Origin: Lytechinus pictus
Lineage: Eukaryota
Reading direction: 5' to 3'
DNA length: 60,000 bases
Assembly (NCBI RefSeq): GCF_037042905.1
Contig: NC_087252.1
Span: 4,900,001 to 4,960,000, forward strand
The position numbers were made by a program, and so were the translations under genes. Of the stretch, positions 1 to 60,000 are shown in pieces. Below the pieces are notes generated by a model. The model did no database searches and was not told the DNA's origin. It saw nothing but the letters and a program-made list of their open reading frames with translations. The number at the start of each line of letters is the position of its first letter. Position 1 is the first letter of the stretch.

Positions 1-579
1 TGCAATCCTTTTTATTAATAATAGTCCCGTGATCAATCACTAATCTTTATGTAACAGGGCCTTGGGCCTGTCTGACAGAGAGTTTCGATGGGTGCTTGAA
101 ATCAAACTCGGACGGTGTTGGATCTGAAATTCCTATCTTTTAAGTGCACAGAGTAGATCAATCACGATATGACATCAGTTAGAATCAATTGCAACTCTTT
201 GTAGGACGCGGCATGTGTCATTAGTTCAAACATCAACACACTCCTCTTCATCCACAAGGTTATAAAACGTACATACAGCATGTGCACTCTTTCTAGGTGA
301 CCAGTTATAGCATTAGATTCATGGATTTTAATCACTGTTGAAGCCCAGGACCCTGTCTAACAACAAGTTATGGAAAGACAGCGACTCCATCATCTCGAAT
401 ATATGAATCTTTTTAAAGTGGTCTCTACATATGATGAACATCATATTGCATGTGTCTTTGTTGTAACCAGGTATGCAAGTTATAAACTCAGAAAAAATTA
501 AAGGAATCCCACACTCAAAGAGAGAATCAATCTGAGGAGATGAGTAAAATGAGTAATTACTTTCATATCTCATCTTACG

Positions 580-842
580 CTTGTGCGATGAATGGTTATT
601 GAAACATATGGCTTACCATAATCTAGTCATGCATATGGTTGTATGTAACTTATTTAGGTCAAGCTACATGTACCACTTTTTTAGCAGCACTCGGTGCATT
701 CAAGGAAATAATCTTAATCCTAATCCTGGGTGCACAATGAATGTGAATCCTGCCGAGGGGAAATTATGACATGGCTTGGATTTGAACCTATGCCCCTCTT
801 GTTTCAAAGTCTGGAGACTAATCCACTTGGCCACAATGCTCC
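580..842 (-). mobile_element. Degenerate tRNA-derived SINE
   Basis: Minus strand begins GGAGCATTGTGGCCAAGTGG (A-box-like) .. GGTTCAAATCC (B-box-like); same layout as the SINE head at 24.5 kb. Confidence 0.55.
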
Positions 843-1924
843 GCATAGTGTAGAGTGCCCAGTTTTCTAAAATGCAAAATCTGTGCTCTGCAGTGACAGA
901 ACATATATTGTGTACAAACATAATAAAGATAAAGCAATCTTAAAAATAGTGAAAATATCAGAACCATATGCATCTAAAATCATGGCGAATATATGCTTAA
1001 ATACTGCAAACTGATTTGATCAACATATTTTTCGAACTGAATTTTAATTAATTTGATTTGATTTCCATAATTTTCATTACATTTTTCATAATTCATATTT
1101 TAGGGTCTGAAAAATTTAGTTTTCCTTGAAATCTATGAATTCTGTATCCCCAAATTCTTAGAAATTTTTCTGTTTTCTTCATCACAGAAAATTTTGAACT
1201 GTATGAAGGTGTTCCTTTTACCCAACTGTAAAAAATATGCAAGAATTGTAGTCACAAGAAAAGAAAAAGTATAGTCAGAATATTTTAGTTGTGTACTGTT
1301 TATGTATGTGACATATTTATGACTGACAGTTGTTTAGTAAGTATAAATCAATCATTTATGTAATGAAATTTTCTGTAAAGGGGTTGTCAAAAGACTTAAT
1401 AAGAGGAGCATTTCATGAAATTACTTGTCAGACGTTTTATCCGACAAGTCCCGTTTTATCCGACAGTTACCATAGTAACAGTGCTTCTCAGCCAATCAGA
1501 ATCAAGGAAAGTTGTCAGATGACATATATTAATGAAATGCTCCCCTGGACCATTTTTGCCAGACTGCTAAGTAATGTATGTACATGGCAATTTTTTTAAT
1601 CATCTCATCCTACAGGTAACATTGCTTCAGTCAAAACATTTTGGGGACCATAGAAATCTGTTTGCCTTTCATAGTAATTTTATTTATGAGAGGTATATAA
1701 CACTACTTTTGCACAATCTTGGGCCAGATTCATAAAGAGTTATAAAAAATATGTACAACTAATATATCTGCCATTATGGCAACTAGCGTGGAAACACAAC
1801 TCAGTAGCCAATCACAATCCAGGTTTCCATGGAAGATGAAATGACAAAATTGCAATAGTTTTAAATCTTAATGAAATGGGTCCATGATCTAAAGAAAAAT
1901 TGCTCCGATTGGGAAAGTCAGGAG

Positions 1925-2101
1925 AGTTGGGTTTTGGGTTCCAGTGACCCGGGTTCGATTCACACTTGGTACGCTAGTGCCCTTTGGTAAGGCATTTCTC
2001 ATTACCAGGTCCCTTGGAGAGGACCTTAAGCCGTCGGTCCCCTGGTTGCTTGCTTACAAGCATCCATTCTTTCTTGGCAATCGAGTAAAAAATCACCACC
2101 A
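1925..2101 (+). mobile_element. tRNA-derived SINE fragment with conserved central domain
   Basis: B box GGTTCGATTC, then CCCTTTGGTAAGGCA and GGAGAGGACCTTAAGCCGTCGGTCCC. Confidence 0.6.
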
Positions 2102-2239
2102 TTTACCAAAGACGTTTACCTGTATTTCTTGAAACACAAAATCTTTTTTTAATGTATAGATAGGAATGTAAAGAAATAGAATTAAATTAGAAAACAGCTT
2201 GTCGTATGTTTGTTGGCATATGCTTCTAAAGACATCCTG

Positions 2240-2500
2240 GGCCCCGTCTTTCAAAGAGTTACGATTGATCCAATAAATATCAACTGTATGGATATCCATC
2301 AATGTCATAATTTTTTCTGAAGGAAATTTAAACATCCAATGTTAAACACAGAAGCTCACTGAATTTTCAACAAAATGATAAATATATGAATACTCATATC
2401 TAGAATACATTTTGAACAGACGCATTACAGATGTTGACTTTGCTGGCTATCCATAGTTGTGGTTGATTTGATCAATTGTAACTCTTTGTAAGACGGGGCT
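2240..2500. mobile_element. Palindromic MITE (monomer), Harbinger-like CWG flanks
   Basis: GGCCCCGTCTTTCAAAGAGTTAC..GTAACTCTTTGTAAGACGGGGCT flanked by CTG/CAG. Confidence 0.75.
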
Positions 2501-3284
2501 CAGATGTAATAGCCCCTTAACTATTTGTCTTCAATTTTAATACATTACCAAAATATCCATATATGCATGTGTATTACATGAATAAAATGAAACATTATAT
2601 TTACTTGAAAAGTGGATTTGTCTTGTTTTATTTGAAATATATTGTTCTATTAAAGGAATGTGTGATGAAATATGAATAAGTAAATAAGTCTACCCTTAAT
2701 TTAAATTGCATTTTAAAAATTTAAACAAAGATTTTGAGCAAAATACGCTAATATTTAACTTGTGTTGAGAAACCAGTGGTTACAAAATAAATATCAAAAT
2801 ATTTGTTGATAAACAAGTTTGCTGCATGGACTAAAATGTACAGATTGAAGTGTTCCAATACTTATTAACTGATATTTTTGTTAAAATGGAATTGATTTAT
2901 CATGCATAAGTCAAGTACTTCTTGAAGGCACTGTAGATAGATGGCCATAGCTAGGTGCTCATTTGTAAAGTATTTCATTTTTTATACCTAGTACAGGTAA
3001 CACTGTTTATAGTATGTTATTTTGCTCAAAATATCTTGGTTAAATTCATGTCATGGTAGGGGGGAGGCTGATTCTTTGTATACATGTGTTTAAAGATTTT
3101 TCAAACTTGAATCGATTGAAATTTGGGATTCACCTCTATATGCTCACTTGCCTTCAATCATTCCATCTTTGTCCATTTTCTCTCACCCCTCCCCTTCCTC
3201 TTTTTTAAATCTTTCTCCATTCTCTCTCTACCTCCTGAGTTAAAATTTGAATTTTTAGTGTTTCTATTAAAAAAAAGAAAATGG

Positions 3285-3600
3285 ATGATGGCAGTGGCGG
3301 TATGTTGATTGTAATCAATGTTGGAAGAAGTTGATGAAAATGATAACTTACAATGATGGTGATGTTGACTTTTATTGATAATTGGGGTGATCGTGATAAT
3401 TGTTGTTGAAAATAGTGAAAAGTTGGGAACTGATAATGGCAATGATAACTGATGATGATGTTAACAATTTTTAATAAAGATGATAATGGCTTGATCATGA
3501 TAATTTATAATCATTGATGATAATGTTCATGATGATGATGATGATGAGGGTAATGATGATGACCATAGAGATGACGGTCAAAGTGACGATTGAAATGATG
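3285..3600. repeat. Degenerate (GAT)n-rich simple repeat
   Basis: Runs of gatgatgat/gataat. Confidence 0.75.
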
Positions 3601-5599
3601 AAGGCAAATATTTCACAAGCTGCATCCCACAAAAACTACAAGCCATTCACAACAGAGCATCCATGAAATATACAAAACATGATCATGTTTTAATGCGCTA
3701 ACAATTGAGCATCGAAGACAAGTACATAATTATGTACAATATATACAGTGGACATCCTGTATGAGTTGATGAACATATTACAATGCTTATATACACTTAT
3801 ATTTACTACAAAAAGATTGTATCATCAGCCGTAAGTTTAAGTTAACTTAATAATGCCAAAGAATGGGTTATTAATCATAATCTACATTGCATACATCAAA
3901 CGAATGTTTGTGCTCTTGTAGGAAACACAAATTTGGCCAAGCAAGCAACACGAAGCATATCAATCGATCATATAGTTGATTGGTATACAGGTACATGTAC
4001 ATGAGTGCACACGATGACCCATGCAATCAATCATGATGCTATGTGTCACAGTGGATGAGTTCATAAAGAGTTTTCATACAGTTATGAGCAACATTGCAAG
4101 CCCGTAGCCGGGGGAGGTTGACTGAACCTGCCAAATTTTCGAACTAAAAAAAAAATTGGGGAGGAAAACAATTTTTCGGGATGAAACACCAACCGTTTTA
4201 AGCCGATTACCTTTTTTCTGAGATGAAATGGTCAAGAATTTTTACTGATGGCCTTTTTTTGCTTATTTATTTTTTCTGCGAAGAATCACCCCCCTAATTG
4301 AAAACCGTGGCTATGCGGTTGCATTACAAATGACTGGAAAACGGCAATACAGACATTTCTCTCTTTTTTTTAAAATTCACATTAGTCAAGCTTGACATAT
4401 ACAGATGCTGGTCAATATTTCATCGGTACATAAACACTTTTCAGAGCAAGATATAATTTTGCATTTCAAATGAAAGTAAAAGTTTGTCAATATTATCAGG
4501 GCAACATCTGACTATTCCAGTCATTCATAACATCACAAGAAACTTTACAAAAAGACTTTATGAAACTATCTCTCAATAAATCATCATTGTTAATGATGCA
4601 GAAACACAGATGCTGACTGCATAATAGTTGGCTTAATTCAAACAAGAAAAATAACATACTTGGCCTTTCTTTTCTCAGTTTTTTACAAATATTTTTTTGG
4701 CACAAAGTGGCCTAACCCAACCCTACATTTTTTATTTGTCGCTGCAAAATATCAGGGTTAGCCAAATAATTAAGTGTTTAAGTCTGGGGTTAAGGATCGC
4801 TGTGAGAAAAGAAACCTAGTAAAGCCAAGGACTGAGCTCCATGTATGTCCTAGGGGTAACAGAGCCAGGATTTTGTGTGAGAAAAAGCAAGCATTTCCTT
4901 AGCCAGGTGTGGCAGAAAAATTTGGCAGGGGAGAAAAAGAATATTGTTGTATGGGGTTAAGGATAGAACAGGATGAATAATTCTGGGGTAAGGAAATTGT
5001 TGTGATATAAGGGCATTAATCGACCTTATCGGGCTGGAGTCAGTTTCATTGGTGTGACAAACCACAGAATATAACATGAGCAGTAAGCTTTTCAAAACAA
5101 CATATAAATCTGAATACAAACATACTGAAATGTAAAAATAAAACATTGTTACATTATCTTTTTTCTAAATGGCCATTTACAGCCGACATTACTGTTTTCA
5201 GAACTGCAGACATTTTTATGATATTGTAGCACAATGTATACATATTAATATTTTTATTGTTATTTAAAGTTAGTACCAAAGAAGCAATTATATGAAAATC
5301 AATGGCTGTTAACATACTACATAATACACTTTTCAGAAAATCTGTATCCACTATGGCATATCATGTTGAATATTGGTTTAAACATGTGCTTCATGATCAG
5401 GGGAGGTCTTCATGAAGCAAAAGGTGAAATTTTCAATGACTAAAACACTGTGAGCCAATCAGATGCAAGGGTTTGCAGTAGCTTATAACAAATTGCCAGT
5501 GACTTTGTTTTATGAAAAGCTCCCCTGTTTATTAAGTTCTGCCCCAATGAAACAATGATCATTTCCAGTGTTTTAAAGGGTACAAATTTTTCAGACCAG

Positions 5600-5727
5600 G
5601 GTCCCGTAACACAAAGGTTAGCGATTAATCGTACGCTTGATTTCATGATTGATTGTACATTGTAGTCAATGGAATCAATCGTAGAAAAATGTTCTACATT
5701 CATTGCTAAGCTTTGAGTTACGGGACC
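5600..5727. mobile_element. Short MITE with CAG target duplication (second copy at 34310-34437)
   Basis: CAG|GGTCCCGTAACACAAAG..CTTTGAGTTACGGGACC|CAG. Confidence 0.8.
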
Positions 5728-6964
5728 CAGATTGTTACAAAACTTGCAGGCCTTATATTAACCTCTTATCATTTGAACAGAATTCTGTGGCTTAAGGATG
5801 TCTGATTTCATAAATAGACTAAACCATCTCATGATCTTAAGCAATGGTATTTATGAAAAACTAATTCAAAGTCAAAATAGAAAAATACTAAGGTAATGCC
5901 ATGGAAAACTTGAACACACATAACACAACAAAATTAGTGTTTTTAGAATCTAGAAGAAAAATAAAGGTTGTTTTGAACTCTGATTGTAACATTGTAGGAA
6001 CAAAAACACATGTTTTGATTACATCAAAACATCAACATGGGAAGGAAACAGAAGAAATCGAAGGTAATAGACTGGAGAGGGAATAAGAAGAAGGAAAACA
6101 AAGAGATACATTCCAATTCTAATTCATGTATTGTTTTACCACAAAGGAAGGTACAACAAAAACAACAGAAATTATCAGCAGTTATAGGAATAGCATTCCC
6201 CTGTTATCTACACAATAAGAATGTATTCAATTTTAACAGAACAATAAATTGCGCTTTGACAACAGAACTATTAAAAGCACAAAACACAATCATCACAAAG
6301 CCTATGATATAAAACATGTGCATATCAGTCATTCTGTTAACACAGAAATGTCAACCTTTTTTAACAAAAGAAGTATCGTAGGAGAGAAAAAAAAAGTAGT
6401 TAAAAAAATTTCTCATTGTAAAATTGCCAGCCTGTTGCGGTCAGATCAAAGTGATGTGGTATGGGGCCAGCAGAGTGATCATCTACATGTCTGGTCACAG
6501 TAAAAGACCTTGTAGGCCATGAACAGAGCACAGGCGCTGTAGTTCTGTCCTAGGGAAAGCAGATCATGCATAATACATAACTAGATCTATGGCTCCATAC
6601 TCCATGATCAGATATTCTAAAATATACCAAAAAAATGTATTTGCCTTACTCATGGCAAAAAAAAAGGGAAAGGAAAGAAAAAAGAACAAATACCGGTATG
6701 CCCCCCCAAAAAGAAACAGTTGGCATTTCTGTTAACAGCATTTACAATATTATGGATTGTGAATGAAAAATAGAAGCTGTAGAGGTATAACAACTGAAAG
6801 GTTGTGTACTACATGTACATCACTGGCAGTATGTTGATTTATGTCCCATTTGGTGTACCGCCAAAGGGGGAGGGGCATTTTTAATAAGTGAAAAACAGGA
6901 AAAAGAGAAAAAAAGATAAGGGAAGAAAAGAAGACTGAGAAGGGGAGTACAATACAGAGATCTG

Positions 6965-7132
6965 GGGGCCGTTTCATATAGCTGATTGTAAGTTAAGAGT
7001 GACTGGTGATCCTTTCTTGTGGTAAATGATATTCACCATCAAATGTTCATTGGAGATTTTTAGCACGCAAGAAAGGATCACCAGTCGTTCTTGAAGTCGC
7101 TCTTAACTTACAAACAGCTTTATGAAGTACCC
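6965..7132. mobile_element. Palindromic MITE family (other copies about 14775-14928 and 16206-16375)
   Basis: GGGCCGTTTCATA(A)AGCTG..GTAAGTTAAGAG.GAC / GTCGCTCTTAACTTAC..CAGCTTTATGAA shared by three loci. Confidence 0.75.
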
Positions 7133-7919
7133 TACTGTGCTGTGAAACCCTAGTTTAGAATACGTTGACAGGTAATACAACTGAGTAGAAACTATGACAT
7201 CGTATGTGGGTCACCCCCCCTCCTCACAATATCTTCCCTTAGTCCTATTGCCATTTAGGCTTGATTCAAGAATCATTTAATCTTTGAAATAAATTGAATA
7301 CCAAGTAAAAGATGATCAAGGCCCGTTTCACAGAGCTGTTCTTAAGTTATCTTAAGTCTTTAATACATTTTATATTGTGTATAAGAGCTCGTGTAACTAG
7401 GACAGTTATATGAATTGGTGCACAGAAACCTATGAAGTATTAAGCTGCATATCATAAAAACAATGTACAATACTGTATCAATATATATATGGAAGTTTCT
7501 ACATTAGATGCAATGTTAGTAAAGCCTGAAGTAATCAAGTGTATTGAATATTGACTAATCCTTGGAAGTAGGCTATAGATATCACTAGTCGACAAACAAT
7601 CTGCCACATACTTGGAAGATTTAATATTTTTATTGTAAAATGTCAAAACAGAGCATCGCCAGTATTAACTCAGTATAAAAGCATTGGTTAACTTTGATTT
7701 AAATATTTAAAAATCAGAGCTGTAACATATTCCTTCCCTTTGTCTAGAAAATTAAGTGATTTTTCAGACAAAGATATCTTGACAGTGGTTGCATGGATTT
7801 GATTTTTTTTCTTCCTTCCTGACTGTTAATATTATTCAGAGTTTAATGATGTTGCCTTTAAAAGATTTAAGTATGACTTAGAGTCCCACTTAAATGTCTA
7901 GTTGAGTGCGGTATAGAAG

Positions 7920-8339
7920 CAGACCTGCCAACCTCTGGGAATGAAAAACTGTATTCTGTGATAAAAAAAATGTATTTTTCCCCAAAAAAGTGTATTTCAT
8001 AATAAAAAATGCTTAGCGCACTCGCTCATCTCAAGCTGCATGCAAGCTAAATTGCGCACTGCTCTTGCAGATGAAAAAAAAACATTGAAGCATGTGTATA
8101 TCTTCACACTGGTTCTAACAAAATAATTGAAAAAAAAAACAAGTTACCTGAAATTACATTGATCTAATAACCATATTTATACGTTTTATGAAATAGAGAC
8201 AAATAGAGATGATTTTTCTCATTAAATTACGATTTTGTTTTTTTACAAAAAACATATTTTTTAAAGAAAAAACGTACTGCCGTATTTTGGTTGCAAAAAC
8301 GTACTAAATACGCCTAAAACGTACTGGTTGGCAGGTCTG
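7920..8339. mobile_element. Non-autonomous TIR element with 6-bp TSD, nested in a MITE (about 7860-8489)
   Basis: TIR CAGACCTGCCAACC/GGTTGGCAGGTCTG; TAGAAG on both sides; uninterrupted copy of the host MITE at about 26708-26918. Confidence 0.85.
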
Positions 8340-9364
8340 TAGAAGGTATGATCGCATTGGTCAGATCATGCCAAGAGGATGTGCTCTACTGCATATTGAT
8401 CAATAAAATTTGTGCGTTGCATATCTTGAGCACGTCGGCATTTAAGTGCGACTCTAAGTCATACTTCAATCTTTGTGAAACACCCCCCCAAACATTAGAT
8501 TTATAAGTGCAATAACACTTGTTTCCTGTAAAATGTTGCATTGATTACAAGATTGTATCCCAATGCTTACAATATTCTTCTCATCTCATCAGGGGCCTGT
8601 TTCATAAATTGCAATCATTGTAACTTTACCATTACCATGACAACTGAGCTCAGCAGCCAATCAGAATCAAAATTTCCATGGCAATTATAGTTGCTAGTCG
8701 TAATGAAACAGCCCCCTGAAGAAACTCAAGGAACAGTATGAATAAGTTCAAAGGAATGTTCACCCTGATGATAAATTGATATCAATAAAAGCAGAAAAAT
8801 TATAGAGAAAAATAATATTGGGAGGTTTGATGAAAATCCCTCAAAGAATATATGAATTGAATTTCTTCAGTTTGGATTTTTTGTGATGCTTCAGACAAGT
8901 AGCTCCTCCACATTATGTCGTGAAATATAAATTTCCCCCATACATGCCACTTAAAAAATAAGAGGAAATAATTTCATACCCCTTCATTTGTATAAGTATA
9001 TTTGTTTATCCTGCTCCATTAAATAGAGGAAATCAACAGAATTTATATTACATGATACATGAGGAAGCTACTCACATATGATGTCACAAATTAAACACAA
9101 AATAAAACTTCATAACTCTCTTTGGTGTAATTTCATCAAAACTTCACATCCATCTATAACTTTTTTGCTTTTATTACCCCCCCAAACAAAAATTCACAAC
9201 TGAATTTTCCACATCAGCAAGAGCAGTCCCCTACATCGCAGTGGTATTTAGAATACAAACTACGCTACAGGCTATTTACAAATTACAATGAATTACACAT
9301 AATACTGAAATAGGTCTACAGTCGTCATCATCATCAATACCCTACCAAAATCATCAGAGAACTG

Positions 9365-9839
9365 GACCCCTTCTTACAAAGAGTTACGATTGATACAATC
9401 AATCGTAACTCTATGGAAATCCATCAGTGTCATAATTTTTTCTACAGGAAATTTGCAAAATGTCCTTTGTAAACAAAAGAGAACACACCAAAATGTCAAG
9501 AAATCAATGAATTTATGGATATACACTCATATCTACAATTTTTTTAAACAAACATGCATTTTGTATGTTGACTTTGCTGGCTCTCCATAGTTGCGATTGA
9601 TCCGATCGATCGCAACTATGGACGGCCAGCAATGTCAACATCTATTATGCACGTTTGTTCAAAATATTTTCTAGCTATGACGTATATTCATGCATTCATC
9701 GTCTTGAAAATTAATTGTGCTTCTCTTTGTTTACAAAAGACATTGTGCACATTTCCTGTTGAAAAAAATGATGACACTGATGGATTTCCATAGAGTTACG
9801 ATTGATTGGATCAATCGTAACTCTTTGTGAGATGGGGCG
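9365..9839. mobile_element. ~475-bp foldback element (inverted dimer of the 2240-2500 MITE)
   Basis: The two halves are reverse complements centred on AGTTGCGATTGATCCGATCGATCGCAACT near 9603. Confidence 0.8.
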
Positions 9840-10903
9840 GTTGAGTGTGGGAAAATAAGAGGCAATTAATCATCGTTTCAATCACCATGGTACATATTTT
9901 TGTAAGCTCCCGAATTATTTTCATCAATTTAAGGCACGCACTTAAGAAGTATTGTTGAGTAATAGTTTGGAGGCTAATCGGGTCTGGCATGAGCTGAACT
10001 GAAGGTATAAGTACAGTGTGTAATTATCTGGACACCCGCATGCACTTATTAGTACTACAGATACTGCAAAACCCTTGTGTTAGCAAAAAAAAAACCCTGA
10101 TAAGGCTTGTGTAGAATTCATGCAAATTAATATATTTCAATGACATTTATGTGTCTCTTAATTGGGTACATGTTATATAACACTACAGCCTTGTTAGATA
10201 TTATGATGGATTGCATAAGCAGGTACATTGCTCCTAATATAAGTTGAAATTCCTGAGCATAAATCATAATGAAAAACCAAACTAGACACTAGTATCATGA
10301 TGCTAAACTTGTTTTTGTACAACGGTGGGATAGAAGTGTGAATGCATCAATAATTTAAATACACTGTAGGTCTGTTAATGATGGGATATGGTCATATTCA
10401 CACAGCCTCATGCTACCCATATCATGAAGCTTAAATCCTTGATTTGTATATAGATGGTATAGGTGTGTGAACTCATCCATAATTCCAATAGGTTTGCCTA
10501 AGCTGGAATATGGCCATATTCACATGTCCTAAACATGGAAGGCAAAGGATGACTGCTGGACGTTTTTACTTGAAAAAGCCTTGAGGGGGTAATGACATTA
10601 TGTGACTTGGAACATCTTGTTCTATTGCCCAAATGCACAATTGGATAGGGTGTTCACACAAACATAGGGTGTTCACACATACCATGTGCTGTCCAAACAT
10701 CAAAATAAATTATATAAGCAATGCTGGAACATTCAGCTCAGTCAAAGAGCTGGGGGAGGGGGCGATCCATTAATCACACACATTGGTTCACCCATTCTAA
10801 TCTTTGTCTACTCGTTCCAGCGCCACTGAATTCCATTTTACATTGATCACATACGATTAAACAACAAAGGGGCTGGTCACACAAGATATAGCACCGGTAC
10901 TGT

Positions 10904-11403
10904 TCAGACGTGATGGAATGAAGCCATGTGGTGTTCGCACTCCTCCTGGCTGATGAAGAGCCTGTCACAGGGCGCACACTCAAAGTTACCAAGATGACCC
11001 AGGTGCTTGGCTTTCATATGGATCAATAAACTGACCCTTGTCCTGTAACCCATTCCGCAGACCTTACACGCAACGATCTCGTGGAAACGTGTCGATCTCG
11101 ATCCCTGTGCATCCCCATCTTTCTTCCCTTCCCCCTCGGACGACGAGCTGGTGGTGGCTTCTTGCCGCTCTGTGGTGGCTTCCCGACCCCCCGTGGCAGG
11201 ATTTGTGGCTGTATCTTTGGTATTAGAAAGGGTCAGGAGGATGCCGCCCTTGGGACTCTTCTCTCCTCCGTTCTTGGATTTGTTCACACACAGATGGCAT
11301 AGAATCTTGGAGGGGTCGTCTTGGTTACTGGAGCCACTCTCGTCGGTTGGTTCGGTGACGAACTCTGTGCCACAAGAGCTACATTCCTGGATTAGGAAAC
11401 GTC
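10904..11403 (-). CDS. Last coding exon: CxxC..CxxC knuckle and two C2H2 zinc fingers
   Basis: Acceptor tgtgaacag|GAC. Reads [15 protein letters not shown]...ILCHLCVNK...[22 protein letters not shown]...[24 protein letters not shown]. Confidence 0.88.
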
Positions 11404-14400
11404 CTGTTCACATTAAAAAAATATACAAAATTGTATTTAAATTAATGGTGCCATGATCAAACCTTTATAAGAGCTTCAGGTATTCCATTTAGAGAACTGG
11501 GGCCCGTTTCATAAAGGACTTGCAACTATTGTAACTTTGCCATAATGGCAACTACCGTGGTAAAAGGGCTCAGCAGCCAATCAGAATCAAGGTTACCATG
11601 GTAGTTGCCATAATGGCAAAGTTACAACAGTTGCAAGTCCTTTATGAAACGGGCTCCAGATTGACTAAATAAATCATTATTTTACTTGGCTAGACAAAAT
11701 GCTTACACTCATATTCAAATCATTTCTAAGTATTTTACTTTGTTAAGCCGAATTTATGTAAAATGCAGGCAAGACAAAATTGTAAGATCGTAGCCATTAA
11801 ATACATTTTGTTGCATGGCGCAATCAGCGAAGGGACATTATTAATCTTCTATGAAACAGCATCTCAATAGCTTTGTCCCTTTACAATGCCAAACATAAGT
11901 TGTATGAATGCCACAAATGACCCTTCATTCTTTCTTTGTGATGGGCAGATTTCAAAGCAAGATATTATGTAAACATGCCTTACATAGCAGGATAAAGAAA
12001 TTGGATAGACCAGGTGACTAGAATAGGAATAGCACACAATTGAACATTGTATGTAGGTATCTTTTGCATTTCTACTTTGAATGCATAATATAGCATGTTA
12101 TACAATGTACTTTGCAAACTGTGAGATACCAGTCTTCCGTGGACGCCTTGTTGTTTTTTGTGGATGTAAATGAAAAACACAATTCAAAAGAATATAACCG
12201 AGATATCAAAGTTGGTGCCTTTGTCATTAAATTTTAAACCACCATGTCACTTTAGTACAAATGACCTCCTCTGATCATGCGCAGAGTGGAACTACGAACT
12301 GGCTTATTATACACCTACCTCCTGATTCTATCTTCTTTGTTTCAACAGCTACAGAGTCTTTATCACCAGAACCTGGTATATAAAAAGAGAAGGTTCTTCA
12401 TCAGTAACAGGTGTTGTCAATCATCCAAAATGGAATTGAGTTTAATAGCCAATATTATTGCGCTATTGCCTAACATTGTTTAGAATATACCTTCTTTCCA
12501 ACCATTTATGTGTAGTTCTTAAGATGTCATAAAAGCTTCCTAATTTTTACCAAAGAATCTCCTCCTGGTAGCTTAAAAAAGGTTTTAACGAAGGGGGAGT
12601 TGCAAGAAATCATTTGCAAAATTTCTGTTACAATTTTTCAAGCGACATATCAGTTTTAGCTGTTCAAAATTAATTAACATTCCTTGTCGCAAGAAGCAGA
12701 TTAGCAATAAAGTGTACATTTTGAATTGATAACAAGACAATATGATTGATTTTGTGACCCCAAATACACTAGCGATTAACCAAGTTTTTTGCAATGCCCC
12801 ATTAGCTACATTAATCAGAAGGTGAAAACTATATTTTACAAGAGTGTGATAAGCAAGAACAAATTCCGGTACACGAATTATAAAAAGAACATGTTATCTT
12901 GCTGCAGGCTGTAAATTTCTCATAACAGAGATTGCAGACTGTTTGAATACTGAAGATGTAGCACAATAAACTTCAAAGAACTTACCGCTTGACACCACTT
13001 TCACAGATCCCTTCTCCTTGTCTGCAGGCTCCTGGGCTTTAGAGTTCGAACCTTGACTTCTTTTTTCACCAGAACTCATTCTTCTCCTTTTAGGAGTGAT
13101 TTTAGTCCTTACTACCTCGTCCTTGATACTGTCCGCATCCTCATCAAACTCCGCCCCATCCTCAAAGTCCAAATCAATCTTTTTATGTCGCATCCTCCTC
13201 GACCGTCGGCTCTGACTCAACTCATCTTCGCCATCAGAAGACTCGCTATCGGAATCATCATCAATGTCACCATCCTTTGACAGAGCCTCTCTCCATTTGC
13301 TTCTCGCTCGCTCCCGGACCTTGTCTCTGGCATCGTGGCTGTTGTCGTCGCTGTCATCGTGCTCGGACTCTTTACCCCCATCGGATGAGCCGTCAGAGTC
13401 GTCACTGGATTCGTCTGCCTTCCACTCCATCTCTTCTTTGGCATCGTCTGCACTTCCGTCATCACCGTCACCATAGATGGAATACTGGATCGGCCGATGC
13501 TTCCTCTTCCTATTCGCGTAGGGACTGGAGCGGGGTTCTGAAAACAATGCAAAAATGCATAATTATCATTAAAATCATGTTTTAGTTTAGGGATGACGGG
13601 GTTCTTTACAGAAAGAGTCGCAATCAAATGCAACTCCAGAAATCGAATGTAACTTGGTTTTGAGCCAATCATACAGGTGTATTTTGGACTTGCGTTTGAT
13701 TTTTTTCTAGATGAGTTTGAATGCAGCTCTTTCGACCACAGGTCCCTGATGTAATATATTCAAACTCTAATGTGATAAATCAAAATAAAATAATACTTTG
13801 CTTCCATTGCATCAACATCTCTGTAAAAAATGCTAAAGATCTGTATGTATTTAGTGTTAGCATTAGGCAAAGAGTCACAGCAATATAAGTACCATGCATC
13901 AGCACCTAAATCCCATACATTTGCAAGATCTCTGACATGTCAAGATTTAGGTGCGCTTACCCAAGACAATTTCCCTTAACATGACACAGAACCACTCTGA
14001 ACAGTACAAAGCGCACCCATCGCCACCATGTAATACACATAAATCCCATAGGGCTACACGATCTCTCTCATGTGAAGGGTTACTATACATGCTTTGTACA
14101 CCTATCTATATAAGATACAGAGCTACTCTGAACATGACTAATTGCACCAATTGCCATCTTGTAATACACATAAATACCATAGGGCTTCAAGATCTCTGGC
14201 ACATGAAGATGAAGGTGCATTTACCCTGGACATTATACCTACACAAGATACAGAACCACTGTGAACATGGCTAATTGTGCCAATCGCCATTATGTTATAC
14301 ACATAAATCCCATAAGGCTGCAAGATCTCTGGCACATGAAGATTCAGGTACACTCACCTTGGGCACTATCCCTGCACAAGATACAGAGCCACTCTGTATC

Positions 14401-17400
14401 CGGTGCACTCTTGACGTCGACGCAACGGAAATGATACCATTCCACAGAACAGTCTTGACCATCACAAGCTATCATCCGGTCCCAAGAGTTTGGCTGCCCA
14501 CAAGGACACAGACCGGGCTCCTCCAATTGGTCCTTCTTCATCCTCTGTCTCTTTAGTTCTTCTCTCTTCTTCCTTCGCAATCGCAATTCTTTCCTTCTCT
14601 CTTTCTTTAATCTCAGAGCTTCAGCTGCTTCTGTGGGAAGATTTGCAATGATCGACAACTGACAATTTGGGAAGTATTTGAATTTACAAAGATATGTCAA
14701 ATTTATTCATTATTTTTCAAAAATTTCATTCAGGGTCCCATTACATAACATTTAGCAGTTGATTTTGGATCAGGGGGCCGTTTCATAAAGTTGTTCGTAA
14801 GTTAAGAGCGACTTTAAGAACTAGTGGTGGTCCTTTCTTATGTGCTAAACCATCTCCAATGAATATACCATTTACCACAAGGATCACCAGTCGCTCTTCA
14901 CTTACGAACAGCTTTATGAAACACCCACCTGAATTCTATGATTAATTTCATTGATTAATGTGCAGGATCCATTGTTAAAGTCAGCTCTAGATCAGTTTCT
15001 GTCACATGGCCCTTGCTTTAGAGTTTGTGGTTATATATGTTATAGAATGATCTATTATGAAGTTCATTTGCAAGATTAATTATAACATCTCACGTGACAT
15101 TGGAAGGGACAGTGATTATCTGTCATTATAGTTGTTTCTGAAGACATTGAAAATTTGACTTAAAGTGGAAATTGTCAAAGAAAATGTACACAGCAAAACC
15201 ATGAATTCTGTTTTGCAACGGTACACGTAAATTCAATGAACTTTCACATGAAAAGTAAAGAAACAAACACTGTCCCTACATTGGTAGTGTTGCATGCATT
15301 TATCTTCAAACATGAATTTGCAGACCTACTTTTATTCCTCTTAAAATTTTTATACAGGTTTGTAGCTTATATTGCTCGAAATGTCACTGAGGATCTGTAC
15401 CTCCCGACTGGAAGACACCAAGGGAAGCTCAGGTGAATGAGTCTTCAATATTGCAAGGTTATTATAAATATTATTTCAATTGGCATTCTAGTATTCGGCA
15501 AACATATAAAGAACTAGCATTAGGAGAGAGGAGAGTCTCATGGATGCCAGGAAAAGAAAAGATTAACTAAATAACTATAACCCAAACTCAAAGAAAATCA
15601 TGGAGGGAAAAATTGAAGGCAAAAGAGGAAGGGGATGTTAGAGGAAAAGCTGGCTTGGAAATATTGAAGAGATGACAGGCAGAAAGATAAACGAATGCTG
15701 CAAGATAGCACTGGACAGAGACAGATGGAAAACCATGACAAAGCCTCTTTAAAGAGATGGAACAGCGGCAAGGTAAGTAAAGACATCATTTTCCAATCCA
15801 TGTGATTTTACAGAAAGATTCTTACCTTTTGAGCAGAACGGACAAAACCACTCATCCTTTGGCACCTTGGTGACTCCTACACATGTGAAGTGATACCATT
15901 CCACCTCACATTTTGGATTGTCACAGGCAATCATGGCATCATAAGAGTTGGCCCGCCCGCAAGGACACACCCCAAGACGGCTGGACTTGTCCACCACGTT
16001 GAAGAAGCAGCCTTGCTTTGCAGCTGTGATAGGAGACAAGAGAATAAGGATAGCACATTAGGATAGAAACTTGTTATTCTGCTATGACAGTGGTTTCTTT
16101 CTCAAGGGCACATTACGGCTGAATCTCTTATAACCACAAAAATCTGATCAAATAGGGCAAAATTCCGACTAAGAAGATGTATATGATCTGTTTTATATAT
16201 TCTTGTGGGTGTTTCATAAAGCTGTTCGTTAAGTTATGCACAACTTTACACACGACTGGAACATGTTCTTAGGTCATAAATCAATTACATAGGGATATCA
16301 CATAGCACAAAAAAAGGATCACCAGTCATGCATTAAGTCATTCGTATCTTACGAACCGCTTTATGAAACACCCACCCAGTCCAAATAAATGCATACATTT
16401 CTGTGGTTATTTTACTTCAGAAAAGTATCCTATAAATCCTATGTAGGACTACAAATCTTACAGTAGTCCTAAAGTTTAGTTGGCCTTGGGTTTGGATAGC
16501 ATGCGATACCAAATAGTAATTGGCTGAAACTGTTATGCTATCAGCTACTTCCCTTTGGCCCAAATATCATTTTCTCATTGATTGTAAATCACCTGCATTT
16601 GATTTTTGGAGTTGTGTTTGATTGTAAATATTTCTGCAACAGGGTCAAGCCCTGTTTCCCATTAGCCAAATTATTTAGCAATTCTAAATGAATGTCCTAA
16701 CTGACATTGACTTGATATTGATCATACAAGCATCAATGACTGCATATTCTCTCTAGTGACTCTATGTCAAAAGGTCACATCTTCTATTAATTTGTCCTCA
16801 ATTTCTGTACAATGTAATATGGAAACTACATGTACTGTCAAAGATTTTTGCTCCAAGAAGAAAGGGATAATTGAAAGAAACTGAAATTTTCAAGGTATTT
16901 TTCAGTTGATGAAGGTGCACTTTATGGCCAAGTTCACATTTCCACAAGGATATAACTTGGGACCTGAACTATTTTCAACATACAATCATGCATGTAATTG
17001 AATGCAAACTACTCACACCCCTTCTTGGTAATACCATATATTTATTTAATAATGCATTCAATGACACTGCTCTCAAAGTTTGCAGAAAGGTGAAAAACGG
17101 GAAGAATGTAAATTATCCAATTAGAATTCCCCAAAATCTTACCATCATGAAATTAAAGGCAAAACAGAAGAAAGTAATACATTAGCCCTAACTTTTATAT
17201 AGTTTCATGAAAATCAAATCATAACGAGAAAAAAAATGCTTAAAAAATGAATCTCAAGTCTTGAAGAATTAAAGAGATTTAACTAGTAACTGGTGAAAAG
17301 TATGGTGTTAAACAAACCTATAGAAATACTAGCAATTAGCAAACTCGTGAAATGGGGGCAAACATAGAAAGGTACGGACAAGACAAAGTCTGTTGTATTT

Positions 17401-20400
17401 AGAATAGACATATATGTACAAGAAATCAAGAGCCCAACATAAAGTAGACCTGGGTCCTGTTGTATACAATTTATTATTATGGTACCTTTAATATCCAATG
17501 GTGACTTTCATGGCAATGATTCCCAACAGCCAATGAATATGAAGGATTCCATCGAAGTTACCACTGGATTGCAAATTTACCAAAATACTAACTTTTAGAA
17601 ACACAGGATAAGGAGGGGTCCATATCTTAAACACATTTCACAATTTTTTTTATCACATGATTTAGAAAGATGGATTAATGAATGATTGACTATTACATAA
17701 AGTAATAAAAATAAATTAACACAACACAAACAACTGCAAGGCAAAACAGGGCTTAAAAATGATTGCTCGGGTAATTGGTTCTAAAAATGCATTTACTAGT
17801 CAATTTCAAGCAGGCATGGCTATTTGAAGAATGGCTAATACTGCTAACTACATGTCAAATGCTCGTGCACTGCTTTTTAACATTTATTAATTGTGAGGTT
17901 TGCTTTAGAGCAAAAGGTTTATTTCAAAATCTTTCTTTGGGTTGAAATAAAGTCTAAATCAAAGATGGAATTAAATAAAGTGGTTTTAGATTTAAGTGTT
18001 CTCAAATTTTCTTATTCCATACTATAAAAGAATTCTCCAATATAAATCTGATGCAAAAAATACCATATTTCATGAGATTGACTCGATTCTGGTCCCTCCA
18101 AAGTTATTAAAAGAACTGAGGATGGCCACATCGTCATCACAGAAACTACAATATATCCAGAGACTTTATTACAGGGATGAAATATGTGAACGGGTTTGTT
18201 TGTAACCCACCTGAGGAAGATTTCCTACGGGCCTGAACGGAACGCTTTTCTTGGCTCCCTTCTGTGAATAATATAATTGAAGGCTTGCATCAGTATTCAA
18301 GTAATTCTTTTAAATTACTTTTTAATCACAAAATTTGCTCTTTGGTTTTTGACTAAGTTTGTACAAAAAGCAACTTTCAAAGAGAAATATTAATGTTTTG
18401 ATGGAAAACTGGAATTTTAAAGAAATTTAGTTTAACTGAGTAGGTAATTCAAATTACTTCTTTCACCTTCTGGATCATATCATACACATGCAGTGCAATG
18501 TATAGTGAAGGAAGAGGAAGAAAAGTGTGAAAGCAAAGGGGCATAGCAGGTACGAGGAATAAAGAGGGTAAGGGGGGACCGAAAGCTCAACAAAATGAAA
18601 AATTAAGAAAAAAAGAAAAGGATATGGGAGAGAAAATGGAAACAGAAGATAGATGAACAAGATATGACATGTTGAGAAGACAATATCAGAGGACAGATTG
18701 GCCCAAAGCAAAGATACATCCCCCCCCCAAAAAAAAGAGAATATAGGGGAGTATTAAAAAACAGACTTTTTTTTTAAAGAGGGGTTAATAATTCTTGCCC
18801 AAATAGATCCACCTAGTGTAACTGGTACTGAATCATGCACAAGACTAAATTCTGGCAGCTAAAAAAAAAAAACTCCTTTGTTTGTATTTCTAATTGTTTA
18901 CCTTTATTTCACTACATGGGAGAGGAGTTGAGGGGGGGGGGGTGATAATTGGCACTTTAATATGATACTTTAAGAGTTGGAAATGACAGATTGGAAGGTA
19001 CTAATATATTGCAAGATATTTTAGTTTCCTTAAAAATATAGATTCTAGCTTTACTTGGCATACATGAAACCGGGGCTCCCCCAAATAAGTTAATGCCACT
19101 TCAACACTAAAAAATATATATGTAAAACATAATATAGCAAAGGGAGTGGTAGATATGAAAGGAGGAGGAAAGAAGGGGTGTATAAAATGTTGTGTTGGAA
19201 AAGAGAAAAAAAATAAGAACAAGTGGAATGCCTCTGGCCGTCTCACCTGCATCACGCGATTCAATATAGCAGCAGTGCTGATTTTGAAAACTACTATAAC
19301 TCGCACAAGATGTTCAGTGATACTTGGTTACTCTTATTTCCACGTTTTATGAACTAGACCAATACACTTATAGAGATATGATGGCAATTCAACAAATACC
19401 CCCAACGTGGCCAAAGTTCTTTGACCTTACATGACCTTTGACCTTGATCATGTGACCTGAAACTCGCACAGGATGTTCAGTGATACTTGATTACTATTAT
19501 GTCCAAGTTTTATGTACTAGACCAACACACTTTCAAATTTATGGCTGTAATTCAACAAATACCCCAATTTGGCCAAAGTTCATTGACCCTAAATGACCTT
19601 TGACCTTGATCATGTGACCTGAAACTTGCACAGGATGTTCAGTAATACTTGATTACTATTATGTCCAAGTTTCATGAATCAGATCCATAAACTTTCAAAG
19701 TTATGATGGTAATTCAACAGATACCCCCAATTCGGCCAAAGTTCATTGACCCTAAATGACCTTTGACCTTGGTCATGTGATGTGAAACTCAAGCAGGATG
19801 TTCAGTGATACTTGATTAACCTTATGTATAAGTTTCATGAACTAGGTCCATATATTTTCTAAGTTATGATGACATTTCAAAAACTTAACCTTAGGTTAAG
19901 ATTTTGATGTTGATTCCCCCAACATGGTCTAAGTTCATTGACCCTAAATGACCTTTGACCTTGGTCATGTGACATGAAACTCAGGCAGGATGTTCAGTAA
20001 TACTTGATTAACCTTATGGCCAAGTTTCATGAACTAGGTCCATATACTTTCTAAGTTATGCTGTCATTTCAAAAACTTAACCTCAGGTTAAGATTTGGTG
20101 TTGACGCCGCCGCCGCCGTCGCCGTCGGAAAAGCGGCGCCTATAGTCTCACTCTGCTATGCAGGTGAGACAAAAACAGAATGGTGAAAGTTTGAAAAAAA
20201 AATAAGACAAGGAATGGCTGCTTTAAAATTGAGATCCTTAAGACTATGTAGATTTCAAGTTGGCAACTGGGTAAGTAAATTATGACAAGGGGCTAGGACA
20301 ACTTTTCCATAGGGCTTGTACTTAATTGTCGGGAATTTGTGGTGTTTCTACGTACCTATTCCCCTTGGGTAGTACCGCCTAATCAAAATATATAGCATTA

Positions 20401-23400
20401 TTTTTTAATGTCCTCATGAAGTTCCCCTTGAGCAGTAGGGCCTAACCAAAATATAACCAAGATAGCATTTTTTTTAATGTCCTCATGAAAGAATAATATA
20501 ATTTGAAGAAAACATTTTTTTTTAAATGACACTCTAGCCATTTTATATATTGGAGCAAGTGGAAGAGTAGTCCTTGCCTTACAAATGTGGCAAATTTGAA
20601 GTTTCCATGGGGATAGTGATTACTGATTTGTACATATTTCAAAATTTAATAACTTTCTTTGTTTTTTGTCCAATATTATTCAAACTTTCCCTTATCAAAT
20701 TGTCTGAACTTTATTTTTCCTCTAAAAACAATTTTTTATTTGGGTTAGATTTCCCTAAAAATGAGGAAGTAGAACAAGAAGGAGGGGGAAGATGAAGAAG
20801 AGTTTGGAGGAAGAGGAAGGGGGGTGGGGAGAAGATAGGAGGAAGGGTGTGAGAAAGGGGGTAGGCACTAAACATGGAAAGAAAGCCCCCTATAAAAATC
20901 ATATTAAAAAAAAAGTGATAGGAAAAGGTGCAATAAACACACCAAATAGGATTTCAGATATAACACTGAAAGTACTATGAGGTGAGACCAAGTGATGTGC
21001 ATTACAAAACTTTCTCAAAACAATATTTGAATTCTATAGTTCTATAAGTCTACCTACAGCTTTGGTAATAAAAGTCTAGCATTCCAATCTTGAAAAAGTG
21101 CCGTGACTGAAATATTTTTCTCATTTATTGATGCTTTGTGAAACTTTGAATATTATAATTTGAAAACATTCATTGGCCACTCTTGGTAATGCTTTTATGT
21201 TTCAATCAAAAAGGCACTTTGAACATTTGTCTTACAAAGTTAGAAAGATTATATCCTGATTTTTTTCAGCCCATTTAATGCTGCTTGAGTAATGGTTTAT
21301 ACCAAAAAGAAAAGCAAAAGGCAATGAATTCACTGTGGTCAGGAGCCCCACCAAAATAAATTATCATGAAAAATAGCTTTAAAAACCCACTAAAACTAAT
21401 TTTACCTGACATCATCCACAACACTACATTACATGACATACACATTAATATTATAAACAAGAATAGTGTCCACATCTGTGGGTAATTTAATAAAACTTCA
21501 AGAAAAGAGGCTCTAAACTATATTCCATTGGGTTTATATAGGTAACGCGGTTGGACGGGTTGAACCAAAAACATGTCCATGGGAAGTCCCTAAATGAAGG
21601 AATAGACAGGCTAAAAGATTTTAATGAGAACTGCACACAAGAATTGTAAGTTAAGGAGCACTGCAATAAAAACCAGTCAATCCCACATTAGGTGCTCTGT
21701 GATAGACAGCAAGACTTGAGGGTTGCTTAGTCTTGATAAACATACCTTTTGTTGAAATGATTGAACATATATTTTGAATTTCTGTGTAATTACTACTACA
21801 TTCATCTGATCTTTACCCAAATTAGTATAAATACTTTATAATTTTTTTTGTTCCTACTGGCAGCACACTTCTTAAAATGAAAATTTAAAGAGTAATAAAT
21901 AATTCATCATCATATCTATGTAAATTGAGTTTATAATGAAAGACTACATATACACATTATAAAAGTGATACATTTTGGGCAAGAAACCCAGAACAATTTG
22001 AGAAGGAGCTGATTTTATTTTAGGTGGATGTGGTGGATTACTTTGATTTGGTTTCATAAAACAAGAAATGTGAATATTTGAAAGAAAAAAAATAAATTGA
22101 AAATGAGAAAATATGTTTGATAAATGTACTGCTGCTGCAGTCTGCATATATTGTAATATACATACCCCCACCACCTAAAAAAATAAATGTGTCGCCATGT
22201 ACAGATTTCATCTCTCAACGTCTTTTCTATTTGTGATAGTGGTAGAAAATTGAAGTAATTACCAGCACGGTAGAGTTCTTCATTGGTTTTGTTGACTCGC
22301 ACAACGGCATCAATCTTCTCACATTTGATTTTGAGTAAGGTGGAGCAGGGACTCGACGGGGCCTTCCGTTTCAGGGAAGACAACACTACAGGAGAGGACA
22401 AAAGGATAGAGGATAATAAATAGCACAGGTAAAGTTCAGTGTTAAAGGAAGATTGGCATCGACTTTCATTGCTGACCCCAGACTCTATAAAAGGCATTGG
22501 AAATACCTGTAGCATAGAAAACTTCTGGGGGAAGCAAACTGGCTGTGCCAGTGTGCAATTCTATGGCCAAGCCTGCTTATGCTCTGGCAACTGCCAATCC
22601 AGAAAAAAGCGAGATCATGACTTTACCATAAGGCATTTTCCAGTAGCATATTACGTCTGCTGGTCTTAAATCTTGTTCTACTCTGGGTAGTATACATCTA
22701 CATCCAAACGTTGTCTAATTCCTACGAAAACACATAATTATTTTCCTTTAATTTCAGGAATTTCGCATTCCTAATTTTTCCACCAAGGTTTGAAAGATCA
22801 TAATAAAATCCAGTTGTGGAATATGAACACAATAATTGTCAATTATGGCCTTTGATCTTGGTGGAGTTGTCTTGTTTTTAATTGCAACTCTTCGTTACTG
22901 GATCCCAATCATAGCAAAGATGATTACAAAACCTAGACTCTTACCTTCTTTTGTATCCTCTTTTAATTCTAATTTTGATTCAGTGACTTCTACTTGAGAG
23001 TCTGTCTCATCCTGGGATGGCTTGAGAATCTCAACAACTTCTATTTCCTCGTCCACTTCTTCCACTCTGACAGATTCAACTGTAGCCGATGAAACAGAGG
23101 AGTTCTTGGTACATTCTGAGGATTCCTCAGCAGATGTAATTGTCCTGGTGAGGTCTTTGGGTGAAGTTGTCTCTGAGGAAGTCTTTGAGGGTGTGTATCC
23201 GTGAGGTTCTTCCGGTTTTGGAAGAACTTTTACGACTTCCTCAATAGGGTCTTTCAGTTTTTGAACTGGCTTTTCCAGCTTCTGAGGGGGCTGTTCCGTT
23301 TTCTTGGGAAGCTCTACCAGTTTTTGGAGGGGTGGTACTGTTTTCTTTAAAGGTTGTTCTTGCTTTCCAGGGGCAACATTCCTATCAATCGGCGGGGTGA

Positions 23401-26400
23401 GAACTTGGGATGGCTTCACGAGCTGGATAGTTGGTGATGAGAATGTACTTACACTGACACCTTGTGGATTTGATGGCTTGGCAGACATTGGGTTGACAAA
23501 CACTTGCACATGTGGCATCGGAAGCTTTTGAGGAAGTCCCTTCGGGACAACTCGGGACATGGTTTGTTGCACCATAACTGGTTCATTTGGTGGGGTAGGG
23601 GGCAAAATGGTGATGAGGTTCGGATGGGTAGGGGTAACCCTGCCATCCTGAGGGGTGTTCAGAAGTTGTAAGGCATTCGGCGAACCGTTGCTCTGTTGAC
23701 TGTGAGCACCTTTGTTTGCTGCGGGACTGTGAACTCCTGTTTGTACGGTCACCACAGGTGTCTTAGAGCCCACTGTCCCTGAAGCAGAACAGCCACTCAC
23801 CACAACATTGGATATGAGCTTCCGTTCCTTGATAGCACCCGGCTTCTTCAGAGAAGATACGGCTAAAGTGATGAGAGGCGAGCTCCGCCCCTCTTTACGC
23901 TTTTCCTTTTTGTCCTCAGAGTTACTATGTGGGGCCACAGGTGTGTTCTTGCCTCTTTGCTCTGTGAGCACTGATGCTTTCTTATCGCTCTTCCGGTTAT
24001 GGGACACCTTGACAGTCTTCGTCGATCTCTTCTCCTTTTTGAGTGGTATGGTTGATTCGGGAGATGGAACAAAGCTGATTTCTAAAAGAGAAAAAGAATA
24101 AATATGGTTCATTTATTGGTATCAGATTCACAAAATGACAGTTTCTCAGCCCTAAATCAATGTTATATTTGTAATAAAGATAATAATCTGCTTTAATATA
24201 TGCGCTTAATACATCGGAACGACGTGTCTAAGCCCTTTACAGATATATTATTACCCCGGTCATCGGATTCAATCAGTCATTCCTGCACACAATGTGTGCA
24301 CATCCTCCACTCCCTGGGGAGTATTCCAGTCAGTCGCCGATGAGGCGCCCACAGTACCGGACAAGGTACAACGACTTTCACATCCTAACAGGTACCCATT
24401 TAGCACCTGGATCGAGAGTGGCAAACTGTGGATTAACGCCTTGCCAAAAGATGCGATACCGTGGTGGGATTCGAACACACAACCCTCTGTTTACAAGGCG
24501 AGAGTCAGAACCACTACACCACGGCTCCTCCACATGTATCTCATTGGAGTCACTGGATTCATTGGATATTGCATACATGTGTAACCAGCTCAAACTGAAC
24601 TGTTTGATAATGCACACAATTTCAAATCACCAAAGTGTTTGTCCCTGTTCTCATTACAATCCTAAAAACTAGTTTACTGGAACTGGTTCAGGAAAACAGT
24701 TTGGAAGATTGCTTTACTAGCGTTCCCGTTTGATCACCTGAAAGTGGTGTTCAAAACCACTTCATGGAAAGCGGTCTTGTTGTGATGGGAACGCTCTCAG
24801 TGGGGTGACATGTTTTGTGCAAAATTTGAAACTGCAGCATAGATATTCTACACACAGTGTGTGGAGTAACACACTCAAAATGTGCGACGATCGTTTCCAC
24901 AAGAACCGTTGTGTCCTCACGCTAAAACCAGTTTAACGAGGCAGAGCGATCTTGAAAACTACATTGCGAGGTAGTTTTCCGAACCGGTTTAGAAGATCGC
25001 TTCCAAGACCGCTTTGAGCGTTCTCATTACATTTTTAACTAGTTTCCAGTAAAGTTCGACATTAAATGAAATAGATGTCACATTCCAAGATGGCTGCTCG
25101 CATGGAAAAAGTTGATTTAAAGTGACAATTTTGGACTATATTTCTTTATTTTTGAAAAATATATATCTTCATCAAAAGTCACAAATTAGGGAAACATTGA
25201 CAGGTAATCAAATTTATCCGTATTTTCAGGAAAGGATGTACATCGACGATCTAAAGAACACACCATATCACTTTTATTTGTTCTCACATACTCACATTGA
25301 TGTTAGATCTAGACTTGAAAACGCGAATCTTCCGTCTTTTTGGACAGAAATATTACATACATGTAGTTTCACTTCATTTTCCATTCAAATTAAGAATATT
25401 CGTGAAATATACATTTTCTTAATTCATTTTAAGGCAGTATGATATGGATAAGGGGAATTTTTTGGTCAGTTTTATTGTATTTATGGTCACTTTTTCTCAA
25501 ACAGTGTAAACATTTACCAAAATTTGTAAACGTTTTTTTGTGTTAGCAGGCGTTTTAAAGGCAGTTATACGTTTTGACTCTGGCCTTACTAGATTACCTG
25601 GTAAATCATCGTCATCGTCGTCATCTTGTATCTTTTCTTCTCGAAGAATAACGTCCTTGAAGGCAAAGCTGAAATGTTCATCTGGAGAAGAATGAAACAA
25701 AGCCACATCACTCATCAAAATACACTAGGTGGTTGTAAGTTCACATTTATATGTAGAGTCATCTAACTTCATTTCAAATTTGGTGCTGTACTGATATTAA
25801 AATCGGCCCAACATCAAAAGATCAACATCAAACTTGAAATTGTACACTAGATGCAAACTCATAACATGCATACCACATTTTGAAATAATTAATTCTTATA
25901 CTACCATAACATTTAATAATCAAATAAAATATGAAAAAATAAATTACAACAAGGTGAGAAATTAGTAAATTAAAGAAAACAAAAGCAGTGCAGTAATACC
26001 AAATAAGAGAGAAAAAATAAATAGATAGAAATTCACGAAGGAGATTTTTTTTTATAGCATGCAGTATAAAAAACAACACCTCTTTTTATGAATGACACCA
26101 ATAATTCTGGTATTCAAACTTCACAAACAATGACAAACTTGATGAATTCAAAGCAAAGTAAAAGACAAAAATGTCTATAAGAATTTAAACTGAACAAAAA
26201 GAAGATATTAGAAATGTTCAGTCATAACAGTTGAGAGTTTCTTTTTAAGACATTTTAAGCATATTTCCTTATTAATAAATGGAATGCTACCAAGGGTTCC
26301 AATAAAAATGGATGTTTCAAAATTACAATCAAGTGCAGGCCTTTGTGATAGGGGTCCACAAGAAACTCCGAACTACTATGAGTTATTAAAGAAAAACATG

Positions 26401-29400
26401 AAGGATTAAAAGAATCACATACGTGGAAAACAATTATATGTCACGTCTTGACCCAACTTGACAGAAACTTCAGGCCAGGAATGGCGAATTCTTTTCCTCG
26501 CTCTCACTGCAGTCCCATCTATGCAAAAATGTGTAAGTGAAAGAGATGAATAAACAAAAAAACGTCACACAGAAGATATAAATTATGTGAAGATGAGTTA
26601 GATTTGGAACCCCAACAAAAGTCCTAGCCATTAGTTTGCGCAGCATCTTCCCACAGGAATCAGCCTTGATGACTCTCCAATCAAAGCTTTGGGAGATGGG
26701 AGAACAGGGGGCTGTTTCACAAAGAGTTAAGTATGACTTTTTAATAGAGTCACACTTAAATTTCCAGCTGCTTGCGGTATAAAAGACATTACCGCACTGG
26801 TCAAATCATACCAACAGGACCCACACTACTGCGTATTAATCAGTGAGAATGCGCATTTGTACACGCCAGCACTAAAGCATGACTATACAAGTAAATCACA
26901 CTTTTTTTAAACACCCCCCTCCCCCCGTAACCATGTATGCAGGGAAGCCGATGGGCAAGACTTTTGGTAGGATGCTATTATGAGTGTTATAATGTATACT
27001 ATAGTACTGTACTTTAAAGGTACACGTCACACGTTTTGATCATGTATTAATGTTGATACAACTCTTTACCATTTTGAGTCATTGCACTATTTCAGTGTCC
27101 TCATATCAACAAAAAGGCATGATCAAATATCACACATAATGATGATAAAGGTACCAATCTACATGTACTGTTACTAGAATCACCAAATAAAATATTATAC
27201 ATGAGTTGACACGCAAACATTACTACTGTGTATTTACAGAATATGAAAAAGAGTTCTCATGAAAAATAAAAGTATCAGTACTAAAATAATAGAGAAGGGA
27301 TAATGAGTCTTAAAATCATAAAATATTCTTTAATACCACATAAAGAAATAAAAATAAATGAACTGTACATATCACCAATAAACAAAAATAGGCCTTACCT
27401 GATAACATACTTATCATAGTCACAACTCAAACATTCTTTTTCTTATTATCAGTATAGATACTGTACATGCATAAGCCACTTTCAAATAAAAAAATCTTTC
27501 TTTTTTATTTTTTATTAGTAAACTACATTTTAAAAGGGAAATCCTATACTGGAGTATAGATACATGTAGCTTTCATAACAAGGGCAGGAATATAAACATT
27601 AAGAAACTTTTGCTCTATTTAATCAATCAAAGAATTGCATTGCCTGACATCAAATGTGAGCGGCTCCTGTTCATGCAGCGTATAATTGTGAATTTTCTGA
27701 GAAAATAGGCATAATATTTCTGGAAGCTCACATTTAACAAATAAATAAAATGTTCAAAGTCATCCAATGTGATGCTTGGATGGATTTTCATCAATCATTC
27801 AATTATGGTCGTTTCATTTTTCAGCTTTTATAAATGAATAAAAAAGAGGGAACTTGACTTCATGAAGGTTTCATAATTCAAATATTTTCTGAACGATCTT
27901 CCTCTTTCACCATCAGGAAATATTTTGTTTTTCCTACTAATATGTTTTGTTAATATGCAAGTTCAGGAGGTACATGTATCATAATTCATCTATGGTGTAT
28001 CTTGTGAGCAATATTCCCACCATTGAAAAAATGACCCCCCCCCCCAAAAAAAAAAGGAACAAAGACATACAGTGAGTTACACAAGATTTTATATTCTTTC
28101 CACTGTATTTTTAGAGACAATAGCACAAAAGAGGGTAATGTTACTTTTCTTTCCTTTCCTAGAACTTGAATATCGCTTTAAAGTTCTTGTCTGGTTTGAT
28201 TTTGCATAGAATTCTTAAATTACTAGCAACACCTTGATGAAACTGATCATCTATGGTGTCCTTACAGATGAAAAAGACAAACAAACCTGCTGGGCTTGCA
28301 CATGAATTATCCTCTGCACTGCTCGCTTGACTTGATTGCTCGACTGAATTGAAAACAAAAATTAACAAAGAAAATGGATTTAAACCAAAGCCAGGGCACA
28401 TGAATCTGATGTAATGATGATGATGATGGTGATGATGATAATGATGATGATAATGATGATGCCCATAATAATCATGATGGTGGTGAAAGTTATGGAAATT
28501 ATGACAAAATTGATGAGTATGATAGTAATCATGATAAATAATTGATATGATGATGATGAAAATAATGATGGTAATGATGATGATGATGATAATGATGCTA
28601 ATGATGATAGTGATGATGATGACGATAATGATTATAATGATAATGATGAATGATGATAGTGATGATGACAGTAGTGATAATGATGATGATGCTAATGATA
28701 GTGATGATGATGATGATGATGATAATGATTATAATGATAATAATGATGAATGATGATAGTGATGATGACAATAGTGATGGTGATGATGATAACAGTGTTG
28801 ATGATAATGATCGGGGATGATAACAGAGATGATGATGATGATACTTGCATCACATTCCCCCTACAATAAAGCAGCATTCCAATATCAAACATGAAATGCA
28901 TGTATTTGTATTAAAATGTAAATGCACAATATCACAGTAGGTCATTCATGACACAAAATGCAAACAGAACAAGTCGAACAATATACAAGCATGGACTTGG
29001 GAAATGCCATTCCAAATGAATGCACAAGATTCAACTGTGCTATAGTATATTACAATTTCTAAAAATATCAACAAGTTTATTAAAATCTAGAGTTACAAGT
29101 AGGTCTTCAAGTACACAATCATGAAAATTCATGCTGATATCATATGACACAAATGAAAAATATACATGCAGCTCTTCATGAAGTTCTACTTGGAATAAAC
29201 ATGTAGGCCTACAGTAATGGCGATATTGTCTCTTTTTTCACAAGGGGAATTTACACGGAGTATTAAAAGGGAACACATTTTTTTTTCAGGTAAGAGAATA
29301 TAATGGACATTGATATTAGTAAAGCAAGGGGAATAACAATTGGCTATAATAAATGTAATATATTATAAGTACTGATAAATGAAATGGAAGCAGGTCAACA

Positions 29401-32400
29401 ATAGACATTTTTTTAAAATACTCAGTCCTATAAGTACATGTACATGTAACTTTGTATTTTGTAACTCAATAACATTTCCATATTAAACCTACCTATTATA
29501 GGCTGCATAATCAAAGAAGTGAAAGAACTGTTATAGAAATAAATGAATCCCATTTCAGGGCACTGTAACTTATTATGGCAGACACAACTGGGAGGTTCCA
29601 CAGAAGAACATAAAAACCAGGAAAAAGGCTTTTGTTGGTAGGTCATATCTGGGGCCTCGTTTCATAAAGGAATATTACAACTGTAGTAATTTGACCATTG
29701 TGGCAACTGGCAACTTCCATGGTAACAAGGTTCAACAGCCAATCACAATAAAGTTTTCCATGGAAATTGTCATAATGGTTACTGTAGTATTTGCAACTCT
29801 TTATGAACAGGTCCCAGGTCATGTGTCTATGCATTTGAAGCTGTCATGTTAATAGAAATAACCATAAAACTGCAACTGAAGTATTGGGTGGCATACATTT
29901 TGACTGCTGTGAGAAGATTTTGGCCAGCACAAATTTTTACCTTAGGCTTTACTGGGAATATGGTATACCGTACTATAAAGAATAGTTTGTAACACGTTGG
30001 CCTATATGTATGTATACATGAGATCACCACACACCATCTGGCATAAAATGCATTACTTCAACACCAAAGTGGAGCTATAATCTATTCTGAATATAAATTG
30101 TTCACTGTATCACACTGTCACACAAATCAATGAATGGGACCCTGGCGACAATGAGCACACTGGATGATTCATGTACCGTAGCCCACACTGTAGTATGCAC
30201 TGACTACATGTACATGTCATACATGTACTATACAGGCCTTAACTTTTGATATTTTTATAGGGCAAGGTACTTTTCTACTCATGCATTCACAATTTCACAT
30301 GAACTTTACAGGCAGCAGAAAGAATACCATGAAAGGCAAAAAAGGGCAAATAAGGGTAACCTCCCCCCCCAAAAAAAAAAAGAAACATCCAAGGGGATGT
30401 ACTTGGTGGATGAATTCATTCCCTGGCATTTCGTTTCATTCTCATGATCTATAAAAAAATGCTTTACTATTGTATGTATATTTGCATACACATACTGTAG
30501 TCTACACATGTACTTGTCATTATTAAAGCCTGTAAATATGCCATGTTTCTTTTATAAAGAATACTCTGAGAGGACAAGACATATACATGTATATTTAAAG
30601 ATTGATGAAAGCATTCCAGTACTACTCTTCCTGGCCTAATAGAGTTCAAACATAAACTTTCTGCATCTTTAACAGGGAAATTAGGCCCCCCCGGGGGGGG
30701 GGGGCATTCAGTATATAATGCATAGTGGGTATGTGCCGCGGAGGGGACCCCCATTTTTACACTCAGATATCCGTTCCAGGGCATAGCATTTTCATCTTAT
30801 TAAGAAAAAGAACTAAGAAAGCCGTTCCGGTCGCATTGATCCGCCACAATGAGCTGCAATTTGGTGAAAAGCGGCCGCTGAGCGCTGTCCAACCATCGTC
30901 TCTGCGCGAGCGCACCCCGCGCCCGGGCCTCTGGACTAGCTGCATACACGTATGCCCGTTCCATAGTGATGCACACGCAAGTGACCCGTTCCAAGGACCC
31001 CCGTTTTCACAAGCATTTGTAGTTCCGAAGCCCGTTCCGAGGACCCTCCTTTGTACAATAAGTCCGCTCCAAGGCCCCCGGTTTTTGTCTCGCCCGCGGC
31101 ACACACCTACCAATTTTTTGGTCGAGTGCCCCCCCCCCCCCCGGGATTAGGCCTAAATGTTGGTACACTGCACCATTTATTCTAAAATGTGAACTATACA
31201 GTGACAAACTGATTATACACATTTACCATAGTGACATAGACACCGTTCTGTGACTACCTTCCTATAACTAGTATACATGTAGTGGAAACTAGGGATAGTG
31301 GAAATTAGTTTTAGCGTGTAGTGAGAACGGTTGAAGCGATCTTCCAAACCGGTTCAGAAAACCACCTCGTGATGTAGTTTTCAAGATCTCTTTGCCTCAT
31401 TAAATTGGTTTTAGCGTGAGGAGTCTGAGGACACAACCATTCTTCGGGAAGCGATCTTGCACATTTTGAGCGCACTTCTCCACAAAGCGCTCTTCCATAC
31501 TAGTTTCCTGACTCGTAATAAGAACGGTGTCTAATGCAGGGAAATGTGGCCTTTAGACAGGCAGCCATATAAATGATCTTCTGCACATGATTTACCTTCA
31601 TGGAAATCAGTTTTAATGGTCAATTTTAGGTAGGAGGCTGCTACATGTACAGTCTCTTTTACAAAAGAGATGACCACCGGCACAGGTCTGACCTGTACAT
31701 GTATGTGATGTCCAATGGGAACAGATGGACCACTTTCACTTTTTTTCTTTAAAATCAAATGACCTTCCCAACATTTGTTTACAGACAGTCTTAGCTCAGT
31801 TAGCTGGTATTTTATACCTTTCCCCCTCCCATTCAAGGAAAAGTGGGGCTAAGCAATAGCCAATCACAGAAGTCGAAATTGCACGTTAATCACGCTCTGT
31901 ATGGTAAAATCATCAATATTCATTAGCTGTGGGATCGTCCGGGGTTAAGACGTTAACCCCGGCTATAAAGCAGATAGTATGGGGTTAAGAAAGACAGAGT
32001 GAATACAAAAAAAGAAAGTATGGGGTTAACGATAGTCCTAGGTTAAGGATAGTATGGGGTTAAGGAAATGCAATGTGAAAAGCATATTAGTGTACAGAGT
32101 TTCCCCAAACAAATTAACTCCAGATTAGTCTGCTGGCACAGACCCTGATTGAAACTTTGATCAACAAGTGTGTCTCCATGCAAAGACTAGCACATACAAA
32201 ACTTGCTGTTTCAAATGAGGAGCGAGAGGGCCGTCAGTACACAAGGCATGAGTAGGCTGCAATTCAGACCCTTTACTCGAGTGAAGGGTTTGCACAGCAG
32301 ACTATGTCCAGATCTAGAATATATTCACACCTGCCCCATGACGAAAAGTTCTAATAGAATATTCTCCAATCAGAAAGTAACATATAGTCCAATTATCCCT

Positions 32401-35049
32401 CCAACAAGATGGTCAGCTGACAAAAAAATGGAGAATGATCAAGTACAAATTTACAGGGAAGATCACCCTGAAATAAGGGAATTTAATACAACCATACAAA
32501 TTGAAGAAAATAAAGGTTAAGGATTGATGAAAATCTGTCAGAATAACAGAGCTATGATTTTTTTTAAGTTCTGAATTTATGATTTCAGAAACGAGAAATT
32601 TCTCCATGTCATGTGATATAATCTTTTTAAAATACATTTCATTTCTAATAAGAAAATGGAAAGTGATTTTATTTGTGAAGTGGATTCAGACACATCATGT
32701 CATACAAACTTCTAATAAAAAATATTTGCATTCATCATATTGCATAAAAAAAAAAATCATTGAATTTACATTACTGGGAGGTGTGTGTATTTGAGTTTTG
32801 TCAGACGTGTATCAATCAGATATGATTATTTACGTCTGGGACCGACCTTTAACGTCACCATCCGAAAGACGTGACCCGGGGCTCGAACCTCGAACCTCTG
32901 CATCAATTTGTAACTTCCCCACAGCTTGGATTACAGGCGCACGCCACAACGCCCAGTTCTGTATGGTATGTGAGGCTTCTCACATACCATACATGTACAT
33001 GTATGACGTCACAAACTAAACAGTTTAAACATTCATAACTCTTGCTGGATGTCAATCAAGCCACCAATATCGTTTGTTTTGATTTTATTATTAAAAACCA
33101 ACTCATCTGTCAGGGAGAACTGCACCTTTAATGAGGATCAGCGTTTCCATCACATGCATGCACAAAATATGGCACATGCATAAGGTGCCATTTACAGTCA
33201 TATTTTTTAGATGTATTTCAAGGTTCTTTCTACATGTATGAGCTCAGCATCCATACTGGTCCATTCTTGTCACAAAAACAATGTAAGCAGCTTCATCTTG
33301 GGTCAAAACACTGTACAATGTAAGTGCTACTCTAAGTTGTGCTTCAAAGTTTGTGAACCCCACCACAAAATGCACTCCTTCATGGTGAGTGTAAAACGTG
33401 ATTGGCAACCCCAGAGAAACAAACTTTAATAAAGGAAACATTTTATCACCTGACTTCCAATTAAATACCTGAAACAAAACAGAACTTGAAAACGTTCATT
33501 TTCTGATGGGGTTCACTAATCAATGAGCACCGTCCAGTAGGTAATATGCACATGCTTAACAATATTATTATACAGTGCGTCCCAGAAAAAACGAAACCGA
33601 GATTTAGCGATAATTTATCATAACTTAATCACAAATACAATAGACAAATGACCTACCATTGTAAAGCTTAGAATCTCCTCTTCCATCTGAAATTACTTAG
33701 ATTATTTCTCATTCACACATGAGTGAGCAAAAACAATTTGAAGAGGGGATGTTTATTTAATGAAATTATGGAAATACAAGCATTGTTTCGAGGGAACGTA
33801 ACTTTTTTACGTCTTGACCATTTTTTGTGATTAAGGTATCGAATTAAAGAGCAGATATTGAACTTTTTAGGCATGTGATTTTTCTTTTTAAAATTCAGAT
33901 ACCCCCCGCCAAATGAGTTTTTGGTATCCTTTCTTCAAATTGTTTTTGCTCACTCATGCTTGAATGAGGAATAATCTAAGTAATATCAGATGAAAGAGGA
34001 GATTCTAAGCTTTACATTGGTAGGTCATTTGTCTATTGTATTTGTAATTAAGTTATGATAAATCATCGCTAAATCTCGGTTTCGTTTTTTCTGGGACGCA
34101 CTGTAGGTACATTAACAATATAAATAACATGATTCATTAGGCAAGGTTGCAGCACAGACAAGCTTAGTATCAGGGATCACAATGGAGCAGCGTTGTTTTT
34201 TTGGGGGGGGGGGTTTACAACCAAACTTACCATCATTTGTGTCTACCTGTTCAGCATGCTTCTCACAAATGTCTGATATGAATAAAAAGTGTCGAGTATG
34301 ACTGATTAGGGTCCCGTAACACAAAGGTTAGCATCGATCGTACGCTTGATTTTCACGATTGGTTGTACATTGTAGTAAATGGAATCAATCATAGAAAAAT
34401 GTTCTACGATCATTGCTAATTTTTGTGTTACGGGGCCCAGATCGTCATACTGTATAAAACCGGATTTATAATTTGTCTTTCACAAAATAGGGAGTAAGAC
34501 TGTACATCTTACCATTGAAAACCATCTGTAGTTTGCAGTTTGTGATAGATGCAGGTTAAAAATAATTGTGAAGATAGCTCCCAATGCAAATATTACATTA
34601 AACCTGTACAGTGTAAAATTAGCAATTCATATATTTAAAAAGTTTACGTGAAAGCAAGTGAAACACTGAAAATAATACTTGGTTGAGCCCAATAGATGTG
34701 CACAGCTACATGCAGGTATTTCCAGAATTCCAGTGCTTTTCAAAAAGTCAGCAGATTATCACCATCCCATCCCCAATTGAGAGCCACTAAACAAAATCTA
34801 AACAACCAGAATACTTGGCTGAGGATCGCCAGTCCAAGCAACAATAATGTCAAAAAAATGCAATTGAAATAGCAGTCCATTCGTTGGATTAAACTTGTTA
34901 CTGCAAGAATTTGGAAGCAAAGCATTTGTGAATCTGAATTTATAAGTCTTACCTAGAAGATCCCCCCAGTCGGTGAGGTCGAGAAGGCTTTCACAGATAA
35001 CAGGACGGACATCAGGGCTAGCACCTTCTGATGCCGAGGATGATTCCAT
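10904..35049 (-). CDS. Multi-exon gene, ~1055 aa: double ING-type PHD finger + C2H2 zinc-finger nuclear protein (11 coding exons)
   Basis: Exons 34953-35049, 28287-28343, 26423-26518, 25598-25681, 22945-24081, 22263-22385, 18211-18261, 15826-16023, 14358-14630, 12986-13537 and 10904-11403 all have GT/AG sites. They join in frame (3168 nt) from an ATG preceded by an in-frame TGA to a TGA stop. Additional small exons could have been missed. Confidence 0.8.
11500..11656. mobile_element. Near-perfect palindromic MITE with central CCAAT (relatives about 1405-1545, 1722-1882, 5400-5525, 8593-8715, 17452-17605, 29652-29815)
   Basis: CTG|GGGCCCGTTTCATAAAGGACTTGCAAC..GTTGCAAGTCCTTTATGAAACGGGCTC|CAG, spacer AGCCAATCAGAATCAAG. 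Confidence 0.85.
12986..13537 (-). CDS. Coding exon: acidic/basic low-complexity region with NLS-like motifs
   Basis: 552 nt, tgttttcag|AA..AGCG|gtaagt. D/E/S-rich with RKRKHR and PKRRR motifs; phase 1-1. Confidence 0.88.
13905..14396. repeat. Degenerate ~132-bp tandem repeat (~3.7 copies) overlapping the PHD2 exon donor
   Basis: GATCTCT anchors at 13927, 14060, 14191 and 14324; each unit has an AAGATACAGA.CCACTCTG-like segment. Confidence 0.8.
14358..14630 (-). CDS. Coding exon: basic coiled segment + PHD finger 2
   Basis: 273 nt, cccacag|..AAG|gtgagt. [45 protein letters not shown] is a C4HC3 finger. Confidence 0.92.
15826..16023 (-). CDS. Coding exon: PHD finger 1 (ING-like)
   Basis: 198 nt, tatcacag|..AAG|gtaaga. 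Encodes [45 protein letters not shown]. Confidence 0.92.
18211..18261 (-). CDS. Small coding exon ([17 protein letters not shown])
   Basis: 51 nt, ttcacag|..CAG|gtgggt; phase 1-1 and open; locally GC-richer than its flanks. Confidence 0.65.
19218..20175. mobile_element. Helentron-associated (HINE-like) non-autonomous element with internal ~162-bp tandem repeats
   Basis: AACAAG end; subterminal IRs GTCTCACCTGCAT (19240) / ATGCAGGTGAGAC (20158); adjacent short IR and (GCC)n; repeats containing TGACCTTTGACCTTG. Confidence 0.75.
22263..22385 (-). CDS. Coding exon ([41 protein letters not shown])
   Basis: 123 nt, ctctcctgtag|..CTG|gtaatt; phase 1-1. Confidence 0.75.
22945..24081 (-). CDS. Large coding exon, P/S/T/K/E-rich and probably disordered
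   Basis: 1137 nt within the 405-aa ORF; ctcttttag|AA..AAG|gtaaga; phase 1-1. Confidence 0.9.
24178..24528 (-). mobile_element. Full-length tRNA-derived SINE with central domain and CR1/L2-type tail
   Basis: A box TGGTGTAGTGG, B box GTTCGAATCC, core CACTCTCGATCCAGGTGCTAAATGGGTACC, tail TAAGCGCATATATTAAAGCAGATTATTAT. Confidence 0.85.
24644..25053. mobile_element. Palindromic non-autonomous DNA element (related partial copy at about 31270-31530)
   Basis: AACTAGTTTACTGGAAC / TTGGAAGATTGCTT / AAGATCGCTTCCAA motifs; reverse-complement match to the 31.3-31.5 kb region. Confidence 0.55.
25598..25681 (-). CDS. Coding exon ([28 protein letters not shown])
   Basis: 84 nt, cttctccag|..CAG|gtaatc; phase 1-1. 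Confidence 0.75.
26423..26518 (-). CDS. Coding exon ([32 protein letters not shown])
   Basis: 96 nt, tttttgcatag|..CAC|gtatgt; phase 1-1 and open. Confidence 0.75.
28287..28343 (-). CDS. Small coding exon ([19 protein letters not shown])
   Basis: 57 nt, ttttcaattcag|..CAG|gtttgt; phase 1-1. Confidence 0.7.
28411..28841. repeat. (GAT/AAT)n microsatellite tract
   Basis: Long imperfect trinucleotide array. Confidence 0.95.
30688..31145. mobile_element. Non-autonomous DNA element with CCCGGG(G)n termini and 8-bp TSD
   Basis: ATTAGGCC at 30680-30687 and 31146-31153; ends CCCGGGGGGG..GCA / TGCCCCCC..CCGGG; GC-rich interior. Confidence 0.8.
32781..32957 (-). mobile_element. Short SINE-like element with 7SL/Alu-like 5' end
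   Basis: Minus strand ACTGGGCGTTGTGGCGTGCGCCTGTAATCCAAGCT.., then GGTTCGAGCCC, CGGATGGTGACGTTAAAGGTCGGTCCC and an (AC)n tail. Confidence 0.7.
33573..34103. mobile_element. Tc1/mariner-type MITE
   Basis: TA|CAGTGCGTCCCAGAAAAAACGAAACCGAG..CTCGGTTTCGTTTTTTCTGGGACGCACTG|TA; long (>150 bp) TIRs. Confidence 0.92.
34953..35049 (-). CDS. First coding exon ([32 protein letters not shown]); the exon itself begins at 35078
   Basis: Acceptor ttccattccag|35078, in-frame TGA upstream of the ATG at 35049, donor TAG|gtaaga (phase 1). Confidence 0.75.
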
Positions 35050-35446
35050 TACAATCAAACTCAATCATCCCCTTTTACCTGGAATGGAAGACAAATTCAC
35101 AATTTGGTCAAGAAACAGGTGTTTAACCTGAACATATACATGTAGGCCTATTGCATAGCAAAAACAAAACAAGTCCAGTTTAATGCTTTTGCCAATCAAA
35201 TATTTATTCAAAGCTTCAAGTTTTTGACAATCCTTCCTTCCTCCTGAAAGAGACTATTAAAAGGGTTGTCAAAAATTTGGGGAATTTAATAAAAATTTGA
35301 TTGGCGAAAGAATTGACTGGATTTGTTTTATTTTGTCAATTTAAAGCCAATACGTGAAGATGTGTGGCCTATTAGATACATCCAGATACATGTACATGTG
35401 TACAGTTGATATTATGGCACTAATGATAAAGATGACACTAACTTAA

Positions 35447-35800
35447 TAGTGATGACAAGGTGATGATGAATGAAGATGAGGATAGGATTGAGGCTGCTGA
35501 TTTATGGTTGGATACAATGATGATGAATAAGATGATTATGATGACGATGATGGATATGATGATGGTTGTGGTAGTAGTGGTGGTGACGATGATGAAAGTG
35601 GTGGTGACGATGATGAAAGTGGTGGTGAGGATGATGAAAGTGGTGGTGACGATGATGAAAGCAGTGGGAAACTGGGGATGATTAATATTATAATCATGAT
35701 GATGATGGATATAATGGTACATGTAGTGGTGCTGGTAGTGATGATGGCGATGATGATGATGATGATCATAGATATTATGGTAGTGGTGATGATTATGATG
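35447..35800. repeat. (GAT/GGT)n tract with 21-bp sub-repeat
   Basis: GTGGTGGTGACGATGATGAAA x4 within a trinucleotide array. Confidence 0.9.
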
Positions 35801-37487
35801 ATTGAAAGAAAAAATGTCCTTGTATCGCATTGCACTTTGCTCCACGTTTCTTAAAGACTGCTGCACATTTTTACATAGGACTGTCATGAACTTAGCGAGC
35901 TCATCTCTGTATGAAGTCATATTCTCTGATGTTATATGTATAATTATTTGATGTCTAATTTTTAAATTTACAATTCTAACCACATTTCTTGCTTTCCTTA
36001 ATATGCATAGAGACCTGTAGGTGTTATGAGTATTAGAACTGTACTATTATTATGACTGAAAATTAAATTTGGTATTAAAGCAAAATCATTCCCTGGTGAT
36101 GAAATGATGATAATGATGATGATGTAAGTGAAAAGAAAGAGAAGTGTTAGCTCTTCATTTAGAATATATGAAAAAAAAGATGAACATGATACAATACACC
36201 CTCACCCTGTCCAAACATTTCAGACAAATAAGTTACAGCCTACAGTACACAAATACTGGAGATTTAAATAATTGTTGTGAAAATAAAGCAGCATTTGCAG
36301 CAAGCCATCAAGAGGGCCAGACAAAAAAAAGATCACAAATCATAAAAAAGACTGAAAATATATGTCTAAGGAAACAGGTGGATTTACTGATTAATGAATA
36401 AACAAGGTATATCAAAATCAAGAAAGTAGACCCTTCAAGGAAATAGGTTAATATTGATGTATAAATGAATTTTGAAAATATAGATAGGATGGGCGATTCA
36501 AAGCAAAAGCGGACATTTTCCAAAAATCTATATTGGCTCTGTTTCAAATCTGGATCATATTTTTTTATTAAAACTCATTTGGAAGTTTAATACAAAGGGT
36601 AATCATAATTAGCCTCAATGTTTTTTTTCTTACGCATCTCCTTATAGGAGAATCTGAACTATACAAAATATTACATACATGGGACTACATATATACCGGT
36701 ATATTTTTTTTTACTTATTAAAATTCAATTTTGTTTTGTAAAGTTGTTGGTTGGATATTCTGAAGGTCATCATTTTACATCATATTAAAAAAAGATCTTC
36801 AAATTAAAGTTGCGGGAAGGGTTAAAACATTTGTGGTGCCGGACAAAGTGTAATGCGACTGACCGGAGTTTTTGTATCCACAAAAGAAACTTGAAGTTGC
36901 TTCCCCGATTTCAAATGTCTTATTTGAGACTTCTATATAGATGTAAGTAATTTTTTGCAGGTATTGAAATTGGTAAAAGTTTTTTTATTTGAAAGAACTA
37001 TTAAAAAGTAATCAGTCATCTTTTTCCCATGTCCTTTTTGTGTAATGATATAAATATAGGTTATATACCGGTATATCTAGGCTAATCTAGGACTCTTAAA
37101 AGGAATGTATAATAAAAAAAACATATGAAGATATCAAACAGACAAATCAAAGGAAAAAAAACATCTGGAACTAACCTTTTTAGTATGAAATATGAACACA
37201 AAGAAAGTCTACTGTAGTAGAATAAAATCATTCGGAGAGAATACAATTTTTTTCCTTGATATAGAAATTGGAGTACCAATCACATGAAACTTTATCAAGA
37301 TCAAGATAAGGTTAATATAATAATAAAGAGATAAATTTTGAATTTGAATTGCTACTTTGGAGTAGATCTAGATTCTAAAGACTAAAGCTAAAGTCAAAAT
37401 CAATGGTTAAGTCCAAAACATTAATTATTTTCAATACTTTGTAACAAATTAGGGACGGTTAGTAACCCCCACAGGTGCAGGTCTTAC

Positions 37488-37715
37488 CTAGCCAGGAGGC
37501 TCCTAGAGAGTAAAAATCATTTACTAACGTATGCTTACTATCCACAGAGCCAGGGATTCCATCCCATTCATCTGCGTGTACCGCCAAAAAACCTGAAACT
37601 TTCGCCCCCTAGATTTCTACTTTTCTTCTAAAAGATCTAGCCCTACATGTAAATCATGTAAACATGCGTCCGTAACGTTGGCGAAGAACAATGAGAAACA
37701 AGATGGCGGCGTAAA
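37488..37715 (-). promoter_or_regulatory. Candidate promoter / non-coding first exon with YY1 site
   Basis: Perfect YY1 motif CAAGATGGCGGC at 37699-37710, CpG-enriched patch, minus-strand donor TAG|gtaaga at 37488. Confidence 0.5.
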
Positions 37716-38619
37716 CATCGGGCATAATTATCATAATAATAATTATTTATAATCACATATTAAATTTTTATTTGTTAAATAATAATTTGTATCTATAAAT
37801 TGTTCTTCAAAACCGCATTTTGTAACATCGCTAATCTAATGTACCGGTATGTCATAACGAAGCGGTTCAAGGGTCTATGTATTTGCTTTGTTCACAAACG
37901 GATCGAGGGATCTACACGAGATCGGTCTGGTAAGAAACCTTAAAATGTTCAAATATCAATAAAATTCACACTTATAAACCAATTTCACCCTGTAAATATG
38001 GATTTCCTAGGGAAATCCATCTGGGTGTGGAGGTCTCGCTTATGCATACATGTATATGGCAGGTGGTTCAAGGCTCCATGAAGAAGTATATGTCAAAATA
38101 TAAAAAAAAAACATCATAATGGAGTCCTCAAGGCTAGGGACTTCTCTGACTAGTCTCACATCAGTTGTTATGTATCCGGACAATCGATTTTAAACAGCCA
38201 TTCGAAAAAGTTATAAAGCAAAGTCTTTATTTTACTTTTATTCCAAATGTTGGGCAATAAGAAAAAAAAAGTCAAAATTGAAGATTAAAACTATAACCAT
38301 GATAACTACTAAAATTTTGTGTAATCCAAAGACAAAAAGGAGTTTTCAAAAATTTTCATGACTCTGGACATTAATACTGGACACCCCCCCCCCCCCCCCC
38401 CCCCCCGTCTTAATACACAGAGCCAGAGGCCCCACTGCAAACATTTTTGTAATTTTCATGATTTTGGTCGGGAATTATTAATAACCACTTTATTTTTAAA
38501 TAGTTAATGATTTGATCAATGCAAAACAAAATGGCAGAGCTCTTTCAGTCTTTGACTTTGGGTTTACAATAGGGAAAAAATCTGAATTTTGCCATCTATC
38601 CAACAATTAACATACCCAA

Positions 38620-39083
38620 CAGTAGAGGCGCACGGCCAATATGGGAGACTGTCTCCCATAAGAGAGATTATCTCCAATATCAGAGACTTTTGTAAAAGAA
38701 TTTGGGTATCCAATTTCAGAGAGTCTCCAGTTTTGGAGACCACTTTCCTTTGTTTACATTTGCTGCAAAAGGATTACCTTGGCGGCAAATAAAAATGTGA
38801 TACTGATAAGCAGATTCCTCATGAAAAATTACCACTTTGTCTTTGGCCTTTTCACCTTCTACTTTAATAAAAAATTCACCGTCTACTTTTGTTTTGATAA
38901 GATAAGGATTTTTGTTGTCATCCACACACAAAACAAATGGGCTTTTGACCTCAGTGAGACAAAATTTTGGGTGGAAAAAATTACACTTTTGTTGGTGTTG
39001 TTCTTTTGCAAAGCAAGTCTCCAATTAGGAGATTGTCTCCCCTATTGGAGAGAGTCTCCCATATTGGCCGTGCGCCTCTACTG
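38620..39083. mobile_element. Non-autonomous TIR element with 5-bp TSD
   Basis: ~31-bp perfect TIR CAGTAGAGGCGCACGGCCAATATGGGAGACT; CCCAA at 38615-38619 and 39084-39088. Confidence 0.88.
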
Positions 39084-39384
39084 CCCAAGGCAAAAATAAA
39101 GGCAAAGAATGCAGGCCGGTTGCATCATCATCTGGTACAGGAAGAAGGCATCATTTCGATTCGATCCAGCGTCCAGGCGGATTACATGGGCTTGGCCATG
39201 GCCCATGCCGTGCCGAAGCGACACTATTCTTCAGCTGCATGCACAAGCGCGCGGCAGCGGCAGCGCAGGTCGAAATTTTCAATGGGACAATGCAAACAAA
39301 ATCCCTCTAAAAAGTAAAAACCAAAACAATTCACATTAATATTCTATCATATTTTCAAAGAAGCGAATAATGGAATCCACTTAC

Positions 39385-39640
39385 CGTCAATCAACAACCT
39401 GAATAAAACGGGAGGGACTCAAATCTTCAAATTGTTGTACGCAATAGTCACTCACTTTTTGTTTGAAGCCAATTTTTGCAATGAATGCACCTGCATGACG
39501 TGTTCAGTATCCCAATCACCACATGACATTCTCCTTCGCTTTGAATGTAGTAGAAGACCGGATCTACGACCAGTATGAACACACCCAAAACTCCGAAACG
39601 ATGCATCTGGAGCCATTTGACGGCAGAGGGCGCTTATGTT
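39385..39640 (-). promoter_or_regulatory. Candidate upstream promoter / non-coding first exon
   Basis: Donor ACG|gtaagt at 39385 (also |gtgagt at 39456). CpG-rich stretch 39100-39280 lies just downstream; CTCF-like ACGGCAGAGGGCGC at 39620-39633. Confidence 0.45.
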
Positions 39641-40376
39641 TTTTGAATTTTGATACGAAAGTGGTTTTAGTTTTCTTAAATTTTCGTCAATCCCCAAATA
39701 AATAAAAAATGTTCATGCAAATATAAAAAAGAAAACAAACTTGTCTTGGAATAAGGACTGAAATAGCGCTACCAGGGAGGGAGTTATTCATTAGTTACCC
39801 ATTATGCGCGTCACTAAGGGGCGGTGCTATGGCCGGGAGGAGGGGGGGGGGGGAGAAGAGGCCGGGGCGACTGGCCCTTTATTTTTTCAAGTAGGCCTAT
39901 AACGGAAAAAAGAGGGAAATGGGAGGAGAGAAGAAATCATAAAAAGGGAAATATATTATCTGACTATATACCCCTCTCATTCAATTCAGAAAAAATGGAT
40001 CGTCATGCCTTGGCAACCATTAGCACTGCCCCCTTGCATTGTGCCACTGATGCAAGTAATTCAATTGTACATTCTCAACGGTAAAGGGGCATCGATCCAT
40101 GTTCGGATTAGAGGGTAGGCTGTGAAAAAATATCCAGTATAATATTGATGTTTGAGAAAAAAAAATTATGTCAAGGATAATATATTTATGCCACTTTTAA
40201 TAATTTAGAATTTATGATTTATATTGCCTTCCGATCGATGATTTCAACACGCAATTTATTTGCATTGCATATTTATCACGAATTTTTAAAGTCATCAAAA
40301 TTCCCGTCAAAATTATCTCCCAATATTACTGGGTCGACCGCCCACCCCTGCTCTCCAGGATCGAAGTTTCTGACGG

Positions 40377-41274
40377 CAGGGGCGTCGATCAATTTTTCAG
40401 ATTGGGGGGGGGGGGGCAAAATCATGAATCAACGTTCCAAAGGCGCTCGACCACACAAAACAAACATGCACCCACACACACACACACACACCCTCACACA
40501 CACACACACACACACACACATAGGCCTATATATATATATATTTATATATATATATATATGACTCATGAGAAAGAAATTAATGCGAGCGCGAAGCGCGAGC
40601 TGAATTTTTTTTAGTACTAACAACAGGAAAAAGGTACCCGTTTAGGACTGTTTGTAGTGACTTATGAGGAGGATACATATCTCACTACACAGATAACGCG
40701 AGTTCCGATAGTGTGCTGAAATTCCTTTCTATTCTGACCTAAAAGCTTGATATTCTAAGCATTTTTCAATGATTAAGATGGGTATCTAAACGAACAACAG
40801 ATGCGAGCGCGAAGCGCGCGAGCTGAAAATTTTGATATTTCGATCTGAAAGAATTGACAGTTTAATGGACGGTTTTAATTAAGAACAGGATATATATCCA
40901 ATAAACGATTATTGCTAATCGAAGCGGTAATTCTTTTGAAGTTTAGAACTGAAAACGAGACATTCTGTTCACCTATTTAATCGTGAAAAGTATGGGTTTT
41001 GCTAAAGAAATGATGCGAGCGCAAAGCGCGAGCTGAAAATTTTTATATTGCAATCTGAAAAGCGGACATTTTGAGCACGATTTTGAATAAAGAGCGAGTT
41101 GTGTATCTTGATCTCGCTTTCCGATTACTGTGTAAACATTACAATCTTTTTTTTTTTTTGCACATCGGGAATTATTGGGGGGGGGGGGGGCAAAACGATA
41201 TGTTTGCCCACCCAATATTTTCATTGGTGGGGCGATCGCCCCCCTGCCCCCCCCCCCCAGGATCGACGCCTCTG
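40377..41274. mobile_element. hAT-like non-autonomous element
   Basis: TIR CAGGGGCGTCGATC / GATCGACGCCTCTG, 8-bp TSD TCTGACGG; contains (CA)n(TA)n and GCGCGAAGCGCG repeats. Confidence 0.88.
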
Positions 41275-41437
41275 TCTGACGGTAAGGGCGCCAGATATTC
41301 TTTCGTCTCGAAGTATCACGACATCATAACTTTATTGACAGTCAAATTCCAAGAATTATGAGTCATGATGTGTCATGGTCGCGGGATGGCTAAAATAGCC
41401 TTTGAAAGGTGATCGACGACCGAAAGTGGTATGTTAA

Positions 41438-42039
41438 AGGTCAAGTCCACCCGGCATAAAAATGTTGATTTGAATGAATAGAGAAAAATCAAACTAGCAT
41501 AACGCTGAAAATTTCATCAAAATCGGATGTAAAATAAGAAAAATATGACATTTTAAAATTTCACTTATTTTTTACAAAACAGTGATATGCACTCAGTTAA
41601 ATGCAAATGAGACAGTCAATGATGTCCGTCACTCACTATTTCTTTTGTTTTTTATTGTTTGAATTATACAATATTTCATTTTTTTACAGATTTGACAATA
41701 GGGACCAACTTGACTGAATCATATAGTTTTAAGCAATGCTATAGTTCCACATGTTCATGGAGGAATCACGCGTTGTTTCACTTGACAATGAGGAGAAAAT
41801 TAGAATATTTCATATTTTGTATAATAAGATACAAAAGAAATAGTGAGTGGATGACTTCATCAGTCTCCTCATTTGCATACCGACCATGTGCGTACAACTG
41901 TTTTGTGAAATTAAGCAAAACTTTAAAATGTCATAACTTTCTTACTTTACATCCGATTTTGATGAAGTTTTCAGTATTTTGCTTGTTGGATTTTTCTCTT
42001 TTTATTCAAATCAACTTTTTGTTGGGGTGGACTTGTCCT
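41438..42039. mobile_element. Kolobok-like non-autonomous element
   Basis: TTAA|AGGTCAAGTCCACCC..GGGTGGACTTGTCCT|TTAA, with long imperfect inverted arms. Confidence 0.85.
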
Positions 42040-42568
42040 TTAATAGTAGATGGGGAGAGGCAGGGCAATGTCCTTCTATATTGTTGTGGCGTGGGGTGTT
42101 TTTTGTGAAAAGAAACTAAACCTAAAAATTACTCACCCCCCCCCCCCTAGAAAAGAAAGGGGGTATTTGGCTGCAGATTTGTTCCCATTGGCAACTTAAT
42201 AAAGTCGCCACTTTTAAAAAAAAAAGTGCACTCTAATAAATTATTGGATTCACTAAAAGATTCAAGATAGGTATGTTAAGTCATATTATCATACACGAAA
42301 TTATCAACACTATACGTAAATACTAGTAAAGCAAGTTTGTATATGTCTGAAAAAAGAAGCCAGTAAATATTTCGCTGTTTTCTTCAACCCATGAGGGCAA
42401 CAAATCCCCTCAGCAGGTAAGGTTTTATGACTCAATGAAGGACATTATTTCGGTTTTTTTTCTTTATAGAAAGCAATGCCAATGGCATGGTCAGTTTTAT
42501 GGGCTTCTCTCTTTCCATTTCCACAAATACGGGCCTATGATGTCTTGCTATTCAAGGGGGGGGGGGGC

Positions 42569-44430
42569 AACTGCGTAACCAGGATTTAATTTTGGAGGGG
42601 GCGGTAAGTGCACGCAAAGCGTGCCAACACTTACAGAGCGCGAAGCGCGCTCCCTAGGGAAGCGGGTGCAGCTGCGATCGGGGGGGGGGGGGAGTTTCCG
42701 CGCGGAGCTCGAAGTTTTTGATATCTCATCAAATTACAAGAAGACGTCTCTTGCGTCTTTAGTACCCTTATCAACTCAAATTCAATTGACTTGCTGTGAT
42801 TGAAAAAAAAAAAATCGAAACTTATGGGAATGGGAAACGATTTAGGAATAATAATTCCTCTTACCGCACGAAGCGCGGAAGCTAAAACGTTTTTATAAAG
42901 ATTGAGAACAGAATCTGTATAAAATGCCCACCTTGGTTACAACAGATTTGATGTAAAAAACTTTAGCCACCTTAAATTTCTTTAAGTTTAACTTAAAGAA
43001 AAAACAGAGTAGAAGACGGAATGCAGGGAGAAAATATTTATTCCCGCAAAGCGCGAAGATTTTGCTGTCTCATCAAATTTAAATCGAAAGAAGACGACTC
43101 TTCGGTCTCTAGTAGCCTACCCTTATCAACTCGAATTCAATTGACTTGCTGTGATTAAAAAAAGACTGTTTCCAAAAGAAAGTATGAGCTCCCAAAATGG
43201 GAAAAGATTGAGGAATTCGAAATAGTTCCTCTCATCGCCCGAAGCGCGGAAGCTAAAACGTTTTATAAAAATTGAGAACAGAAATGGTATAAAATGCCTA
43301 CCTTGGTCACATCAGATTTGATTTTAACTTAAGTTACATGAAATTTTTTAACTCGCAAAACAGCGTAGAAGACGGTTATATATGCAGGGAGGAAATATAA
43401 TCTTCCCGGGAATGGCGTTGAAGCCCTGAATTTTAGAAATTTTACTGAAACTTTAACTTGCCCTAATTTTGATATTTCCTAGATTTATGTAAAGCGATTA
43501 TGAAGAAAAAAAAGAGCTCAAAAAGTGAAAGGGACGATGCAAGCGAGAAGAGGGACTTTTCCTTTCCCATGCACGCGAAGCACAAAACTTAACCTCTGTG
43601 ATTTATTTTCATTGGAAGGAAAAAAATTGTGTAATTTTTCTCATTATTAAGCAGGGGGCTTCAGCCCCCCACTTTTTTCCAAAACCGTGTACAAAAACGT
43701 AAAAATGACCATATGATTGAATTTTTTTGCATGGTCAGCCCCCGGCCACTTTTGGCTCAGCCCCCCCCCCCCCACTTTGAAAACCGTTCCGCGGCCCCTG
43801 TTAAGCGCTTCCTTTTGTATGATTAAGAAAATTCAGTGTTATTCAAAATTTTAAATCAATGGCACAACATATATAGCACAGCACGAATTTACGGCCTCTC
43901 CCTTTGAGCAGATACTTTGCCAAAAATTATTGCTTGTTGAAAAGCGGAAGAAATAGCATTTGGGGACTCGGGGAGTGACGGTAGTGTTTAGGCCTACCCG
44001 CTCCGAACAGAAGAGCCTATATTTTGTGTCAATGCAATTAAAAACATACTTTTCATAGTTTTTACACTCATGTATACTCTATAATTTCTGGCAAGAATAT
44101 ACTATTCCCATAGCTGGGAAGGGGGAAAACGGAGGAGAAAAATGGGAAACAAAGGGGAAAGGCAATTTCGATATTTTTAACGCGCAGAGCGCGGAAACAA
44201 AATTTTGTATAAAGAGAGAGAGAGAGAGAAGAACTCGTTTTGGTTTATATCAGTTTGACAAAATAAAGAAAGGAAAAAAAATGAAGCTAAAGTATATATA
44301 TACCCTTCTTCCCTTTTCTCTCTTCGCTTTTTCTTGTTCTCGTTTCCCCCCTTTTTTTTTGGGGGGGGTGAGACAATAGTTCACCCCCACTCCTGAACAA
44401 TATATTTGTTGCCTGAATTTACGCCAGTGT
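42569..44430. mobile_element. Cluster of degenerate hAT-like elements with an internal ~350-bp duplication; small nested element 43652-43800
   Basis: TCTCATCAAATT..AGAAGACG block at about 42724 and 43067. CAGGGG..CCCCTG at 43652-43800 is flanked by TTAAG. Outer boundaries are uncertain. Confidence 0.5.
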
Positions 44431-45532
44431 CCAGTAGTTAGTAAACAGTTGTGGTCCAGGACTGTCACTACATGTATAGTGTGGTAAACGTCTCCCAGTT
44501 GATTTTCCCTGATGGAATAGGCCTATATCAAGGCTTCATAATTATAATGGTGTGGGGAGAGGGGGGCACTCACGCTCCTATGATGTTAGAGTGAAAAAAA
44601 TGATAAAGTGAGAAAAGGGAAGAACAAATGAGAGAATAAAGAGAGAGAGAGATCCAGATCTGGTGGTCTTCTTTATATAGCCCTATTTCCAATTGAAAAA
44701 TGATTAAATTTAAATTTCAAATTCAAATTCAATTTTGTTTAAACAAAGTATAGGATTAATCTCATACATTTATCACAACAATCAGTAACATCACATATAA
44801 TACTTTTTTTTAGACAATTATGTATAAAAAGAAAATCTGTGGAAATTGGGAATATACTCGATGGATATAGTTAGTATAATGTAATAAAAAGAAAGAAAAG
44901 GGACACATAGATCGTCTCCCATGGGGGCGGCGCCGCCCCCGTGTTTGCATAATTGCATTTTACCCAGTGAATGGCCTCGCCTTTACTGGGGCAACATTTT
45001 CTGACAATTAAAAAAAAGGAACAATGGTCACCACTATTTCTTGAAGAACTTTCTCATTGAAAAAAATTAAACAAAAGAAAAGAAATCTGTAGAGTATACA
45101 AAAAAAAAATTAAAAAAAAAATAATGATGAGCCTAATGAGGAAAAGGGAATGCCATTATGATGACAACACAATGTGCATAGTTTCTGGCACACACAAAAT
45201 GAGTCGTGTGTTCTCACCAAGATTTGATCGTAACAAGGAGATTTTGATAATAATTATGCCTGACCGCCCGCCGTATAAGATTTTCCTCCGATGTATTACC
45301 ACTATATGCCGTTACCGTGGCAACGCAGTATACCCGACATTATCATTGTATTAATGTATCTTGCATAATCATCTTCTCTCCAACATATCCAAGGCCAAAT
45401 ATCACTTAGGCGAAACTGTTCATCCCATGCACAGCTTTGCCATGGACAGAACGTCGACCACTCGATCATATTATTATTATTACCCCCCCCCCCCGTCAGC
45501 ATGGATTAATGAGAAGAAAAAGCTCAAATTCT

Positions 45533-45743
45533 TACATTATTTGGAGACCGTGCCTTTTCTTCTATTGCTCCACGCCTTTGGAACTCCCTCCCTTCTTCAC
45601 TTCGTAAAAATTGACAGCATAGAACTCTTTAAACCGTCTCTCAAAACTCACTTATTTCGGCAGATGTGTTGTGATTAACTTATTGGATGAGCCTGCGCCT
45701 TTATGAATGTTTTTAACAGATATAGCGCAATATAAATGCTGTG
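45533..45743 (+). mobile_element. CR1/L2-type LINE 3' end fragment (tail resumes at about 51980)
   Basis: Encodes GDRAFSSIAPRLWNSLP..FKPSLKTHLF (frameshifted), then AGCGCAATATAAATGCTGTG; the (CAT/TAT)n tail follows the LTR element. Confidence 0.8.
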
Positions 45744-45896
45744 CGCCAGTATTAATAAGAATAAAGATAATTTACCAGACGGAGTATTGAGTGGGAGTGT
45801 GTGGTTTATTTAACAACACGGCCAAGAGGCCGGATAAACGGATAACCGCGCGCTGTACAATGTAGCGACAATGCATTCATAATCAACACCTTGGCG
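45744..45896 (-). repeat. 3' LTR (153 bp)
   Basis: Matches 51826-51976 except in the short A/T run near one end. Confidence 0.92.
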
Positions 45897-47520
45897 TGAC
45901 TCATTTTTCCTTCATATTTTCTTCTCCCTCAATATCTAAACTATCCAACCAATAGTAACAAGAACTCTACTAAATCTAACATAACACAATTCTATGTATC
46001 ACCAACTAATCCATTAACATATCTAAAATTGTTAAGCAGATCTCATTTGTTTTACTTTCTCCTTACAGCATAAAATATTAAAGTGCCTTTCAACACTTTA
46101 AATCATCTACAAACTAAAAACCAATCAAATGCTTTTCAACATACAAATCATTACTACTTGCATATAACTTGCATATAAAAAGATCCCATTAAACTTCAGT
46201 AATCATCCAAAGATACACATTACAAATCCACATAATTAAGCAGTTTTAAAAGACACATATAAATCATTTGACATTCTATCTTTATCTCCTTAATATCCAC
46301 TAAAAGATGGTGAATGGGGCAAGTCTGCTAAAATAATAAAACACAAAAATAAAATACCACAATGATACTAAAAAAGGATAAATGAAGCTATATGAAACTC
46401 CAATCAAAGTCTTATCCATGAAGAGCAAGAAACTTTCAAATGATAAACTTGTCTGCATACATTATAAATCCTGCCTATCAATTGACATACAAACATATTT
46501 ACAAAAATGCACTGTTAAAGTCAAATACAAACAATATCTCACAAGCAAAGGGGAATAAAATTTATTCCTAATGCCTACACCAGATTGATGATAAAGCAAC
46601 AATACCACATACATGACAGGTGTAACGATAAACAATTATTTAGTAAGAATGAGATGATATGCATCAATAAACAAATGTCTATAGTAAGTAATCAAAACAT
46701 TAAATGTGAGGCAAAAAGGCAATAACTAAACCACCGAGGACTACATTGTACCAATGATTACCTGTCAATAAAGTATCAAAACACTACTCCATCATTATTA
46801 AACTGTGTGGTGTAAGCAATATAAACAATACAATCAAACAATCCTCTCATTTAACATCAGCTGTCATTTACAATTCAAATAATAAGTAGTAATCTCTTCA
46901 TCACTCTACCTCCTCACTCTATCTCTTCACCCCACCTTCACTTCATTGGAACACACAACAACCTGCATCATGCTACATACTTGCACCTTACCCTCTACCT
47001 CTTCACTCTATCTCTTCATCCAACCTTAACTTCATAAAAACACATAACCTGCATCATGGTACATTCTTGCACCTTACTCTCATTCATGAAACAACCATTT
47101 CAGTCATTCCAGTCCAGTCAACTCTTCAAACATTAATACTCAGCACACTGTCTACCTCCAATGTAAAAAAACAAGTGAGCAAATATCAAAGACACTAACT
47201 CACACATCAACAAACATAGAAAAAGTCACATCCTAAACTCAGCAATAATCCGAAACATGAATCAACAGTTAACTCTAATTACAGTGTCAAAATACACGTT
47301 AAAAAAGGGATAAAGAAATGAGAAAGTACATTGGATATAATCAAACACGATTAAGCCAGGTTGACGAAAAAACATACACAACATCGGGGTAAACAGCAGT
47401 TTAATGTAGTACAATCTGAAAAATGTACATGCAAAAAGTCAACACATACAACATATAAAATCCAGTCCTAATGAGCACAAATCATATGATGTGGGGTAGA
47501 TGGGGGGTCCAAGGGGATGA

Positions 47521-48353
47521 CTAGCAATGGGGCAGGTGAAAGTCCTGGGCTTTACGTACGAGAGGGGAAAACTCTGGAGGGTGGTCATGGGCTGTGGTGA
47601 ACAGGCAAGGCTGGATCGGGTAGTCATCATCCGCTGCTGGGATATCGGGGGTGATACCTGACTGAAAGATATGGGATGCCGTATGGAGACTGGAACCTGC
47701 GGGTTGGGAAAGAGTGGGAATTATGGGCGGGCTACTGTCTTTGTGAGAAAGGGGCAGAGGCACCTTACTAGAACATTCAGGGATGTCAGGAGGGATGGGT
47801 GTGGGACTACTGAGCTGAGGAATGGCAAATGGAGTAGGGGCCGGTAACATATGTATTCCGTCATCAGCGTGGGGCCCTGGAGGGTCAGGGAAACCGCAGG
47901 CTGTCAGTTGAGGATGGTCGGTAAGGCTGGCTGTCATCTGAAGGTCAGTGTCAAGGGAACCATGGGCTCTCGAGGTAGGTGAACCGTGATCATGGGCACC
48001 ACGGGCTACTGTCTCTGAGGAACCGTGATCATGGGCACCACGGGCCACTGTCTCCGAGGAACCGTGATCATGGGCACCACGGCCTACTGTCTCTGAGGAA
48101 CCGTGATCATGGGCACCAAGGGCTGTCTCTGAGGAACCGTGATCATAGGCATCACGGGCTACTGTCACTGAAGAACTGTGACCATGGGCACCACGGGTGA
48201 CTGCCTCTGGTGAGCTGTGATCATGGGCAACATGGGCTACTGTCACTGATGAAGAATTGTCATTATGGGTACCACAGGCTAAAGATGGAGGACGGTGATC
48301 AAGTGCTCTTTGCTCTACTGAAGGACCACGGTCACGGGCACCATGGGCTAGTG
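47521..48353 (-). pseudogene. LTR-element ORF, 3' part with 13-aa repeats (ETVARGAHDHGSS)
   Basis: Continues in frame from 50074 once the hAT element and one TSD copy are removed; 39-bp tandem repeat at about 47980-48350. Confidence 0.75.
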
Positions 48354-48361
48354 ATGGAGAG

Positions 48362-50073
48362 CACTGGCGTAAATCCCGGGGGGGATGGGGGGGATATACC
48401 CCCCCCACTTTTCGAGGAGGGGGGGATGGCCTGTACAATCATCCCCCCACTTTTTACGAAAGAAATAAAAAAAATCACAAGAGATAATTGTTTTATTGGT
48501 GAAAATGCTTGCTAAAATACCGCTTAACAAATAAAACAATATTATTGAATCATAAAATGCAAATAAAGAGCCAGTTCACCATTTCCAAACGAAATACTTA
48601 TGTCCTTATTATAACATTGAAGAGAAACCCCCGTTTCTTCCAATTCATCAATGTTGGGGTCTTTGGGAAGGGATTAAGATGGAATGTCAAAATTTTTTGA
48701 ATGTAATCTCTAATAAAACCATTAAACCATCATGGGGTAAAAAATAATAATATTGGAGGGGTATTTGCCATATGGACATACAGTGGCGTAACTACGGGGG
48801 GGGGGGGGCATGGGAGGCACATGCTCCCCCCATCGGCTGACAAAAAAACCCGGGTAAATGGGGAAAAAGAGAAAAGAGGGAGAAAGGAAAAGAAACGTAG
48901 TGGGAAATAAGAAAGTATTATTCATTATAATGTTATATTATATTATAATTATGTTATGTTACATTACATAAGAAACATTTTTATCATAACTTTATGAAAC
49001 ATAATTTGCCCAGGGCCTACGTCTTCATTGTTCCTGGTGCTCGCATTGTCTGTTCAACGATAATCCTGTTATACTAAAACATCCCGTTTTCAAGTCAATA
49101 TAAACCAAATATATTTCCTAGCACTTGAGTTATCATTGTTTTATGTAGTGACATAGGCCTATGCTTCTTTTACATGACTCAAAAAGTGATTGCCCCATGT
49201 TAAGGTCTTCGTATATATAAAAACATTTCATGTCCGTGATTACGTTCGCATTAGTGGATTGGTGAGATATGTCTGCTCTTCATGAATTCCTAAAATCAGT
49301 CCTTAAAATGTCCCTTTTTCTGATCTGAATATCAAAAATTTTCAGCTCGCGCTTCGCACTCGCATCATTTGGTTAATGAAATACGTATGGTCCAAGTTAA
49401 TTCCTACAAAGAAACCTTAGAATGCCCCACTTCAGGTCTGAATTATCTAACTTATCTAAATTTTCTGCTCGCGCCTCACGCTCGCAATATTTGATTAGTG
49501 AGATGCGTATGATAATCATGATTGCAATGACTACAAAAAGTGTTTCATGTGTTCAGATGTAATTCTACTAAAATCAGCAAGCGCTTGGCACTCGCATTAG
49601 ATGACTATGGTGAGATATGCATACTCTTAATGGATTCCTAAAATATATTCCTTAAAATCTCGCTGTTTGGGGTCAAAATATACGAAAATTTCAGCTCGCG
49701 CTTCGCGCTCGCATTGTTTAGCGAGACAGGTAACTATCATGATTACGCAAATTTGATTATAATGTCCCTTTTTAGGTGTGAATATTTAAAAAATTCAGCT
49801 CGCGCTTCGTGCTCGCATAATTTGATCAGTGAGATACATATCCGTTCAATGACATTGTCCTTAAAATGTCTCTATTAGGTCAGAATAACTAGCAACTGAG
49901 CGCGCGAAGTGATTCAAAGATTTTGCTGGTGCCCCCACAATGCCGTGACCCCCGGTACGCCACTGTGGACATATCAATTACAATTCCTTGCATATCTAAA
50001 AACATGATTGCAAAAAAAATGCCAAAATATTTCAGTCATCCCCCCCACCCCTCAACACGGATTTACGCCAGTG
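48362..50073. mobile_element. hAT-like non-autonomous element inserted in the LTR ORF
   Basis: TIR CACTGGCGTAAATCC / GGATTTACGCCAGTG; 8-bp TSD ATGGAGAG. Confidence 0.92.
48781..49965. mobile_element. Second hAT-like element nested in the first
   Basis: TIR CAGTGGCGTA / TACGCCACTG; 8-bp TSD TGGACATA. Confidence 0.92.
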
Positions 50074-51664
50074 ATGGAGAGTCGTGTCCATCGGCGCAAC
50101 AGGCTACCTTCATTGGGGTGGAATCAAAGGCGACATGATTTGGCAACTCTGAGTCAAGAGCTGTATCGCAGGTTACTTTCATAGGGATGACTTCTGCAGA
50201 ATCTGGTGGATAGCGACAAGGGTGGTTATCAGTCATCTCGATGGTACGAACAATGGCCGGAGGAAGATTTCTCAGGCTATCCGTGTGTGGTTGGTCATGT
50301 GACTGAAAGTACCGTGTACTGATGTAAGGATCATTGTACGAGGCTTGTGACGTGTCATGTTTGTGGGGTGTAGTGTGTGAATGACCAGGTGAGTGAGGAG
50401 ATGTCAAGATGTTAGACACCAACTCAACCACGAAATTGTCACCGAGCGAAACGAACGAGCGCTGTTTGTTGAGTGGATCCAAATCGGTTAAGTTTGACTG
50501 ATCAGCTGCTGGATCATGCGAGCACGGCGAAACGATCGAATGAGGCAAGCATGACTTAACATCTAACGAATCGGGCGAGCGCAGCGAAACGTGAGAATCA
50601 GACGTGAGCAGCGAAACGATAGAATCGGGTTTGTGTAACGAGCAGGCCGAAACAGGCGAGTGCAAATCATCGAGCTCAGGCAGCTGCACTTCTTCGTCGG
50701 TCAAACTAGAACCTGACAGATGAGACTGAGCCATCGAGACAGGCAAACGAAACTTGTCGGATGTATCAGGTACAATATCGGATGTAGGCCTATGCTCAAC
50801 GACATCATGCACTAGGGGAGTAATGTGAACAACTTCACTGAGATTCCTGTTCGGTTGGTTTTGACTAATCCCACTTGACTCTACACAAGTGGAGGAACAT
50901 TCAGACTCGGAGGAGTGGACAACCTTAGACACGACACTCAGATTCGGCTGACTCTCATTCGAGTAGACACCAAGTTCTTGCTCACTATTCCCTGGGACTA
51001 TAGCAATGGGGTCTGGCCTAGACGCCACATGCATAGGATCAACATCACCACCAACCTCATCATGAGTAGACTGATCTAGATCTACACGAGCATTCTCGCA
51101 CACCAAAGATTTGTCGATCACGACACCGCTTGAGTTACTATGATAGATAAAAACAGAATCATCACTGAATGTGATCAGATGCCTAGCGGGTCTAACAGAG
51201 ATGTCGTTTGCCTCCATAAATGGGACACCAGCAATAATTCCAGCATTTGTCATGGCATCATCCTCAACAACCAAACCATCAAATTGTAATTCTAGGCCAT
51301 TACGGAAGAGTGAGAAATAAGTCAGGCCAATGATACCATTCTTGTTTACATATTTAGGTATTATTTCAATGTAATCTTCTTCAATCATCATCTCATCAAT
51401 CACTATCTCCAATCCCAATATCTCTGCCATTGATTCGCTGATTAAATTCACCTCACACGCACTCCTAATCTCTACTTCTACTTCTTTCTCATCATAGTTA
51501 TAGTCATAACCACCAATAGCATGAAAATATGGGGATATAACTAAGTTACAAGGATTGGAGCATTGCTCCATTCTACTGTTAACCGCCACGCTCCCTCGCG
51601 AGGCGGTGCCCTTGGCCGCGGACACGCCCACATGTATCGTCGAGCAACTACTCATACTGTACAT
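50074..51664 (-). pseudogene. LTR-element ORF, 5' part: retropepsin-like domain lacking catalytic Asp + S/H/D/P-rich region
   Basis: VEIRSACEVNLISESMAEILGL..FDGLVV..IIAGVPFMEANDISVRPARHLI follows the Gypsy protease pattern with D-S/T-G replaced by RSA; truncated by a hAT insertion. Confidence 0.75.
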
Positions 51665-51825
51665 GAATATACGTTGAAGGGACTACACACACTCAAAATG
51701 CAAAAGAACTCAAACCTATCACCGTTAGGCTAACGGAGCGCCTGGCCCCTTGTTTAGAGTAAGAATTATCGGACTGTTGGTAGGATCACCTTAGGGCCTT
51801 AGGTTCAGACCACAAGCTGCCACCA

Positions 51826-51976
51826 CGCCAGTATATATAAATAAAGATAATTTACCAGACGGAGTATTGAGTGGGAGTGTGTGGTTTATTTAACAACACG
51901 GCCAAGAGGCCGGATAAACGGATAACCGCGCGCTGTACAATGTAGCGACAATGCATTCATAATCAACACCTTGGCG
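51826..51976 (-). repeat. 5' LTR (151 bp)
   Basis: Followed on the minus strand by PBS 51816-51825, complementary to the 3' end of tRNA-Leu (..GCTGCCACCA). Confidence 0.92.
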
Positions 51977-52059
51977 GTGGATCATCATCATTATTATTTA
52001 TATCAAATCATAATAGCACCCTATAATGTCATAAGTTTCCCTGAAAAGGAGCAATCAGT

Positions 52060-52526
52060 TACAGGAATTGGATTAAGGTATAGAACTAACAATTCATTAA
52101 ATATAATTCATTAAAGATAATCAGCTCGTCCTCAACACTGAAAAAACTTGTGTCATGATAATAGGTTCTAGTGCTTATCTCAGGAAAATAGATTCTTTCA
52201 CGATTTCGTTAAACGGTGATTTGATAAATAGAGTTCAATTCACCGAATGCTTAGGATAGGAGTTTTGATAGATGAAGAACTGAAAATAATGGTCAAAACA
52301 AATTGAAAATGTATGTAAACTTACTCAGAAAAGTATTGGCATAATAAAGAGAGCGAAAAGTTCTTTGCCTGTGCAGTCCTTAAAGTTGCTTTATAACAGT
52401 TTAGTGTTGCCAAGATTTGATTACTGTTCTGCTGTATGGTCGAATAGATTTCAATCCCATACAATTAAGCTGCAAAAATTCAGAAGAGGGCTGCAAGAAT
52501 AATATGGAACAAGACATACGACACAC
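52060..52526 (+). pseudogene. CR1/L2-clade LINE ORF2 fragment, 5' piece
   Basis: NQLVLNTEKTCVMIIGS..INRVQFTECLG..KLLYNSLVLPRFDYCSAVWSN..KRAARII, with frameshifts. Confidence 0.85.
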
Positions 52527-55500
52527 TAGTCTAGGTGATTGGTGAAAAAAATGTTCAGAAAATGGTACAAGAATGAAAATCGGCACAAAGTTAGAGTAAG
52601 TTATTCTAAACATTTTTAGCAGGGGGTGCCAACGTGAGTTCACAAAACATAGCAATGGTTGCTAGGTAACATATTTACCTTAGTAACTGAGCTTAATTGG
52701 GCTTGAGTTACATTTTCACAGGCGATATGTCATATAAATTTTAATCTAAAGCATGTACTTTTGTATCATAATAGTTTTGATCCTTTTATTCACAACAACG
52801 GTTGCTAAGTGGCCCTCTTCCGTAGCAACAGATTTTTTGTCTTAGTTCAGATCATTACAATTTACTCAGAATAGCTCAGAAATTAAATCTGGCCCATAGA
52901 TTCCTCATGTGATGAATGTTTCCATAGGTAGACAAAATGAGCACCATAGCAACCGTTGCTAAGTAACATTTTCCACGGTAACCATTTATTATAGGGTATC
53001 TTTTTTATGATTATAATTTCTATGAATCGCATCTTTTTTATTAGCGCATTAATACATTAATCACAACAACCCAAGAACAATTATACCATGTATACAAGCC
53101 CATGCGAAGTACCATTTGGTAAGTAATATGTTTTCTGTAGCAACCAATGGTTAAAGGCCGTAAGGTAAGATTATTGATGTGGGTAAATCATAAAAGTACT
53201 AATAGATGCTTAAAAAGTAAAACATTGCACAACTTCCAAAGACGATGTCTATGGGTTCCATATTATTGGTATAATACATGTATATATTGCATGTGAAAAG
53301 AACCTCACCCATAATTATCCATTTGGAAACCATATTTATTCTAGATTAATGTAAACATTATGTAAAAGATCGACCCTAGGAAATAATTCCACAATATCAA
53401 TATTTAGCAAGAGGTCACTCTTGAAGAACGGTTACAAGAGCTCCCCAGGAGGTCATTGGGTACTTACAACCGAAATATCTCTGATCTTGGAGAGATTAAA
53501 GAATGACCACCAAAAATTGATTGAGTCAACTAAGTTTAGAATTATTTCAAACACCAAAAACTTGCCAGAAGTGAACTTTCAATTGAGTGCTTGAATACCA
53601 CTTTATCCCTTGCTAACAGTAGTCGGCCTCTTGAAAGCCAATACACTTTGCCTTGGTTTACCCACTCCCTTCCGTAGCCTGCGATGAAGATCATATTAGT
53701 TCTCCATGCCGTTCCCAAACCGGATGCCACGGGCAGGAGTTCATTTTGACCAGGCGTTTTTACTTAGATCAATCCTGCGCAGCTGCGGGATCTATCATGA
53801 CGTGAAAGATCTGTTAGAATCGATTGGGACCATTCGGTGTTATTCCTTGCTGTAATTGGCCTGGTTCCTGCAGCTACATAATCTATCATGACTTCTGCAG
53901 AAGTTGATTTGGACCTGTTAGTTCAGATTCCATGGTGTTTTGACCTGGAACAATCCTGCAGCTCCACGTACGATCTATCATGACGTGACAGATCTTGCTA
54001 GAGTTGATTTGGACCTGTCAGTTCCGTTTCTATATATGTATAGGCATGCTGGCCTGGATTCTGGAGCTAAATGACTTGATCCTGCTGAAGTAGATTCGGA
54101 CCTGTCCGTTCTATTTCCTGGTGTTTTGGCATGGAACAATCCTGCAGCTCTAGGATTTGTCATCACGTGAAAGATTTTGCAACTGTTGATTTGGACCAGC
54201 AAGTTCTGTTTTCAGGCGTGCTGGCCTGGATCCTGCAGCTTGGGGATCTATCATGACTTGAAAGCTTGTGCAGAAGTTGATTTGGACTTTACCGTTATTT
54301 TTCTAGGTGTTTTGACCTGGATCAATCCTGTAGCTCCAGGACTTAGCATCACTTGAAAGATCTGTTAGATTCGATTTAAACCATTCATTTCCGTTTCCAG
54401 GCATGTCGGTCTGGATCCTGCAGCTACATAATCCATTGTGACTTCTGCAGAGGTTGATTTGGATTTGTCAGTTCCTATTCCAAGAGTTTGAACCTGGATT
54501 AGTAATGTAGCTCTGGGATTTATCATGACGTGAAAGATCTTGCTAGAGTTGATTTGGACCTGTCAGTTCCGTTTCTAGGCATGTTGGCCTGGATCCTGCA
54601 GCTATGTGATTGATCTAACATGACTCGATCCTGCAGAAGTTGATTTGGACCTGTCCATTTAGTTTCCAGGTGTTTTGACCTGGATCAATCCTGCAGCTCC
54701 AGGATCCATGATTTAAAAGATCGTGCAGAAGTTGACTTGACCTGTTAATTCCAATTGCAGGTATTTTGGCCAGGATCCTGCAGCTTCAAGATCGATCATG
54801 ACTTGATAGATCTAAGCGCATCTGACTTTCTCACCTACGTATGTGAAGCACTTTTGATATCAGGTTGGCTGGACGTGATCCATACTCGGCCACATAACAG
54901 TAGCATTAAGTTCTGATATGCTTCTTCCTTCCATATACCTCCAATACTTCTTGGCATGTCCAACTCAGATGGAAATGATTCTGCTGATGGCACTACCACC
55001 TTGTCTCGCAATATAATTTCCTTATGGAGAGAAATGTTTTTTACACTTTGATTGATGAACGATTAATTGTCCCACCGAAGAGGATGATGACTGTAACTTT
55101 GTTGATGTATTCCTCTGTGGCCTCTGATATTCTTTGTCGAGCATACTGCATGCTTCACAGTAGTCTTGCTTTCCCGTATTTATGATTAACCCAGTCTTAA
55201 CTTAAATTTTGGAATAAATATATGCCCTACTTTGAGAAGGCATGTGCGACACTTAAAATGTACGTTCGATTAGTTCGCTAGAATTGTACCCAAGCTATTG
55301 GAAACTTACAGTGTAAATACAAATCATTTATTTTCCTTCATCATCTAGAAACTGCAAAATATTATGTAAATTATATAAATGACTCAAGTGCCCAGCATTA
55401 TGACCAAATAAAAGAGGTACATACAGTGGTAATTACTTCTAGTAAACTTGGGATTAGAATAATTAGGTTATTTTTAAGATGCTCAAATGTAATGGGCAAG

Positions 55501-56669
55501 AATGATGAAAGAAGTCATTTCAAGCAGGTTGCAAGGCTCTGTACCAACACCTTTACATTGCTTTCCTTTTTCCAACCATTCTTTTTGATGACCTGGTACA
55601 ACATACAATATCTTGCATTTTACCGCATCATCTTCCTGATTTGTAGGATGCGGCGTTAATGATAAGTGTCAATTACAGAGATAACAATTTCTCTTAAAAG
55701 ATTTTGTTGTATAATCGACAAATGTACTGCTTCGTGACATATTCACAAGTGGTACATGTACAGTCGATGCTTGAAGCTGTTTCAGGTCTACTGCATGTCC
55801 ATGATATACAGTGAACATACAGTCAATGATGCTTGAGGCTGTTTCAGGTCTACTGCATGTACATGCTATTCAAGTCAGACAATAATATCAAAACTTTACT
55901 GACAAGTAAGTGTGTGGGCATTAATCGCCATTTCTTCCCAATGAAGCTTTGTCATTTGGGACGATTAGTCTAATTATCAATCAAATTTTAGCTTCCCCTA
56001 AAATTTCAGTGTCTTTCCCAGTGTTCCATGTACATCCACTACAATACCCTGTCACATTTTCATAACAGGCGAGATGCTAATAATTATTAAATAGTAAGCA
56101 CATTCAATGACCCAGTGATGATTTTTGTCGGTGTGTTAGCTTTGTCATGTATGAATAAAAAGTATGAAGAAATATAATCAAATAATGTAGATCAGAATAA
56201 GGTTTATTACCTAGATACTATTATTATGCAGATATTATAATTATTTGGACTGCTTCTGATTTTTTCAGGCTTATTACTCCCAGGTTTCCTACTTTGACCA
56301 ATTTTCTAACAATTTTCATTCAAATATTATGACCAGATGTGGTATTCAGGAATATTATCTGTAGTTGCTATGGAAAATGTGTTGCTTAGCAACTGTTGCT
56401 GTAAATGGTTGGAACGTTGCTTGATATGGGATTGTAAATTAGGCGCTTAGAAGTCAAAATATAGTTTTTAAAATGAAAATAACACCCCCAAAATGGTGGT
56501 TGCTAAGATAAATATGTTACCTAGCAACTGTTGCTATACGAAGAGAGATCAGGTTGGCACCCCCTGCTAAAAATGTTCAGCACTGTTTACTCTACCTGTC
56601 AGCCAAATTTCATGCTTGTACCATAATCTGAACAATTCTTGCTATTTTTTGCACCGATCATCCAGACTA
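52527..56669. mobile_element. Academ-like DNA transposon (degenerate, ~4.1 kb)
   Basis: TAGTCTAGGTGATTGGTG..CACCGATCATCCAGACTA termini, long imperfect TIRs with GTTGCTA/TAGCAAC motifs, 3-bp TSD CAC. Confidence 0.75.
53740..54815. repeat. Degenerate tandem repeat inside the Academ-like element
   Basis: Recurrent GTTGATTTGGACCTG..CCTGGA(TCAA)TCCTGCAGCT..ATCATGAC units of roughly 80-90 bp. Confidence 0.85.
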
Positions 56670-57357
56670 CACCGTTGGCGGATTTGTTCGCAAGTCTTAA
56701 ATGGATGACACTAGACAAACGATTTGAGCTCAGTTGCGTTTTGATGATATATAAATGTGTTCATAATTTAGCACCTTCTTACTTTCAGGTAAACTTAACC
56801 AATCCAAATGATGTACATGAACATCATACCAAACAGAGAGGCAGTGGATATTTACGCGTGCCCAAGTTTCGCACTGTTTCTTCAATATTAATTTTTGAAT
56901 GAAATAAGCTTGATAATTCAATTAGAACAGCTCCTTCTGTCATTTCATTAAAGAGAATCTGTAGAAGAACTTGTAATTTATAAATAACTTACGGAACATC
57001 CACTGTTGTGCGTATTTTGTGTTAGCATGACCTTGATGATTTGGTGTATATTATCAGTATTTTCAAGATGTCGTTCTAGTTAATTTGATTAATTCTTAGT
57101 TAATTCTTAGTTAATTTGATTTATTGATATTTTATTATACGTCAAACGAGTGCCCGTCTGCGTTTTGTTTGCTGCTAAATTTGTTAATGTTTCGTTTTAC
57201 ATTCAAATCCTAATGTGAATCTTAATGCCGTAACATTCTGTACATACGTTATGCATTTTGTAAATATGTTTATTGTTATTCAGGGCCCCATGGAAGATCA
57301 CTTCTTATTGGTGAATGGGTTACCCTGTCAAAATATCAGAAATAAATAAATAAATTA
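56670..57357 (+). mobile_element. CR1/L2-clade LINE, 3' piece with UTR and (AAAT)n tail
   Basis: TPLADLFASLKWMTLDKR..IYKCVHNLAPSYF..; ends CAGGGCCCCATGGAAGA..TTACCCTG..AATAAATAAATAAA. Confidence 0.85.
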
Positions 57358-58160
57358 ATTAAAGGGGGATGGAAAAGCATCGAAGTTGAAACTCATTCGT
57401 GCGGATAAAAGACATTTTCGACAATAATTTCTAAGCCAGGATAAACATAATTGAACACGTCCTTTCATTGGGGCTTTGAGAAGCCATGCATTAGTTAATT
57501 ACTTAGCGAGGTAATTTACCCACAATACAGAGGACCATCAGTGAACGACGTAAACAGGCCAGAAAACACGATTGTGGAAGGAAAGAAAAAAATAATAATT
57601 ATGTGTTTTATTAGTTTACATATACAATCAGAAACACAATAGACAGGAAAGAAAATCAAATAATAGTAGCAAAAGGCTCAGTATAGTAATAATAATAATA
57701 TGCGAACTAGAAATATCACTGAAGATGATTAACACTCCGCCTCTATCATCACCATGGCAACACAGTTTCCATTAAATTTGGAAAATGAGTCTTGAATGTC
57801 TATAAAGACTGAGGAAGTATTTTCATCAGCAATGAGTTTTCCTGTATTTTTCTTCAAATAACATGTCGTTACCATGGCAACGCAATTTATAACACATCTG
57901 GAAGATAATTGCACGTTTTTTGTCGGAAGACCAATGATGGTGCCAACTTTCATGAGCACGGTCAAAAAGTGGGGAAGAGAAATTGTTTTCAATACTTTTT
58001 TTGTCATGCATATAGGGGCGGTGATCCACGGGTTCAACGTGTTCAATGCCCCTTTTAGCCAATTAAAATAATGATCCGTATAACGCATTAATTAACGAGT
58101 ACCTCATATAAGAGCGCATTCCGCCATTATTTTATGCCCGATCATAATACAGCATATATA

Positions 58161-58670
58161 TAGGCGGATCCAAGGGGGGGGGGGGCGAGGGGCCCGCCAC
58201 CCCCCCCCCCTATTGGCAGAGCAAAAAAAAAAAGAAGAAAAAAAAAAGGAAGGAAAAGAGAGGAGGAAGACGGGTGAATAAAATAAGATGAGGGGAAGAC
58301 TTGTAAAATAAAAAGAATCTTTCGTGTCACTATATAAAATTTTCGCTCGCACTTCGCGCTCGCATTCCCTGTTAGGTGATTTACATATCTTGTTCGTTAT
58401 GGAGCTTAAATATCAAATTTGGAAGTCAATATACAATACATATTTCACCTCGGAAATCGAGCTTTCATTATTTTGTGTGATTTCCAAATTGAATTTTAAA
58501 AAGCGTTCTGTAAAAATGAAAGTTTTATGGTCTGAATATTAAAATTTTGGCTCACGATTTGCGCTCGCATCGATGGTTAAAAATTTATTAACTGATGCAT
58601 CGTATTCCTAATTACAAAAGTGCTTGAAATATCAAATTGTCAGGCCATAGTATCACCAGATTTCTCGCCC
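58161..58670. mobile_element. Partial hAT-like element (one TIR-like end)
   Basis: TAGGCGGATCCAAGGGGGG end and CGCTCGCACTTCGCGCTCGC motifs as in the other hAT-like copies. Confidence 0.5.
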
Positions 58671-58709
58671 TAATTAGGCATTAATAAATAAGATATTAAT
58701 CTAATAATT

Positions 58710-60000
58710 GGTTACAGCCCGATAGACCGCGGGTCCGATAGACCGCGGGTCCGATAGCCCGCGGGTCCGATAGACCGCGGGTCCGATAGTCCGCGGGTCC
58801 GATAGACCGCGGGTCCGATAGACCGCGGGTCCGATAGACCGCGGGTCCGATAGTCCGCGGGTCCGATAGACCGCGGGTCCAATAGCCCGCGGTGTGTGTA
58901 AAATTATGGTCAGGATATAGTGAGATCCAATGCCATCAAGAGGTCAAAAGGCCAATGATACGAGTCCATTGGGGTTCTATAACGATGACCCAAAGGACAA
59001 TCGCCCCCTGACATCTACTTCAAGGAAAATATTATCCCCATATTTTATCGTCAGGGACTGTTACCCCCCCCCCCCCGGAAATTTACCCTCTAGACGCCAT
59101 ACGGAGCCATCGACTTGACGACATGGCGAGATACTTTATCTTGCCATGTCGACTAAATAATGGCGTGATACGTTATCCTGCCAAGTCAGTCCACTTATAA
59201 AAAGTTATATGTCAACATGGCGAGATATTTTATCTTGCCAAGTCGACTTAAATAAGTTACATGTCAACATAGCGATATATCGGGATTCTCGCCGGGGCTT
59301 GTACACTTCATATCTCGCCATGTGGACATATCGACTTGACAAGATAGAATATATCGCTATGTCAAAATAATAAGCGTATTAATTAGGTTACAGCCCGATA
59401 GACTGCGGGTCTCCGATAGTCCGCGGGTCCGATAGACCGCGGGTCCGATAGTCCGCGGGTCCGATAGTCCGCGGGTCCGATAGACCGCGGGTCCGATAGA
59501 CCGCGGGTCCGATAGTCCGCGGTGTGTGTAAAATTATGATCAGGATATAGTGAGATCCAATGTCATCAAGAGGTTAAAAGGCCAATGATACGAGTCCATG
59601 GGGTTCTATAACGATGACCCAAAGGACAATCGCCCCCTGACATCTACTTCAAGGAAAATATTATCCCCATATTTTTATCGTGCAGGGACTGTTACCCCCC
59701 CCCCCCCGGAAATTTACCCTCTAGACGCCATACGGAGCCTCTAAAATGCCATCGACTTGACGACATGACGAGATACTTTATCTTGCCTTGTCGACTAAAT
59801 AAGCTTATTATGTCCGCATGGCGCGATACGTTATCCTGCCAAGTCAGTCCACTTATAAAAAGTTATATGTCAACATGGCGAGATATTTTATCTTGCCAAG
59901 TCGACTTAAATAAGTTACATGTCAACAAGGCGATATATCGGGATTCTCGCCGGGACTTGTACACTTCATATCTCGCCATGTGGACATATCGACTTGACAA
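58710..60000. repeat. Tandem ~676-bp unit (>=2 copies, runs off the window), each starting with a 16-bp minisatellite
   Basis: GGTTACAGCCCGATAG at 58710 and 59386; (CCGATAG[A/T]CCGCGGGT)n arrays; the downstream sequence is duplicated. Confidence 0.92.

Follow-up and report, generated by a model that had tools for sequence, protein, structure and literature searches.

The window, by which we mean the whole 60-kb stretch of DNA analysed here, comes from the sea urchin genus Lytechinus, in agreement with the invertebrate host proposed in the original prediction. Searching the window by tblastn with P0001-P0003 revealed a gene encoding a PHD-finger protein at 10907..35049 on the minus strand, whose match to PF00628 is weak and below the cut-off. 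An intron of this sea-urchin gene, between the coding exons 35049-34954 and 28344-28288, harbors a 177-bp SINE-like element (32781..32957, minus strand) in sense orientation relative to the intron. It is the only copy in the 60-kb window, and its coordinates, strand and parts were confirmed on the letters as first described.

The head of the element (nt 1-45; 32913..32957, minus strand) consists solely of the 5' Alu domain of 7SL RNA, as delimited by the alignment to Rfam RF00017. A scan of both window strands against 4,227 Rfam families yielded a Metazoa_SRP match at 32865-32957 (minus strand) with 31.1 bits and an E-value of 2.6e-4, below the gathering score of 70; its confident alignment is limited to approximately the first 45 bases, with no recognizable 3' Alu part. 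Among the first 45 consensus positions, 35 are identical as counted by eye, in addition to one inserted base. Moreover, 28 of the first 30 bases are shared with the hagfish element SINE1-1_EBu, which starts at the same first base. The 7SL/Alu-like 5' end that had been predicted is thus borne out, as is its better fit to SRP than to tRNA: tRNA families are absent among the ten Rfam matches with E ≤ 1 in the window, where ARAGORN found no tRNA genes either. Judged by these sequence models, SRP is the only structured-RNA reading of the head. Elsewhere in the window, Rfam matches to miRNA families fall below gathering and lie on inverted repeats.

Inspection of the alignment by eye revealed that the head retains the fold features of the 5' Alu domain. 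The closing helix pairs at all three positions, two of which are changed on both sides compared to the Rfam consensus. Helix 3 pairs at six of eight positions, with one mismatch common to the consensus and one extra, whereas helix 4 pairs at three of three. The U-turn triad G4, U23 and G24 and both loop triplets, as defined in PMC12265939, are also present, so that the head possesses the three helices, U-turn triad and complementary loop triplets of an SA46-type 5' Alu domain. It also contains the pol III A box (32944..32953, minus strand), which by eye shares 8 of 10 bases with the human and hagfish 7SL A boxes in PMC7245038. No significant fold that could substitute for the 3' Alu helix was detected in nt 46-110 (z-scores of -0.65 and -1.33).

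The head is followed by a linker (32890..32912, minus strand) and a tRNA-type pol III B box (32879..32889, minus strand) that starts 64 nt after the A box. The duplicated GAGGTTC reported before the B box proved to be a perfect 7-bp tandem duplication, with its first copy in the linker. Four metagenome loci carrying the core of the element (L001-L004) match it at 82-91% over 105 aligned bases from B box to tail, including the B box itself. Their heads are non-7SL, with no Rfam matches and no SRP, and are tRNA-like by their boxes only (ARAGORN 0/4, Rfam 0/4); BLASTN of nt 1-45 against these heads gave no match. Similarity to L003 and L004 begins at element base 46, directly after the closing helix. 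The linker is identical to the L004 head at 21 of 28 positions (none of 1,000 shuffles as good) and to the L003 head at 20 of 27 (2 of 1,000), whereas its alignments to L001 and L002 are not significant (558 and 275 of 1,000 shuffles). These comparisons show that the 7SL part extends to base 45, the point of closure of the 5' Alu domain, and that both the linker, corresponding to the 3' half of the donor head, and the B box were contributed by the head of the donor.

As the body from base 46 follows a SINE with a non-7SL head, it was the front half of a resident head that gave way to the 7SL piece. The proposed swap of a 7SL head onto a resident SINE body is therefore supported by the separate matches of nt 1-45 and of nt 46 onward. 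As a refinement of this proposal, the donor belongs to the lineage represented by L002-L004. L003 lies behind a carboxypeptidase B gene that is 92% identical to that of S. purpuratus, indicating that sea urchins carry SINEs of the donor type; from Lytechinus itself, no donor copy was found.

Downstream of the B box, a short central core (32839..32875, minus strand) resembles by eye the 5' part of the Deu/Nin (Inv) domain. We likened it, again by eye, to the segment following Meta in BivaMD-SINE1 and to Pan_1/Tgr_1 and HaSE1/3, and thus refine its description to Deu/Nin/Inv-like, although the stretch of ~37 bp covers only the 5' part of a domain that spans 70-120 bp in invertebrates. A Meta-domain or V-domain core was dropped, since the BivaMeta and BivaV alignments show other sequences. 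The core is nearly invariant in L001-L004, which is partly a selection effect because the scan pattern lies within it. The likeness of this motif to a SINE at 2017-2041, noted in the original prediction, is visible by eye but does not by itself exceed chance, with scores at least as high for 169 of 2,000 shuffles and for 22 of 278 other pieces of the window; BLASTN at word size 7 revealed no link between that SINE and the element. The SINE at ~1910-2100 was also ruled out as the body donor, with 439 of 1,000 shuffles as good.

The core is followed by a 3' stem-loop (32802..32838, minus strand), a putative recognition site for a LINE reverse transcriptase. It has a folding energy of -13 kcal/mol (z -3.07), and 2 of 200 shuffles are as stable. 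Across five sequences, 93.8% of 65 cells in the hairpin are paired, and none of the 13 pairs shows a two-sided change. The element ends with an A-rich stretch and an (AC)4 tail (32781..32801, minus strand); the predicted (AC)n tail is thus present, but with four units only. L002 ends with a longer AC run, whereas L003 and L004 end with AACC repeats. A T11 run in the flank (32746..32756, minus strand), 25 nt beyond the tail, is the first run of at least four T after element base 45 and may serve as a pol III terminator. The reported absence of a target-site duplication (TSD) holds: the longest flank repeats are 5 bp (exact) and 8 bp (one mismatch), and of 300 random pairs of flanks, 228 and 117, respectively, do as well. 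No TSD is evident at L002 or L004 either, and L003 is uninformative, lying inside a CT microsatellite.

Beyond the window, the combination of head and core was found at no locus in metagenomes, and the core motif is absent from both the viral and the prokaryote genome collections. Fourteen of the 24 listed sequencing runs (organism A, six studies) contain 0.41-0.45 of 29 sampled words and none reaches half, these shares being word counts rather than read alignments to the element. The expected share is 0.46 for the element alone, compared to 0.25 for the body alone (P 0.014) and 0.355 for the flanks only (P 0.20), the latter being compatible with the observed shares. One of the word-holding runs has only 1 million letters of contigs. 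Six metagenome-labelled runs show word shares of 0.10-0.14, which we did not count as evidence.

The combination of parts sets the element apart from the established SINE classes. Its 5' end derives from the 7SL 5' end as in SINE1, with the Rfam model and the hagfish SINE1, rather than the host 7SL gene, as references. However, in SINE1 elements both halves of the Alu domain, 5' and 3', are present and both boxes stem from 7SL, whereas here the 7SL likeness stops at nt 45 and the B box aligns with those of L001-L004. All described 7SL SINE families keep both Alu-domain ends after a central deletion (PMC7245038, PMC13023118). Assignment to SINE2 fits no better, with no tRNA call for the head and a donor-derived part limited to its 3' half. 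SINEBase requires that a SINE be at least 60% identical to tRNA, 5S or 7SL across a minimum of 60 nt and have at least 100 interspersed copies per genome (PMC3531059); the head, identical at 35 of 45 positions only, falls short of this length. The 7SL-derived SINEs described so far have three origins, all in vertebrates (PMC13023118, PMC7245038). The original prediction called them rare and described mainly in Euarchontoglires and hagfish, but omitted Urop of shrew moles (PMC13023118). No echinoderm 7SL SINE was found in the open-access literature searched.

Altogether, we consider it likely that the element is one copy of a sea-urchin SINE family that was born independently by a head swap. 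We propose that a resident echinoid SINE had approximately the first 56 nt of its head exchanged for the first 45 nt of 7SL RNA, which constitute the complete 5' Alu domain, probably via template switching during reverse transcription or via recombination. The 7SL A box and the donor B box would thereby form a hybrid promoter with Alu-like spacing, from which pol III may transcribe the element. The 5' domain of the transcript would fold as in 7SL RNA, bind SRP9/14 and carry the RNA to ribosomes; eventually, the 3' stem-loop and AC tail would be recognized by a resident LINE, giving new insertions without a clear TSD. A 46-nt 5' domain is sufficient for SRP9/14 binding and supports ~86% of Alu activity in HeLa cells (PMC12199147). 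More tentatively, and at somewhat less than even odds, this SINE family would have been successful in an invertebrate with nothing but the 45-nt 5' Alu domain as its 7SL part, a natural counterpart of SA46 with portable SRP9/14 targeting.

The strongest alternative, which we regard as unlikely although deserving weight, accepts a real 7SL-headed family but limits the role of the 7SL piece to that of a replacement A box and 5' end, with SRP9/14 uninvolved and the LINE reading the 3' stem-loop. Non-mammalian LINEs recognize 3' structure (PMC7245038), SINEs of the donor type have spread with this body in the absence of any 7SL sequence, and 5S-for-tRNA head swaps on Deu-type bodies have no SRP link (PMC4758252, PMC3272025). 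The A/B hybrid promoter alone could account for the junction, and a single junction event could fall at nt 45, because reverse transcriptase pauses at the fold. However, an A box requires ~15 nt, yet the join coincides with the pair that closes the 45-nt domain, and neither the U-turn triad nor the loop triplets have been lost.

It is less probable still that the family is real but already catalogued in Repbase, Dfam, SINEBase or a RepeatModeler library, perhaps as SINE2 or "SINE/Alu". Several S. purpuratus SINE2 families are on record, and the donor may be one of them. Nevertheless, the 2026 paper by the SINEBase authors names supraprimates, hagfish and shrew moles as the only hosts of 7SL SINEs, and the listed urchin SINEs are labelled tRNA-derived. 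In addition, the heads of SINE2-1_SP and SINE2-2_SP differ from that of the element, and none of the papers searched contains four motifs of the body.

We regard a one-off chimeric retrocopy, in which reverse transcription of the donor SINE switched once to 7SL RNA and the product never multiplied, as improbable. Chimeric small-RNA retrocopies are known (PMC7245038) and one copy was directly seen, in the window, compared to none with head and core in metagenomes; but the word shares of the runs agree more closely with the whole element than with its body alone. Contamination by human Alu or an assembly chimera would explain a head that is Alu-like across its first 30-45 bases, but is very improbable for an element within a sea-urchin gene intron, with two-sided changes in the closing helix, a head that runs without a gap into the linker of a marine SINE, a 5' start resembling hagfish SINE1 and no further Alu sequence or poly(A). 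A degenerate tRNA head with chance 7SL likeness, compatible with the Rfam score under gathering and the tRNA-type B box, is hardly credible given the 28 of 30 bases shared from base 1 with a 7SL-derived sequence, the kept Alu fold, the lack of a tRNA call and the failure of nt 1-45 to match the L001-L004 heads.

If the more tentative reading of a successful family on the bare domain is true, the element would represent the first 7SL-headed SINE outside vertebrates and the first without a 3' Alu part. Ribosome targeting via SRP9/14 would then act as a portable module, enhancing retrotransposition even when the partner is a non-L1 element that reads a stem-loop. The element has the 5' fragment of the 46-nt type, which was shown in 2025 to carry the retrotransposition function (PMC12199147), with a borrowed B box; in case of a large young family, the protein-binding and promoter functions of the Alu domain would come apart. 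Relatives with swapped heads on one body would allow the role of SRP9/14 in Alu-type success to be tested directly, in a genus that is an established laboratory model.

Among natural SINEs, SINE1-1_EBu of Eptatretus burgeri (Kojima 2020, PMC7245038) has a similar organization, with a 7SL 5' end on parts of an older tRNA-headed SINE. Both are independent of Alu, have a non-L1 partner, putative in the urchin, and end in a microsatellite tail. However, the hagfish head is 140 nt long, with 5' (96 nt) and 3' Alu-domain parts and a 7SL B box, followed by a bipartite RTE-derived tail with TSDs of ~17 bp, whereas the urchin element combines 45 nt of 7SL, a donor B box, a Deu/Nin-like core and a stem-loop tail in an invertebrate host, without TSD. 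Alu/FLAM/B1 (supraprimate SINE1) and Urop (PMC13023118) also start at 7SL base 1 and share the A box, U-turn triad, two-hairpin 5' domain and a similar A-to-B spacing. Compared to the urchin element with its donor B box and (AC)4 tail, these families are 7SL RNAs that have lost their central part but retain both ends, and they use the 7SL B box, a poly(A) end and L1.

The head itself is closest in design to the engineered SA46/AY46 (Moldovan, Yin and Moran 2025, PMC12199147), which have a 45-46-nt 5' domain and no 3' domain. SA46 is a construct with an external promoter and L1 ORF2p, and its authors considered natural success of such a fragment to be precluded by the lack of a B box (PMC12199147); in the urchin element, the donor SINE provides one. 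HaSE3 and the 5S subgroup of DeuSINEs resemble the urchin element in having a replaced head on a Deu/Nin-type body, but their new head is 5S rRNA instead of 7SL. The Deu/Nin/Inv SINEs BivaMD-SINE1 and SINE2-3_SP have a core motif that is alike by eye, and the Deu/Nin segments of all these elements span 62-330 bp, compared to ~37 bp here. A possible precedent for a hybrid head is the left unit of tree-shrew Tu types II/III, to which either a tRNA or a dual 7SL/tRNA origin is ascribed (PMC13023118); unlike the urchin element, however, this unit belongs to dimeric or trimeric SINEs of supraprimate ancestry that reportedly also have full 7SL-derived units.

The 177-bp element at 32781-32957 (minus strand) has the architecture and coordinates first described for it, and is a real 7SL-headed chimeric SINE copy of a sea urchin, whose Alu domain is the minimal 5′ one and whose donor lineage has been identified. 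Across the entire window, Rfam reports 10 matches at E ≤ 1; these include Metazoa_SRP at 32865-32957 (31.1 bits, E 2.6e-4, under the gathering score of 70) and no tRNA, and ARAGORN found no tRNA gene in the window. Over the first 45 positions of the Rfam consensus, the head is identical at 35 by eye and has one inserted base; past the first ~45 positions this alignment is of low confidence, and it gives no recognisable 3′ Alu part in the element. Judged on its base pairs, the head retains the 5′ Alu fold. All three pairs of the closing helix are formed, two of them altered on both sides relative to the consensus, and helix 3 and helix 4 form six of eight pairs (one miss being common to the consensus) and three of three pairs, respectively.

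The sequence of the hagfish 7SL-derived SINE1-1_EBu, as printed in the supplement of PMC7245038, has the same start base as the head and is identical to it at 28 of the first 30 bases. The A box of the element has 8/10 matches to the 7SL A boxes printed in the same paper, and the head also carries the G4/U23/G24 triad and both loop triplets that PMC12265939 describes as required for SRP9/14 binding and the pseudoknot.

The most likely scheme is a three-step one, in which Pol III would read a hybrid promoter with the A box from 7SL and the B box (32879-32889) from the donor, the 5′ domain would bind SRP9/14 and place the RNA at ribosomes, and a resident LINE would recognise the 3′ stem-loop and AC tail for reverse transcription at a new site. 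For the element itself, we infer transcription, SRP9/14 binding and a LINE partner. In the main rival mechanism, the 7SL piece would serve as a promoter part only. The distance from A box to B box is 64 nt, compared to 69 in L004, one of four related metagenome-contig loci (L001-L004), and past base 45 no T run occurs until 25 nt beyond the tail. The SRP9/14-ribosome step is proposed because, in PMC12199147, a 46-nt 5′ domain binds SRP9/14 equally to an 86-nt domain and, in HeLa cells, retains Alu activity at about 86%. That paper supposes such a fragment unable to succeed in evolution for want of a B box; the chimera provides the B box whose absence was held against the fragment.

The element resembles SINE1 in its proposed mode of action but lacks three formal features, namely the 3′ Alu part, the 7SL B box and a 7SL overlap of 60 nt, the length that the SINEBase rule asks for (PMC3531059). 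The 7SL SINEs given in PMC13023118 (2026) are confined to supraprimates, hagfish and shrew moles; a possible dual 7SL/tRNA unit is mentioned there for the tree-shrew Tu SINEs. No echinoderm 7SL SINE was listed by the literature searches, which covered papers and not the Repbase, Dfam or SINEBase sequences.

The 19-base core motif, used as a query against metagenome, viral and prokaryote contigs, was found at four loci (L001-L004), all in metagenome contigs, and in no viral or prokaryote contig. These loci and the window copy have the B box, core, 3′ stem-loop and tail in common, with identities over aligned bases of 96/105 (L002), 92/105 (L004), 89/105 (L003) and 86/105 (L001); the 19 motif bases among them are identical by selection. 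The 3′ stem-loop has a stable fold (z -3.07), is 93.8% paired across the five sequences and is preserved despite 9 bases inserted into the L004 loop; no two-sided changes occur in it across the five. By eye, the core is like the segment following the Meta domain of BivaMD-SINE1, named Deu/Nin in PMC4824008, and also like segments of Pan_1, Tgr_1 and HaSE1/3. The likeness once seen to the SINE at 2017-2041 is by itself within chance (169/2,000 shuffles; 22/278 other window pieces), and the degraded SINE-like sequence there (about 1910-2100, plus strand), which carries a B box plus a Deu-like motif, was ruled out as body donor.

The four loci carry other heads. None has an SRP match in Rfam, nor does BLASTN match nt 1-45 of the element to any of them. 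The heads of L002-L004 contain A-box-like and B-box-like motifs, and since neither ARAGORN nor Rfam calls a tRNA there, we can only infer that they are tRNA-derived. The linker between 7SL head and B box (32890-32912) agrees with the L004 head, in its 3′ half, at 21/28 bases (0/1,000 shuffles as good) and the L003 head at 20/27 (2/1,000), with no match beyond chance to the L001 and L002 heads (558 and 275 of 1,000). The L004 match starts at 32912, the first base past the helix that closes the 7SL domain, so that ~56 nt of a donor head were swapped for 45 nt of 7SL, without a spacer. L003 sits just past the end of a carboxypeptidase B reading frame, behind its stop codon; the enzyme has 92% (S. 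purpuratus) and 89% (L. pictus) identity, and therefore this donor type lives in a sea urchin. Bodies of this type seem liable to exchange their heads. Three distinct heads or more (L002; L003/L004; L001) stand on one shared core, stem-loop and tail, the tails of the four loci being AC or AACC. L003, located in a 3′ UTR, has a 20-bp tandem duplication within the core, and L002 seems to be inserted inside another repeat.

No second copy was found in the window by BLASTN, nhmmer or a profile from the four relatives, and a head-plus-core scan of metagenome contigs gave no locus. The signs of a family are indirect. Among the 24 sequencing runs listed for 32700-33050, 14 (one organism, 6 studies) contain 0.41-0.45 of the 29 sampled words, six contain 0.10-0.14, four contain none, and no run reaches half. 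The predicted share is 0.46 for the whole element, 0.25 for the body alone (P of at least 13 words, 0.014) and 0.355 for the flanks alone (P 0.20). In one of the runs with such words the contigs total only 1 million letters, as would suit a high-copy repeat.

No target-site duplication beyond chance surrounds the element. A perfect inverted repeat at 32960-32993, with 15-bp arms around a loop of 4 bases, ends 2 bp before the element's first base, and could be a fold-back formed at insertion or an unrelated small hairpin. Proteins mapped back onto the window place the element in an intron, in sense orientation, between coding exons 35049-34954 and 28344-28288. The host gene (10907-35049, minus strand), conserved in Lytechinus and Strongylocentrotus, encodes an uncharacterised protein of ~1,070 aa that has a pair of PHD-like fingers and, C-terminally, a C2H2-like region. 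The product of its exon at 22898-24049 shares 99% identity with a protein of Lytechinus pictus, 94% with one of L. variegatus and 59% with one of S. purpuratus; these 3 hits, out of 5,618 candidates, are the proteins used for the mapping. The genome carrying the element is of the sea urchin genus Lytechinus. The same intron holds a MITE-like fold-back element (33571-34105; 180-bp arms, 94% identity). MITE-like palindromes, of which some occur twice, lie at 9367-9837, 2237-2483, 5598-5735, 34308-34445, 11487-11670 and 41434-42043, and the miRNA hits of Rfam at 9568 and 34309, both sub-threshold, coincide with such repeats. Self-BLAST revealed tandem arrays at 19298-20104, 53750-54810 and 58719-60000. 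A 539-codon open frame (50063-51682, minus strand), for which Pfam gives nothing at E ≤ 0.01, is possibly a decayed retroelement gene.
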